From the IMG/VR virus record IMGVR_UViG_3300029305_009617: a DNA stretch of 64,000 nt; one strand, given 5' to 3'. The position numbers and the translations under genes are program-made. This DNA comes from an uncultured virus (IMG/VR IMGVR_UViG_3300029305_009617) (taxonomy: Duplodnaviria > Heunggongvirae > Uroviricota > Caudoviricetes). The notes below the pieces were generated by a model. The model was not told where the DNA came from, searched no databases, and saw only the letters and a program-made list of their open reading frames with translations. Below, in pieces: positions 1 to 64,000 of this stretch. Numbering within the stretch: the stretch's first letter is position 1; each line of letters opens with the position of its first letter.

Positions 1-56
1 GAGCAACATAACTTATTTTATACTCTGTTATTTACATCAGTTTTCCAAAATGAATA

Positions 57-356
57 TTATTTGTCTATTATTCCATCAAGACCGAATCCAATCTTTGAGT
101 TATCAATTTCATATTCTATCGTTGGAAGTGGCGGTAATTCTACTTCGATATCCGGTATTTCTACTGTTGGAATTTCTATATGGGAAGGAGCTTCATACCC
201 TAGAGCTAACCATATAACACCTGTCCTTATGCTAATAAATAAGAATGCTATTATTGATATAATTATCAGCCATTTAATTTTTTTTATAATGGACACAATT
301 ATAATTAGTGTAATAACTATAGCAATGATGATACCTGTGTATACTTCTTGTTTCAT
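57..356 (-). CDS. Small membrane protein with two N-terminal hydrophobic segments
   Basis: 99-aa ORF, same strand as the cas operon, Ile-rich TM stretches. Confidence 0.55.
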   Translation of the reverse strand: MKQEVYTGIIIAIVITLIIIVSIIKKIKWLIIISIIAFLFISIRTGVIWLALGYEAPSHIEIPTVEIPDIEVELPPLPTIEYEIDNSKIGFGLDGIIDK

Positions 357-503
357 AAAATTAAAGCAGAATTTTTATTATTTGGATGCAAAAACATATA
401 ATATATTATTCTGCTATTCTCCTTTCGTTAAATTTCCATTTATTTTTTTCATGTTGCTCGTAAGTACAACGACCTTAATGGGTTTAGGACCAGCCTAAAT
501 ACT

Positions 504-1181
504 ATCTCAATCCACGCTGCCCTTACGGACAGCGACCAGCAGGAGATAGATTTTTCCAAATACATAGTAATTTCAATTCACACTGCCCTTGCGGACAGTG
601 ATGCAACATCTTTATTATCCGGATTGTACATACGAATTTCAATCCACACCGCCCTTGCGGGCAGTGACATTTCTGCATATACTACCATCTACCCCAAATG
701 ATGATTTCAATCCACACTGCCCTTGCGGGCAGTGACTTTAGAGTTCAAACTACGCCCTACATAGTAATTATTTCAATCCACACCGCCCTTGCGGGCAGTG
801 ACCAAGGCAATAGAAAATGAAAACAAAAGAATTATTATTTCAATCCACACTGTCTTTGCGGACAGTGACTGTACAATTCAGATGATATAAATTAAGGGAG
901 CCATTTCAATCCACACCGCCCCTGTGGGCAGTGACACGCGTGTTCATAGCATTAAGTGTTGTGAAATAATTTCAATCCACACTGCCCTTGCGGGCAGTGA
1001 CTAATAGGTTCCGGACCTGGACCAACCCAGATGCGATTTCAATCCACACTGCCCTTGCGGGCAGTGACGCAATACCGCATTTTATATTACGCTCCAAATT
1101 AATTATTTCAATCCACACCGCCCTTGCGGGCAATGACGCAGCTGAGTGAATTATTTAAAACTGACGAGGATATTTCAATCC
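504..1181 (-). CRISPR. Type I-C CRISPR array: 10 full 33-bp repeats, 1 partial repeat, 10 spacers of 33-36 bp
   Basis: Repeat consensus on the minus strand is GTCACTGCCCGCAAGGGCAGTGTGGATTGAAAT (hairpin plus GATTGAAAT end typical of I-C). Copies start at 504, 570, 636, 704, 770, 837, 903, 969, 1036, 1105; partial copy 1172-1181. Confidence 0.97.
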
Positions 1182-1188
1182 TTCTTCC

Positions 1189-2034
1189 CTATAATCCATT
1201 GCATTCTGTCACCTTAAGTCCATCCAGAGTGCTTAATTCAATGTTGTAGTCCTCTACATACTTTGGTTCATCGCAGTTCGGAGTAATGCGTAATGAACGA
1301 TGTACTTCCGCTGTTGAATACTGGCCAGTTTTATTGTTATGCTCCCACCATATTACATCTACCACTTCCATACTTCCTTCCGGACGAGCAGAGCTTGAAT
1401 CTCCAACGAATAAGGTTCTTAATGCTTCCCTTATCTTTTCTGCATCTTCTTCCATAAATCCGGTTTTTTCAGCCAGCTGTGGGCTGATGCTTCCTTTTAC
1501 CACATACATGGCAGTACTTACACGATGCTTCATACCCATGGTATCTGATGCCCTGCCTGCTTTATCCTCGCCATTTACGGATTTTGTAATCTGGATACTT
1601 TCTACATCTACCGGAAGAACACTGAAAGCCGGATGAATAGACACCGGACCTCTTACTCCGATAGAAACTTCATTTCCCTTAAATGCAAATACCTGTCCAA
1701 ATGCACGGACATCCATCCATTCCCTGCAAGCCGCTTCTGAAAAAGCTTTTTCATTTTTGTTTTTCTGAGCTGCTTCTAATTCCTTATTGTTCTTAGCACG
1801 TTCTGCAAGGCTTCTGTATCCATCGTCGCAAAACTCATTGCTCTGAACGAAGATTTTTTCACCCATAGCCTGCAATCGGTTTCTGATTTTTCTCTTAATA
1901 CATACATCTGAAATTTCACCATATCCGTCGTAGGTGGTTCTTGGGCGGTTTTCATTTAACGGATCACCGTTAGGGTTTGCATTGTTTACCATAATTACTG
2001 TTGCGAAATCAATTTTGTTCTGTAAAATACTCAT
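1189..2034 (-). CDS. cas7: Type I-C Cas7 (Csd2)
   Basis: NPNGDP..NRPR, SDVCIKRKIRN, DVRAFGQVFAF and RGPVSI motifs. ATG at 2034 follows AGGAG. Confidence 0.95.
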   Translation of the reverse strand: MSILQNKIDFATVIMVNNANPNGDPLNENRPRTTYDGYGEISDVCIKRKIRNRLQAMGEKIFVQSNEFCDDGYRSLAERAKNNKELEAAQKNKNEKAFSEAACREWMDVRAFGQVFAFKGNEVSIGVRGPVSIHPAFSVLPVDVESIQITKSVNGEDKAGRASDTMGMKHRVSTAMYVVKGSISPQLAEKTGFMEEDAEKIREALRTLFVGDSSSARPEGSMEVVDVIWWEHNNKTGQYSTAEVHRSLRITPNCDEPKYVEDYNIELSTLDGLKVTECNGL

Positions 2035-2087
2035 ATTTTTATCTCCTGTTCGTTTTTTATTATTTTTATAAGAAAACATCATCCAAA

Positions 2088-2498
2088 TTATTCATCTAGC
2101 CAGTCTTTATTCTGATATACGTTCCCTATTACTTTTGCATACTCTTCTAAAGGCCCTACCGGCATTTGAGGATGCCCTTTTGCCTCTACATAAAATCCCA
2201 CACTATTCATGTAATCACCATCATTTGGACAATATGCTTCGTATGTACCATATTTCACAAGCATTAAAATATCTAAGATTTGCGTTCCCTGGTGACTTTC
2301 GATGAAATCACCTTCGTACACATATTGTCCACTAATATCCGTCTTGCCGGTATTCTTCATAAGGATAATATCTTCAAAAGGCACATTATAATAGTCCACC
2401 TTTCTATCCGTTAATATGACGGTTTTGGGCGTTCGGTAATCTATCTGCATTACCTCCCACATTTTATTTTTCCAAAATGCCCTATATTCACCATTCAT
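2088..2498 (-). CDS. YopX-family protein inserted between cas8c and cas7
   Basis: YRAFW start, MKNTGKTDISGQYVYEGD and KVIGNVYQN, the typical YopX pattern. Confidence 0.8.
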   Translation of the reverse strand: MNGEYRAFWKNKMWEVMQIDYRTPKTVILTDRKVDYYNVPFEDIILMKNTGKTDISGQYVYEGDFIESHQGTQILDILMLVKYGTYEAYCPNDGDYMNSVGFYVEAKGHPQMPVGPLEEYAKVIGNVYQNKDWLDE

Positions 2499-2513
2499 AG
2501 TATTTCCCCTCGT

Positions 2514-2900
2514 TTATGCGGTTTCTTCTGTTTCTTTTCTCTTGCCATTCTTCATCAGAAGTTTCTGTTCCTGATAGCCTACCAAGTATTCCGGTTTTAA
2601 CGGTTCGTTATTGAATCCTTCCAGTTCCTGCAGCCGGATGATGTTTTTATTCAGTTCATACTCCAGATATTCTCTAGTTTCCCGTGGCAGACGCTTCATG
2701 TATGCCTGCAGCACAATACGGTATATCTGTTCATATGCTGTCATTGGCCTCCGTACAAATTTGTTCCACGCTTTCTTAGCATTTGTAAGTCGGTCATCCG
2801 TAATGTTTTTTCCTGTAAAATACATTGCACGGCTCTCTGCTTCATCCAAAACAGCTAATAATCTGCCCCATATCATGGAGCGTTCCTTTACTGCATCCAT
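2514..2900 (-). CDS. cas11: Cas11c small subunit from an internal in-frame start in cas8c
   Basis: AAAGGAGAGG precedes the in-frame ATG at 2900 ([15 protein letters not shown]...). Internal Cas11 translation is established for type I-C. Confidence 0.75.
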   Translation of the reverse strand: MDAVKERSMIWGRLLAVLDEAESRAMYFTGKNITDDRLTNAKKAWNKFVRRPMTAYEQIYRIVLQAYMKRLPRETREYLEYELNKNIIRLQELEGFNNEPLKPEYLVGYQEQKLLMKNGKRKETEETA

Positions 2901-4412
2901 ATTTTCCTCTCCTTTGTAAAAATACCCTTCAAATTTAAGTAATGAGCATGCCACGGGATAGACGTGATTTTTCCAAACATATGTACTATATGCCTGTGGC
3001 CGCTCCAGCTTTTGCAAAACTGCTCTTGTAATATCTTTTGGTATGCATTTACTTAATCCCGTGATACACGGCAGAATCCGTTTTACCGTATTTTTAATAA
3101 CATCATCATCTGCTCCCAGGTAGCCGCCTCTGTCGGTACCGTATGCTGCAAGTGCAATTTCCCGGGCTGATGGGGCTGCTAAAGTATAAATATGTTCTTT
3201 TGTCTCATAATCTTTTATTAGACGCATAACAGCTGCTTTTTCATGCCATTTTCTTAAATTATTAAGAAAATCATTACCACCAAATTCATGGTAATATTCA
3301 ATCGACATTCGCCCTTGCGTTGCCGCATCCACGGACATCATGATAATACGTGAATCTTCTGTAATCGATGGATTATATCCATAAATAGCCCGGCAGATAT
3401 CTATCGCTGTTTCCTTTCCCGTATCAGGCATTTCAATTTCTGTATTATTAAACGCGTAATAACTGTTCGAATAGACATCAGGCACTCCAAAATCTTCGTA
3501 GGATATATCCCCTACATTAGATGGTATATTCCATATGATTATTGCTGAACCATCCTTTTGATATCCCTGCCTCTGAATCAGCCAGCGTAGTGCATTGTGT
3601 GCCTTCTGTGAGGCAACATACCCAACAGAAGCAGCCTGTTCTTTTGTCGCAAAGCGTCCTCGGAACGTAAATCCGGCCAAATCATTACCTGAAATAATCT
3701 TTGCCTTATCACCGGAGTTGCGGATTTTATTCGGATGCTTGATAGTGCATTTTTCTCTCAGTCCGGAAGCAAAACAGATATCATCATATCCTACCTGTGG
3801 AATGTAATATTTCTGATAGAGTTCGTACAATTCTTTATCCAGCCAGCCTTTTACAACTTCACCGCTGCTGTCAACAATTCCAAACCGGACAAAAGCAGAA
3901 CTCTGTGGCAGGTTATGTATCTTAATTTCCTCTGATAAAGACAGAAAATCATCGAAAGCCAGCACTCCATGCTTTTCAAGGTCCTCTATCAGACAGCCTT
4001 TCTCAAGATATTTATAGATTCCTATAATGTAGCTACAGCTGTATTCAGATTCCGCCCATTTTTTCAAAGATTCCATATAAGCTTTATAATACTGCGTACG
4101 CTTATCATCTCCGGTGTAGTGCACATAATCCCCCGCGACATAACATAATTTATCATGGAGCGGATGTGGTGAATTACCTGCTGTCCTTGTTGCCGAATCC
4201 TCTGTAACCGGAATAATGGTTACTTCATTATGACCGTCTTTTCCCACAACGGATGCATCAATAAATTCTCCGTTTTCACTTATATACACCTCAATCTGCG
4301 CATTGGCAGTTGAATGCGCTACTGGAACCAATACGGGTTCTCCTTCCACTCTTTCTCCTGCAACACACATACATGCATCATACGTTTCACATAATCTCTC
4401 AATCCAGCCCAT
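2514..4412 (-). CDS. cas8c: Type I-C Cas8c (Csd1)
   Basis: [37 protein letters not shown] and GRLLA motifs; lies between cas5 and cas7. Confidence 0.93.
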
Positions 4413-5136
4413 ACTCGCTCGCCTCCGCTTCTAATGTCTTGATATCACTTAATGCAAACTGCTTCTGCTTAAAAATTGGCCCTTGCTTAATGATGGAACA
4501 TTCTTCCGGTCTTGGAAAATTTAGAATCCCTTTATCCATATACGCATTCCACAATCTGGTTTCCATATGTTTATTTTCGCCTGTGTAAGTAATCCCATGA
4601 TACATAATGCCAAGTGACATACTAGTATCGTCATAATATCCTTTACCGCTTCCAAAAGCACATGGTTCCACATATCCCTGACACTCTCTAGTTCCAAGAA
4701 ATATGTCTCTTCTTCCTCCGGCTTTTAAGGCTTTTTTTACAATTCCATAATGTTTTCCCTCAATTCTGTCTTTTTCTAAATCCGGCCGGCTCATATCCCA
4801 CTCAAAATGCGCTCTGATTTGATACTGCACATCGCTTAAATAAGTGTAATTTGCTAAATCATTTCCACCGGTATAGTTAATTGGACGAATTCCTTTCGGT
4901 TCTGTCAGTATCTGGTTTATAATTCTGCATTCATCAATTACCCACACAATAGTAGGTTTCCAGTAGATACTCTCCATGATACCTTTTAAGGCTTCATACG
5001 TAGGTACCGGATAGGTAAATTTTTCTCCACCTATTTTTGTTAAGGGGTCGGTAAATAAAGCATATTTTCCGTATAATTTCAACTCTACTGTATTTTTCAA
5101 ACCTGTATTCCTTTCTGTTATTTTATTTTTTTTCAT
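4399..5136 (-). CDS. cas5: Type I-C Cas5 (Cas5d, crRNA-processing)
   Basis: [29 protein letters not shown] and IFLGTREC motifs; overlaps the cas8c start. Confidence 0.95.
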
Positions 5137-5179
5137 CTTCTGGCAGCAGTTATTTTATGTTGAGCATATAAAATTAGCT

Positions 5180-5815
5180 TTAAATAGAATTTTTAATAAA
5201 ATAATATCCATCTTTATACATGGCCAAGTGTGGAGAATATAGGGATTTAAACTGTCTGATAAGTTCCTTTCGATCCCATAATTCAATATTATTGTACTTT
5301 GCTAAATCTTTTGCCGATTCTGTGAAAAAAGAATTGGTTATCACGAGTCCTTTTTTGCATTGATATAACGCTTTGCCTGCTGCCACTTCTTGTACGGCTT
5401 TATAATTTACTTTATACCCTGCCTCATGATTATATCTTTTTGCCTGTACAGCAATTCGTTCTCCGTGCTTTTCTATAACCAAATCAACACCATAATCACC
5501 TTGTGGAGGAGTTAAATATACTTTATAGCCTTTTCTTGTGAAGTGGGCTTTTAAATAACGCTCAAATTCTATACCGTTTAATGTATCAACATGTTTTATG
5601 TCACTGTTAATATAATCCAAATACTCTTTTCGGCCCAGACGCTTAAATTTTTCTTTTCTATGATGTTTTACAATTTGATTTAAAAATATTAATATGATAA
5701 AATACTGCATTAGTATACGTTTATCTGCTATAAAACTATGAACAACAAATATTACTAATATCAGGTTGGCATAGGTATGAAATTTTAAATTTCTATTTCT
5801 TTTAATCATATCCAT
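5180..5815 (-). CDS. Mrr-like restriction endonuclease domain with an N-terminal membrane anchor
   Basis: FERYL..GY..DYGVDL..AVQAKRY..VQEV..ITNSFFT motif; hydrophobic N-terminus. Confidence 0.8.
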   Translation of the reverse strand: MDMIKRNRNLKFHTYANLILVIFVVHSFIADKRILMQYFIILIFLNQIVKHHRKEKFKRLGRKEYLDYINSDIKHVDTLNGIEFERYLKAHFTRKGYKVYLTPPQGDYGVDLVIEKHGERIAVQAKRYNHEAGYKVNYKAVQEVAAGKALYQCKKGLVITNSFFTESAKDLAKYNNIELWDRKELIRQFKSLYSPHLAMYKDGYYFIKNSI

Positions 5816-5879
5816 AAAAGCCTCCTATAAAATCTGCAATAATACTTTATCTCTGTTTTTTTCTATAAATTTTAGTTTT

Positions 5880-6098
5880 CTATATTTGTCTAAAAATAAT
5901 CAGTAAGCTCCAGATGGAAATGAACATCCAAAAATAAATCCATCCTGCCATTAGCCTTGCTTTTTGTTTAACAGACATAGGGAATATAACTAATAATCCA
6001 CCTACAGCGAATAGTAAAAATATCCACACTAACGGAAACCACTTATATTTATTCAATTTGCATAGTTGTATATCTAAAAATTTTAATAATTTTTTCAT
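5880..6098 (-). CDS. Small membrane protein
   Basis: 72 aa, two hydrophobic segments, GAGG RBS. Confidence 0.55.
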   Translation of the reverse strand: MKKLLKFLDIQLCKLNKYKWFPLVWIFLLFAVGGLLVIFPMSVKQKARLMAGWIYFWMFISIWSLLIIFRQI

Positions 6099-6126
6099 AT
6101 TTTACTTGCCTCGGTAAAAAGTCAGA

Positions 6127-6504
6127 TTAGTCAGTTATATTTTGAATTGTAAATGTGCCACTGAATACATCGAAATCTTCTCGGGAAGTAATATTAAAGT
6201 AAACAACACCTCCCGACACATAAACTACCGGCGTATAACCATCCCTTGTACAATCGTGATACTCGCAATAAATCCCGCTATTATATATTCCTTTAGATGT
6301 ATACGAAAATATTACCTGTTCAGTTTCACCATCTGGCAAGTACATTGTAAGTAACGCTTTTTGGGTGGATGTTTCACACTCCTCTGTATTGGAATCAGTC
6401 CCCATGTCACTTTGAGTATTGCTCGCAGCCTCACTCGGTATACAAGCACTTATAATTAATGCAATAAATAAAATTATAGGTATTAATTTTAGCTGTTTTT
6501 TCAT
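6127..6504 (-). CDS. Putative lipoprotein
   Basis: Basic N-terminus, hydrophobic stretch and ISAC lipobox. Confidence 0.6.
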   Translation of the reverse strand: MKKQLKLIPIILFIALIISACIPSEAASNTQSDMGTDSNTEECETSTQKALLTMYLPDGETEQVIFSYTSKGIYNSGIYCEYHDCTRDGYTPVVYVSGGVVYFNITSREDFDVFSGTFTIQNITD

Positions 6505-6539
6505 ATATATTTTTCCTTTCTAACCTACGGCTTAGCCAA

Positions 6540-6686
6540 TTAATCAGCGCACAACTCCACCATTAATTTAATAGCATAACTCAGTCTATCTTCGTCCACT
6601 TCTTTGCCATCACAAATTGGTGGCAGGTCTAATGTACCTGATAATTTATTCATAGTTTCTTCGCTAATATCAATTACTGCTTTCAT
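6540..6686 (-). CDS. Small hypothetical protein (48 aa, not in the ORF track)
   Basis: MKAVIDISEE...ELCAD, preceded by GGAG/AAAGGG. Confidence 0.55.
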   Translation of the reverse strand: MKAVIDISEETMNKLSGTLDLPPICDGKEVDEDRLSYAIKLMVELCAD

Positions 6687-7085
6687 GTTTACCCTTTCTC
6701 CATCTACGGTTCAGTTATCTAATCCAGCCTTCTTCTTTTAACTTTTTACGAATAGTTCTACATGATGAACATAGTTCGTTATTTTTTCCCTATGCACCAA
6801 CCATTCTTTCTAGCTGAACGTATAACCGAGCCTTTTGTCATAATATGATTAAAATGCAATACCTTGCCACATCCATCACATACTACTTCTGTACAAAATG
6901 CCATATCTATTCCTTTCTACGGTTTAGCCAATTCTGTCATGATTAAAAACACAATCGTCCTGTCCTATTCTGCTAGGACATCATTCACAATCGGAATCTT
7001 CATTGCATGATTTGTATGCCAGTCGTATTTCTTCTGTAATCTCAATTTGTACATAATCCTTTATTTTGCTTTCTCCTTTAATTAT

Positions 7086-7298
7086 TTAACAATCAGTTAC
7101 CTTGATAACATGTGAACTTCTAAATAGGCACGATTGAGGATTTATAAGAAAGTAATATTTTTGCGGTAGATATAAGTTCGGGTCATTCCTAAAGTTTTCT
7201 TCACCTGTCTTGTGTAACTCTCCTTCAACCACTTTTTTATCAAAAAGAGTAATCTGCACTTTTTGACCAAGATATTTTTCTAATTCTTCTCGTTGCAT
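7086..7298 (-). CDS. Hypothetical protein (possible Sm/LSM-like fold)
   Basis: LGQKVQITLFD..VEGEL; GGAGG RBS. Confidence 0.6.
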   Translation of the reverse strand: MQREELEKYLGQKVQITLFDKKVVEGELHKTGEENFRNDPNLYLPQKYYFLINPQSCLFRSSHVIKVTDC

Positions 7299-7315
7299 AA
7301 TTCCTCCACTAAAAT

Positions 7316-7525
7316 TCAGTTTGCACTTTTTACTCCCGGAAATCGCAGGTATTCTTCATCAAGTATTGCTTTCATAGATTCTAAAGTTCTACATGAATCT
7401 AGCATTTCTACGATTGCCTTTCTGAAATTGTTTTCTGCGGTCTCACATGACAATATCATTTTCTGAAGACGTTTTTCATCCTCTCTAACATCTTCTTTAG
7501 TAGGTGCATCAAGTACATTATTCAT
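7316..7525 (-). CDS. Hypothetical protein
   Basis: 69 aa, AAAGG RBS, part of the small-gene array. Confidence 0.6.
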   Translation of the reverse strand: MNNVLDAPTKEDVREDEKRLQKMILSCETAENNFRKAIVEMLDSCRTLESMKAILDEEYLRFPGVKSAN

Positions 7526-7563
7526 ATCTTTTCCTTTCTGTGGATAGTCCGCTAAAGTTTTCT

Positions 7564-7971
7564 TTATGAAATTAACTGGTACATTGCCTCAAACGCCTTT
7601 TTTGATTCTTCATCCGCGGCGTATACATCAAAAATATCATTGTCAAATGGCATAATCCCTATAATTGGAATTGCTTTGTTTACAATTAACTGCTCATTTC
7701 CATAAAAAAAACTATTACTACTTCGATTGATTACTACATAATTTTCAGATCTATTTAACAGCCAGAACATTTCTTTAAACCAAGTTTTCATAAATCTGAA
7801 TTGTCCTTCTTTGGATGTACTGAATAAGAACCTATTTCTTTCTGTATATCTATTTGAATTTTCATATAATTTGTTTTCGTTTTTTAATGTCTGCATATAT
7901 AACCTTTCTTTTAAAAGGATGTCTTGATTCCCATGTAGTATGGTTTTACTAATTTGTAAATATTCTGACAA
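7564..7971 (-). CDS. Hypothetical protein (true start probably ~7897)
   Basis: Co-oriented ORF downstream of the PIN gene. Confidence 0.5.
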   Translation of the reverse strand: MSEYLQISKTILHGNQDILLKERLYMQTLKNENKLYENSNRYTERNRFLFSTSKEGQFRFMKTWFKEMFWLLNRSENYVVINRSSNSFFYGNEQLIVNKAIPIIGIMPFDNDIFDVYAADEESKKAFEAMYQLIS

Positions 7972-8492
7972 TCCCTGTTTAGATTTTTCTGCAAGAATGT
8001 ATGGAAATCATTTATGTCTGCGGTTGTTTTAATGCCCTGGAGCACTTTATTTACAACTTTATTCGAGTAGCTATTTAATATTGTGCGAATAGGGTTTTCT
8101 TGTATGTTTTTAACCATCTTCTCATGGCCGATGCTTGGCATGATATTAATATCTATGGTTGGGTCTATATGTGTTTTTAAAAATTCCACAGCAGCTTCAT
8201 ATCCTTTATCGTTAGAAATAATGTGATATTTTGCTTTATTTTGATATTTCCCATATAGATATCCTAAGTACGTGCAAATTTGAAAATCCATTGCATTCTT
8301 TGTGTGCGTATTCATTTTTCTTATTTGCACGCTTGCCCTTGTATTTGCCAGAGCTGATAGTACAACCTGATTTATACTTCCTGCTTGTTCATAATGAAAT
8401 ACAACTACGATATCTTCATTTTTTAATTTTTCAATTCCATTTAAGAATCTGTTTCCGGTATTTTCTTTGTCAATCAAGTAAATATGCTTCAT
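7911..8492 (-). CDS. PIN-like domain protein
   Basis: YLIDKEN, KNAMDFQICTYLG and IISNDKGY acidic motifs. Confidence 0.75.
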   Translation of the reverse strand: MKHIYLIDKENTGNRFLNGIEKLKNEDIVVVFHYEQAGSINQVVLSALANTRASVQIRKMNTHTKNAMDFQICTYLGYLYGKYQNKAKYHIISNDKGYEAAVEFLKTHIDPTIDINIMPSIGHEKMVKNIQENPIRTILNSYSNKVVNKVLQGIKTTADINDFHTFLQKNLNRDCQNIYKLVKPYYMGIKTSF

Positions 8493-8519
8493 AAATTCTC
8501 CTTCCTTTCCGTATAAAAC

Positions 8520-8571
8520 AGAATATATGTTCGCTTTATTTACCTTGATTGTATACTCGAACAGACGTTTT
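8520..8571. promoter_or_regulatory. Two LexA (SOS/Cheo) box-like sites between divergent genes
   Basis: CGAACATATATTCT (minus, 8520-8533) and CGAACAGACGTTTT (plus, 8558-8571) versus the Firmicute consensus CGAACRNRYGTTYC. Confidence 0.6.
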
Positions 8572-8669
8572 GTAAAGCAATATTTTTAAAATGTGATACC
8601 ATTTTTAATTTTATGATATTGTATTGCTTTTTTCAAAGACTCATGCTACTTTAAATAGGAGGTGAGTAG

Positions 8670-9377
8670 ATGAGAAAGATAAAATACTTTTCGGATTATA
8701 ACGAATGCATATATATACTGGAACGTATATACCGTATTGAACCCGGTATTTATAATATGTGTTTTTTAATGAGTGTAAGTGCATTGCAGCTTAGTGATGT
8801 AGTTTTACTTTGTCACGAACATATTAAACAAATGCCAAGTGGACGATATGTGATAGTCTATAAAGACTTCCCATATATCTATTTATCTTCTTTATTTGTC
8901 GAAGCAGTTCAAACGCAGTTTTGTCCTAATAATCAGGGTTATCTGTTTCCGAACAGGAGCGGAACTACCCATATTAGTAATGTTGCCGCAAAAAAAAAGA
9001 TAGAATCTTGCTTAAGGAAATTATCTATTGAGGGAACTCCATCCATATTTCGGCTTAGTTATGCGTATCATTATTTAAAAACTAATCATACACTTACGCA
9101 CTCCGGTTTAGATCATCTGATGCGTAATACAAAAAAACTAATAGAGTTCTTTGATATTACGCTTGATGACTATAAAAAATTAGTTAGCTGTGAACAAAAA
9201 AATTATAGTTCCCCTGAGTTGCATAATATTTATCAAACATTATCAGATGCTATGCAAATCATCGCCAATCCCATTTGTGATGATGCAGTGCATGCGTCTA
9301 TAAACTTAATAGATGAACTAAATGTTATGTGTAATCATTACCGTAAAAATATTATTCAAATTGACGGAGATACTTAA
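8670..9377 (+). CDS. Tyrosine recombinase-like protein with degenerate catalytic motifs
   Basis: SALQLSDVV (box I), GYLFPNR and TPSIFRLSYAYH (box II). The box I Arg and box II His appear replaced. Confidence 0.65.
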   Translation: MRKIKYFSDYNECIYILERIYRIEPGIYNMCFLMSVSALQLSDVVLLCHEHIKQMPSGRYVIVYKDFPYIYLSSLFVEAVQTQFCPNNQGYLFPNRSGTTHISNVAAKKKIESCLRKLSIEGTPSIFRLSYAYHYLKTNHTLTHSGLDHLMRNTKKLIEFFDITLDDYKKLVSCEQKNYSSPELHNIYQTLSDAMQIIANPICDDAVHASINLIDELNVMCNHYRKNIIQIDGDT

Positions 9378-9580
9378 ATATCTCCGTATTTTTTTATCTC
9401 TTGAATAGTTAACTGTGCTGTGCATAATATTTCTTCAAGAGATGCAATTTTTTCATGTAACTTTGGAATCCTTTCGTATTGTTCTAAATAACTATTTGCA
9501 GCTAATATCATATTACTTAGAGCTATATCTGTGTTATTACTCCATTCTTTCAATTCTTCTATTTCATTTTTCTTGCTCAT
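9374..9580 (-). CDS. Small coiled-coil hypothetical protein
   Basis: Last gene of the VirD4 operon. Confidence 0.5.
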   Translation of the reverse strand: MSKKNEIEELKEWSNNTDIALSNMILAANSYLEQYERIPKLHEKIASLEEILCTAQLTIQEIKKYGDI

Positions 9581-9604
9581 TCATGCCCCTCTCTGTAATG
9601 ATTA

Positions 9605-10468
9605 CTATGTTAAGTCTACAGAAGCATGTATGATTCCCTCTTCATTTAAGTCACAGCTAAGCAGGTTTTCAAGAGCACTTTCTGTATCTGTAATTAAATC
9701 TTGCGAATACAGTATGTAAAAGGGCCTTGTTTGCCTATATTTATTGGTATGCCATGCAATCCAGGATGCGTGAGCTTCGTTCTCACAAAGCACAACTATT
9801 ACTGCAGGCCTGTACCTCTTTTCTTGTAAAAGAGCGCTATGGACTTTTAATATTTCTTTAAAAAACGGAACTATAGCAGTATCCTCTCTTGGCGCAGGAT
9901 ATGTAAATACACTAATTCGTCCTTTTGAAGAACTTTTATTTTTTGTTATTAATGTAATCACACTTGGTACCGGTTCCCCGTTTGGTATATAAAAGCCATA
10001 ATACTTATGCTCTTTTACTTTATCTTTGTAATTTCTTAGTATCCCTATATGCCATTGATTTAGGCTTGCTCTCTGAAGCAGCGCTTGGTCTGGCTGTTCA
10101 AACAAATCTTTTTTATATTCTTTATTAATTTTTTTTGAGCCAGCTTCTGTAATTCTGTAAAGAATTATGTGATAGTCACTTCCATTATCCTTTCTCATCC
10201 CAATAGCATCAATTAAATCGGATTTTCTAAGAATTTTTAACATCTTTGGCATCATATTTAATTTCCAGCTGCTGCTCCTTTTGATATTTAGGCATTTTTC
10301 GAGATTCTTTTTATTTAATACACAATATTTATACAGAGTATTTAATATTGCTATTCCATAGCCGTAAAGTCCTTCTTCCAATGTTTCCTCAAATATTTCT
10401 ATTTTACCTTCTGGCGGACTGATTTTTTCTAATGGCTTATATTCGTGAAATATTGATACCTCATTCAT
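9605..10468 (-). CDS. Hypothetical protein, possibly wHTH or replication-relaxation-like
   Basis: Directly follows virD4; LYRITEAG resembles a winged-helix tail. Family assignment is tentative. Confidence 0.4.
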   Translation of the reverse strand: MNEVSIFHEYKPLEKISPPEGKIEIFEETLEEGLYGYGIAILNTLYKYCVLNKKNLEKCLNIKRSSSWKLNMMPKMLKILRKSDLIDAIGMRKDNGSDYHIILYRITEAGSKKINKEYKKDLFEQPDQALLQRASLNQWHIGILRNYKDKVKEHKYYGFYIPNGEPVPSVITLITKNKSSSKGRISVFTYPAPREDTAIVPFFKEILKVHSALLQEKRYRPAVIVVLCENEAHASWIAWHTNKYRQTRPFYILYSQDLITDTESALENLLSCDLNEEGIIHASVDLT

Positions 10469-10504
10469 CTTTATTATTGCCTTTCCCTTCTGTATTTTTT
10501 ATAC

Positions 10505-13345
10505 CTAACCATCTAAATCATCCTCTAATACATCAATATCTTCCCTTATGACATCATCTTCAAACATACCCTTAATTAAATTATCCAGCGTATATTTTTC
10601 TTTTGCGTTTGCAATATCTTCTTCAGCTAAAACAAGTTCTTCTTTGATTTGTTCAAGAATTTCTTTATCATCCGCAGGCATATTGCTTTTAGCCTTTTCC
10701 TTTGGCTGATTCTTTGCTGCTGCCTGCGATTTATCTTTTCTTGAGCGTAATTCTGCTTCTGCCTTTTCACTTAAAAGAAGCATTTTCACTTCCTCATCCG
10801 TTAATGTTAAATCTTCCATTGCGGCTGCATCAGTAACTGTATAGTTTTTTATTCTATCTCTTACTAAGATTGTTGTATTGCCAGTGCCTTCTTTTGCAAC
10901 CTTCTTGGTTTCCTGTACTAATTTTCTAGCTTGCTTAGTAAGTACTTTCTTGCTTTGAGAAAGTTTGTCGAAATCATAGCAAATAACTTTTCGCTTCTTT
11001 AATTCCGCTTTATCTAAGAAATTGCATTTGCCTATAAATCCTGGCTCTACTGCCCCATCTTTAATTTTAAAAACAGTTACTTCTTGAAATTCTCGATTTC
11101 GTACATCGCTGCTTTCTACCCGGTTTTTTCTTTGGCTGGTTGTTCTTTCGGAATACGATTGGTTTGCATTCGCTTCAAGAATACTTGTGGAAGACTCTGT
11201 TTTCTGCACAGTGTCTTCCGTTACTGTTCCGGCAAGTTCACTATATATTTTCATTTCTTCAGCGGATACTCGGCCGAAAACTATCTGGGTTCCAGCTCCC
11301 ATAATTACATTTTTTAAATATGCGGTTGCTTTTGATTTTTCCATCTGTGAAATAGACTGCATCGCAATTGTGATTGCAACATTATACTGTCTGAATAGTG
11401 CATACATATCTTCATATACGGCATGCATATACTGGCTTGCTTCATCTACATATACGAAGTGATATGGCCTTTTATCCTTTGGGCGCCTTTTAACTGCTAG
11501 GGAAAGGTTTAACAGGATAGTCAGACCAAGCATCGTTGATTGCTGACTGCCGCGTTCAATTGCTGTATTAATCACAGTCACTTCACATTTTCTTAATGCC
11601 TCATCAAAATTAATGGAATTTTCCTGTGTCGCATTAAATATATTGGCATATTTTTGGTCCATCATAACTTTATTAATTAAGTTTCGAAGACCTCTGGACT
11701 GATCGTCCATTTTATCGTTCTCAGGATTTAATAACTCTTTCTTTACATTCTGAATGATATTAAAGTATGGATTATTCTCCCCGCTGTTTTTCTTTGATAC
11801 ATTTCTATTTTTTTCTACTGTTTCTACGGTTGCTCCCATGGAATTGCTTTTTTTAACCGAATTACCTACTGTTACGTTAATATCGTAATAGTCTTCTATT
11901 TCCTGCACCATTGGCGCCAAACGCGAAAAATCGTTAATACAATTTTGCACTTCTTTCATACTTGATTGCTGTCCCTTTATACGGGCTGCCAGCATGCAAA
12001 TAATTGCTATATTTGTTGATACTGAGGTGTTGATATCTCTAAAGTACTGGTCTGAGGTGCCCGCTGCCTCGTTGGTTGCTACTAATACTTCTGAAAAATC
12101 CTGTGCCTGCTTAACAATTCGGTCGTTTATCTCTTCTTCACTTAATGTTTCATCGATAAGAAGTAACTTATCATCTAACAAAAAACTGTTAATTCCTTTT
12201 TTCTTGACATTCTTTTTATTTTTATAATTACATACCGGATCTATAACATTTACATTAATATTTCTTGCTGCGCATGCGTCAATAATGGTATCGTTCATAG
12301 CGTTATTAGGTGCCATTACTGTAATGCCGCAATCCGGATAGTCCCGTAATATCTTATCAAACTCTTCTTTAAATTCTTTTTTTCTAGGATATATATCGTA
12401 TTCTGTTATTTTTCCTCTGTGTGGTCTTTTTATATATGCTTTCTTTTTAACCAGCAGTTCGTATAGTAAAGGATGTCTCTTTTCCATGTTGGATATTTTA
12501 ATATTCAAATCATGTACAATTGCTGGTATCATTGTTGAGCTTGTTTTACCGGTACCAGATTGTCCATTTATGAAAGTATGTACAAACCGATCCCATTCTA
12601 AAATCATTTCTACTGCGCCAGTTTTTATATTTTTAAATATTGGTAAGTCGTACTTGGCTTTTTTATTTTCTCTTAAATCAATATATTTATTAATTTTAAA
12701 TCTCTCAATACTTTCTACCATGTATTCTTTTTCATAAAACACCATTACAGCTCCGGAAATAATAACTGTTGCAATAATCATTGGTATTATCATTGCCATT
12801 CTTGCAAGGTTTACTACCATGGCAGCAGTCATATTTTCAGTGACTTCTATTTCTAAAATTTTTGACACAAAAACTTTTCTTGAAAATAGTATAATAGGCT
12901 GCTCTAATGTTAATATTGCGCTGATGCTGACTAACTTTAGTCTAAATTTTTTCATATTATAAAAATGATATTTATCTGTGATGGTGGAAAAAGCCCACAC
13001 TGCAAATGGCAGTCCTGCAAAAATCACATTCACTATTACATTATTTGTAATTACAGTATTCTGCAGTGCATATATGGAATAAAAATATCTGAAACATAAA
13101 CCAGTAAAATACAGGTAAAATACTAGATAGCATACGTCATAGAATTTAACATTTTTCAACAAACTAATATTAAACGTCTTTGTAACAAAAATTTTTATTT
13201 CCTCTGAAAGAGCGTTCAAATCTATCTCTTTTTTCTGTATATATTTTTTTGATTTACTTTTTTTATTTGTTCCCTTGCTTGATAATTTTTTACTTGTATT
13301 TATTCCATTTTGCCCGTTATTTAGCTTTTTACTTCTTTCTTGCAT
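10505..13345 (-). CDS. virD4: Type IV coupling protein (VirD4/TraG-like)
   Basis: N-terminal TM helices, Walker A GQSGTGKT, Walker B VYVDEA, RQY..TIAMQSISQ. Confidence 0.85.
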   Translation of the reverse strand: MQERSKKLNNGQNGINTSKKLSSKGTNKKSKSKKYIQKKEIDLNALSEEIKIFVTKTFNISLLKNVKFYDVCYLVFYLYFTGLCFRYFYSIYALQNTVITNNVIVNVIFAGLPFAVWAFSTITDKYHFYNMKKFRLKLVSISAILTLEQPIILFSRKVFVSKILEIEVTENMTAAMVVNLARMAMIIPMIIATVIISGAVMVFYEKEYMVESIERFKINKYIDLRENKKAKYDLPIFKNIKTGAVEMILEWDRFVHTFINGQSGTGKTSSTMIPAIVHDLNIKISNMEKRHPLLYELLVKKKAYIKRPHRGKITEYDIYPRKKEFKEEFDKILRDYPDCGITVMAPNNAMNDTIIDACAARNINVNVIDPVCNYKNKKNVKKKGINSFLLDDKLLLIDETLSEEEINDRIVKQAQDFSEVLVATNEAAGTSDQYFRDINTSVSTNIAIICMLAARIKGQQSSMKEVQNCINDFSRLAPMVQEIEDYYDINVTVGNSVKKSNSMGATVETVEKNRNVSKKNSGENNPYFNIIQNVKKELLNPENDKMDDQSRGLRNLINKVMMDQKYANIFNATQENSINFDEALRKCEVTVINTAIERGSQQSTMLGLTILLNLSLAVKRRPKDKRPYHFVYVDEASQYMHAVYEDMYALFRQYNVAITIAMQSISQMEKSKATAYLKNVIMGAGTQIVFGRVSAEEMKIYSELAGTVTEDTVQKTESSTSILEANANQSYSERTTSQRKNRVESSDVRNREFQEVTVFKIKDGAVEPGFIGKCNFLDKAELKKRKVICYDFDKLSQSKKVLTKQARKLVQETKKVAKEGTGNTTILVRDRIKNYTVTDAAAMEDLTLTDEEVKMLLLSEKAEAELRSRKDKSQAAAKNQPKEKAKSNMPADDKEILEQIKEELVLAEEDIANAKEKYTLDNLIKGMFEDDVIREDIDVLEDDLDG

Positions 13346-13407
13346 AAAAAATACACCCCTCTCCGTTATCGCCTTGAATTTGCCCTATTTGCCCCTTAAA
13401 ACACCGT

Positions 13408-13869
13408 CTACGGTGCTTCTCTTATATATCGTTCGTAAATTAGTCTTAAATCGTCATATTTTTTTATGCTCATCATAAAAATAGAATCTTCTGCCAGTAT
13501 CTCATTACAAATGCATTCTATTATGCTTTTCATAAGTAAATCATTTGTGTAATTTCCAATTGCATCTGTGAGCGTTTTTAGATAATTCATATCCTCAAGA
13601 CATTTTTCAATTTCAACGCATGTATTCTTATGCTTAATCATTGCATTATAAACACTCACAACCGCTATATTTTGCAGCGTTTTTTCATAAATAGGCATTT
13701 CAGCCATATTGCTTATTTTTATATTTCTAATGCAATCTTTAGCAAAATCTCCTGCTGCTTTAATAATCTTCATTATGCATAGGTTGTCTTCTGAATTATA
13801 TCTGCATGCCATCATTGCATTTAAATATCCTAACTTGATTTCTGTTCTATTTTTTTCTACTTGAAACAT
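13408..13869 (-). CDS. Hypothetical protein, first gene of the VirD4 operon
   Basis: AGGAGGG RBS. Confidence 0.6.
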   Translation of the reverse strand: MFQVEKNRTEIKLGYLNAMMACRYNSEDNLCIMKIIKAAGDFAKDCIRNIKISNMAEMPIYEKTLQNIAVVSVYNAMIKHKNTCVEIEKCLEDMNYLKTLTDAIGNYTNDLLMKSIIECICNEILAEDSIFMMSIKKYDDLRLIYERYIREAP

Positions 13870-13898
13870 AATCGCCCTCCTGTATTATGTACTACCTT

Positions 13899-13929
13899 TA
13901 ATTATTCGAATTGTACATATGAAAGGCAA
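13899..13929 (-). promoter_or_regulatory. Conserved tra-type promoter, copy 1
   Basis: TTGCCT-ttcatatgtacaattcg-AATAAT (17-bp spacer); 32 bp identical to the copy at 24692. Confidence 0.8.
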
Positions 13930-13957
13930 CTTCCTTTTTAACTATTTTTTAAATATA

Positions 13958-14001
13958 AAAAATAGTTCCCAGTAGTGATATTTCTACTGAGAACTATTTT
14001 T
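13958..14001. terminator. Intrinsic terminator after parR-like gene
   Basis: AAAAATAGTTCCCAGTAG...CTACTGAGAACTATTTTT inverted repeat. Confidence 0.7.
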
Positions 14002-14690
14002 TATAAAGACAATCCTGCTCCTCCTAATAATGAGGAATATAAATCAGGTCCGCTGGCGTCATCATCTTCATCATCATTCCAAATGGCAACCCTATTATTT
14101 GATTCCGATGTTTCCAGTGAAGTAATATATTCTTCTTTCTTTGTCACATGCTCTTGTTCATGTTCTTGCATTGCAACAGGTTTATAATTTATCTGAATGC
14201 TTTCTTGTGGCCTATCTGCCATAATGCCATCAGGTTTATAAATTATGGAACCTATATTCGGAATAAATACACCCATATTTCCCTGATTTTTTTGACGTTG
14301 TTCGTAGAACTCCGTTCCAATCATATCAACAATACTTTTTAATTCGTCATCGGAATAAAGAACCTCTTCTGTTGATAGGATTATAGAATTTCGCAAAATT
14401 CTTTTTATTGTGGAAGATATTTTTTCTCCACCTTCCTTTTTTTCTGTCAACCATTTATATGCTACACTTTCCTCAGGCAAATATATTTGCCTAATTGTAG
14501 GCTCGCTTTCTTCTGCTTGCGCAGTATTATTAATACAGGCAATTGCTAAATATTTTCCAGTCTTTGCATAATGATGGACAGCACAGTTTACTACACTGCT
14601 TAGAGTAATGCCGGCTTTGCTGGCCTTATCCCACCAAGTCCTTACGATATAGTCTTTTTTTCCAAGCCTTATTTTTATAATCTCGTTCAA
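14001..14690 (-). CDS. Putative ParR-like DNA-binding adaptor
   Basis: Immediately downstream of parM; folded N-terminus and acidic low-complexity C-terminus. Positional inference. Confidence 0.5.
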   Translation of the reverse strand: MNEIIKIRLGKKDYIVRTWWDKASKAGITLSSVVNCAVHHYAKTGKYLAIACINNTAQAEESEPTIRQIYLPEESVAYKWLTEKKEGGEKISSTIKRILRNSIILSTEEVLYSDDELKSIVDMIGTEFYEQRQKNQGNMGVFIPNIGSIIYKPDGIMADRPQESIQINYKPVAMQEHEQEHVTKKEEYITSLETSESNNRVAIWNDDEDDDASGPDLYSSLLGGAGLSL

Positions 14691-14783
14691 AAGACCTCCC
14701 TGCTATTTATATAGCTTTTCCTTTCTATCATAAATATTTTTACTGCAGGGGTCTTATTTATCAAATAAGGCCCCTACTTTCAT

Positions 14784-16117
14784 CTATTCTTCCCGCTTTG
14801 CTGTTCTCTTTACCCCTTTTTGTCTCTCTGCATCTTTTTCATATGCTTTTGTGAGCTGGTCTTCTAAAGTCTTAAACATTCCAAGTGCAATTGCATATAC
14901 GGGATCAATCGCTTTTCCTTTGAATTTATAATCTGTCAAAATGACTGAATCTTTTAAGTTTTTACGCTTTTCTTTCATATAATTGCTTATGTGATTATAA
15001 TACGCAGAGCCTGTCCCTCCGGTGATAATGATTTGCTTAATATCTAAGAGTTTGTCAAATTTTTCATTTAAGTATGCGATTAATTTTTCACATAAAGCCT
15101 CTTCGGATGCGAGCACCATTTCTTGCACATCTACAGTTTCTACTGTCTGAGTACCATCTGCTTCGGTGACTAAGCAATTAATCTTTCCACCTTCTTCATT
15201 TAAAATATAAGGAATCTGGTATGGTTCAATATCTCTACCGTAGTCCTCCCTTAGAAGCTTAGCAACTTCCTTATGTACATTACCCATCGCGTATTCAGTA
15301 TTACTTTCTGCTTCGCTAACTTTTTGCGCTTGCGTCAGCATGAAAAGACCTACAGTTTTATATCCCCCGTCAATCACAATTACTGGAAGTTTTTTAAGTA
15401 CAGGGCTGTCTTTTCAATTACCCCATTATCGTCACCAGCTACTCCTAACAAAGCACATATTACCTGTGATGCCGGCATAGCATGCCCCGGAACCACTTCA
15501 AAATCAAGCTTGAATGTCTCCATATTAACATCTACATAAAATTCATGTTTCTTAATTAGAAATTTTCTAATGTCAGGCCAAACACTATTTGGCGATGTGA
15601 TGTCCGCTACATCATTTGGAAGTGCTACACCTACGATAATTCTCCAATCCTTTAATGAAGGAATTGTATAAACTTTTCTTTCTTCCCCTTTTTCGCCTTC
15701 AATTGTTTCCATTATGGTTAATTCTGGCTTCCAATTATTTTTCATAGTCTTTTTAGCGTATTCAATGATGGCATAGCCAATCACAGTCATCATATTTACC
15801 TCAAAATCCTGTGTCTGGAATCGTTCATATGAATCCATCATCTGATACTTCGTTAATTCTGCATCTCGAATCTTTTTTTCCATAATAGATTTTCTTGCAA
15901 GAGTTCCTACTAGATATTCTTTTCCATCTATATAGTGAGAACACAAATAACCTCTTGCTTTGCTATCACCTAGTGTTAAAAAATCTTTTGTCTGACCCGT
16001 AACATCTAAAATATTGTTTGGCACAGAAAACATAACTCCGTTAATTACTACTTTCGTTGCATCAAATCCTGGGTCTACCGATATGAGCAAGTCTTTGTTT
16101 TGATAATATACTGGCAC
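14784..16117 (-). pseudogene. parM: ParM/StbA actin-like partition ATPase, split by a 1-nt frameshift at 15411-15414
   Basis: SVDPGFDATK, IDGGYKTV and IITGGTG actin motifs spread over two ORFs. Adding one A to the A4 run gives a continuous frame. GTG start at 16117 follows AAAGGAGGG. Confidence 0.8.
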
Positions 16118-17060
16118 TTTTACACCCTCCTTTAATATGACAATTTTATTGTTGTGATTTGGCATTTGCCTTGTTTCCATTATATGTTTTGTACATCTAT
16201 AAGTCAATATATTTCGCTCATTTTTTGTATCTTAAACGTAGCCTATACATAGGTTGTCTATATCCCTTTTATGTATTACCCGTAGTTCTTATGTGTCTTT
16301 TATGTAGACTGTTTGTATCTTACATGTAGGTTACTTATATCTCACTAACGCTCCAATTATTCACTTCTTAAGTTTTCTTAAATATAAAAAGACCAATTTG
16401 TTTTTTTGCTTTTTCATATACCAACCATTGATTTTGCATCAGTTTTTCGCTTTCGATATGACCACTTTTGCTTTGTATATGTATTTGCATATCACCATTA
16501 GTTCTTTGCAGTTCGCAAAAATAAATCGCAAGATAAACCCCAAAATCAAAATTTAGATATTGCGTTTTATCTTGCGATGCGTCTAACAATTGTTCTTATA
16601 TTAAATTTTTAATAATAAGTGCTTTATTTTTTTATTCAATTTTGCAATAGACCTCATAACATATCTCAATCAAAGCAGCCCTGTACACTTACAATCATCT
16701 TTTTAATAACAATGCGAAACAGAAACTTGAAAATTCAGCCAATTCCATCAAAATAAAAGACAACTAAGCGAAAAGATGTTTTACCTGGTTAGATAAACCA
16801 GACTTGCGAACTCATCCATGGTAAATCCGCTGTTCTTCAACAAATTAGAACCGAAATATATCACCCGCTTTCTTTTACAAACAGCAGCAACAGGACTATC
16901 AAAGACATTCCATATTCCATATCCAATATTCAGTTCTTTCTAGTCCATACTTAATCCTTTCAAACCTATCATCTAATTAAAAAAATCCATTATAACAGAA
17001 GATAGAATGACTTACGCAACAGACTATGGCAATTACTTAACTAAAGGTTGTATAATCTAA

Positions 17061-17179
17061 CAAGCTTGATTTTGAAGTAGTTCCGGGGCATGCTATTCCG
17101 GCATCACAGGTAATATGTGCTTTGTTGGAAGTAGCTGGTGACGATAATGGCGTAATTGAAAAATATAGCTCTGTACTTA
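17061..17179 (+). repeat. Inverted ~119-bp copy of internal parM sequence (15395-15512)
   Basis: About 8 substitutions and one indel by manual alignment. Confidence 0.9.
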
Positions 17180-17217
17180 CACAGAACCCAAGTATAAAAT
17201 TACAAAATGCTTTATAT

Positions 17218-17840
17218 ACAATGCATCGACGTATTAACCTTATTTTTGTCTTGCGAAAACATAATTTATTACAGTGCATATTTACAATATTTTAAACCAA
17301 TACACTGTATATTATTTTTCTGAACGCTTTTGATAAAATTTCTTTTTTAAATCCGCCAATATTACAATGTATATTTTATATACTTTCTAATTTAATTTTC
17401 TATTGCCACCTATATTCAACAATATACACATTGTATTCATGTCGTATAATAGCACACTAGTATCTTTTTTCAGTTAATATTACATTGCGTACTCAAGAAC
17501 TTTATCTAATAACAAAATTCATGCATATAATCATTTTATCTTATACATTGCATACCACACACATTTTATTTACATCACTTATAAAATAATGTCTGCATAA
17601 TTATAATAAACAATGTAAGCTTTTAAAATTATCATCATTACGTTGCATACCTGCTCATTTATATCATATCTATAACCCAAAAAATACACTTATTCTATAG
17701 ATACACTGTATATAATTATCTTCATAAAACAAACCCCATTCTCCCTATATAATTAAATTATTATCACAATGCGTACTCATATTACGAACTAACAGATATA
17801 AATTATCACTACATTTGAGCAAAAATATGTACAAAGTATA
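17218..17840 (+). repeat. Twelve phased copies of ACANTGYRTA (centromere-like array)
   Basis: Starts at 17218, 17271, 17302, 17364, 17428, 17482, 17545, 17610, 17640, 17703, 17766, 17831. Confidence 0.75.
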
Positions 17841-17850
17841 TTTTAACTCA

Positions 17851-17887
17851 AATAAAAAGAGTGGAGAGAATCTCCACTCTTTTTATT
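17851..17887. terminator. Bidirectional intrinsic terminator
   Basis: AATAAAAAGAGTGGAGA-gaa-TCTCCACTCTTTTTATT. Confidence 0.8.
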
Positions 17888-18890
17888 AAAACAACCCTAA
17901 AAATTTTTTTTGTTTTTTAGTTTCCAACTCTGTAATTCTGGCACTTTGCTGTTCTGTCATCATTACGAGTTCTGTTATTTTTTTATCACGTTCTTTTAAT
18001 GAATCCTGCAACTTTTCAATTGTTTTATTAAGTTCATCTTCCGTGGAAGACTGCCTGTCTTTTATAATTTCTAATAATTCACTAATTGCTGCATCCTGAC
18101 ATTTTAATTGTTCTGCAACTCCATTAACCATTTTTTTTGTTTCTTCATCTTTTTGCTCTAATAACTTTGAATTTGACTCTACTACGTATGAAATAGCATT
18201 TTTCAAGCTCATTTCAAAAACCTGTTCCATTTTTTCTATTGCTGTTTCAAATCTCTGCGCCTCCGGAATTACGTTAAAATTTTCAGGTCCTTCTAAATAT
18301 TCTTTTAATTGCTTAAAAGTAAAATTTTTCTCATCCTTTATATTTATCAGTTGTCGAAGCCTTTCAATATCGTCATAGGTAAAAGATCTATGCCCGCCTT
18401 CTTTTCTTTGAATCTGTAAATAATCTTCAAAAAAATCACAATAATTTCTGATTGCTTGTGTGCTTAGCCCCAACATCTGACCTACAGCAGTAGTTCCATA
18501 TAATGGTTCTTTCTTTTCTTTATGTCGTATAGGCCTACCACCTTGTCGTGAGTAAGGAAGCCCTTCAATATCATTTATATCAAATTCACCTGCATCTTCA
18601 ATCACTTCTTCTGAAATAATTGTAGCAGTATCTACAGGAATATCTGCAGTATCTAAACCAGTAGTAACCTCTGTTGATTTAGATTCGGTTTCCAACGAAG
18701 TTGTATTATTGGTTATGCTTTGAACTGAACTTGCAGGTTCTTCTTTTCTAGAAGAGTATTTTTCTCTTGCAATACTATTATTTACACTAAATTCCTCCTG
18801 CTCATCATCGGAATCCTCAAAAAACGCTCTTTTCCCCGAATGAACTTCCTCATCCAATTGCGTTCCCAAATGCAACTCTCTAAAATCCAT
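17886..18890 (-). CDS. MerR-type HTH, coiled coil and C-terminal amphipathic tail (TubY/RacA-like)
   Basis: YGTTAVGQMLGLSTQAIRNY..GGHRSFT HTH, long coiled coil, ends KKFLGLF. Confidence 0.7.
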   Translation of the reverse strand: MDFRELHLGTQLDEEVHSGKRAFFEDSDDEQEEFSVNNSIAREKYSSRKEEPASSVQSITNNTTSLETESKSTEVTTGLDTADIPVDTATIISEEVIEDAGEFDINDIEGLPYSRQGGRPIRHKEKKEPLYGTTAVGQMLGLSTQAIRNYCDFFEDYLQIQRKEGGHRSFTYDDIERLRQLINIKDEKNFTFKQLKEYLEGPENFNVIPEAQRFETAIEKMEQVFEMSLKNAISYVVESNSKLLEQKDEETKKMVNGVAEQLKCQDAAISELLEIIKDRQSSTEDELNKTIEKLQDSLKERDKKITELVMMTEQQSARITELETKKQKKFLGLF

Positions 18891-19131
18891 AGCTTTACCT
18901 CCTTAAAACCTTGATTGTATAGCAAAATCCAAATCACAACTTTGTTTTTTGATATTTTAATACTATCTCCACCCAAAAATCAACATTTTTTCAACAATTT
19001 TTACATATAAGGTAGCTTTTTCTTGCGTTTTAATGCTATTTTCCATATAATAAAGTAATCAACTTCAGGTGGCGCACTAAAAAATCAAGTATTCCATCTA
19101 AAAGCAAAGCTATATGCAAAGGAGTAGTCTT

Positions 19132-20799
19132 ATGGATTATCGTGATGATAAACATTATGTCATGGCAACTGTTTTATGTGATGAATTAAGTTCCGATTTA
19201 TCCACCTATTTTTTATCACATATTAATAATACTTCTTTGGAAGACGTTTTTTTTGACCATATGAAAGAATGGTTCTTTGAAAAGCTTAGTCTTAATTTGC
19301 CCCAGGAAATGAATTTTTTAAATTTAGTATATTTTACATATGAAGATATTATTGCGACTTTTGAAGATTCATCAAAGGCCTACTCCGCCCTCTTAAAAGA
19401 AAAGTTAAACCGTAGAGATTATCTTTTTCGAGTAATAAAAGAAGAATACATGGGTTCTCCCAAGCCGCGAAATCCGTTGTATTTAAAATCTCAAGCAGAC
19501 AAATATTTTTCCATAATGGAAACAGATTCTAGTTTAGTAAGATATGAGAGTAAGCAGGACTATATCAATGCAGCGTATCAGGAAATAGAACAGTGGAAAA
19601 AAGATGGTGACTATATATTTAAATTTCGTTTTTTCTCAAAGTTAGATAATTCTCGTAAAATGTCCTATTTTATTACTGATTTAGAACTCGAAATTGTTAC
19701 CATTATCACTCAAAAATATTATGGGAAATACGATGGAAATATAACCTCATTGCCGGAATATTTTGTTAGAACCCCTTTCTTTTCTTTTAAACCAGATACA
19801 AAAGAGGGTGAATTATCAGTTGAAGATGACCGGGTTGTTTCTAAAAACGTATATAAATATGTTGATGAAGAAACAAATAATGTTAATGTATTAGAAACTA
19901 TTATTGATGAACAAAGTGGCAATTTTACATCCTATGATGAAAAAGAAAAAGAATATCTTATATCCCAATTAAGAAATCAGGGAACCATAAAAACTTCTTT
20001 TGATGTATTGGATACCCGGGATGAAGCAGTATTGGCAACAATATATTCTTCATTCAGTGCAGATTCATTATCAGAGGATTGGATAAGATATAAAGGACGT
20101 TCTTTTGTTGGACAGGTATTGGGTAAATCAACTTTTAGAGCCAGGGACGTTAAACAGGTTTTAAATAGTTTAGATAAACTTGCAAATACTGTCGCACGTA
20201 CGGAACAACATGATGAAATGGGTAATTTAATTGGGCGAGGAACATTATCCTTTTTTGATGTCCGTTATGGAATTGCCGGAAATAGTAACAGCACCTTTTC
20301 TGTCTCTTTAGACATGAAAAATCAAGACCAAATTCATTATTCAACATCTTCCGAATTGCCGGAAAAAATATTAACCAGTAATGATTTAATGATTGAAATT
20401 GCTCCGAGTGCTTATTTAAAAACAATTTGGAGAGAGCGTATTAATACTGAAATTTATACAAAACATTATATCGAGATCAGCTCTTCTAAAGCAAAATCTA
20501 TCATGATGCTACTGCAAAATGAACGCGTCAGGTTATATCCTCAATCTAAATTAACTTTTTCTTATGCAACCTTAAGAACTCGGCTGCATCTTGAAATGAA
20601 GTTGAATGTTTTGAAAAGAGATTTAGGACAGCAGCTACAGGAACTGATTGATAAAAAAATTATTGTGGACTCCTTCAATTTTGGAACCAGCGGTTTAACT
20701 GTTTATCTATTACCGTTTACGCAATTGGAAAAAATATTATATAAAATTGAAACACCAATTACGGAAGAATTTCGCATAGATTCTTCCGATAATGAATAA
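19132..20799 (+). CDS. Putative replication initiator protein
   Basis: Large ORF at the gene-strand switch, directly upstream of the iterons; wHTH-like C-terminus; AAGGAG before ATG 19132. Positional inference. Confidence 0.5.
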   Translation: MDYRDDKHYVMATVLCDELSSDLSTYFLSHINNTSLEDVFFDHMKEWFFEKLSLNLPQEMNFLNLVYFTYEDIIATFEDSSKAYSALLKEKLNRRDYLFRVIKEEYMGSPKPRNPLYLKSQADKYFSIMETDSSLVRYESKQDYINAAYQEIEQWKKDGDYIFKFRFFSKLDNSRKMSYFITDLELEIVTIITQKYYGKYDGNITSLPEYFVRTPFFSFKPDTKEGELSVEDDRVVSKNVYKYVDEETNNVNVLETIIDEQSGNFTSYDEKEKEYLISQLRNQGTIKTSFDVLDTRDEAVLATIYSSFSADSLSEDWIRYKGRSFVGQVLGKSTFRARDVKQVLNSLDKLANTVARTEQHDEMGNLIGRGTLSFFDVRYGIAGNSNSTFSVSLDMKNQDQIHYSTSSELPEKILTSNDLMIEIAPSAYLKTIWRERINTEIYTKHYIEISSSKAKSIMMLLQNERVRLYPQSKLTFSYATLRTRLHLEMKLNVLKRDLGQQLQELIDKKIIVDSFNFGTSGLTVYLLPFTQLEKILYKIETPITEEFRIDSSDNE

Positions 20800-20824
20800 G
20801 AGAGCATAAAGGTGCTCTCTTATT
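20796..20824. terminator. Terminator-like hairpin after the rep-like gene
   Basis: ATAAGAGAGCA-taaagg-TGCTCTCTTAT. Confidence 0.6.
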
Positions 20825-21050
20825 CATTTTTAAGAATAAAATGCGTACTTTTTGTACTCTTTAATTCTTAAAATATAATTTTAAGAATGCTAAAAATAAT
20901 ACTATACCATGTAACTAATTCTTAAAATGATTCTATATATTGTATATTCCGCCTGATTAGTTATATTTTCAGTAGGGTTTCTTCAAGAATTTGTTGAACA
21001 TACGCATTGCATTTGTATTTTCTGCTTTGTTCTTGTATCACTTGTTAAAT

Positions 21051-21211
21051 TTTAAGAATAAATCGCGTACTTTTTGTTCCCGGAAACAATATTTTAAGAA
21101 TAAATCGTGTACCTTTTGTTCCCGGAAACAATATTTTAAGAATAAATCGTGTACTTTTTGTTCCCAGAAATCTACTTTAAGAATAAATCGCGTACTTTTT
21201 GTTCCCGGAAA
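21051..21211 (+). repeat. Iterons: four tandem 41-42-bp direct repeats (putative oriV)
   Basis: TTTAAGAATAAATCGYGTACYTTTTGTTCCCRGAAA at 21051, 21093, 21135, 21176; degenerate copies near 20829 and 21408; AT-rich flanks. Confidence 0.85.
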
Positions 21212-21697
21212 ATTTTATCTATTTTCTTAAATCCCATATATTCAAGGTTTTTTTATTTTAATACCAAAACGTGCCAAAAAAATCCCCACTTAAATTTTGT
21301 TTTTTTTATAACTATTTTTTCTGAAATCAAAAGTCTATTCTAGAGTTTTTACCATATGATTCATTTTTTTCATACATATTAAGCGTTATCATTCGTAAAA
21401 TCTATATTTTAAGAATAATTTGTGCCATTTTTATTCCCTTGAAAAATAAAATTTAGCACTTTATAATCTACCTAAATAGAAAAAGGAAGTCCAGATTGGC
21501 GTCCGACTTCCTTTTCATGTGAATTATAAAAGAAACCTAATAAGGAAATATGCTAGACATTTGAAATCTATCATATAACTCCTTCATCAATTAATGCTAC
21601 ATTGGATTATCTGATGTGGTCTCTTTTGTTATACCTAATTATATTATTTATTTTTACTATTTGCAACGTATAAACACTAATTTGAGGCAAGAATTTT

Positions 21698-22666
21698 ATG
21701 AGAAATGAATTAAAGAAAATTGAATCTTGTTACAAATTGAATAGTAAAGTTGTTGAGCGGATGACAGCGCGACATGTAAAAGGACCTGATGGACAACTTT
21801 ATCCAGGCTGTTCAAAATTAATGATTGCCTGTCTTATCCATTTTTCACATATTTGCTCCGCAAATGGAGAAATCGCATCCATTCGCTTAAGTAGTTTGGA
21901 ATTAGTTCTGCGTTGTGATAAAAGGAGTATCTATTCATGTATTCATGCCCTTGAGCAAAGAGGTTTTATTACTGTTGAGACAATTGATTCCTTTGCCGGA
22001 ATAAAAAAAATAATACTCTTAGATAATGATTTTTCCAATGTAAATTATAAAAATAGCAGTGCTCGTTATCTAAATACAAACTATCCATTTTTTAATTATC
22101 GTGGTGATAAAGGTTATGAAACTTTTCTTAACCTTTCTTTGTATTCTATGCGATTACTCATTTATTTACTCTACAATTATAATTCCTCTTTAGGATACAG
22201 AACCTCTTACGATAACTTATGTTTAAAGTTATCCATAAAGAAAAGATTTCGAATTCAACGCTATTTAAAAGAATTAGAGCCTCTCATAGGAGAAAATTAT
22301 TTTCAATCTTCAAAGAATATTATAAAAAGGTATGTTTATGGTTCCATTTCCATTCGTAGCAATCAGTATCGAATTAAACCAAACACTCGTTATGAACAAT
22401 CTCAGGAGACATATTATACATTTTATTTAAAAGAACGTATGATTCAGTTTGGTTTCGATAAAATCACTAATGTTGGCACATTACATAAGTTTGCAGCACG
22501 TGTAGGTTCCATTGTCAACACATTTCTGCAAAAAAATCTTTCTCTTAAATTGGTTGAAAATACAGTATTTACAATTATAACAGACCATTACATATTAGAT
22601 GAAACAACTTTGACTGATATATATAAGAGATTATTGTTTTTAGCAGCTCCATCATATAATTTATAA
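21698..22666 (+). CDS. Winged-helix protein, probably replication-associated
   Basis: Two HTH-like segments (LELVLRCDKRSIYSCIHALEQRGFI; LCLKLSIKKRFRIQRYLKEL). Confidence 0.5.
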   Translation: MRNELKKIESCYKLNSKVVERMTARHVKGPDGQLYPGCSKLMIACLIHFSHICSANGEIASIRLSSLELVLRCDKRSIYSCIHALEQRGFITVETIDSFAGIKKIILLDNDFSNVNYKNSSARYLNTNYPFFNYRGDKGYETFLNLSLYSMRLLIYLLYNYNSSLGYRTSYDNLCLKLSIKKRFRIQRYLKELEPLIGENYFQSSKNIIKRYVYGSISIRSNQYRIKPNTRYEQSQETYYTFYLKERMIQFGFDKITNVGTLHKFAARVGSIVNTFLQKNLSLKLVENTVFTIITDHYILDETTLTDIYKRLLFLAAPSYNL

Positions 22667-23222
22667 GAACTATTAAGGTTTACAATATATGTAAGCCTTT
22701 TTCTCGTGTAATTATTGTAATTAAATATAAATTTGAATACAAAGATAAATCGCAAAATGCAAATGTTGATATTAAAAATTCCGATTTCCCATTTAAAAAT
22801 TAGGAGTTTTTATTTTTTTCACATCTATTTTGAAATATGACGAACCTTTGAATGGTAATACACAATATAATGATTCATTATGAACAATTATTATAAAGTG
22901 ATTAGTATGGAATATACACATAGATAGTTTATTTTCATTATCTCTTATATATTCCTCTTAAAATACCATTTTTTATTCTTACCATATTTGAATATATTTG
23001 TTTATTACTTACATAACACTTGCATTTTTTTAAAAAATATCTATAATATAACTATCATTTATTATTATTCGAGAAATTAACTAACATGTAATTTTTGATT
23101 AGTTAATTTCATTTGAAGTCGGTTAACCAGATAGAGGTTAAGCGGCTATTTTTGCGTCTAAAAATACTTACTTTAGACGTTTCTCAAGTTGAGAATTATT
23201 GCCTCAACAGAAAGGAGGGCGA

Positions 23223-24644
23223 ATGGGCTGTATAAAAGAAACAATAAGTTCTGCAGAACCCTGTTTAATCTGCGGAAAACCAGATTATTGTTACAGGCTC
23301 ATATTTGAGGACGGCTCAACATTGCATTGCTGTGCACGTACAGAGTCGTCTTCGGTTATTTCTAATGGTATGGAATTTGTATTTATCAAGGAGAAAGATA
23401 CACCAATTGGCAAGTACTTCTATTATCAGGAAAAAACCGAGCAGGAGAAACATAGAGCGGCTTATTTGGAAAGGTTGATAGCATCCGGCCAGTATAATGC
23501 GGGATATAAAACAAACAGACCTAAAATGAGCACAAGTGTAACAACTATTGTTTCTTCCCAAAAGGACACTTATATTCCCGGAGAGTGTCCGGTTGCATCG
23601 ATTGATAGGCTTGATAAAGTTTATACTCGGTTGATGCAGCTTTTAGTTCTAGAACCATCAGATTTATTAAAGCTGAAAAGGGACTGGAATAGTGATATTA
23701 CAGGTGATAAGTTTACAGATTTAATTCTTAAGACGTATCCTATAAAATCTTTACCGCCGGGAGATAATAAAAGATCTGTTTTAAAACGAAAAGTTTCAAG
23801 CAGATTAAGAAGGGACATAGCTTGCCAAATTTTTAAAGAGTTTGGTAGTTTGGCAGGTATTCCAGGTTTTTATCAGGAGAATGATGGGGCGTGGAGTATT
23901 GCAGGTTCCGAAGGGATTCTTTTCCCATGCTATAATGCAGAAGGAAAATTAATCCGTCTTCGCATCAGAGAGAGTTATCCTATTATAGGGACAACTTTTA
24001 ATGGTGTGGAAGGGAGTATGAAACATACTATTTCCAAATATGGAGATGATTTATGGTTCTTTTATCCCAAAGGCAGTAATGAGTCTGAACTTGTGTGGGG
24101 TAATCGAGTTCAGAAAATTACACTAGGAAAGGATGGGTGTCCTAAAGGTAAGGCTAGCGGTAAATACAAAAATCTTGCGTCTATATATGAAAAGAAAGAT
24201 GAAGAAGGAATTTCGTATAACGCTTACCGAAATGGAACCAGATCCGGCAGTTCACTCTCTGTATACGATAAATATGCAACGAATTATTCTGTAGTGTATA
24301 TAACAGAGGGAGAGAAGAAAGCAATTGTTGCTAATATGCTCTTAAAGGCTCCGGTTATAAGTTTACCTGGAACAGGTACCTTTATGAAGTTATTTGAACC
24401 GGATGAAAACGGTTTGTCTGTTATAGATAAACTGATAGCCAAGGGGTTAAAATTAGCAGTAATCGCCTATGATGCAGATAAAGGAGAGAATATTCGAGTA
24501 TTATCTGCAGAGCAAGGAGCAATTGCTGAATTTAAAAAAAGACAGATATCCATTGCTATTGGAGAATGGAATGCAAATTTTGGCAAGGGGTTAGATGATA
24601 TCCTGGTAGCGGGTATTATGCCATCTGTCTATATGTGTGATTAG
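23223..24644 (+). CDS. Zn-finger plus TOPRIM primase-like protein (DUF3854-like)
   Basis: PCLICGKPDYC, YITEGEKKA, IAYDAD and KGLDD motifs; AGGAGGG RBS. Confidence 0.75.
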   Translation: MGCIKETISSAEPCLICGKPDYCYRLIFEDGSTLHCCARTESSSVISNGMEFVFIKEKDTPIGKYFYYQEKTEQEKHRAAYLERLIASGQYNAGYKTNRPKMSTSVTTIVSSQKDTYIPGECPVASIDRLDKVYTRLMQLLVLEPSDLLKLKRDWNSDITGDKFTDLILKTYPIKSLPPGDNKRSVLKRKVSSRLRRDIACQIFKEFGSLAGIPGFYQENDGAWSIAGSEGILFPCYNAEGKLIRLRIRESYPIIGTTFNGVEGSMKHTISKYGDDLWFFYPKGSNESELVWGNRVQKITLGKDGCPKGKASGKYKNLASIYEKKDEEGISYNAYRNGTRSGSSLSVYDKYATNYSVVYITEGEKKAIVANMLLKAPVISLPGTGTFMKLFEPDENGLSVIDKLIAKGLKLAVIAYDADKGENIRVLSAEQGAIAEFKKRQISIAIGEWNANFGKGLDDILVAGIMPSVYMCD

Positions 24645-24692
24645 AAAGGTGCTATATAGCACCTTTCTTTTTTATAGATTTTCTAGAAATGG

Positions 24693-24723
24693 TTGCCTTT
24701 CATATGTACAATTCGAATAATTA
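24693..24723 (+). promoter_or_regulatory. Conserved tra-type promoter, copy 2
   Basis: TTGCCT-N17-AATAAT with central TGTACA. Confidence 0.8.
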
Positions 24724-25027
24724 TAAGTGTAGGTTTTTGCTATTCGTTTATTTTTCGTAAAAAGAATGATTTTCATTCTATGTAAAAGATTTGTTGAGAT
24801 ACTTAGCTTAAGATGATGCAGGTTAGGTAGAAAGAATTGGAAGGGCAATTTTTTATTTTTAGGCGTATTAATTTTTATTTTCTCTTACGGAGAACTGAGA
24901 ATAGTATGTTTTAGGTAAGCAGGGTATCGCCCCTCTCTTGCCTTGCTTAAAGGGATATTCAGTTCCTCAAGGCATGGAACGGCAGCTGTGAAGTGCCTTT
25001 TAATAAAATTACAAGGAATCGAAAATT

Positions 25028-25540
25028 ATGACAGGACAAGCACATTTATTAGGAGGAGCATTAATGGGTGCTTCTTATATGGTTAATACAAATTTGACAG
25101 TTGGTGTACCTTTTTTTATCGGGTCTTTAGTTGGTTCGGTTTTTCCGGATATAGATAGCGGACAGTCTACGATTAGTAATAAAGTTCCTTTATTATCATT
25201 TATAACAAGATTATTTGTAGGGCATAGGGGAATAATTCACACGCCGTTATTTCTGATTATTATAAGTATTATAATTCAGTGTATGCAAACTGTGTTACAA
25301 TTTTCAGAACACATTTTATATGGTTTCATTTGCGGTTATTTATGTCATCTATTGCAAGATGCAATGACGAGACAAGGAATTAAATGGTTATATCCACTTA
25401 CAAATAAGAATTATCGTATTTTAACTTTACGGAGCGGGAAAGGCTTTTTCTCAGGCTTTATTGAAACAGCTCTAACGATTTTGATTGTTAGTATAATACT
25501 GTTTTTTATTATTTTATTAGGAGGATTTTTATATGAGTAA
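25028..25540 (+). CDS. Metal-dependent membrane hydrolase (YdjM-like)
   Basis: AHLLGG, FPDID, GHRGIIHT and HLLQD motifs. Confidence 0.8.
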   Translation: MTGQAHLLGGALMGASYMVNTNLTVGVPFFIGSLVGSVFPDIDSGQSTISNKVPLLSFITRLFVGHRGIIHTPLFLIIISIIIQCMQTVLQFSEHILYGFICGYLCHLLQDAMTRQGIKWLYPLTNKNYRILTLRSGKGFFSGFIETALTILIVSIILFFIILLGGFLYE

Positions 25541-27821
25541 AAAGTTAAACATAGTAGTTGGACTAAAAGACAATAAGCAGTGTAGAAAATTAGAAAGCAG
25601 TATTCGGCCTATTATGGAAAATATGTTAACCGAAGATTGTGAGTTAGAAAATTTAGAGATTACCTATGAAAAATCTTTCTTTGACGATTGCGTTGCTGCC
25701 GGTTTTGTAAATGTTGGGATTATGCTTGAAAAATTTGACAATATTGCAATCGGCCAAGGAACTATTAAGGTGTGGAGTAATTTAAATCCGGATATTCACC
25801 TGATACTCGTTATGGATGACTTAAAAAAATCATCGGCAAAGGCGCATGGATTGTATAAAAGAGAATATTATAACGGACTTTTTTTAAGTGATTTTTTAAG
25901 TAGTGAAATGATGCGTGTTATTTTACATGGAAGAACAAAAGAAGAAGCTTATGAGTATTATGGCATGGATGAATACTATAAAAATCGTGAGTTAGAAGAA
26001 AAGGGAAAACTAATATCTGATATTGAAGTGGTTTCAACGGATATAGAAAAGGATGTGTCCGGGAAAAGTGATGATACTAAGATATCTTCTTCATATGTAT
26101 CTCTTAATTCAGATAAAGTAACCACTACAAGCGAGAATATGATAGCTGTATCCGAATCATTAAACATACAGTCGATGAAAAAATTACCAGAGATAGATAG
26201 CCAAAGTGATTTGCCGAGAACATCATCTATAGCAGAAGAAAAAGATTTTGAACAGAAACCAATTGTTTTAGGAGAAATAAGTAATAATAGCAGAGAGGAT
26301 ACCCCAAGTAATAATAATACTGCAATAGAGCAGATAGATATTATGACTTTGCAAGATGAAGAAGAACTTTCTGAGTCCAAAAATGTATCTATTATAAATG
26401 ATAATGATTGGACTAAATTTTCTACTACGGTTAAAAAAAGTGTGGTAACAAAAGATATTATAAAAACAAAGAATAAAAAAGGTATTTCAGTTAAGCAAGT
26501 TATAGAGGCTATAAATTCATATGCTACAGACGATGTTTTTTTTCAGAATATTGTAGATGAAGCAGAATTAATTATTCATGATAACGAACAGGAACTGACA
26601 CAGCAAATGAGTAGCAATGAAGATGTGTCAAAAATGTTTAATGACGTTATCGATTATTACTCATATAAAAATGAAGTTGAACTGAATAAAGCATTATCAC
26701 TTATCGATAATCAGCAGTCAATGGATTATTTTTTAGCAACTGTTCAGGACTATATAGATATGATAAATGAACAAACATATCATGTAGAAAAGGGAGATGT
26801 ATTAGGGGAAGTATTTTATTTATTTTTAAGATTTATTTTGGAATATGATATTTTGACAGATTTTATAGAGGATGACTCTGTTACATCTATACATGTTGTT
26901 GATTGGAATAAAATTCGTATAAAAAAAGGTACAAGGCGGTATTCTGTTAAAAATACATTTATAAGTGAGTCATATTATATGCGGTTTGTGGCTAATTTAA
27001 AAATCAGAAATATGAAAAGTATGATGTCTGACCACTTATCAACTTATTTTACAGATAAAAAGGTATCGGATAAATTTATATGTAATGTCTTTATTACTAA
27101 TGAATTTGTGTCGAATACTGGCAGACCGGAAATCCTTATTAAAAAAAATCGTAAAGAACGGTTTACAATTAAGGAATTGCTTGGAAATAAATTGACGTTA
27201 GCAGCAGCAGCACTTTTGATTACTGCTATTAAAAATGGAGAAAGTATTTTATTTGTAGGTCCTGCTTCTTGTGGCGCAACATCTTTGATGAACACATTAT
27301 TAGAATATATTCCAAGGGAAAAAAGTGGTGTTGTTTTGCAACATAAAGACGAAATCGCAGCTGTTGAACATCCGGAACTTATCATTCAGCATCCAGCAAC
27401 TGTTCGAATAAAATCTGAAAACGTTAATAATACAGAAGTTAGTGCGGTTACATCTTATTCAATTTTAGATATTGCGGCATCTGCTTTAAATCTGGATGTA
27501 GATTATTATGTGATGGTTGATGTGGTAGGAAGTGAAGCTGCCTCATTTTATAAAGCTTTTGATAAAGGATTTGTAACATGGGGAAATATTCAAGCAAAAA
27601 GTGTTACAGGTGGCTTGCAACGTCTTGCAGATATTATTCTTGCAAGCGAACCGGATTTATCCAGAGATTCCGTATGTAATGTAATTGCTAATAAATTCAG
27701 TATCGTTGTATATATGGAAAAACTTAGGGTTGTTAGTATCAGTAAAGTTTCTTCAGATGGTTATGATTCTGAAAAACATGAATTTCACGTGGAAGAAGTT
27801 ATAAATAATAAAAGAAAATAA
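25533..27821 (+). CDS. CpaF/VirB11-like secretion ATPase with degenerate Walker motifs
   Basis: C-terminal half fits the T2SS-E/CpaF layout (DDSVTSIHV, SILFVGPASCGATSLMNTL); Walker A Lys absent. Confidence 0.65.
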   Translation: MSKKLNIVVGLKDNKQCRKLESSIRPIMENMLTEDCELENLEITYEKSFFDDCVAAGFVNVGIMLEKFDNIAIGQGTIKVWSNLNPDIHLILVMDDLKKSSAKAHGLYKREYYNGLFLSDFLSSEMMRVILHGRTKEEAYEYYGMDEYYKNRELEEKGKLISDIEVVSTDIEKDVSGKSDDTKISSSYVSLNSDKVTTTSENMIAVSESLNIQSMKKLPEIDSQSDLPRTSSIAEEKDFEQKPIVLGEISNNSREDTPSNNNTAIEQIDIMTLQDEEELSESKNVSIINDNDWTKFSTTVKKSVVTKDIIKTKNKKGISVKQVIEAINSYATDDVFFQNIVDEAELIIHDNEQELTQQMSSNEDVSKMFNDVIDYYSYKNEVELNKALSLIDNQQSMDYFLATVQDYIDMINEQTYHVEKGDVLGEVFYLFLRFILEYDILTDFIEDDSVTSIHVVDWNKIRIKKGTRRYSVKNTFISESYYMRFVANLKIRNMKSMMSDHLSTYFTDKKVSDKFICNVFITNEFVSNTGRPEILIKKNRKERFTIKELLGNKLTLAAAALLITAIKNGESILFVGPASCGATSLMNTLLEYIPREKSGVVLQHKDEIAAVEHPELIIQHPATVRIKSENVNNTEVSAVTSYSILDIAASALNLDVDYYVMVDVVGSEAASFYKAFDKGFVTWGNIQAKSVTGGLQRLADIILASEPDLSRDSVCNVIANKFSIVVYMEKLRVVSISKVSSDGYDSEKHEFHVEEVINNKRK

Positions 27822-27887
27822 TTATAATTCGTATACAAGTGTTGACTATGTACGAGGAAAGAGTTATATTTGTTTTAAATAGAACAA

Positions 27888-28499
27888 ATGTTTGGTGGTG
27901 GGAAAATGTGGATATGTGCATTATTTAGTTTCTTAGCATGTATTATTCTCTGGTATTTTCAAATAAAAAATAATGTTAAGAAAAAAAGACAAAGGAAAAA
28001 AACAAAAGCATTACGAATGCTGGAAAAGTACGCTGAACAGAGTGATTTTTCCACTGTTTATGAAAAGATTATAGATTTATATGAAATGTCCAGAACTTTA
28101 GAGGTGGAGGAGATTATTCAGAGTTCAGAGTTGCCAAGGTATGAAAAGATATCAGTTATTTCATCATTAAATAAAATACTTAACACTGGTATTGATGAAA
28201 AAACAGGGCTACATAAAAAAACGTTAATATTAGGACAAGTAATAGGATATACTATATCATTTTGCATAATTTTTTTTCTATTATTTATAAAAAAAGGTGA
28301 CATAGCGTTTATCAATATAATAATGATTTTTTCTGGTTCAAATGTCACGGTTACATTTATTAGCTATATCGTAATAGAGTCTGTAATACTAAAAAAATTA
28401 CCTTGGAGTAGGCAAAAGAATAATACAGAGGAAAAAACAGAAAGGCGATTGTTTGATAAGGCCTTTGATGTATTGGATAATATATTTGGTAATTATTAA
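27888..28499 (+). CDS. Membrane protein
   Basis: Three hydrophobic segments. Confidence 0.55.
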   Translation: MFGGGKMWICALFSFLACIILWYFQIKNNVKKKRQRKKTKALRMLEKYAEQSDFSTVYEKIIDLYEMSRTLEVEEIIQSSELPRYEKISVISSLNKILNTGIDEKTGLHKKTLILGQVIGYTISFCIIFFLLFIKKGDIAFINIIMIFSGSNVTVTFISYIVIESVILKKLPWSRQKNNTEEKTERRLFDKAFDVLDNIFGNY

Positions 28500-28543
28500 T
28501 TACGAGTGTAGCTAGCTTAGTTGCTACGGAATGGAGATAGTAT

Positions 28544-31237
28544 ATGGAAACCCGAATAGAAGCGTATGATTTTTCAAAACGAGCATTAACTGTAATTACG
28601 CAAAGTGAAGAACTTGCTAAGAGTTACAGCGCTATTGAAGTTGCAGAACTGCATCTTTTGTATTGCATGATTACGATAGAGTCTGGTGCGAGAACTACTT
28701 TAATAAATATGGGAATTAACCAGCGGCATTTATTGGATAAAACCAAAGGACTTCTTTCACAAGTGAAAAAGAAAAAGATTTCTTATAGCAAAAATGAACG
28801 ATTAAGAGCCAGTGATGAATTGTCTGAGGTTATTACAAGTTCTTTAGCGGAGCGTGCGTCAACGAATTCAAAAGTTGTTGATACGAGGCATCTTTTAATC
28901 TGCATGATTCGAATTCCGGATAAGGGAATGAGGGAGATTATAAGAGAATATGGAATTACTTTGGAACGTGTTTATAATGCAATTAATTTAGAAGAGGAAA
29001 AAAACAGGAAGAGTTCGCAAAGAGCTATCGCAGTACAAAAAAAATTAGAAGGACAGATAACTGATTGTAAAAATGATAGTGATTTGGAAAGTGATTTGGA
29101 AAGTGATGGTGTAAAGAGTGATGCATTATCTTTTTGCATTAATATGGTAGAAGAAGCGAAAAAACCAGGTAAAGAGCCTGTTATTGGACGAGATGCAGAA
29201 GTTAGGAACCTGATGTTAATTCTTTCAAGAAAAACAAAAAATAATCCTTGTTTAATAGGAGAACCAGGTGTTGGAAAAACGGCAGTGGTAGAAGGATTGG
29301 CACAAAGAATTGCCAAAGGAGATGTTCCGGATTCTCTGAAAAATAAGAAATTGCTATCCGTAGATTTAGGAGCAATGGTAGCAGGAGCTAAATATCGTGG
29401 TGAGTTTGAAGAACGTTTGCAGAAGCTGCTAAACAGTGTTAAAGAGGATAATGGTAATACATTATTATTTATTGATGAATTGCATAATATTGTTGGTGCC
29501 GGGGCGAGTGACGCAGGTACAATGGATGCTAGCAATATGTTAAAACCCATGCTCGCTAGAGGAGAACTCCATTGCATTGGGGCTACGACACTTGATGAGT
29601 ATAGAAAGTATATTGAAAAAGACCCAGCTTTAGAACGAAGATTTCAAACAATTCTGGTAAAGGAGCCTTCACAAGAAGATACAATATCTATATTGCGCGG
29701 GTTGAAAGAAAAATTTGAAATATTTCATGGTGTTAGAATCATGGATAGTGCCCTTGTAAGCGCAGTAAGGTTATCTTCCAGATATATTAATGATAGATAT
29801 CTTCCAGATAAGGCAATTGATTTGATTGATGAATCATGTGCATTAATCAAAAATGAAATAGACACTATGCCTGTAGAATTAGATGAACTGAATAGAAAAA
29901 TATTGCAGCTGGAAATGGAAGAGACGGTGTTAAAAAATGAGAATGACAAGACTAGCAGTGAAAGGTTAACTTCTTTGCAATCTGAATTGCAAAAAACAAG
30001 AGAACGCTATTATTCACGAAAGGCGCAGTGGGAATCAGAAAAAAATAATATTGAAGCAGTTTCAAAAACTCGTGCGGAGCTTGAAATCTTAAACGCAGCT
30101 ATTGAACAAGCGAAAGAAGAAAATGATATTGAAAAAATGGCGAATTTAACATATGTTGAATTGCCAAAACTGCAAAAACAGTTAGAAATAGAAGAAGAGA
30201 GTTTGGCTAATTCGGAAATTATGATTCACGAGAAAGTGACGGATGATGAGATTGCCCAAACTATTTCCAGATGGACAGGAATACCTCTTTCTAAACTGAA
30301 TGAAAGTGAAAGGGCAAAAACGTTGGGATTGTCCGAACACTTGCATAAACGTGTTATTGGTCAGGAGGAAGCGGTAACTAAAATTGCACAATCAATTATT
30401 CGTTCAAGAGCGGGAATTAAAGACCCTAACAGGCCAATAGGTTCTTTTCTATTATTGGGGCCTAGTGGTGTTGGAAAAACAGAGCTTGCAAAAGCACTTG
30501 CTGAAAATTTATTTGATTCTGAAAAAAACCTGATTCGTATTGATATGACTGAATATATGGAGAAACATTCTGTTTCTAGATTGATTGGCGCACCTCCAGG
30601 ATATGTTGGTTTTGATGAAGGTGGACAATTAACAGAAGCAGTTAGAAGGAATCCATATAGTGTGGTTCTTTTTGATGAAATAGAAAAAGCACATGCGGAT
30701 GTTACTAATATTCTCCTTCAAATTTTTGATGATGGGCACGTGACTGATTCTAAGGGAAAAAAAGTTGATTTTAAGAATACCGTATTAATTATGACATCAA
30801 ATTTAGGAGCTGAACACTTGTTAAATGGAATTGATGAAAATGGTGTTATATCTGAAGAAGCAGTTAATAAAGTTATGATGAAATTAAAAAAGTTTTTCCG
30901 GCCGGAATTGCTTAATCGCATTGATGAAACTCTGCTGTTTAAACCGCTTACGAAAGAAGATATGTCATCTATTGTTTACCTTATTATTGCTAATCTAAAT
31001 AAGCGATTAGAACAACAAAGGGTATCATTAGAATTTACACCAGCTGCTATAGAGGATGCTATTGAAAAAGGATATGACCCTATTTATGGGGCAAGACCAA
31101 TGAAGCGGTATATTCAGGACAAAGCAGAAACAGCTGTCGCAATCCTTTTATTGGAAAAGAAAATCACTTCAGGAAAAGTAATCATTGATATTGTTGAAGG
31201 CGATGTTGTTGCGTTTGAAAAAGACGAAAGTAAATAA
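28544..31237 (+). CDS. clpB: ClpB-like AAA+ chaperone
   Basis: Two AAA modules ([16 protein letters not shown]), M-domain coiled coil, [16 protein letters not shown]. Confidence 0.93.
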
Positions 31238-31341
31238 AAAGATATTTCTAATGAAAATATGATAATTTTTCAAATATTTTCGGAGCTTTTCAGGGTATGG
31301 ATATATAAACTGATGTGATATTGAAAATCTGGAGGTAACTG

Positions 31342-31602
31342 GTGGAAAAAGTAATAACAGAGTATAAAAGCGCTGGAAAATGCGAAATTGACCGTGCAGC
31401 AGTAATAAAGAGATGGACTCTGCTATGTAGAATTGCAAAAACGGCGCAAGGATATTTTCTTATAGAGTGCACACCAAAGGGAAAGGAGAAAGTAAAGGTT
31501 TCTATAAGTAAAGAGGATGCGGAATATTTGATAGATACATTGAGTTTGTCATATGTGCGACATCCTATTTTTGGCAATATGGGAACTTTCTTAAGAATAT
31601 AG
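31342..31602 (+). CDS. Hypothetical protein
   Basis: GGAGG RBS with GTG start. Confidence 0.55.
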   Translation: MEKVITEYKSAGKCEIDRAAVIKRWTLLCRIAKTAQGYFLIECTPKGKEKVKVSISKEDAEYLIDTLSLSYVRHPIFGNMGTFLRI

Positions 31603-31797
31603 ATGAAGTATCCTTTCGTAATATTTGAAAGAAGGAGAGTCGTACATTGTGTAATCAATAATAGAGGATGAATCAACCATAGAAGAACATCTTTTTACAG
31701 AAGAACAACAGCGGAAATGGGATAATTTTCTGCAATTATTATATACAAACAGTAGTCCCTATGAAGGGATGGGAACATAAAATTGGAGAAATAGGCA

Positions 31798-32007
31798 ATG
31801 ACAACAGCGAAAGTAATATATGCGATTTGGAATAAGAAGGAAGAAGTATTCGTGTTGTACTACACAAATTACCAGAAAATGCCACAGAAAGCATTTTTCA
31901 CTTCGCAGACGCTGGCAGAAGATGCTATAGATTGTCTGCATGACAATGAAGGTGTTAACCGGGATGATTTGGAGATTGTCCGGTTTAAGAAAAATCAAGA
32001 TGCATAA
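31798..32007 (+). CDS. Hypothetical protein
   Basis: GGAG RBS, co-oriented. Confidence 0.5.
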   Translation: MTTAKVIYAIWNKKEEVFVLYYTNYQKMPQKAFFTSQTLAEDAIDCLHDNEGVNRDDLEIVRFKKNQDA

Positions 32008-32030
32008 GAAAAAGAAAGGATACTTAATCT

Positions 32031-33661
32031 ATGAAAATGAAAATCTCAAGAAAAATCATGTCAATATTTGTCGCAGTAATTCTCTTTATTATCATTGGTG
32101 TTGGAATACTTGTAAGCAATACAAGCAAAAGTAATATTACGGCCGAAAAAGAAAGCCAGCTTCATGCAGCAGCTTATCTGTTTAAAACAGAATACGAAAC
32201 TGTATCAGAAGAAGAACTCTCAAAGACCATGACGGATTTTTATAAGGAAACCGATATTGATGTAACCATTTTTAAAGGGAAAAACGTATTCTCAGTACCA
32301 TCGATGGAGCTGTAGGTACGGATATGGACCCGGCAATTTTATCACATGTGCAAAATAATGAACATTACTTTGCAGAGAATGCAAATGTAAACGGACAACC
32401 GTACTTTGGCTACTATATTCCGATTATGGAAAATGGAAAGTATACCGGAGCTGCATTTACCGGTATTCCGCAGGCAGATACAAATGCAGTTATTGTTGCA
32501 ACTGTTGCAAAGACACTTGGCGGTATTGTGATAATCGGGGTATTTTCCCTTGTTGCAGCACTGTTTCTTATTTCGAACATCGTAAAGGGCATTGCTTATT
32601 TAAGCGTATATCTAAAAGCATTATTGAAGAATGACCTGACAGCAAAGGCCCATAAATATGTAAAAGTAAATGATGAAATGAAGGAGCTTTGTAATCTGTC
32701 GGCTGAATTTGGAGATAATTTATGCAAAGCCATTAATGGTATCAGGCACCTTGCCGGCGATGTTAATACGATTGCGGAAGAGTTTCGCAGCACAAGCGAA
32801 TTTACCGCCAGGTCAGCCGACCATATATCAAGGGCCGGCCAGGAGATAGCAGAAGGTTCTCAGGCGCAGGCTCAGGAAATTATGAATGCTACTGAAAAGA
32901 TGAAGGATATGGCTGATGGAATCGGCATTATTCATGATAACGTAGATGAGCTCCATGTGGTAACGGAATCCATGAATAATGCAAAAGACGTAGTTCAGAA
33001 TGCGCTTACTACCCTGCAGGATACAACAGACACAATTGCCGATGATGTTAAAACCATGAATGAACAGGCGAAAATTACATATGTCAGTGTCCAGACAGCT
33101 CAAAAGGCATTAGAAGTTATTAACAGCATTGCATCTCAGACAAATTTACTTTCTCTGAATGCATCGATTGAATCCGCACGTGCCGGGGAGGCGGGTAAAG
33201 GATTTGCTGTGGTAGCAACAGAGATACGCCAGCTATCAGAAATGTCTTCAGCCGCAGCAGATGAAATAAAGAAGATTTTAAGTGAATTAGGTATTAACTA
33301 TGATACCATTCTTCAGATTATGGATATGACAAATAAGAATGTAGAAATACAGAATGAAAAGATTAATGAAACGCAGAATGCATTTAGACAGCTGGAAAAC
33401 GATATTAATACAACCGTAAAGGATGTGGAAAATATTACCGGCAGGGTAGGCGCCCTTGATGAGGATAACCGTTCTATGCTCGATATCATTTCCAATGTGT
33501 CGGCTGTCAGTCAGGAAAACTCTGCTGCTACACAGGAGACATCGGCAAATATACTTGTTCTTACGGATAAGATTGAGGAGATTCACGAAAAAACTCAGGT
33601 TCTCCATGAACATGCAGAAGGACTCATGCGTGAAATTAATGCATTTAAGACAGAGGGATAA
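32031..33661 (+). pseudogene. Methyl-accepting chemotaxis protein, split by a 1-nt frameshift at ~32280-32284
   Basis: TM-Cache-TM then [27 protein letters not shown]. One extra A in the A5 run joins the two ORFs ([21 protein letters not shown]). Confidence 0.85.
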
Positions 33662-33665
33662 CTAT

Positions 33666-34082
33666 ATGATTCAAAGAATATTGTTTTGGTTAGCAGTTAT
33701 ATTCATGCTGACAATGATAAGAAAGTCTGCATACATACTATGGCTGGCGCTGGAAAGAACAACTCATGCGCCGATGCATTATGTTGTGGATGAAGAAATT
33801 TTATTTGCGCATGAATATGTGAATAGGTCCGTATCGGTAAAAGCAGAGTATATTTTTGCTTTTTTGATAAAAACGGGGTTATCATTTACTCCTTTGATTT
33901 TTATAAAAAACGAATATATGACGCAGATATACACTATATTCTTAGTTTCTTTGATAATAGCCTTTGTCTGTCTTGTTTCTTACCTTGTCGATGCGGCTGC
34001 TTCTAATTATGAACTGCACATTTATCAGAAAGGGTTAAGACTAGCATGGATAGAGAAGGGGAAACCGAGTAAGGAGGATTAG
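33666..34082 (+). CDS. Membrane protein (MIQRILFW...)
   Basis: Three TM segments in the 3' part of ORF 33456-34082. Confidence 0.55.
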   Translation: MIQRILFWLAVIFMLTMIRKSAYILWLALERTTHAPMHYVVDEEILFAHEYVNRSVSVKAEYIFAFLIKTGLSFTPLIFIKNEYMTQIYTIFLVSLIIAFVCLVSYLVDAAASNYELHIYQKGLRLAWIEKGKPSKED

Positions 34083-34084
34083 TT

Positions 34085-34801
34085 ATGAACAAAAGATATG
34101 TATTTATTATATTGTTGACAGTATTAGTACCCACACTTTTAACAGGATGTTCACAGCCGGAAGAGATACGTCAGAGTATGCATTCCGTACAAGTCGGAAA
34201 TATTGACGAAGCAGCTGGTTAAAATAAATCGGATGTAATGGATGATAACTGTACAGAAAATGGCGTTTTAGAAAAATCAGACTATATTGATATAGCAACA
34301 GAACATACACATGTATTAGCTCTCAGCCAGCTGAATCAGAAAGAACATCTTATCAGCTGTACGGAGGCGGAATGTTTATATGTGGCAAGCGAACCGCATA
34401 GCGATACAGGAAATGGTTACTGCAGTTGTGGTTATGAAGTATCTTTAATAGCGCAGGACAAGCGTTCAGATGGAGTTGATGAAGCAAATATGGATAGTGA
34501 AAAATCAGATTTGTCAGTGACTCAAAATATGCCTCCTGCGATAATTCCAGAATCAGAAAACGTACCAAGCGAAAATAACGCTATCGCTGATACCGGTATC
34601 AAAGAGGAATCTGGAACCGACGGTGAATTAGGGTATTATCAGGACCGTGATGATTTTGAAGCCCTTAGAGATAGTTCAGAATCTGAAGGTGATGGAGAAT
34701 GGGAATATTACCAGGGAAGAGATGATTTTGAATCTCATAGAGAAACATTCAATGATTCAAGCGTCGATTCATTAATAGAAGATGTGGACTGTCTTAGGTA
34801 A
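34085..34801 (+). pseudogene. Lipoprotein interrupted by an in-frame TAA at 34220
   Basis: AGGAGG RBS, signal peptide with LTGC lipobox, in frame with ORF 34238-34801. Confidence 0.6.
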
Positions 34802-34856
34802 AACAGATATATAAAGAGTGGTTTAATTATAAAACTCTCTAAATTGGGGAATATGG

Positions 34857-35060
34857 ATGGCAATAACAAAGAAAATAACTACAAAAAGAAAAGAATGTGT
34901 ACATGAATTTATTGAATCGGAACAGACTCTTCGGTGCTGTATATGCGGTAAATATACACAGCTGATAGAGATTCACTATCAGGCACCGTTTTGCGGAGAT
35001 AAACATGTAGATGTAATGGACAGATCCAGTCTGACCGTTCCAATGGGAAAGGTAAAATGA
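34857..35060 (+). CDS. Small Cys-containing hypothetical protein
   Basis: CCICG motif; overlaps the next gene. Confidence 0.45.
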   Translation: MAITKKITTKRKECVHEFIESEQTLRCCICGKYTQLIEIHYQAPFCGDKHVDVMDRSSLTVPMGKVK

Positions 35061-35602
35061 ACAGAAAAGAGACGACGGAATTTTTGAGTCAATTGCTTAT
35101 ATCTGAACGATTGGCAGGTCGGGGAAAATATTACGCAAAAGAAGTAAGTATTGATTATGGTACTGTAAACGTAAAGCGAGTAGATTTTATGCAGTTTGAA
35201 CCGGCGGGCGTTGTTTGTCAGAGTGATATTGAAAAAGGCATTTTTACTTGTTATGAAGTCAAGAGCTGTAAGGAAGATGTTTACAGTGGAAACGGACTTA
35301 ATTTTATCGGTGAAAAAAACTATATTGTAACAACCATGAGCTGCTACAAGGATATTCAGGAAGATATGAGAAGCGGGAAACTATGGAAGCACATTAGGGA
35401 GTGTTGTCCCGAATCCTCTGCCAACTTTGGAGTTATTATCCCAGTTCCGGACGGGGTGGAACTGGCGGATGAATATGAAAATCCAACCCATTTAAGCAAG
35501 GATATTAAGTGGAAAATGCAGGTAATCTTCTCATGCAGACAAGGAAGCCGCAAGCGGTCAATGACGGAGCTGTTGTTTTATATGCTGCGTTCTGGACATT
35601 AA
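35057..35602 (+). CDS. PD-(D/E)XK-like nuclease fold protein (MmcB-like)
   Basis: KEV..RVDFM..CYEVKSCKED. Confidence 0.6.
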   Translation: MNRKETTEFLSQLLISERLAGRGKYYAKEVSIDYGTVNVKRVDFMQFEPAGVVCQSDIEKGIFTCYEVKSCKEDVYSGNGLNFIGEKNYIVTTMSCYKDIQEDMRSGKLWKHIRECCPESSANFGVIIPVPDGVELADEYENPTHLSKDIKWKMQVIFSCRQGSRKRSMTELLFYMLRSGH

Positions 35603-35627
35603 GAAATCTGATTTTAGGAGGTATAAA

Positions 35628-36233
35628 ATGAACAACAACTGCCATTGTATTTGCAGAGAATGCATTCAAAACCACGAAAACGGCGGAGGCTGTTATATGT
35701 GCAAAAGTTGTACGGGAGCAAGAAATGTATGTATTGATAAAAGACATGTGGAAGCATACAAAATACCCGACAAATTATTTCACCCGCAGGCACATATTTT
35801 TTTCGACATTGATGGTGTTCTATCAGAACATCGCTATAAAGATTGTGTCTTTGGCAACGGGTCTGATCATTATTTACCGATGGAAACGTATTTATTTGGC
35901 AGGGTATTTTCTTCTAACAGACCCATATGTGCGATGCAGAAACTCATTGAAGCATTGAATCAGGAACATGTATATGTTTTAGGACACATGGTATGCAATC
36001 AGGAGCTGGAAGAAAAACAGTATTGGCTTGCTAATAACTTTCCAGTTATTCAAAGAGAACATTGTTTTTTCATTGCTGAAGGAAGAAAAAAATCAGATTT
36101 TTTAGAGGCATGGGCACATTATCATGATATAAAACACGAAGACATTGTTATTATCGATGATAAGCATGTGATTCTTCATCATTGTGAAGAAAAAGGATTT
36201 ACTGCGTATCATCCATCATCACTTATTATGTAA
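35628..36233 (+). CDS. HAD-superfamily hydrolase
   Basis: FFDIDGVL and IIDD motifs. Confidence 0.7.
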   Translation: MNNNCHCICRECIQNHENGGGCYMCKSCTGARNVCIDKRHVEAYKIPDKLFHPQAHIFFDIDGVLSEHRYKDCVFGNGSDHYLPMETYLFGRVFSSNRPICAMQKLIEALNQEHVYVLGHMVCNQELEEKQYWLANNFPVIQREHCFFIAEGRKKSDFLEAWAHYHDIKHEDIVIIDDKHVILHHCEEKGFTAYHPSSLIM

Positions 36234-36264
36234 TAAATATTTGAGGTTCTAAGGAAAATATATT

Positions 36265-36591
36265 ATGACATTCGGACAATATATTAAACAAGCAAGAATG
36301 GGCATGCAGCTTACACAAAGAGAACTTGCATCCAGAATAGGTATTGACTTTACATATATAAGCAAACTGGAAAATGGTAAAAATGCTGCTTTGTCAGAAG
36401 ATAAAATAATAAAGATGTCTCAGGTATTGAATCTGGATACAGTTGAAGTTCTTCTTGCAGCAGGGCAGATATCATCATGGTTTGCCGAACTTATTCAAAG
36501 TGAACCTCTGGCATATAAATTTCTTCTGCGCTACAAACATCTTTCAGATGAACAGAAAGATGAAATACGAAAGATAATAGCAGAAAAATAG
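36265..36591 (+). CDS. XRE-family HTH regulator
   Basis: LTQRELASRIGIDFTYISKLENG. Confidence 0.85.
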   Translation: MTFGQYIKQARMGMQLTQRELASRIGIDFTYISKLENGKNAALSEDKIIKMSQVLNLDTVEVLLAAGQISSWFAELIQSEPLAYKFLLRYKHLSDEQKDEIRKIIAEK

Positions 36592-36627
36592 CCAGTTAAA
36601 TTAACCATAATTGGAAGGAAAACAGAA

Positions 36628-36963
36628 ATGCTAGTATTACCAATCAAGAAGAAATGGTTTGATATGATTCTTTCCGGCGAAAAGAAAGAAGAATATCGGG
36701 AAATAAAGCCATATTATACATCCAGATTTTTAAAGGTATTTAATATGGTTGATGGAGTCCCCTCGGATTCAAAAGAAGTACAGATAGCGTTTACAAATGG
36801 ATATGGGAATAAGGTACCAGCATTCATTGCAAATTGTCATTTAGAAATGCATGAAGGCAGTGAAGAATGGGGAGCAGAAAAGGATATCGTTTACTACGTA
36901 CTTCATGTAAGCCAGATTACATGGAAAAGTATGGATGGTCTGGGCGGTTATATAACGGCTTAG
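36628..36963 (+). CDS. ASCH-domain protein
   Basis: LPIKKKWFDMILSGEKKEEYRE. Confidence 0.8.
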   Translation: MLVLPIKKKWFDMILSGEKKEEYREIKPYYTSRFLKVFNMVDGVPSDSKEVQIAFTNGYGNKVPAFIANCHLEMHEGSEEWGAEKDIVYYVLHVSQITWKSMDGLGGYITA

Positions 36964-36987
36964 ACTGATTGTTAGGAGAGTAAAATA

Positions 36988-37464
36988 ATGATTAAATTTA
37001 GGAAATTAGATAAATATGAGGCTACTGCTTTAAGAGATTTATATTTTCAAGAAGAGGGTCTCCAGATGAATCTTATGCAGACTCGGCATTATGAAGAAAG
37101 AGTCAGAAAAATATATGGAGAGATGTTGAGTAGAGGTTCCTATATTTATGGATGTTTTGATACAGAAACCAAAAAGTTGATAGCATCTATAACAGTAAAC
37201 AAGTGCTTGGATTGTTACCCAAACTACACAGATAATCCTTACGTGCATCTAGAAACATTTATTGTTCATAAAGAATATCAGAATAAAGGTATAGGAACTC
37301 AACTTCTAAATCATGTATTGGAAGTAATTAAGGAAGAAGGATGTACTTATGTAATTATACAATCTAATAACCCAGCCGCACAACATATAGCAAGAAAAGT
37401 AGGCTTAATAAATTCATTGGCTGATATGAGAATTGATTTTGTAAAATCGTCAAATAATGATTGA
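36988..37464 (+). CDS. GNAT acetyltransferase
   Basis: VHKEYQNKGIGTQLL acetyl-CoA motif. Confidence 0.85.
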   Translation: MIKFRKLDKYEATALRDLYFQEEGLQMNLMQTRHYEERVRKIYGEMLSRGSYIYGCFDTETKKLIASITVNKCLDCYPNYTDNPYVHLETFIVHKEYQNKGIGTQLLNHVLEVIKEEGCTYVIIQSNNPAAQHIARKVGLINSLADMRIDFVKSSNND

Positions 37465-37500
37465 TTAGTTATTTGAACTGATTGTTAGGAGACTAAGCAA

Positions 37501-37653
37501 ATGGAAATGTATAGAGATGGTGTAGAAGTATTAATTTTGCCAGATTCAGTAATGTGCATGGCAGATGATGAATTAAGAAATCCGCAAGAGATTACATTAT
37601 GTCCACTGGGAAACTTTGAATGCAGTGGAGATTGTGAATATTATGCGGAATAG
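37501..37653 (+). CDS. Small Cys-rich protein (50 aa, not in the ORF track)
   Basis: AGGAG RBS; MEMYRDG...CPLGNFECSGDCEYYAE. Confidence 0.55.
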   Translation: MEMYRDGVEVLILPDSVMCMADDELRNPQEITLCPLGNFECSGDCEYYAE

Positions 37654-37678
37654 GGCTGAAGGTTAGGAGAGTAAAAGA

Positions 37679-37924
37679 ATGGAAGAACTATTAAGAATAA
37701 TTAAATACATAAAATCTTGCAGAGAGTCAAATATAGATTGCACTGTGACAATAGACAAAAGTAAGACACATTTAATTTTAAATGCTTTAACAAAGCATAT
37801 TCCACAAAAAGTTATTGGTGATTGTTGTCCGATATGTGGTACGGATGAAAAATATGATAATGATGTGTCAGTTAAATATTGTCCTAACTGTGGACAGAGA
37901 TTAGATTGGGGAAGAAAACTTTAG
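37679..37924 (+). CDS. Zn-ribbon phage-type protein
   Basis: CPICG...YCPNCGQRLDW. Confidence 0.7.
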   Translation: MEELLRIIKYIKSCRESNIDCTVTIDKSKTHLILNALTKHIPQKVIGDCCPICGTDEKYDNDVSVKYCPNCGQRLDWGRKL

Positions 37925-37943
37925 TGAAGAAAGGATATGAAAA

Positions 37944-38297
37944 ATGAAAAGAAAAATTTTAGCAATTGTAGTATTGGTAATCGTAATTTTAGGAATTGAA
38001 GCATTGTTTAGTTTTAATGACACTAATTACACCGTAACAATTACTGATAAGGAAAGAATTGTAGAACATTCAGGCGATTCTATTAGTTCAAAATATTTAG
38101 TATTTGCTGATGGAGAGAATGGCGAAAGTTACGTGCTTGAAAATACAGATTGCTTTATTCGTGGCAAATGGAACAGTTCAAATATTCAAGGACAGTTAAA
38201 AGAGGGAAATACATACACAGTTACAGTTGTTGGATATAGAGTTCCATTCCTTAGTATGTATCAGAATATTATCAAAGTAGAGAAAACTGATTTTTAG
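37944..38297 (+). CDS. Membrane-anchored protein (DUF1523-like)
   Basis: N-terminal TM; GYRVPFLSMYQNII. Confidence 0.6.
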   Translation: MKRKILAIVVLVIVILGIEALFSFNDTNYTVTITDKERIVEHSGDSISSKYLVFADGENGESYVLENTDCFIRGKWNSSNIQGQLKEGNTYTVTVVGYRVPFLSMYQNIIKVEKTDF

Positions 38298-38507
38298 AAA
38301 GGAAAGTAGATATGGAAAGAACATTAGAAGACATTCAATATATGTTGGCTTGTCTGTATATTTGGTATGACGGTGTTGGAAAGAGAAGCATATTGCGGTC
38401 CTGATTATAAGGATGTAATCCATAAATGGATTTATTCACATAAAGATACGGCAGATATTCAGGAATTAATTATTAGAGAAGGTAGAGAAGAGTAGGGAGG
38501 AACTAGT

Positions 38508-38954
38508 ATGAAAAAAGAACATATGATACATATTCGTGTGAATAAGGAAGAAAAAGAGGAGTCTAGTGAAATTTTGGAAGAACTGGGAACTAATCTGTCC
38601 GCCGTTATTAATATGTTAATCAAGTATATTATCCTATATAGAGGTATTCCTTTTGAGGTAGTATTGCCTCCTGTAGATACGCAGGTAGAAGAAAAGAAAG
38701 AGGATTTAGTGAAAGAACATATATTGGAATCAGAAGTTGTATTAGGGAATGGAACAGACATACAAGAAACAGCAGATTATCCAGCAGGTGTTGTTGAGGG
38801 ACAAGTGCCGTTGGATAATGATGTTTTTGATACTTCTGATCTCGATTTAATGAGGGAAGTACTGGGTATTACATTGGAACAAGAAATTGAACATACTACA
38901 AAGAATATCTCAAATCCTGATAATCTTGACTTATTAGGAATGCTAGATGATTAG
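38508..38954 (+). CDS. RelB/DinJ-like antitoxin domain protein
   Basis: IHIRV..EILEELGTNLSAVINM..RGIPFEV. Confidence 0.7.
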   Translation: MKKEHMIHIRVNKEEKEESSEILEELGTNLSAVINMLIKYIILYRGIPFEVVLPPVDTQVEEKKEDLVKEHILESEVVLGNGTDIQETADYPAGVVEGQVPLDNDVFDTSDLDLMREVLGITLEQEIEHTTKNISNPDNLDLLGMLDD

Positions 38955-39333
38955 GATATCAAGCGGGAATATCATATGCTTGGAAGAGATGAAGCATGTA
39001 CAAATTATTAGTTGGTTATATCTGATAATACTTACTATTCATATTTAAAAGCAATCGATTTTTTAACAAAGAAAACCTAATATCTCAAATGGCCAATGTC
39101 ATTAAGTTAAACTAAAATCACGCCCTTCTCTTTTTCTGAAAATGAAAAGGAAGGGGTGTTTTTGAAGAGACGGAAAGGGAAATTTTAATATGAATAAATT
39201 AATTTTTCTGATTGGGAAATGTGTTATTAGATAGTTATTATAATAAATATAATATATTTGATGAGAGAAAAGATATTACATTAGAATTAAATCCTCAAAA
39301 TGCAAAAAGTTCATAGATTAGTGAAGGGATAAT

Positions 39334-40032
39334 ATGGAGAATTTAAATATTAAAGTTAATAGAAATATTCCAGAAGATGTACTGAATATGAAATTGAAAG
39401 AAATGTTTTGTAAGCATGTCATTAGACGTAATCCAGACGGTACGAAGAATAAAGCAGGTAAATTGTACATAGAATCCGTAAAACTGGGCTATAACGTATG
39501 TGAATGGGGAACTCACAGTGGACACCCTAGTAATATTTCATACCATATTGGCAAAATCACAAAGATGGAGAAAGATAGTTACAATCATGCTGTGAGAATC
39601 GTTATATGTAAATATGATTTTTGCGATACGCCAATTGTTTGGGTTGATAATTTACATTCAGCTATTAAGTACATTAGGGAATATGGTAAAAATGTTAAAT
39701 TAAGAGATATACCATTCTATGTAGTGGATATATCTGATTATGAGCATCCGTCTATTAATGGGTATAATGGCTCTTTAAGAGAAAAGCATGAAGATATTTT
39801 AGGAGCTGTATCTTGTGCTTACAAGAGATTTAGACGCTCCAATTCAAAGGAATTAATTGAGATAAGGTATACTTTATGTGATTTCTTATATGACAATCCT
39901 GAGTTATATACTACTATGAACCCACATTTAGAGCTGATTAATGAATCTGATGATGCCGATACAATTTTGGCTAAGAGTCAGGCATTTAATTCCTTGTGGA
40001 ATTGCGAAGAGTATTTGTATGAGCGAAGATAA
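39334..40032 (+). CDS. Hypothetical protein
   Basis: 232-aa ORF. Confidence 0.6.
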   Translation: MENLNIKVNRNIPEDVLNMKLKEMFCKHVIRRNPDGTKNKAGKLYIESVKLGYNVCEWGTHSGHPSNISYHIGKITKMEKDSYNHAVRIVICKYDFCDTPIVWVDNLHSAIKYIREYGKNVKLRDIPFYVVDISDYEHPSINGYNGSLREKHEDILGAVSCAYKRFRRSNSKELIEIRYTLCDFLYDNPELYTTMNPHLELINESDDADTILAKSQAFNSLWNCEEYLYERR

Positions 40033-40117
40033 AAACAGAAAAAACCGTCATTTCGTCCCAAAGCGCGTATTATTGAGGTTACTGATGGTTATTGATAAGG
40101 AAAGATATAGATTTTAA

Positions 40118-40297
40118 TTGCTAATATACATAAAGTATATTATAATAACTATATTGTTATTTTTTATTAGTTTTTCTTTCGTTAAAGTCCATGATGAATG
40201 GTTCATTGACGGAAAAACTTTGTCAAAGCATATAATTTAAAGATCGCTTACGGCGGTCTTTTTTTTATGCAAATTTTTAAGAAAAGGAGGTAGTGGT
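40118..40297 (+). promoter_or_regulatory. SigA-type promoter, structured leader and terminator (copy 1)
   Basis: TTGCTA-N17-TATAAT, long hairpin 40169-40219, terminator AAGATCGC-ttacg-GCGGTCTT-T6. Confidence 0.75.
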
Positions 40298-41410
40298 ATG
40301 TATAATCGAATACATACACAAAACACGTTTTCCCGGACAATGGATAATGCGCAAAAGATGGGTGCTTACTACACTGATTTAGCACATTGTAAATCCATAG
40401 GGGAAATGTTTCTGTTTCCGGAGGATAAGGAAGTAAGTGTGCTGGAACCATCTATTGGTGATGGAAAAGCGGTACTTACAGTCACCGGCGCAGAAGAAAA
40501 CCCCAATGTAAAGATATTTGGGGTGGAAGTCAATGACAAGGTTGCTTTAGAAGATATGGAAAATCCACTCTTTGAAGAAATCTTAGAAGCTGACTTTTTG
40601 GAGGGCGTGCGCATTAGAAATAATGCGTTTTCTTTTTGCTTTGGGAATCCGCCATACATTACGGATGACTTAGCAGAAGATGGCCCGGAACGCATGGAGA
40701 GGCAGTTTTTAGAGAAAGTGACAAACTATCTTACAAAGACTGGTTTAATTGCCTGGGTAATCCCTTACGGGATATTTGCTGATAACGGACACATGCGATT
40801 TTTATTAAACCACTATGAAATTTTAACTGTGTATAAATTCCGTGCGGAAGAATATGCAAAATTTCATCAAGTGGTTATTATTGCAAGAAAGAAGGATTCT
40901 ACTTTTGTATTAAAAGATGAAGTGGATGCAGCTTTAGTTAAGTATCAGTTTGAAAATCTTGAGGAGTTACCGGAACATCCGGTAGAGCGGTATGAGGTTG
41001 GAGAGTCTGATAGTAAGAAGATAACTCTTTTTTGCAAAAAAGAGTTCGATGTAAATGGTGCTTATGAAACACTGATGAACATCGAAGAGAATGATTCCCT
41101 TAGTGACCTGTATTCTTTTATGGATAAGGCACTGACAACGGATAAATATGTTGTAGGGGACATTGGAAATCCTCCAATTCCTTTAAAGAAGGATTCTTTG
41201 TACTTAATGGCAACAAGCGGTGCAGGAAGCGGACTTACGGGTGATGAAATAACACGTGATTTGCATTTGCAAAGAGGTGTGGCGGAAGTCATTGAAGAGT
41301 CTGATTTAAGAGAGGATGAAAAGGGTAATCCGGTAGAAGTTGTTACCAGCCGGACTAAAATTAGTATGACCGTAGTTCAGAATAATGGTCGAATTGATGT
41401 CTTAGAATAA
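40298..41410 (+). CDS. SAM-dependent amino (N6A/N4C) DNA methyltransferase
   Basis: YYTD, VLEPSIGDG and GNPPY motifs. Confidence 0.85.
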   Translation: MYNRIHTQNTFSRTMDNAQKMGAYYTDLAHCKSIGEMFLFPEDKEVSVLEPSIGDGKAVLTVTGAEENPNVKIFGVEVNDKVALEDMENPLFEEILEADFLEGVRIRNNAFSFCFGNPPYITDDLAEDGPERMERQFLEKVTNYLTKTGLIAWVIPYGIFADNGHMRFLLNHYEILTVYKFRAEEYAKFHQVVIIARKKDSTFVLKDEVDAALVKYQFENLEELPEHPVERYEVGESDSKKITLFCKKEFDVNGAYETLMNIEENDSLSDLYSFMDKALTTDKYVVGDIGNPPIPLKKDSLYLMATSGAGSGLTGDEITRDLHLQRGVAEVIEESDLREDEKGNPVEVVTSRTKISMTVVQNNGRIDVLE

Positions 41411-41430
41411 GACAAGAAAGGAGGTATCTG

Positions 41431-44400
41431 TTGATGTCAACAGATAGACGTATTTCTCCAGAGCGTGTCAATGCTGAGGGAGTAAGCGTATCGCTTGACT
41501 TTGTAATTAAGTCAAATGATGATAAAATAGTCTGCATGGGCTATTTTGACAGAGCTAAGGTAAAGGTAAAATCCATTGCCTGCAGCTTAGGTAAGAAAAC
41601 CATTCGAATTGGCTGGAGTAATTATAAGAGCCAGGACGAAGAATACAAAACGGTTTATAAGCCTGTTTCGATGGGGGGGGGTAGAGACCGGTTTGTCTAT
41701 GGCTTTTCTTATAATAAAGGACTTGGCAGTAAGTATCTGCTTACTACCAAAGAATTTATGCATGAGGATTTCTATGAGTTCCTTATGAAAAATTTTAAAG
41801 TCCCTCTTTTAAAAGAGTGGACACCGTATATTTTTGATTCTTTTAGTAGAGTCAATACAGTGATGAAGTGTGCAAGAGCTGGAAATTTTAAAAGTGTGAC
41901 CGGAAGAAAGCTTCCGATACATGGTAAGCCTACAGAACTTAAGGATATTATTCTTTTGGATGTAGAGCTTGTTAATAATGAATGCCTTACTGATGTCGTT
42001 TCAAGCGGACTAAAAAGTAAGGCTATTTTTATTTCCAGAAAGAAGCAGAATCCCCTTAATTTCTCATCTTTTGATGAGTATATAACAAATTATGGGGGAA
42101 GTATGGTAAAAAATCTGGAAGCTACCATTACCCCGCTGGTTCCGCTTAGTGGCGTGGTAGACAGTATTGCTCTGAAAACCAAACGTCTTTTTCCGCAGCA
42201 GGCAGCTTGTGTTAACGGGCTGATTGCCCTGAAGAATGCTAACCGTAAGTATGGATTTGCAATCGAAGGGATGGGATGCGGAAAGACCGTTCAAGGCGGT
42301 GCGGTTGTTGATGGATATTTTAACCAGAAATGGCTTAATGCACATCCCGAACACTCCCTGAAAGATTTATACCAGAATGATACGGTAGGTTACCGGAATA
42401 TCGTAATGGCGCCATCACATTTGGTTGAAAAATGGAAGCAGGAAATATTAAAAGAAGTGCCAAACGCCAAAGCATATATATTGGATGACTTTTCTAAGTT
42501 GTTAGATATACGTGAAGGCGGAAAGGAGAGAACTGGACGTGAATGGTATCTGATTTCAAAGGACACCGCAAAGCTGGGTAGTCTTTATAGTCCAATTCCA
42601 ACAAATGTTGGTAGGAAATTTCCAAAACTTGTGTATTGTAAAGATTGTCTGGAATCACGTAATAAGATTGTTCCTAAGCGTGGAAAGGGTAACGCAAGCT
42701 ATTGCCCTGACTGTGGATCTAGGAATATGGCATCTTGTGATGAAAAGTCCTATGGCAGGATGTATGGGATGCTGTGTCCGGAATGTGGAGAACTATTAAT
42801 TAATCCAACTTCAAAATATGGGGTTGGTATTATAGAAGAGCCGCAGAACATGGTGCTGCGACCACATGACTTTGCAAGCCGTAATACCGCAAACAGTGTA
42901 TGTTACCATTGCGGAGCGCAATTGTGGGGCGTTGACTGTAAGCCTGTTGATAATGGACTTGGAGAATATAAGCGTCCAAAACCAATGTGGTATAAAATAT
43001 CACATTGGAAAAACCATACCAAAAAGACAAAACAGACAGCTTTCGTTTTGCGTGGCAAGGAACAGGGGTATCTTACTCTTAAAAACTTGCATGAGGGCGA
43101 TTATGAGGTCGTTGCCAGAGAGTATGGTCCTAGAAAATTTGCACCTGCATTATTTATTAAAAAGTATCTGAAAGGATACTTTGATTTCTGTCTTCTTGAT
43201 GAAGCGCATAAGTATGAAGGTGCCGGTACTGCCCAGGCAAATGCAGCGCATGCGTTGATGAAAGTTAGTGACTTTACGCTGTGTTTAACGGGTACCATTA
43301 CAAACGGAAAAGCAGACAGCTTTTTTTATCTGTTATATATGCTGGACCCTAGACGAATGAAAAAGATGGGGTTTGCGTATACCGATGTAGTGGAATTTTC
43401 AAGAAGGTACGGGACAGTTGAAACGGTTTATGAAGCAGACGGTGCTTCTGAATATAATGCTGCCTCAAGAGGCAGAGTATTACAGAGTCCACGAGTAAAG
43501 CCAGGCATATCGCCTGTTTTATTTATGGACTTTTTGCTTGATTGCTCCGTTTTCTTGGATTTGTCAGATTTAGCAAAACATTTGCCAAGTTTGACAGAGG
43601 AGGTGGAACTGCTGCCGCTTCCAGATGATGTGTATGGTTCCTATAGTCGTACGATTGGTACATTAAAAGAGGCGTTACATTCAAAAGAAGGAGCAGGTAT
43701 GTTGTCCGCCATATTGCAATTTGGTCTTTCATATCCGGATAAACCCTATGGCAGGAAACCGCTTGTTTCTCCCTATGTGGAGGACTGTGTTGTGGCTGCT
43801 ATTGAGAACTTTGAAGAGTATGCAACTCCGGATATTCTTACGCCGAAAGAGGAACGGTTATGCGAAATCGTAAGGGAAGAGCTTGCGCATAATAGGAATT
43901 GTTTTGTGTATTGTTCTTATACCGGAGATGGAGAAACCAATGTTACTTACAGGCTGCAAGAGTTGATTGAGAAAAATTGCAATTTAAAAGGACAGGTACA
44001 GATTCTGCAGTCATCTTCTCCGCCACCGCAAAAGCGTGAAGAATGGATTAAACAGAAGGCAAATCAGGGAATCCGTGTATTTATATGTAATCCAAAATGC
44101 GTGGAAACCGGACTCGACTTTTGTTTTGATTATCATGGAAAGCATTTTAACTATCCAACACTTATCTTTTATCAGGTTAGTTATGAGTTATCAGTGATGT
44201 GGCAGGCAAGCAGACGCGCGTACCGATTAAACCAGACAGAGGATTGTAAAGTCATTTATATGGCTTATGAAAATACTCTGCAGGCAGCAGCACTGGAAAT
44301 TATGGCAGAAAAGCAGGCAGCAGCTTCAGCAATTCAGGGCAAGTTCTCTGTGGATGGCTTAACAGCAATGGCAAAGGGAATCGACCCTAGAGTGAAGCTT

Positions 44401-44862
44401 GCACAGAAACTGTCTAGAAATGATACTTCGGACAGAAATGTTATCGTTGGTATGTTTGATGCCATGAATAAAGCCAATCAGGATGTATCGGAAGATGCAG
44501 TTTATGCAAATGCAAAGACGGCTATTACATACTATGAACTGATGGGTATTACACAGGAAGATGAAATGTTATCAGGTCAAAAAGACCTTGAGTTATTCGA
44601 CATTACATTTGACTTTGTAAAGGAACAGGAGAAAGAGGAAGAGGTAATAGAACAAACCATTTTACAGACTACTTCTGTCCTTGAGGAAAGAGAAGAAGAT
44701 GATATATTTGCTTCATTCTTTGAAGTGTTTGATAGTGTTGTTTCTTCAGACACTTCCAGTAAAGCAGACGAATCAGTTCCTGCTTTATCAAAGCCGAAGA
44801 ATAAAAAGAAAAAAGATAGCAGCGTAGAGCCAATGTCTTTATTTGATATTCTTAGTGCTTAA
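41431..44862 (+). CDS. SNF2/SF2-like helicase with Zn-ribbon insert
   Basis: MGCGKT, DEAH, LTGT and QASRRAYR motifs; four CxxC. Confidence 0.85.
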   Translation: MMSTDRRISPERVNAEGVSVSLDFVIKSNDDKIVCMGYFDRAKVKVKSIACSLGKKTIRIGWSNYKSQDEEYKTVYKPVSMGGGRDRFVYGFSYNKGLGSKYLLTTKEFMHEDFYEFLMKNFKVPLLKEWTPYIFDSFSRVNTVMKCARAGNFKSVTGRKLPIHGKPTELKDIILLDVELVNNECLTDVVSSGLKSKAIFISRKKQNPLNFSSFDEYITNYGGSMVKNLEATITPLVPLSGVVDSIALKTKRLFPQQAACVNGLIALKNANRKYGFAIEGMGCGKTVQGGAVVDGYFNQKWLNAHPEHSLKDLYQNDTVGYRNIVMAPSHLVEKWKQEILKEVPNAKAYILDDFSKLLDIREGGKERTGREWYLISKDTAKLGSLYSPIPTNVGRKFPKLVYCKDCLESRNKIVPKRGKGNASYCPDCGSRNMASCDEKSYGRMYGMLCPECGELLINPTSKYGVGIIEEPQNMVLRPHDFASRNTANSVCYHCGAQLWGVDCKPVDNGLGEYKRPKPMWYKISHWKNHTKKTKQTAFVLRGKEQGYLTLKNLHEGDYEVVAREYGPRKFAPALFIKKYLKGYFDFCLLDEAHKYEGAGTAQANAAHALMKVSDFTLCLTGTITNGKADSFFYLLYMLDPRRMKKMGFAYTDVVEFSRRYGTVETVYEADGASEYNAASRGRVLQSPRVKPGISPVLFMDFLLDCSVFLDLSDLAKHLPSLTEEVELLPLPDDVYGSYSRTIGTLKEALHSKEGAGMLSAILQFGLSYPDKPYGRKPLVSPYVEDCVVAAIENFEEYATPDILTPKEERLCEIVREELAHNRNCFVYCSYTGDGETNVTYRLQELIEKNCNLKGQVQILQSSSPPPQKREEWIKQKANQGIRVFICNPKCVETGLDFCFDYHGKHFNYPTLIFYQVSYELSVMWQASRRAYRLNQTEDCKVIYMAYENTLQAAALEIMAEKQAAASAIQGKFSVDGLTAMAKGIDPRVKLAQKLSRNDTSDRNVIVGMFDAMNKANQDVSEDAVYANAKTAITYYELMGITQEDEMLSGQKDLELFDITFDFVKEQEKEEEVIEQTILQTTSVLEEREEDDIFASFFEVFDSVVSSDTSSKADESVPALSKPKNKKKKDSSVEPMSLFDILSA

Positions 44863-44960
44863 TGAGAGCACTCGGCTCTTACAATTTCATATTGAAAAGG
44901 GACTCTTCGGAGTCCTTAGAAACTATAAAAACTGTAAAAAATAAAAAGGAGGTTCTTATT

Positions 44961-46250
44961 ATGAGAACATATTTTGAAGCTAAAGATTTTATGAATTTAA
45001 AAAACGTGATATCAACAATTTCAGCAAAAGATGCGATAGTTTCTTTTACCTTTGGTGTAAAAGCGGTAGAAGACAGAATTGCAAATATATGTAAGGTGCT
45101 TGCAGGCACTGAGCAGCTGCATATTCAGTTTACTTCATTAAAGCCGGAAGATTTTACTGCGCCGGTGGCCGTACATTTTAAGGCAAAAGAACTGTTAAGT
45201 GTAATGGGTTCCTTAGCTGCTTTTAATGACAGGGTATATTTTGAGCCTGTCAGCGGTGGTTGTGATATTGGCATCGATGATAGCGCTAATATCAAAGTGC
45301 CTACTCTTGGAACAGAAAATATCCCACAGGAAATTGTGCCGGATAAGACAAAAGTCTGCTTACAGTTTACGGCCAGTGCTAATCAGTTTTCAGAGGCATT
45401 AACTGCCGGCATGGGCTTTACCGGGGATATGAACGGTCTTGAAAATGTAGCGCTTTTCTTTGCTAATGTTTTAGCAGAAGAAGAAAAGGTTCCGGCAACG
45501 GTAAAAGTGTGTTCTACAGATGGATACAGGATTGGAAGAGGACAGTCACCTATTGTGATTGTTAATAAAGAACAGGTTTTAAATAATCGTAAAGAAACTT
45601 GTAAAGATGGCGTAATGGTAGTTCCAATGCCTAAGAACAACCTTTCAAATCTGTGTAAACTTTTATCCATGTGTAAAGACTGTATGGTGGCTGTTTCTGA
45701 TAAACATGTTTCCGTGGGGATTGGAAGAACCATTCTTTATACATTTGTAAGGGCACCGAAGGTAACCAGTATTTTTAAACATTTAGAAACTTGGATTGCC
45801 AGTCCGAAAGCCATTCAGCTTGTTTTTGATTCAGAAATGCTTAAGCAGAAAGTAGACTTATTAAATACAGCGATAAAACTGTATGAAGAAAAGAAACCAG
45901 TACGTTTCTTTATTCAAAAAGATAAGGTACGTATTGGTTTGGATGCTTCGAATGCTGCTATGGTTGACATTACTCCGGTAGCTTCTGAAATTTCACAGGA
46001 ACTGGAAGTGAATTTTAATGGAGAATATTTATCAAGTGTTATTACTGCTTTGAAAAAAGGCAACCTTAGGATTTCTTTTATACAGGATGAAAACATAAGG
46101 AAAACACCAGTTGAATTTTCAAATGGTGACCTTGAAAAAATGGCAGAAAACTCTTCGGTTATATACATGACACCTGTTAAGGATTATGAAGCTCCTGCAC
46201 CAAAAGAAGCAGAATCAGAAACTGAAACAGACGGCGTTTCAGAAGAATAG
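44961..46250 (+). CDS. DNA polymerase III beta sliding clamp-like protein
   Basis: STDGYRI, NFNGEYL and C-terminal MTPV resemble DnaN signatures; AAGGAGG RBS. Confidence 0.65.
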   Translation: MRTYFEAKDFMNLKNVISTISAKDAIVSFTFGVKAVEDRIANICKVLAGTEQLHIQFTSLKPEDFTAPVAVHFKAKELLSVMGSLAAFNDRVYFEPVSGGCDIGIDDSANIKVPTLGTENIPQEIVPDKTKVCLQFTASANQFSEALTAGMGFTGDMNGLENVALFFANVLAEEEKVPATVKVCSTDGYRIGRGQSPIVIVNKEQVLNNRKETCKDGVMVVPMPKNNLSNLCKLLSMCKDCMVAVSDKHVSVGIGRTILYTFVRAPKVTSIFKHLETWIASPKAIQLVFDSEMLKQKVDLLNTAIKLYEEKKPVRFFIQKDKVRIGLDASNAAMVDITPVASEISQELEVNFNGEYLSSVITALKKGNLRISFIQDENIRKTPVEFSNGDLEKMAENSSVIYMTPVKDYEAPAPKEAESETETDGVSEE

Positions 46251-46260
46251 AATCTTTGTT

Positions 46261-46293
46261 AAAAGGCGGTAGGTTTAACCTGCTGCCTTTTTT
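46261..46293 (+). terminator. Intrinsic terminator
   Basis: AAAAGGCGGTAGG-tttaa-CCTGCTGCCTTTTTT. Confidence 0.75.
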
Positions 46294-46317
46294 ATTAAAA
46301 AAGGAGGTATTCGTAGA

Positions 46318-47256
46318 ATGAGAAAATACGGATTAAGCGAGTTTAAAGAAAAACTCGTCACAGAAGTGAATGCATTTTTGGAAGAAAGTAAATGCGGTTA
46401 TCGGGCTGCTATAGAAACGCTTTCTGTAAATGGAACGGAAAAAAAGATTGTCGCATTTAATGAGCTATCAAACAATACGTCTGAAGAAGTTTTGAACTCT
46501 AATGTTTTTGTTGAGTTAGAAACATTATATGACTGTTACTTAAATGGATATTCCATTTTTGGGATTGTGGCGTCTGTTGTAGAAAAGTTTCTTAGCAAGC
46601 TGGAAAAAAGTCGCATAATATTGGAGCATTTTAAAAAGCTTACAAGAGAAGATGTTTTAAGAGATATCTCCGTGCGATTACTTCCGGGAGATGTAAGAAC
46701 GCAGAACGGATTTTCATATGTCAGAAACTGGAATGGCTTATCTGTTGCATTATATGTCGACATGAAAAAATTGGGCGGCAGTCTGTGTTTAACGGATGAA
46801 CTTCTTAGATGGTATGATATCTCTGCAGATGAAGCTTTTTCACTTGCGTTTGCAAAAGTAAAAGAAGAAGAGTATCAGTTGTTTGATTTTAAGTCTTTAA
46901 ATATCCAGATGATGAAGGGATATGAGCCACAAATTCCGGAAGAAGAACTAAAACATATGTATATCTATACCAGTTTAGAAGGTTATTATGGAACGAAAAT
47001 GGTTTTTAATACAGAACCATTAAAGGAACTGGCGGAAAAATTGGACAGTGACTTATATTTATGTTCTTCTACTGTTCATGAGTGGCTTATTTTTTCTGTG
47101 AAGGAGTTACCTTTATTAAATGTAATAGAGGTCCATAAGAGAATGCAGAGGGTTATGAAGCAAGAAGAATTGCTCTCTGATAGTGTTTATATCTACAAAC
47201 GTGATTTTGATACTATTGGTCAAATTTCTTTGATGAAAATGGAAAAGGAGGTGTAG
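46318..47256 (+). CDS. DUF5688-like protein
   Basis: LAEKLDSDLYLCSSTVHEW and LSDSVYIY motifs. Confidence 0.6.
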   Translation: MRKYGLSEFKEKLVTEVNAFLEESKCGYRAAIETLSVNGTEKKIVAFNELSNNTSEEVLNSNVFVELETLYDCYLNGYSIFGIVASVVEKFLSKLEKSRIILEHFKKLTREDVLRDISVRLLPGDVRTQNGFSYVRNWNGLSVALYVDMKKLGGSLCLTDELLRWYDISADEAFSLAFAKVKEEEYQLFDFKSLNIQMMKGYEPQIPEEELKHMYIYTSLEGYYGTKMVFNTEPLKELAEKLDSDLYLCSSTVHEWLIFSVKELPLLNVIEVHKRMQRVMKQEELLSDSVYIYKRDFDTIGQISLMKMEKEV

Positions 47257-47262
47257 TTTATA

Positions 47263-49843
47263 ATGAAAGTTCCATTTAAGACTACAAAAGATTTATTTGA
47301 AGAAGTTACAGGCAACATTACGTTGCCTGTTCATACAGACTATGCACTTGCAGACAAAGCTATCGAACTTTATGATACGGATTTTTCTGTATCCGGGAAA
47401 GTGGATTATGGCAGTTCGGAAGGAATTTATCTTGACCTGATGATTGAAGGCTGTTTTGGCCCAGATAATGAGTATCGCAGGGAAAGTCTTGGCACCATTA
47501 AGACATTAAGTGATTCTGATGAAGCATACCGGGATTTTTGTAATCTGACAGCAGATTTTGTATTTGGTGTTAGAACATACAAACAGGAACATAGAGATGA
47601 ACTGATTCGTAAAGGCTTTCGCATCAGAAAAAAAGATAGCAATGCGAAAAAATATGTTTATACGGCAAGTGAAGCATATGAGTATGCAAAAAAAGGATTG
47701 GAAGTATTTGATTGCTTGAATCAACAATATATTGAAGAGGAGGAATAAAGATGGGATTTTTTTCATGGAAATATGCGGACGTGCCACAGAGACTTATATG
47801 TGGTAAAGAAGGATATTTAATTCTTCCGGATAATTCCTATTATCATACCCAGTTTTATGATGGGCATGGCAACTTTGGTTCAGTGGATGTTTTCGAAGTA
47901 GTGCTTGACATGAATAGGGAGCATTTAAACTCAAAGATGCTTACTATCCCTTGTTACGAGGATTGTGTATGGGATGGAAATGAGGAACGTTTTGAGCGGG
48001 CAATAAAACAGTATATGTTTCTGTGTAAATGTTTAAAAGCATATCGAAACGGCGCTTCTGATACTGAGATGGAAATACTTTATGGCAGTGAAGATTGGAA
48101 ACGGGAATTGGGAATAGCTATTGCATGTTATGATGAGCAAAACAGAAACTTGCCTTTTCCGATCAAAATCACATCAAAGCCGGTTTCATATGATTCAGTT
48201 TCATATTCAAAAAAAGACCCGAAACAGGGTTGTTATTGAAGGTCATGAAGGCTTTGGTTGCATGAATCAATGTATCGTTAAAAAGGAGAATAATATATGG
48301 AAAAGAAAAAAGAGCAAAAGACATTCCATCATGAAAAAGGCTCTATCATTCTTGAACCGGATAATTCGTTATATTACATTATCGAAAGAACGGATTATTA
48401 TGAAGTCGATTCTACTTTAGAAACTTGCTCATATGAGGCCAATGAACGACTTATCCAACATGTTAATTCGTTACTTGATAAACTTACGATTGAAGAGCAG
48501 AAATTTCTTTTGCATGAATGTGTGACGGATGCAAAAGAATTAACTGAAAAAATGTGCGAAGCAGGATATTTTAAAGAGATTACTACATTTCGCAGTCAGG
48601 TAAAAAATATGTCAAGTGAAAGAGTACGAGAACTTTGTTTGGCTATAAAGTTCACCAAAAGTTTTAATTGTTATCTTTGTTACATGTTGTCAGATGATTG
48701 GAAGATGAGCTTTGATTCTGAAGAGGAAAGACTTGCATTCCGATTTTAAGAAAATAAATGGAACGCTGAAGAGGTAATAATATATGAATCGTGAATTGAA
48801 CAAAGGTATTGCAAATGACATTTCGGAATGCGAATGGAGAACTGCTGTTTTAGAAGCATATAAAGAATACGAACATGAGGGAACCTTTATAAATGCATAC
48901 AAATGCGAGGAACTGTATTTCGTACATGGAGAACTGGATATTTATTGCTTTGATTGCAATTTCCACATGTTATGGAAATTCTCAGCAAGAGATATCTTTG
49001 CTACCGTGGATGGAACTAATGCATTTGAAATAAAAGATAATTATCTTTTATTAAGAGATTTTGAAGGATATACCTATTTCGTAGATTTTAACGGAAAAGT
49101 TATCAATGAATATGCTCCAGATGCGAAATGAAGACAGTGTGGGGTAAGTTGCTCACATTGCCTGAATGCAAGCTAAGAAAGATGAAGAGGAATATCTATG
49201 TTAACATTAGCAAATTTTTCGCCAATGAACAGAACAAAGAATATCGGAAATAGCATGTATAGAATCAGTAATACAGAGCCGATTAATGGAACTGGACAGT
49301 GGTATATTCATGAAACATATAATGACGGAAAGGATTGGAGCGGTTTTAATGCTCATCACAATAATGAACTGCAAGCCGTTATTGATGTGTTTAATGGTAT
49401 TACAAAAGAAAAAGAGGTTGTTTCTTTAAAACATTAAGCCGTGCATTTGCCGGTAAATAAATATTGATAAACCGTCCTTACGTGGGATTGGCTGCTATGG
49501 CAGTTGCTGATGCAGACGTACTAATCCCACGTTATAGGGATTGAAAAAAATACCTATGATTATTGGAGGAAATAAAATGTTTATTAGAACTCAGAAAAAA
49601 GGATGTATTTTAAATATAGAAGATTTTAAAAAAATTTCTATCGTAGAATTCTATGTTTCAGAAGAAGAACGCAATGCAAATAAAAATGCATTATTTTCTA
49701 TTTGTGTAAAGGATAAAGATGGAGAGGAGTATACCGTTGGTATTTATTCCACAGACGTACTGGCAATTACAGTTGTAGATATGTTGTGCTCCTTTATTGA
49801 TGGAGAGTATGATACGAATATTTTCACAATGCCAATTGAATGA
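47263..49843 (+). other. Cluster of hypothetical genes (47263-47748, 47751-48239, 48297-48749, 48784-49131, 49198-49437, ~49577-49843)
   Basis: Co-oriented ORFs, each with a GGAG/GAGG RBS; no recognisable motifs. Confidence 0.6.
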
Positions 49844-50459
49844 CGCTGTAGAAATGCTGCACAAATAGATAATTGGAGTTGTTTAAAGACAAAGAACCGA
49901 TTAAAGAACTCTCTGCTTTTGAGTTTTAATTTTTTCATGGCAGCAGGCTATAAGAATGAAAAGGTGGTGTAGTTATGAAGAGAGTGCACTTTATTGGAAG
50001 TGGCTACGAGAGTGTAAAGTTTATTCATGTAGTAGCTGACACCGATGGGGAGGCAATATAAAGGGCAGAAAACTGGTATGTGACAACAGGTCAAACATTT
50101 GATTATATCGGAATCGAAGTTGATAAGTTTGCATAAGGTGAAGGTAAGTTATTCAATGGAATGATTCAAAGATGTTTGGCGCTGGGGAAGAAATGAAACT
50201 GTTTTTGAGCTTTTAAAATGAAATTCATAATGAATAGGTTATAAGGGCGCAAGCATATGCTGGCGTCCTTATAACTTTAAAAAGGAGTTGACTATTAATA
50301 ATTACAATGTGCTTGAAGAAATCGACAGATTAATGGAACAAGGCTATAGCGAAGAACATGCAGAAGAAGTTGCTATGCTGAATAATTATGATATTCCTTT
50401 AGAGGATATGCTCGATAACTAAAGAAACATATCTGGATATTTTTACAGGAGGTAAGAAG

Positions 50460-50801
50460 TTGGAAAAGATGTTTACGATTGACGACAAAAACGTGCCGTA
50501 TTTGGTTGCTAATGCAGGCGACTATTACAGAAAGATTGAAGGGTATACTCCGGATATGGTTGATTACATGATGGATTTTTGTTGGAAACAGACTTCCTTA
50601 ATCAATCAGATTATTGGTCTTAAGATTAGCTGTTATTTACTCCGGCATACAACAGGTATGTGTGAAAGTGTTCCTGATTGTTTGCGTGCCCTTAAGGATG
50701 ATTTAATAAAGCAGCTGAAGAAAAAATATGACTACGATTTTAAGGAGGCGGAAATGGAAGAATTAACGCGTCCTGAGAAGTCAGAAAGGGGTAATGTCTG
50801 A
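50460..50801 (+). CDS. Hypothetical protein
   Basis: AGGAGG RBS with TTG start. Confidence 0.55.
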   Translation: MEKMFTIDDKNVPYLVANAGDYYRKIEGYTPDMVDYMMDFCWKQTSLINQIIGLKISCYLLRHTTGMCESVPDCLRALKDDLIKQLKKKYDYDFKEAEMEELTRPEKSERGNV

Positions 50802-50999
50802 ATCCGTATAAATACGGTTATGTGTTGGGTTGAAAAAACATATATAAAACCATTGATAACAGCGTGAAAAGTGACGATGATAGTTGCCCTGCCTTCGAAA
50901 AGTGAACGAACAGCAGTACGTTGGTGGAAGCCTGTCAGAGCGAAGTAGCATGGGAGGACACGATGGGTATCCGCTTGTTGATTTTGACAAGTGGTAGGC

Positions 51000-51770
51000 A
51001 TGAAACACGTTTATTCATTATCCGGTGGAAAAGATTCGGTTGCTCTGGTTCTTAGAGCCATGGAACTAAAACTGCCTATGACACATGTGGTATTTTATGA
51101 TGCTGGCATGGAGTTTAAGGCTGTATATAAGGTGATAGATATGCTTCGGACTATGGTTGAAGCATATGGGGCAGAATTTATTGTCTTAAAGCCGGACACA
51201 AGCTTTTTATTTGAAATGCTTGTAAAACCCGTTAACTATGGGAAAGAAGGAGAACACTACGGTTATTCCTGGTGTGGTGGATGTACACGTTGGAGAACGA
51301 GTCATAAGGTGTCAAAGATACAATCATTTTTGGATACCTTAGGTGAGTATACCCAGTATATCGGCATTGCAGTAGATGAACCGGATAGGATTAAAGAAGA
51401 AAATGGTAAAGTTTATCCACTTGTAGAATGGAATTTTACGGAAGTTGATAGTTTAGCATATTGCTATGAAAAAGGCATTCACTGGTATGAAGAAACTTCC
51501 GTTACAGAAAGTGGCTATATCGACCTTTATACGATTCTTGACAGAGTTTCCTGTTTTTGCTGTTCGAATAAGAACCTAAAGGAACTCTATAATATGTATC
51601 ACTATTTTTATGATACTTATTGGGCGTATTTAAAGGGAATGCAGAGCCGCATCGCGTATCCATTTCGTAGTGATGGAAAGACCATTTTTGATTTGGAGTG
51701 TATGTTTATAAACCGTGATAAGAATCTGCCGATTGCTTTTGATTTGTCATGGTATGAAACATACAGTTAG
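51000..51770 (+). CDS. PAPS-reductase-family (PP-loop) protein 1
   Basis: SLSGGKDS, IGIAVDEPDR, YPL and RVSCFCC motifs. Confidence 0.8.
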   Translation: MKHVYSLSGGKDSVALVLRAMELKLPMTHVVFYDAGMEFKAVYKVIDMLRTMVEAYGAEFIVLKPDTSFLFEMLVKPVNYGKEGEHYGYSWCGGCTRWRTSHKVSKIQSFLDTLGEYTQYIGIAVDEPDRIKEENGKVYPLVEWNFTEVDSLAYCYEKGIHWYEETSVTESGYIDLYTILDRVSCFCCSNKNLKELYNMYHYFYDTYWAYLKGMQSRIAYPFRSDGKTIFDLECMFINRDKNLPIAFDLSWYETYS

Positions 51771-51798
51771 GATAAATATTTAGAAAAGGAGATACGTC

Positions 51799-52440
51799 AT
51801 GGAAAATAAAGAAATAAAGAGATTATTTGAAATTATCCTTAATGACGGAAAGGAAGACCGGCATTTTGAGATTACCGGCCGGATACAGGTAGTACAGGAT
51901 ATAGTAGGTTATCCTTTCTTAGAAGCAGAAGATGTCTGTGTATATGAGATAAAAGATAAGGAAAAGATTTTATTTGAGCCTGTTGCTACCAGATGGGCAT
52001 CCGGAGAACGTCTTAGTACAAGTGATGCACTGGATGATGTTCTGGAGCGTTATATACGCAATCAGACAGACGGTTTTAAAGTGCTCTATGTAGATTCGGA
52101 AGTAAATGACATGGCAGCAGTCTATAAGAATAGAACTGCTCTTACCTACAAAGGAAGGGACATTCCTTATCAGATCATCGATAATGATATGCAGGATGTG
52201 TATCAGATGAAAATGGCCACATCAAAATATCTTTATTACATATGTGACGATATGTTTATCATGCTGGATATAGAGACTGGAATCTTGATATCGGATAATT
52301 ACTTTGCAGAAGTAGGGTTTTCAGAATCTGAGGAAGCAATTGAAGAAGGAACAGAAGAGAACCTTATATTTAAGAAGTATCTGCATCCTAAAAAGGCTTA
52401 CGAAATCGGCGTAAAATTCGATGTATGGAAATTGTTTTAA
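51799..52440 (+). CDS. Hypothetical protein
   Basis: AAGGAG RBS. Confidence 0.6.
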   Translation: MENKEIKRLFEIILNDGKEDRHFEITGRIQVVQDIVGYPFLEAEDVCVYEIKDKEKILFEPVATRWASGERLSTSDALDDVLERYIRNQTDGFKVLYVDSEVNDMAAVYKNRTALTYKGRDIPYQIIDNDMQDVYQMKMATSKYLYYICDDMFIMLDIETGILISDNYFAEVGFSESEEAIEEGTEENLIFKKYLHPKKAYEIGVKFDVWKLF

Positions 52441-52565
52441 TAAATTGCTAATTTGGCCAGAATGAAAGGTTTGAGGATACATTCTATGATAAAAGAATAG
52501 TTACAGCTATGGTATAAGAAATTACCATTAATTTTTATAAAATCCACCTGGGGTTTTGTAAAGAT

Positions 52566-53192
52566 ATGGAGGATATAATGACAACATATGATAAAAATGC
52601 GTGTCTGGAAAAAATCAAAGAAAAGGATGCGTATACATATGGTCATTGTATGCGCGTAGCTTACTTTTCAAGATTGCTTTGCCAGGCACTGAATTTAAAA
52701 AAGGAAGTTATCAAATCTGTAGAAGAGGCAGCTCTTGTACATGATATTGGAAAGGTACTGATACCGGACGAAGTTTTAAACAAACCCGGTGCATTAACAA
52801 ATGATGAGTTTATGGTAATGAAGGAACATACGACTATGGGCCTTCATTATTTAGAAGCACATTACAGTAATATTCCTAAAATTACAAAGGATATTGTTGT
52901 AGGTCATCACTTATCATTAAATGGTAACGGATATCCTTATATTGATACAAGTGGTGGTATCAGTCTGGAACAACGCATCGTTACTATTTGTGATATTTTT
53001 GATGGTATCGCATCAAAAAGAGCATATAGAGATACACTGGTCCCTGTAACACAAGTGCTATCTATTATGCAAAATGATTGTAAAAATGGAAAACTGGATA
53101 CATTTGTTTTTTCTGTATTCAAAAATACAGTAGTTCCGGGTCTTAAAATCGACTGGAATAAGACGAACATGGTTCCACTTCCATTTTTCTAA
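52566..53192 (+). CDS. Stand-alone HD-GYP domain protein
   Basis: YTYGHCMRVA, HDIGK, KPGALT, NGNGYP and CDIFDG motifs. Confidence 0.85.
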   Translation: MEDIMTTYDKNACLEKIKEKDAYTYGHCMRVAYFSRLLCQALNLKKEVIKSVEEAALVHDIGKVLIPDEVLNKPGALTNDEFMVMKEHTTMGLHYLEAHYSNIPKITKDIVVGHHLSLNGNGYPYIDTSGGISLEQRIVTICDIFDGIASKRAYRDTLVPVTQVLSIMQNDCKNGKLDTFVFSVFKNTVVPGLKIDWNKTNMVPLPFF

Positions 53193-53378
53193 CAATACTG
53201 GGCCTCTGCGAATGCAGGGGCTCTTTTTTTGTGTTAAAATTAAATATCACTGCGATTTTATATTGCTTTTTTATTGCCTTTTAACGGTTGAATAATGTTG
53301 AATTATGCGTTATAATATGGATAAAATATTATATATACATAATAAAAGAATAAATACTTTGATAGGGGGGATATCTTT

Positions 53379-54418
53379 ATGCTTACATTTGAAATAGGTG
53401 AAACAAGAATAATTCACCATTCTGATTTTAGTGGTAACTGTGAAATTACTAATACACAAACTAACCAAAAAGTTTCTGTTCCATGCGAGGTTCTTTTAGC
53501 TTTTGTTGCGGAATTCGTTCGTACAGAAAAAATAACCAAATTAGAACAGATGGATAACAGAACTATTTTAGGACTCAATCCTATAGGAATTAACGAGGAA
53601 TTGTTTGCTAAATTCAATAAAGGTGATTTGTTAGAAACAATAGATTCCTATAACCATAAATTTGGCGTTTATTTTATTAGATACGAAAAGGGGAAGTTTT
53701 ATGGATTGCATCAGCATACCCTTACTCCTGTAATAGCTCCTATTTCGTCTATAAAGTCTTTAAAATTAATTACACCAAATGACGGAAAAATTCTTAACAC
53801 AAAAGAATTTAAGTATGCAGAAACATTTTAAATGGCCATGCAGATGATGACAGAGGTTCTTAAAAGCGGTGTTCGATTTGGAACGCATTCAAACGGAAAG
53901 TCTTTCATAGATAAAATTGAATGCACAATAAAATAATGATTAAAGAAAAGGATGTGTGTAAGATGCCTAGACCAAAGAAAGACGGACGATATTTGAATTT
54001 ATATCTTGACAGGACATTGCATGAAGAATTTGAGCAATTCTGTGAAAGCCTTGGGCAAACCAAGACGGTTGCTGCTGAAAGAGCTTTTCGGATGTATATG
54101 GATGCTATGAAACAGAATCCGGAGCAACTATTGAAAAATAAGGAGGAAAGATAAAATATGTCAGATACATTAAATCTGCTAAAAGGAATAAAGCCATTAT
54201 TTAAAAGAGGAGAAACTTTTTATTATGCTAATAGAAATACGAAACAGGCAGAAAAGTGTACCATTGTTGATTGGGTTTGCCAATATCCGATGGCGTATAT
54301 AGCAAAAAATGAAGTATCGGGAGAAACTTTTAAATGTTATCATGATTTTGGATGTTTTGCATCGGAACAAGAGGCTTATAATGACGCTCAAATCGAGGCG
54401 GATAGAATAATATATTAA
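53379..54418 (+). other. Three small genes (53379-53831; ~53963-54154 RHH-like; 54158-54418)
   Basis: Co-oriented ORFs; MPRPKKDGRYLNLYLD resembles a ribbon-helix-helix start. Confidence 0.55.
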
Positions 54419-55068
54419 ATTTGAGCAAACATATTGATTTGTCCCATTCTATGTAACTATCTTCAAATCTTTACATAGAAAGGAGGCAACATTTTATGTT
54501 ATCAACAGAGACTATAATAATCATTTCGCTGATAGTTCTCACATTATGTATTATCGCCTCATTCTTTTTACCAGATAAGCTAAAACGAATGAAAAAATAC
54601 ACAGATATTTACATTGGCATAGTATAATTATCATTGGCAAAAAAAGGAATAGGTAGAAACCTCTTCGCAATCATACAGATTTATCTTATTGTTTAATTGC
54701 TGAGAAAAAACAAAGAAGTCTGTATGATGAATGCTATGATAAAAGAAAACGGCGTAAGTTTCAAGGAGTTAGAAAAAAATTTTTTGCATGGACCTGCCAG
54801 ATTGGCCAGAACTTCACCAAGGAGTTTCTGGAGCGATATGACCAGATGTTGATGCAGTAGCGCGATAAGAGTTACTATTGTTATAAAGGCTTACAACATC
54901 TGATTTAAAAGAATATCTGGATAAAAAGTATATAGTCAAAGGTACTTGTTGATAAAAGACATTTAACTGTTTTTGTCATATCTAATGCTATCCTTCTTAT
55001 TTTGTCAGAGTTAGTACAGCAATGGTTGCATTGAATTTGCAAATTTAGCGTTCGACAGCAGGATAATA

Positions 55069-55250
55069 TTGCTTTTTTATATGCAATTTTGTATAATAAA
55101 TATATTATTATTCATTATTTGTTTTCCCTGTTAAAAAGCCCTTGACGAAAGGTTTATTTAATAGGAAAACTTTGTCACAGCATAGAATTTAAAGATCGCT
55201 TACAGCGGTCTTTTTTTTATGCAAATTATTAAAGAAAAGGAGGTGCCGAT
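55069..55250 (+). promoter_or_regulatory. SigA-type promoter, structured leader and terminator (copy 2)
   Basis: TTGCTT-N17-TATAAT; homologous to 40118-40297. Confidence 0.75.
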
Positions 55251-55848
55251 ATGGCAAAATTTCAAGGTTTGACATTTACGCCTTACAGAACATTAACGGA
55301 GAGAGAAAAGAGTATGGATCTGTATCACATGACTAAGTATTTTAATTTCACATGGGATTATGAGCTTGGTATGTACAGTATGGACCAGCCAGGACATCCG
55401 GTTAAAATTCCGTATAGTCACGATGCTTTTTATGATGCTATGGAAGAGGATGACTGGGCGGACATTTATTATTGTGAGGAGAATGAAAAATATTATATTC
55501 CATCAACAAACACAATGATGTTAATTACGCAGCATATTGTTGCGTAGAAGGGAGCGTAAAATGAGTACTTTGAACCAAAACTGCATGAATGCTTATAGGA
55601 CTAAGTGGAATCAATGTCTTTTATCAGAGAATAATGATTTGACTGCTGCCAATGAGTGTTTTGAATGCAGTGCAAATGCTTTAGAAATCGTGGGCTACTA
55701 TCTTGTGATTTATGGTTCTGAAGCATTTAGTACATGGATATCCAACACAAAGGATATTGAGAAGACTGACTTGCATAATAAAGTGGAACATCTTTTTAAG
55801 CAGGTAGAAAAAGAGAAAGTTAAAGAAAGGAGTCATACCTTATCCTAG
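55251..55848 (+). other. Two hypothetical genes (55251-55547, 55561-55848)
   Basis: RBS-preceded co-oriented ORFs. Confidence 0.55.
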
Positions 55849-56038
55849 TGAAACTAGGTTGAAAGAGCGTGGTGCGGACATTGAACCTGTATGGTGTCTC
55901 CGTATATAAGGAGTTTAAATGAACCGAGGAAAAACCGGAAAGTCTTTCATAAAATTATGAGGCTCGTTACCCTACTTGCAGTGGTAACAGCAAAAATCGG
56001 ATTAATTAGCCATTAACTGGATATGGTTAGTGGTTGGT

Positions 56039-56764
56039 GTGAAAGAAAATTTAACAGTTTGCTGGTTATCTGCAGGAGTGTCCAGCTTTATGGCCGGATA
56101 TTTATTAAGAAAAGATATTGATGAATTCATTTACATCGATGTAGATGACCAGCATGAAGACAGTATGCGTTTTATTAAGGATTGCGAAAAGGTCTTAGGT
56201 AAAACCATAACTATTTTGAAATCCGAGTACGGAACGGTGGAAAACGCCTGTATAGCAGGTGGCTTCATAAATCGTCCTAAAGTCGGAGCATATTGCACGA
56301 AATACCTAAAGAAGAGAGTGCGCACCTTATGGGAAATGGAACATACGATGTATGACATTACATATGTATGGGGATTTGATGCAAAAGAGAGTCGCCGGGC
56401 GGAACAATTAGCAGAGGCATATCCAAATGTTAGGCATGTGTTTCCTCTTATTGACAGGATTCTTTCAAAAGAGGACTGCCATTCGATGTTACGCGACTTG
56501 CACATTAAGCGTCCTAAAATGTACGACCTTGGGTATTCAAACAATAACTGTATTGGATGCGTCAAAGGTGGTATGGGGTATTGGAATAAAATTCGTGTTG
56601 ATTTTCCGGATGTATTTGCTGCAAGAGCGAAACTGGAACGTAAATTAGGATGCAGTTGTATCAACGGTATATTCCTGGATGAACTTGAACCAGACAGAGG
56701 GAGAATGGATATGGAGATTATGCCAGAGTGTAGTATTTTCTGTTCATTAGAACAGCTTGAGTAG
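56039..56764 (+). CDS. PAPS-reductase-family protein 2
   Basis: WLSAGVSS, WGFDAKESRR, FPLI and NNNCIGCVKGG motifs. Confidence 0.75.
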   Translation: MKENLTVCWLSAGVSSFMAGYLLRKDIDEFIYIDVDDQHEDSMRFIKDCEKVLGKTITILKSEYGTVENACIAGGFINRPKVGAYCTKYLKKRVRTLWEMEHTMYDITYVWGFDAKESRRAEQLAEAYPNVRHVFPLIDRILSKEDCHSMLRDLHIKRPKMYDLGYSNNNCIGCVKGGMGYWNKIRVDFPDVFAARAKLERKLGCSCINGIFLDELEPDRGRMDMEIMPECSIFCSLEQLE

Positions 56765-56877
56765 GCGTGCCATTTATATGGCGCATATGTTTATAAACAT
56801 GGATAACAATAAGCTTATGGCTATTTTATGTCATGGTATGAGACATGCAGCTGATAATATGAAAAGGAGGAAAAGTA

Positions 56878-59709
56878 ATGAAATTACTTTTAGAAATGAA
56901 TGAGGTCGATGGTGGCCAGTATTTTTGCAAGGACCAGAGACTTTCTTTTGATTTACCATGGTCTATTTATGTGGTAAACGGAGATTTATATACACCGTAT
57001 TATAGGGTGTATATCGGAGAATGCTTGATGTGTATAAGGCTTTCCTTGGAAAAGTCTTATGAGTACATAAGAAATGTTACAAAGGAAGAAGCTCATATTG
57101 CAAAAATGCAGGCTTCAAATGACGGAAACCATCAGGTATTGGAATCCAGAGGTAAAATTAAAAATGTTATAAAAGGCTATTTGTCTAAGTACGACATTAC
57201 AGCTATTACTTTCTTTGAAGGGGATACGTGTATCTTTAGCGGGTCTTATGATGCTTTTAATAAGATTCACTTTGATACGGACAAATACCTTTGGGAAGTA
57301 AAAGAAAGAATACTGAATAGCGACTGCAGCAAGTGTATTTTACACAATACCAGTAAGCTATTTATTTTTTATTAAAAAGGAGGTCGCAAATGAAACGAAC
57401 ATTTGTAAAAGAACGAAAATCTTATAAATATAAAGAACTTATTCAGATTAATGAGACGACCGGTGAGGTGAAAATATATTGTCAGGATAAGGAACTGGGA
57501 TTTCCATTTTCGGAGTACATGACATCCATAAATGAACTGATGTGGCCAGGTGTTTCGGATTTTGTAAAACACCTGTCAAAGGATATGGTTGAAGTGGATA
57601 CGCAGATACAAGAAAAAAGCGAATTAGAAGGCTTATATAATTTGAGGGAGTATCGGAAAAAATACACAAATCATGGTGGCATACAGTTAAAAGATGGCAC
57701 GGTATATGACGATATCTCTGAACGATTAAAAGCTTACACAGTATAAAAAAGGAGGTTTGAATTATGAGTACAAGTAAAATTTCATATGATGAGTTAAGAA
57801 AAAGGCAACAGGCAGAGATGAATGCATTCCCTCTAAAAGCTGCTTTTTCTAATGAACAGTTTAAAGAGGCAATGGAAAGCTGGGGTCTGAAAGAAACAGA
57901 TACCGACAAAATTGTTTCTTTGGGATTTGGCTGTTTTTGTTTAAAAACAGATGCACCTAAGTACATCGAAATGAGAAAGAGACATAAAGAAGCGTTTCGT
58001 TCTGCAATAGCTGAAGATACGACCGGTGATGGATTTATTTATCAGGCGTTTCTTTCTGCCCTTAATGACCATGAATATGGTTATACCGGGGATGCAGATG
58101 ACGCAGTAGCTTCATTAGGATTTACCTATGAACAGATTAGCAATGATAAAGCTCTTTTGCATGGTTTTGGTAAAGCGATAGAAAAAATCAAGTGTGCATA
58201 ATGTTACGGTCTACGTGGCGAAATGACAAGGAGGTAGTCAAAGTGGTTAATAAAGTACAGAAAATAATCACAGATGATAATTATATTTGCTTCATAATCC
58301 TTACAGAAGGGGATGAGGATTTTTGGTACTGGGAAATTAGCCTGGATACATGGAATAAGTACTGGAAAGAGAAAAATCCCGATTGCCTTAATGGGAATGT
58401 TACGGAATGGGCGGCTAACGAATTTGTCAATTCCGATGAATGTCGGAATTGCGGATGCAGTGTTAGTAGTTTCGCAACTGTAGAAGAGGCAGTAAAGGAT
58501 TATTTGGAAAAAGCTAAAATGTAGGAATTTGGCATCACACTTTTTTAGTGTTGAAGCCTGACGACAAGAATTAAAAAGGAGGTACTGCAGATGAAGAAAT
58601 TTTCAACTGTGGAAGAAATGAAATCACATTTTATCAGTAAAGGATGGACTGAAGGAATTTCCTTTCGTGTTGTATTAGCAGCAGAAGCAAAGGGACACGG
58701 ATGGGCATTTATGATTCCCGAGATACAAAATGGGCGCAAGTATTTTATCCTTAATGATACGGGTGATGTATATGATGATAGTGGGAAAATTGTAATGTAT
58801 AATCTTACAACTATTGGAGATGAGCCAAAGATGGATGTGGATGAGGCGATGGCTATTTTGCACGCTTCCTCTGTTGGATTCTCATACGATACAGACCCGG
58901 CCAGATATACGATCAAACAGGCTGATTTGCCAAAACTTTTTGAATATGTGAAAAACCGACAAAAAATAGACCGTTAGGAGATTAGTTATGGATAAAAGAG
59001 GCAATAAAAGAGGGAATATGTTAGTTACTTATTTATTTCCAGATAATAAAAATGTAACCGACAATATTAAAGATGAACACACAATGAAACATGAATTAGC
59101 CCGTTTGGCATTAAGCTGGAAGGAAAAAGGTCTTATATCAAGATTTATGGTAGCTCCGGATGATTGTATATCAGATGTATATAGTACTGATAATAAATGG
59201 ACGCTGATTACTGATGATGAAGAGAGTTATCCAAAATGTTTCGAATATGTTCTTGTTGAAGATGATATTGGAGATAGGAATGTGGCGTGTTGTCATCCGG
59301 ATTATGAATGGTATATAAGTAACGGTGAAGATAGTTTAAAACTGAACGGAAACGTTATTAGGTGGAGAAATTTAACAATTTAAGTGAAGTTTTTGTTTAT
59401 TGTTATTTTCCGGCAGCAGGCCGGAAGAAAGAAAAGGAGGTAACAATGGCTAAAGCGAAAAAGGCTAAGCCTAATAAGCCTACACTTCAAGATGAACGAA
59501 GGATGTATGCATCCATGTTTGGAGAGGAGTTTATGGTGGAAGAATCGCCGGTATCAAAAGAGGATTTGAACTCTTATGATGAGGCGATTTTTTTATATGA
59601 ATGGTTTTTAGAAGAAGCCATAATTAGAAATGACCAGACCGAAGCATCGTTTTTAAGACGTATGCTGCAGGAAGCAAAAGTAAATAAAAGGAGAACGTTA
59701 GCCTTATAG
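56878..59709 (+). other. Cluster of hypothetical genes (56878-57375, 57390-57746, 57764-58201, ~58243-58524, 58591-58977, 58988-59383, ~59446-59709)
   Basis: Co-oriented ORFs with AGGAG(G) RBSs. Confidence 0.6.
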
Positions 59710-59829
59710 AAATATAAGATAGAGAAGTGCGATTATAACTAAACATTAGTTTCCGAAGCACCTGGGGAGTGATTGATACACTCTGGTTGAGGTCGAGAGG
59801 AGTTTTTGTTTGGCTTTCTGTATTTCCTG

Positions 59830-60570
59830 ATGAAATACATTTGCGCTTGGTCTGGAGGAAAAGATAGTATGTCCAATATTATACTGGCTCACGAAAACAA
59901 TGAACCACTGGATTTGATTGTTATGTCAGAAGTAATGTTTGATAAATCACGAGGCATTAGTGGCGAAAATCCGCTGCATATGGAGTTTGTTAAGAATGTA
60001 GCCATCCCTACTTTTAAAAGCTGGGGCTATGAAGTGGTTATTGTAAGAGCAGATAAGGATTATCTGGATATGTTTTATCATATTATAGAGAAGCCTAGAA
60101 AACATCTGGAACATAAAGGCTTGCATTATGGTTTTTGTTTACCAGGGTATTGCTCTATAAAAAGAGATTTAAAAATCAAACCTATGGAACGGTATCTTGC
60201 ATCTTTAGGGGAAGAATATATCCAGTATCTGGGTATATGTGTAGATGAACCAAAAAGACTTGCATCAATGAAACAACGAAATGCCGGCATTTCGCTGCTC
60301 GAAAAGTATGGTTATAATCAGAGTATGACAAAGGAGCTTTGTTTGTCATATGGTTTATATTCCTATGGTTACGAGTTATCAAAGCGAGGCGGGTGTTTTT
60401 TTTGTCCGTATGCCAAGTTAGAGGAGCATCGATATCTAAAAGAAAAAGACCCTGAAACGTGGGATAGACTGGTTTCTTTGGAAAAAGAAGAAAATGTAGC
60501 GTTTTCTAAGTGGAATGCTATAACGAATGAAACACTGACTGAACGTGATTTACTTCTTTCTGGAACCTGA
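59830..60570 (+). CDS. PAPS-reductase-family protein 3
   Basis: AWSGGKDS, LGICVDEPKR and RGGCFFCP motifs. Confidence 0.8.
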   Translation: MKYICAWSGGKDSMSNIILAHENNEPLDLIVMSEVMFDKSRGISGENPLHMEFVKNVAIPTFKSWGYEVVIVRADKDYLDMFYHIIEKPRKHLEHKGLHYGFCLPGYCSIKRDLKIKPMERYLASLGEEYIQYLGICVDEPKRLASMKQRNAGISLLEKYGYNQSMTKELCLSYGLYSYGYELSKRGGCFFCPYAKLEEHRYLKEKDPETWDRLVSLEKEENVAFSKWNAITNETLTERDLLLSGT

Positions 60571-60581
60571 AAATAGCATTA

Positions 60582-60628
60582 AGGAACCCTGTTGCTTGGC
60601 ATTTGCCGGGCAGCAGGGTTCTTTTTTT
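60582..60628 (+). terminator. Intrinsic terminator
   Basis: GAACCCTGTTGCTTGGC...GCCGGGCAGCAGGGTTC followed by T7. Confidence 0.8.
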
Positions 60629-60669
60629 ATAAAAATAATTAGATTTGTATTTTTTTTATTGAATTAGTA

Positions 60670-60700
60670 TTGCGTTTCGTATGTACAACTCGAATAATTA
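60670..60700 (+). promoter_or_regulatory. Conserved tra-type promoter, copy 3
   Basis: TTGCGT-ttcgtatgtacaactcg-AATAAT; 28/31 identical to copies 1 and 2. Confidence 0.8.
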
Positions 60701-60728
60701 ATAGTAAAAGGCAAAGGAGAGTGTAATT

Positions 60729-61052
60729 ATGAGTAGGTTATTCCTGTGTTTTCCTGCCGTGGCAGGAGATTTTGATTTTATGGATTCGTCAGGACCTGGT
60801 GCTTACTATGGTTTATGGAAGAAGCTTAGTGAAACTGGTGCCGGTGCTTATTATTTTGAGCGGCATCTGGGAGTATGGCTGATTTTGCTTGCAGTAGGAT
60901 TACTTTTTTTAAGTTGGACATTTCGTTCATCTTCTGTACAGGAAAGAATTCATATTAAGGACCGCACAATAACAATAATAATTGTAGTTGCACTTTTTTT
61001 TGGCGTAGCTGGTCTGATAACAACTGTAATACAGGCTGGTTTTGATTATTAA
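60729..61052 (+). CDS. VirB2/TrbC pilin-like membrane protein
   Basis: Two TM helices joined by a short basic loop; start of the tra operon. Confidence 0.5.
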   Translation: MSRLFLCFPAVAGDFDFMDSSGPGAYYGLWKKLSETGAGAYYFERHLGVWLILLAVGLLFLSWTFRSSSVQERIHIKDRTITIIIVVALFFGVAGLITTVIQAGFDY

Positions 61053-61060
61053 TACAAAGA

Positions 61061-61453
61061 ATGGAGGGAAAAAATGAGATGACATTGGGATTTCTTGATT
61101 CAGCATTTATTGCAGTCCGGACAAAACTGGGAATGACGGTTGAGAGTGTGCTGGAAGGTGGAAGAGATGCAATGGAGGACGGAGGCTCGTTTTCCGGTGT
61201 TTCATCAAAAGTAGATGATATTGGCGGTGGCGCTTACCATCTTCTACGAAAAGGCGGTGTTTATACATTGCTTATTGTAACAGGAGTTTCTTTTTTAGCA
61301 CTGGCATTATCAAAAGCACATAATCGAGAAGATGCCAAATCTAAGATTATTTGGCTTGTTTTAGGTGGAGTTGGATTCTTTGGTTCAATTGCAGTTGTAA
61401 TTGCATTAGAAACAATTGGAACCGGCTTGTTTGAAACTGCAGCTGAGGAATAA
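61061..61453 (+). CDS. VirB2/TrbC pilin-like membrane protein
   Basis: TM-NREDAKSKI-TM. Confidence 0.55.
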   Translation: MEGKNEMTLGFLDSAFIAVRTKLGMTVESVLEGGRDAMEDGGSFSGVSSKVDDIGGGAYHLLRKGGVYTLLIVTGVSFLALALSKAHNREDAKSKIIWLVLGGVGFFGSIAVVIALETIGTGLFETAAEE

Positions 61454-61513
61454 CAATTATATAGGGGCAGTGACTTTCGTTGGCTGTCCCTTGTTTTCTG
61501 GAGAAATTAGGGT

Positions 61514-61906
61514 ATGGGAAATCATATTTTTCAAATGTATATGCTGAAATTAAAAATGATACCTCTAAGTTTATTAGATGGTGGAGCTGGAGGTTCAAGG
61601 AGAAGATGGGAACTTCCCAGAGATCCATTTGACATTATTTATAATAATACTGAGAATATAGTGGAGTCTATCGAAGGATTTAACTTTGCTGACTTCTTTT
61701 ATCTTATAAAAAGTTTTGGTGTTATTGGAGGGCTGTTAGCTATTGGCGCAACACTGCTCGTAATGCTTTATGTAGAACGCAGTGATGCCTTAGCTGATAA
61801 GAAAAAGGATATTGAACATAAGCTATTTGTTCTTTTTTTAATTTTTTCTCTTATAACAATTTTTAATGTTATGAAAGAAGTATTCGACAATATGTTTATG
61901 GTTTAG
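61514..61906 (+). CDS. VirB2/TrbC pilin-like membrane protein
   Basis: TM-LADKKKDI-TM. Confidence 0.5.
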   Translation: MGNHIFQMYMLKLKMIPLSLLDGGAGGSRRRWELPRDPFDIIYNNTENIVESIEGFNFADFFYLIKSFGVIGGLLAIGATLLVMLYVERSDALADKKKDIEHKLFVLFLIFSLITIFNVMKEVFDNMFMV

Positions 61907-61923
61907 AAAGAAGGTGTTGATTT

Positions 61924-62271
61924 ATGGCAAGACTAGGAAGATATAAAATTCCGCGGCCATTTAAAGATGAGGATATATGGTTTCGTTTTTTTACAAAAAA
62001 ACAATTAATGTATTTACTGGTTTTTGGCGGAATCGGATTATTGTTACTTATGTTGTCAGCCGTTGCCAAAATGGTTGTTATCGGAGGCATCTTATTTGTT
62101 GTTTTTTTGGTATTGGGGATTGTTATTCCAAGATTTAATATGCCGGATGATAAATACCTTTGGGGTGGTGGAATGCCTTTGGAAACAATCTTTATACGAT
62201 GGATTTTTAAAAAAATATCCAAAAAGTCATTATATATTAAATGTCATACAAAAGGAGGAGAGTTTAAGTGA
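61924..62271 (+). CDS. PrgI/VirB3-like conjugation membrane protein
   Basis: YKIPRPFKDEDIWFRFFTKKQL plus two TM helices. Confidence 0.65.
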   Translation: MARLGRYKIPRPFKDEDIWFRFFTKKQLMYLLVFGGIGLLLLMLSAVAKMVVIGGILFVVFLVLGIVIPRFNMPDDKYLWGGGMPLETIFIRWIFKKISKKSLYIKCHTKGGEFK

Positions 62272-63398
62272 CAGTTATAAATCAATTGAATTACTGGCTG
62301 GATATCATAATGCTTTCGACTGTTATTGCAATTGTTGTATTTGGCGGTATTGGTTTTTATCTTATAAAAATTAAAAAAATAACTGCAAAAGAAGAGCGGA
62401 TTAATTATGAAGTATTTCATAGAAAAGATGCCAGTGAATTTGTGAAATTTGATAATATTTTTAACTGTTCTATGTCACGCGATAGTAGCACTTACGGTGT
62501 TATGGTGATTGACGATTATACTTTTTTGGCAGCGCTTGATGTTAAAGGTTATAATTTCGCAACTGCTTCGGCAGAAGACAGGCGTAATACGATAATAAAT
62601 GCGGTGTCTATATTCAATATAGTAGAAAGACCGGTGCAGATGCGCCAGAGTGCAATTGCAATTGATATTGGTCATAATATACAAATGCATAAAGACATAT
62701 TGAAAGAACTCACATATAAACAGATGGACTTAGAACAAGAATATGAAGAAACAGGGCTTTTGATAGAACAGGAAGGGGATAATCCGGAAGTAAAAGATTT
62801 TTTGGAAGCAAAAATTAAATCTTTACAGAAAGAGATCGTATCCACACGTTGGAAGAAAAAGGAAGTGAAAGAACTGATTAAGTACATGGAGTCTTTGTCA
62901 TCGAAAGGGAATGCCAAGAAAGTAAATCAGTTTATTTTTACATATACCTACAATCCTTCGGAATATGTAGAAGAATTGTCTGTTGAGGAAATTTATACAA
63001 AAGCTAGTCAGGAAATTGCAATTATGGCAAATAATTATGCATCTGCATTTGGAAGTTGTGGATGTAACTGCAGACTGCTTACCGGCATGGAACTTCTTGA
63101 CCTGGTACGGCACCATTTTCATCCGGCTACGGCAGATGAAGTGAAAATAGAAGCTTTATATAATTCATCATTATCTGCACTGTTTGTAACGAGTGATTCT
63201 TTACTGAAGGCAGAACGGGAGCGAATGTCAGAAGCACAGTACCGGAAAAAACAGCAACAGTTGAATGAAGAATTTTTGATGCGTACTAAAAAAGCACAAT
63301 TGGATATGGAAACATTAAAAAAGGAATTGCTCAGCGAAGTGGAAGAAAAGGTAATAGAAGAGCTAGAACAGGAAGGCGGTGGATATACATATGAATAA
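62268..63398 (+). CDS. Conjugation-associated protein (N-terminal TM, coiled coil)
   Basis: Translationally coupled between the PrgI-like and VirB4-like genes. Confidence 0.55.
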   Translation: MTVINQLNYWLDIIMLSTVIAIVVFGGIGFYLIKIKKITAKEERINYEVFHRKDASEFVKFDNIFNCSMSRDSSTYGVMVIDDYTFLAALDVKGYNFATASAEDRRNTIINAVSIFNIVERPVQMRQSAIAIDIGHNIQMHKDILKELTYKQMDLEQEYEETGLLIEQEGDNPEVKDFLEAKIKSLQKEIVSTRWKKKEVKELIKYMESLSSKGNAKKVNQFIFTYTYNPSEYVEELSVEEIYTKASQEIAIMANNYASAFGSCGCNCRLLTGMELLDLVRHHFHPATADEVKIEALYNSSLSALFVTSDSLLKAERERMSEAQYRKKQQQLNEEFLMRTKKAQLDMETLKKELLSEVEEKVIEELEQEGGGYTYE

Positions 63399-64000
63399 AG
63401 TACAATCAACGGAGTATTTATTAGAGCTTTCAACGTTTGCACCTTTGTTTTCATTACTTGCCATTTTGTTCGGAATCGCTGTAGTAGCCTTTTTAGGACA
63501 GATGATATATGAGCGGTTGCAGACAGTTCATGCTAATTCAAAGAAGCAAAGAGAAATTACGAAAAACAGTTTAAAGAGTGCTGATTTTTCTAAAGTTAAA
63601 GATGATAAAAAAGGCGAGCTGCTTAGAAAGATAGCAGAGCCAGACGGTGTTAACCCAGGGCCGGATAAATATTTGACACTTGATGATGGTGGCAAGGAAA
63701 TTTTTGTCCGTTGTTTTACAATCGCTGCGATGCCTAAAAATACGGATTTTGCAAATACATTTGCGGGATTGTTTGATTTTCCTGGTTGTATTTCTTCCGT
63801 GTTTGTAGAACCTCTTTCTGAAGGCAGCGTAATAGCAAAGATGGATAGACAGGTAACGGTACTTGCCAGTGAATATTCATCGGCCCAGGGTGATCCTAAC
63901 AGAACGCGTAAGATTGATTCGCAGTATAAGGAAGTCTATACAATGGCTGACCAGGTGGAAAGCGGAGATACAAAGATGTTTAATGTCGGTTTTGGGTTTG
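63391..64000 (+). CDS. N-terminal part of a VirB4-like ATPase (runs off the window)
   Basis: Open frame from ATG 63391 to the window end (IAEPDGVNP..FVRCFTI..SVFVEP..QVESGDTKMFNVG); position after PrgI. ATPase motifs not visible. Confidence 0.55.
   Translation, partial: MNKVQSTEYLLELSTFAPLFSLLAILFGIAVVAFLGQMIYERLQTVHANSKKQREITKNSLKSADFSKVKDDKKGELLRKIAEPDGVNPGPDKYLTLDDGGKEIFVRCFTIAAMPKNTDFANTFAGLFDFPGCISSVFVEPLSEGSVIAKMDRQVTVLASEYSSAQGDPNRTRKIDSQYKEVYTMADQVESGDTKMFNVGFGF

Follow-up and report, generated by a model that had tools for sequence, protein, structure and literature searches.

The window, which is the whole 64-kb stretch of DNA analysed here and part of a contig of at least 158 kb, carries a compact CRISPR-Cas module on its minus strand. 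Three effector genes are found: cas5c (4399..5136; 245 aa; TIGR01876, 256 bits against a cut-off of 85), cas8c or Csd1 (2514..4412; 632 aa; TIGR01863, 251 bits, cut-off 218.65) and cas7 or Csd2 (1189..2082; 297 aa; TIGR02589, 314.7 bits, cut-off 182). All three frames are full length against the family models, Pfam agrees with the TIGR calls, and Cas5c, Cas8c and Cas7 together form the effector gene set of type I-C, in which Cas5c is the pre-crRNA nuclease. At codon 505 of Cas8c, an in-frame ATG preceded by AAAGGAG opens a likely internal cas11c frame (2514..2900, minus strand; 128 aa). Type I-C Cas11 is described as a product made from within cas8c (PMC7684278), and the internal Shine-Dalgarno sequence and ATG seen here are likely its start. 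Between cas8c and cas7 lies a YopX-family gene (2088..2498, minus strand; 136 aa; PF09643, E 2.8e-7), an insert found in none of the 77 GTDB I-C loci that have both genes. We rejected it as a conserved cas partner on that ground and for showing, in a weak comparison, no co-occurrence with the Cas8c relatives listed.

The CRISPR array (504..1180, minus strand) holds 10 repeats of 33 nt, a 10-nt repeat remnant and 10 spacers of 33-36 nt each. The ten good repeats span 504-1137, and the remnant (1171-1180) lies 8 nt behind the cas7 stop. In the crRNA sense the repeat is GTCACTGCCCGCAAGGGCAGTGTGGATTGAAAT. It forms a hairpin with an 8-bp stem, in which 79 of 80 pair cells remain paired and two pairs show compensatory double changes; the two cas-distal repeats are degenerate. 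Its 3′ tail, GTGGATTGAAAT, is identical in nine Lachnospiraceae I-C arrays, these nine being the arrays that a repeat scan detected in 80 GTDB I-C loci and the whole basis of the comparison. The type I-C tail, ..ATTGAAA(C/T), gives the crRNA its 5′ handle, and the plasmid repeat has the length (32-33 nt), stem-loop and tail of that type. The ten-spacer array of the initial annotation, and the letters that it gave for spacer 603-635 in crRNA orientation, were both recovered.

The canonical Lachnospiraceae I-C order is cas3-cas5c-cas8c-cas7-cas4-cas1-cas2-array. The plasmid module resembles such loci in its family models, repeat length, hairpin, 3′ tail and the orientation of the array relative to the cas genes, but it lacks cas3, cas4, cas1 and cas2 and contains the YopX insert. 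It also has no leader beside the array, which starts 8 nt past the cas7 stop. Cas3, a helicase-nuclease, is the signature gene of type I. With proteins of four canonical relatives as tblastn queries, no match to Cas3, Cas4, Cas1 or Cas2 at E 1e-3 or better was found anywhere in the window. Among its scanned ORFs of at least 80 aa there is no member of the Cas3 families, and the only HD or helicase matches are one HD_5 protein and one SNF2 helicase. Among GTDB relatives, reached through a Cas8c alignment search that led to 80 canonical loci, cas3 is present in 75 of the 75 with enough upstream flank, leaving no Cas3-less locus among them, and cas1 is present in 69 of the 69 with enough downstream flank. 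A single-protein Cas8c search of GTDB contigs and a Cas8c alignment search of IMG/VR gave no relative, and a PDB sequence search with Cas8c gave no match; Cas8c does have a clade of relatives, 51-90% identical to it. Rfam and tRNA scans of the window returned nothing. These results support a minimal Cas3-less type I-C module, as had been proposed, at least so far as the 64-kb window and the canonical cas gene positions go. Since 64 kb of at least 158 kb was seen, a cas3 gene elsewhere on the plasmid is possible.

Two other classes of nuclease-poor system were compared. All three effectors fall in type I-C families, and the locus does not present the Csf1/Csf2/Csf3 and CasDinG set of type IV-A; no DinG-type helicase occurs among the scanned ORFs. 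Nor does it present TnsB, TnsC or TniQ beside its Cascade, as a Tn7-like CAST would: the ORFs of 1-16 kb contain no transposase or TniQ families, and the sole TniB match is a below-cut-off AAA match inside the ClpB-like protein at 28544-31237. A gene for an Mrr_cat nuclease (5180..5815, minus strand; PF04471, E 6.7e-30) with a hydrophobic N-terminus stands 43 nt upstream of cas5c. Its homologue, 38% identical, occupies the syntenic place in Butyrivibrio hungatei pNP144, where cas genes are absent, and the gene is probably plasmid backbone and not a member of the cas module. On that evidence and its hydrophobic N-terminus, a role for Mrr_cat as a substitute effector was rejected as the main reading. 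A comparison of Mrr_cat with the Cas8c relatives listed, a weak one, found no co-occurrence beyond the window's own contig.

The evidence supports placing the locus on a conjugative megaplasmid of Lachnospiraceae type, with an animal-gut Lachnospiraceae-like host. The assignment to a conjugative element, made before, is borne out by synteny with pNP144 and by VirD4-like, DUF3854, PrgI-like and VirB11/TadA-like proteins. Individual gene labels fared unevenly. The VirD4-like coupling protein (10505-13345) matches Pfam TraG-D_C and keeps its name; the VirB4-like gene and the PrgI-like gene (61924-62271) give weak matches below cut-off, as does the VirB11/TadA-type ATPase (25533-27821; E 2.6e-13), so that the labels VirB4 and ‘CpaF’ stand as weak ones. 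A search of PLSDB with positions 1-25000 for near-identical plasmids gave no match. The VirD4-like protein has distant relatives in 3 of 401 sampled Lachnospiraceae genomes, and for that reason no close sibling plasmid was at hand for comparison. The window is AT-rich, at 35% GC. Runs X1 and X6 contain low-depth pieces identical to it, cas genes included.

A 31-nt motif recurs before the transfer-related operons. The 31-mer TTGCCT..AATAATTA has three copies in the window at up to three mismatches, against 0 expected. Copy 1 (13899..13929, minus strand; 0 mismatches) precedes a 153-aa gene and the VirD4-like coupling protein, with a hairpin and T-run just upstream (z = -7.4). Copy 2 (24693..24723, plus strand; 0 mismatches) lies 300 nt before genes for YdjM, the VirB11/TadA-like ATPase and the ClpB-like ATPase, with a terminator-like site at 24643-24668. 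Copy 3 (60670..60700, plus strand; 3 mismatches) precedes small genes, the PrgI-like gene and the weak VirB4-like gene, with a terminator-like site at 60581-60624. The 18-nt core of the motif, at up to three mismatches, has four matches in the window against 0.27 expected, and the fourth is spacer 603-635.

The initial annotation called all three copies promoters. Their position, behind terminator-like hairpins and ahead of operons, fits that function. We scanned for sigma-70 hexamers near TTGACA and TATAAT, 16-18 nt apart and upstream of an operon. TTGCCT-17-AATAAT, as in copy 1, reaches 9/12 of the consensus in two copies, no commoner than in shuffles, and the third copy (TTGCGT) fails the scan. 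What stands is a conserved element before transfer-related operons; the promoter call is weak by consensus. Among the pieces listed, contigs of runs X1 and X7 cover copy 1; those of X1 agree with it at every letter and those of X7 differ from it at one, which reveals no promoter variant. In pNP144 there are no matches at up to two mismatches to a degenerate pattern built to fit both the motif and spacer 603-635 over its first 22 nt, a 46-nt promoter stretch gave weak matches only in PLSDB, and in the three genomes with distant VirD4 relatives degenerate-pattern matches were no commoner than those of a reversed-pattern control. The collections contain too few related plasmids for conservation of the motif to be gauged (3 of 401 genomes, and pNP144 without it).

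Two spacers resemble the motif. Spacer 603-635 (minus strand, ninth of ten from the cas-proximal end) does so in its PAM-proximal 25 nt: the counts are 21/25 both at 60677, where the first 12 nt agree throughout, and at the minus-strand site 13922, and 19/22 (20/25) at 24700; allowing one gap gives 23/26 against the copy before the VirD4 operon. Spacer 870-902 (minus strand, fifth of ten) resembles the motif in its PAM-distal part and in the opposite orientation; its plus strand matches 14/17 ungapped, all three mismatches being A/G, and with one gap it matches 22/28 of the copy at 24693. The 5′ flanks of the motif sites are GTT and CTT. The mismatch counts and flanks reported earlier (21/25, 21/25 and 20/25; 14/17, A/G only) were reproduced exactly, and we agree that the match spans the stretch between the boxes and the second promoter box. 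Of 90 spacer-spacer comparisons, the one between these two shows the highest similarity. Both require the same 1-nt gap to fit the plasmid's own copies, yet none to align with each other, which suggests that they derive from a foreign variant of the motif.

How often such matches arise by chance depends on the statistic. When spacers were shuffled in sets of ten and compared with the whole window, 2 of 150 sets attained 21 of the first 25 positions, 3 of 150 attained 21 of any 25, and 29 of 150 an ungapped local score of 15. At the scale of the window, the comparison with shuffled spacers that had been suggested is not decisive. As control spacers we took 118 real I-C spacers from nine GTDB arrays of other Lachnospiraceae. 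None reaches 21 of the first 25, two reach 21 of any 25 and four a local score of 15; perfect 12-mers are common, and all matches of these foreign spacers to the window are at chance level (12-15 perfect nt, or 19/21). Spacer 603-635 is the best spacer match in the window by BLAST (E 0.004, about 0.04 across the ten spacers). Its resemblance is borderline, with a family-wise p of about 0.013-0.19 according to the statistic.

With the motif alone as target, which was chosen after the spacer match had been seen, the score of spacer 603-635 was attained in 0 of 300 shuffle sets ungapped and 0 of 500 gapped. For spacer 870-902, 20 of 300 such sets (ten spacers each) attained the ungapped score of 10 and 8.4% of 500 the gapped score of 14, giving p of about 0.06-0.08; none of the 118 foreign spacers reached either score. 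A second-best spacer scoring as well as the second-best one here appeared in 1 of 300 (ungapped) and 2 of 500 (gapped) shuffle sets, and on the motif every foreign spacer stayed below 9.5 without gaps and below 14 with them. Derivation of the two spacers from a foreign variant of the motif has moderate support from these comparisons.

Protospacers were sought in several collections. Perfect ones in homologous transfer promoters had been named as a check, and none turned up in PLSDB, INPHARED or the pattern searches of JGI and IMG/VR. The whole array, searched in distant mode with E up to 10 against PLSDB and INPHARED, gave no perfect or near-perfect protospacer; the best matches are short and weak (E 0.2 or worse) and none covers a spacer well. 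The degenerate pattern of motif and first 22 nt of spacer 603-635 had four matches in JGI metagenome contigs, judged to be chance because they lack the TTGCC box and lie in unrelated contexts, and none in IMG/VR. With no perfect protospacer found, the earlier proposal that this Cascade represses transfer promoters of competing plasmids keeps the standing of an inference.

Our preferred reading, to which we give a probability of about 0.4, is a nuclease-free I-C Cascade directed against the transfer promoters of related competing plasmids. The Cascade would make crRNAs and bind matching DNA, its own genes providing no cutting ability; having no nuclease of its own, it would act by occupying DNA, like type IV-A3 and Cas3-deleted Cascades. 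New spacers would come in trans from a host I-C adaptation module with the same repeat 3′ tail. Spacers 603-635 and 870-902 would have been taken from a foreign variant of the 31-nt promoter or operator of the three transfer operons, so that the Cascade could occupy the core promoter of a related competing plasmid and block its transfer genes. Mismatches, the 1-nt length difference and non-TTC flanks would protect the copies on the plasmid itself. If this is right, it would be a second, independent case of RNA-guided silencing of plasmid by plasmid, here at transfer promoters. CRISPRi would gain a small Cascade of three genes whose PAM may be unusual, and incompatibility or fertility inhibition among the little-studied large plasmids of Lachnospiraceae would have a mechanism open to testing.

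Most demonstrated cases of natural nuclease-free CRISPR complexes acting as repressors are of type IV-A, and a few others have been proposed. Type IV-A3 systems of conjugative Klebsiella plasmids are described as repressing, by crRNA-guided control of transcription, core functions of other plasmids including transfer, and without the helicase repression is reported only where a promoter is targeted (Benz et al., bioRxiv 10.1101/2023.06.23.546257). Like the plasmid module, type IV-A3 as described there is plasmid-borne, has neither adaptation genes nor a nuclease and has an array of about ten spacers, and it acquires spacers in trans from a host type I system, as we propose here. The components differ: Csf proteins, Cas6 and a DinG helicase in type IV-A3, against Cas5c, Cas8c and Cas7 with no helicase at the plasmid locus, which is known here from its sequence alone. 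As promoter targeting is what remains effective without the helicase, promoter spacers would be favoured in a helicase-less system. A more specific version of the preferred reading, with a Cascade lacking nuclease and helicase as a programmable repressor of sibling plasmids' transfer promoters, spacers kept only on promoters, and own promoters diverged by the 1-nt length change, transitions and PAM loss, would amount to RNA-guided fertility inhibition or exclusion; it strikes us as unlikely.

Other mobile or unusual I-C derivatives are on record. An incomplete type I-C without Cas3 and with a Cas8-Cas5 fusion is presented as a proposed DNA binder (Altae-Tran et al. 2023, PMC10910872), and a huge-phage variant is described with no Cas1 or Cas2 and another helicase replacing Cas3 (Al-Shayeb et al. 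2020, PMC7162821). So far as these accounts describe them, both resemble the plasmid locus in lacking Cas3, adaptation genes or both and in being proposed to repress without cleavage. Unlike them, the plasmid locus encodes Cas8c and Cas5c unfused, lacks a substitute helicase beside the cas genes, is carried by a conjugative plasmid, and has two spacers pointing to a target class. The mode assumed for the module is that of engineered CRISPRi, in which a Cas3-deleted type I-E Cascade is reported to bind DNA and silence genes in E. coli (PMC4288158); that system is an engineered I-E and this one a natural I-C variant of predicted activity.

The module could instead be a donor of guides and Cascade, with the Cas3 of a host chromosomal I-C system recruited in trans and the targets degraded as usual; the promoter likeness would then be chance, or reflect that a conserved site in several copies suits any mode of interference. 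This possibility, left unconsidered in the initial annotation, gains from the GTGGATTGAAAT tail common to the plasmid repeats and the arrays detected in 9 of the 80 chromosomal loci. I-C with Cas3 is common in Lachnospiraceae (all 75 testable loci among the 80 fetched), and plasmid Cas5c and Cas7 are 54-69% identical to their chromosomal counterparts (55-69% for Cas7, across 77 cas7-bearing GTDB loci). Al-Shayeb et al. also propose use of host enzymes for phage arrays with host-like repeats (PMC7162821). The Bacillus thuringiensis megaplasmid pCT281 has, like the plasmid locus, cas5c-cas8c-cas7 with no annotated cas4, cas1 or cas2 adjoining, but it keeps cas3 directly upstream of cas5c, and its Cas8c is 36% identical to the plasmid's; the losses of cas3 and of the adaptation genes are therefore separable. 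Against recruitment, it is Cas8c that brings in Cas3, and this subunit shares only 35-48% identity with its chromosomal counterparts; a plasmid that moves between hosts is also not assured of a compatible Cas3. We regard recruitment as possible but doubtful.

We also think it unlikely, though to be taken seriously, that the resemblance is fortuitous, the spacers coming from other phages or plasmids unrelated to transfer promoters and the role of the module being left open. Several facts favour chance: 29 of the 150 shuffle sets, and four of the 118 foreign spacers, reach the local score of 15; 12-mers are common; the window is AT-rich; p is about 0.06-0.08 for spacer 870-902; and no protospacer was found that would confirm where the spacers came from. 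Chance does less well with two of ten spacers falling on one 31-nt element and being each other's closest relatives, with the 1-nt gap that both need, and with foreign spacers that never approach their motif scores. Were it true, the locus would be a clear, less surprising case of the incomplete CRISPR-Cas loci that are described as common on plasmids (PMC9071438).

That the module is a decaying remnant, which no longer works after deletion of cas3 and cas4-cas1-cas2, is improbable. The junction of cas7 with the 10-nt repeat remnant does resemble a deletion scar, a foreign YopX gene sits in the cas operon and the two cas-distal repeats are degenerate; set against these are the full-length cas frames, the hairpin kept in all but one of 80 pair cells, the clade of Cas8c relatives at 51-90% identity and the occurrence of the same cas genes in the window-identical, low-depth pieces of runs X1 and X6. 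Least probable is self-regulation, the earlier suggestion that, by partial pairing with the three promoters on its own plasmid, the Cascade adjusts that plasmid's transfer: spacer 603-635 pairs perfectly at positions 1-12 with the copy at 60677 and covers the between-box stretch and second box, but the flanks are GTT/CTT and not TTC, seed position 3 is mismatched in two of the three copies, four or five of the first 25 positions are mismatched, pairing breaks down beyond position 25 (at 60677 a single one of the final 8 positions pairs), and spacer 870-902 matches only through its PAM-distal end.

In favour of the preferred reading, run X7 contains a close relative with a repeat-flanked stretch that is absent from the plasmid array; that stretch has no match in the window at up to three mismatches. 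On the PAM, I-C adaptation selects TTC. The I-C Cascade is described as reading TTC through Cas8c, and a D. vulgaris structure gives N72 and Q212 as PAM-contact residues (bioRxiv 10.1101/2022.06.15.496202). One point against the preferred reading is that, with a -35 box in the source promoter identical to that of the motif, the spacer's PAM would be CTT or GTT and not TTC, and spacer 603-635 would begin 2 nt too early.

On the minus strand, cas5c (4399-5136), cas8c (2514-4412), a YopX-family gene (2088-2498; PF09643, 136 aa) and cas7 (1189-2082) lie in that order upstream of a CRISPR array (504-1137) with 10 copies of a 33-nt repeat; all three cas genes exceed the curated NCBIfam type I-C cut-offs. 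A 10-nt repeat remnant (1171-1180, minus strand) stands 8 nt past the cas7 stop, and the ten repeats plus this remnant bound 10 spacers, each 33-36 nt long. In crRNA sense the repeat reads GTCACTGCCCGCAAGGGCAGTGTGGATTGAAAT; its stem is of 8 bp, with 79 of 80 cells paired over the ten copies and double changes in two pairs. Codon 505 of cas8c is an in-frame ATG behind AAAGGAG with a predicted product of 128 aa, a putative start that fits the Cas11c reported to be started internally within cas8c of type I-C (PMC7684278).

Four canonical Lachnospiraceae loci supplied Cas3, Cas4, Cas1 and Cas2 queries (identity confirmed for two of the loci); none of these gave a tblastn match in the 64-kb window, and family scans of the submitted window ORFs of at least 80 aa returned no Cas3. 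Only part of the replicon is in view, since the longest contig of the Cas8c cluster is 158,094 bp. The locus was compared with 80 type I-C loci from GTDB genomes, retrieved by Cas8c alignment. cas3 is present in 75 of the 75 loci where 2.6 kb or more is available upstream of cas5c, and cas1 in 69 of the 69 where 2.2 kb or more is available downstream of cas7; cas8c and cas7 are at most 110 nt apart in all 77 loci holding both, with a YopX insert in none (0/77) and no Mrr between them. The architecture in the window is therefore an outlier among sequenced relatives. Where cas7 meets the repeat remnant, cas4-cas1-cas2 and the leader seem to have been cleanly deleted. A CRISPR-associated transposon was rejected, there being no transposition genes beside the module. 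Relatives of Cas8c exist at 51-90% identity; the named ones, less close at ~43% identity, are Lachnospiraceae proteins.

Plasmids are reported often to carry incomplete CRISPR-Cas loci (PMC9071438), and I-C derivatives without Cas3 have been noted computationally (PMC10910872; PMC7162821). Bacillus thuringiensis plasmids have I-C without adaptation genes but with Cas3, whereas the window locus has neither, and so differs on both counts from complete type I-C. For the YopX-family protein, 108 relatives share 50-86% identity, and some of them lie on contigs of 150-156 kb; the window's own contig excepted, no longest-contig size is common to a YopX relative and any listed Cas8c relative. An Mrr_cat nuclease gene (5180-5815, the same strand as cas5c) lies 43 nt upstream of cas5c, and its product has a hydrophobic N-terminus. 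We read it as probable plasmid backbone because a homologue, 38% identical, holds the syntenic place in Butyrivibrio hungatei pNP144, where cas genes are absent. This is the closest PLSDB plasmid, with VirD4 41% identical and the same local gene order.

A 31-nt motif, TTGCCTTTCATATGTACAATTCGAATAATTA, occurs with 0 mismatches at 13899-13929 (minus strand) and 24693-24723 (plus strand) and with 3 mismatches at 60670-60700 (plus strand), against an expectation of 0 copies by chance in the window. The copies precede, respectively, an operon with the coupling protein, an operon of YdjM, a VirB11/TadA-like ATPase and a ClpB-like ATPase, and an operon with PrgI-like and VirB4-like genes, and a terminator-like hairpin lies a few tens of bases upstream of each. 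The fit to the sigma-70 consensus is mediocre (9/12 in two copies; the third fails the scan), and its fully conserved inter-box sequence points to an operator or to a dedicated sigma factor. It is reasonable to infer that the motif serves a transfer regulon as its promoter/operator. From the second copy to the YdjM gene there are ~300 ORF-free nt (24724-25027, plus strand), compared with ~30 nt to the next start codon at the two other copies; this stretch has no Rfam match and could be a long leader, or encode a small regulatory RNA.

The initial annotation had reported that spacers 603-635 and 870-902 resemble this motif, and on recount every one of its match counts is correct. Whether the likeness exceeds chance varies with the statistic. 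Against the whole window (34.9% GC), 21 matches in the first 25 nt were reached by 2/150 shuffled ten-spacer sets and by 0/118 real I-C spacers from other Lachnospiraceae arrays (foreign spacers), 21 of any 25 by 3/150 and 2/118, and an ungapped local score of 15 by 29/150 and 4/118; perfect 12-mers are common in foreign spacers. Taken singly, spacer 603-635 has a BLAST E of 0.004. Spacer 870-902 is the more independent test: compared with the motif only, its ungapped score of 10 was equalled by any of ten shuffled spacers in 6.7% of 300 sets, and its gapped score of 14 in 8.4% of 500 sets, with 0/118 foreign spacers in both cases. The two spacers are also the most alike of all 90 spacer-spacer comparisons (P = 0.063). 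Each needs a 1-nt gap at the identical place when aligned with the plasmid's own motif, while they align to one another gap-free; they therefore resemble two opposite-orientation samples of a foreign motif variant, a pattern that favours common descent. In our estimate it is slightly more likely than not that the likeness reflects real homology.

Spacers 537-569 and 737-769 have the 9-mer TACTATGTA in common in the same orientation, a score equalled by chance in 38% of shuffle sets. Spacers 803-836 and 1069-1104 have their best or near-best gapped match on opposite strands of 17373-17407 (E = 0.01 and 0.094 per spacer), an AT-rich intergenic stretch flanked by a MerR-like gene and an operon that encodes an actin-like (MreB-like_C) protein; this was taken as chance, 803-836 being low-complexity and matching many places.

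A Cascade without its own Cas3 would bind DNA without cutting it, and spacers landing on promoters would then be selected, as in helicase-less type IV-A3. [quoted passage not shown] Promoter-directed action is the novel part of this reading, and the statistics behind it are suggestive, not decisive. A serious rival is that a host Cas3 works in trans with the plasmid's complex: I-C with Cas3 is frequent in Lachnospiraceae, and the repeat 3' tail is common to plasmid and chromosomal arrays. Self-regulation, in which Cascade would tune transfer through the plasmid's own motif copies as the initial annotation allowed, is unlikely, given that the flanks of the copies differ from TTC, two of the three have a seed mismatch, pairing breaks down beyond position 25, and spacer 870-902 matches through its PAM-distal end only.

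No protospacer was found for the whole array in PLSDB or INPHARED, or for the first-22-nt pattern of spacer 603-635 in JGI metagenome contigs or IMG/VR. On the premise of an identical -35 box in the source promoter, spacer 603-635 would have CTT or GTT as its flank and would start 2 nt ahead of the TTC-PAM prediction, which argues against canonical I-C acquisition, or in favour of a PAM that is slipped or different.

Sibling plasmids are close to absent from the collections searched. Parts of window 1-6000 are contained in 17 runs, which come from 12 studies and carry labels of animal feces or gut metagenomes, the highest share of sampled words from this stretch in any run being 0.47. Of these runs, X1 and X6 yielded low-depth pieces that match the window exactly, whereas X7 gave a close relative and X13 one that is less close. 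A repeat-flanked stretch of 31 letters in X7 is missing from the window and its array; coming from one contig at depth 2.7, it is only a hint of spacer turnover, with no cas1 or cas2 in view. Families in the window include a VirD4-like coupling protein (TraG-D_C), DUF3854, DUF5688, RelB and a PrgI-like protein, with weak VirB4-like and VirB11/TadA-like matches. Consecutive plus-strand genes at 40298-46250 encode a methyltransferase of the DUF6094 family, an SNF2-type helicase of 1143 aa and a protein that contains a DNA polymerase III beta-like domain; near its I-C locus, pCT281 likewise has a DUF6094 gene.
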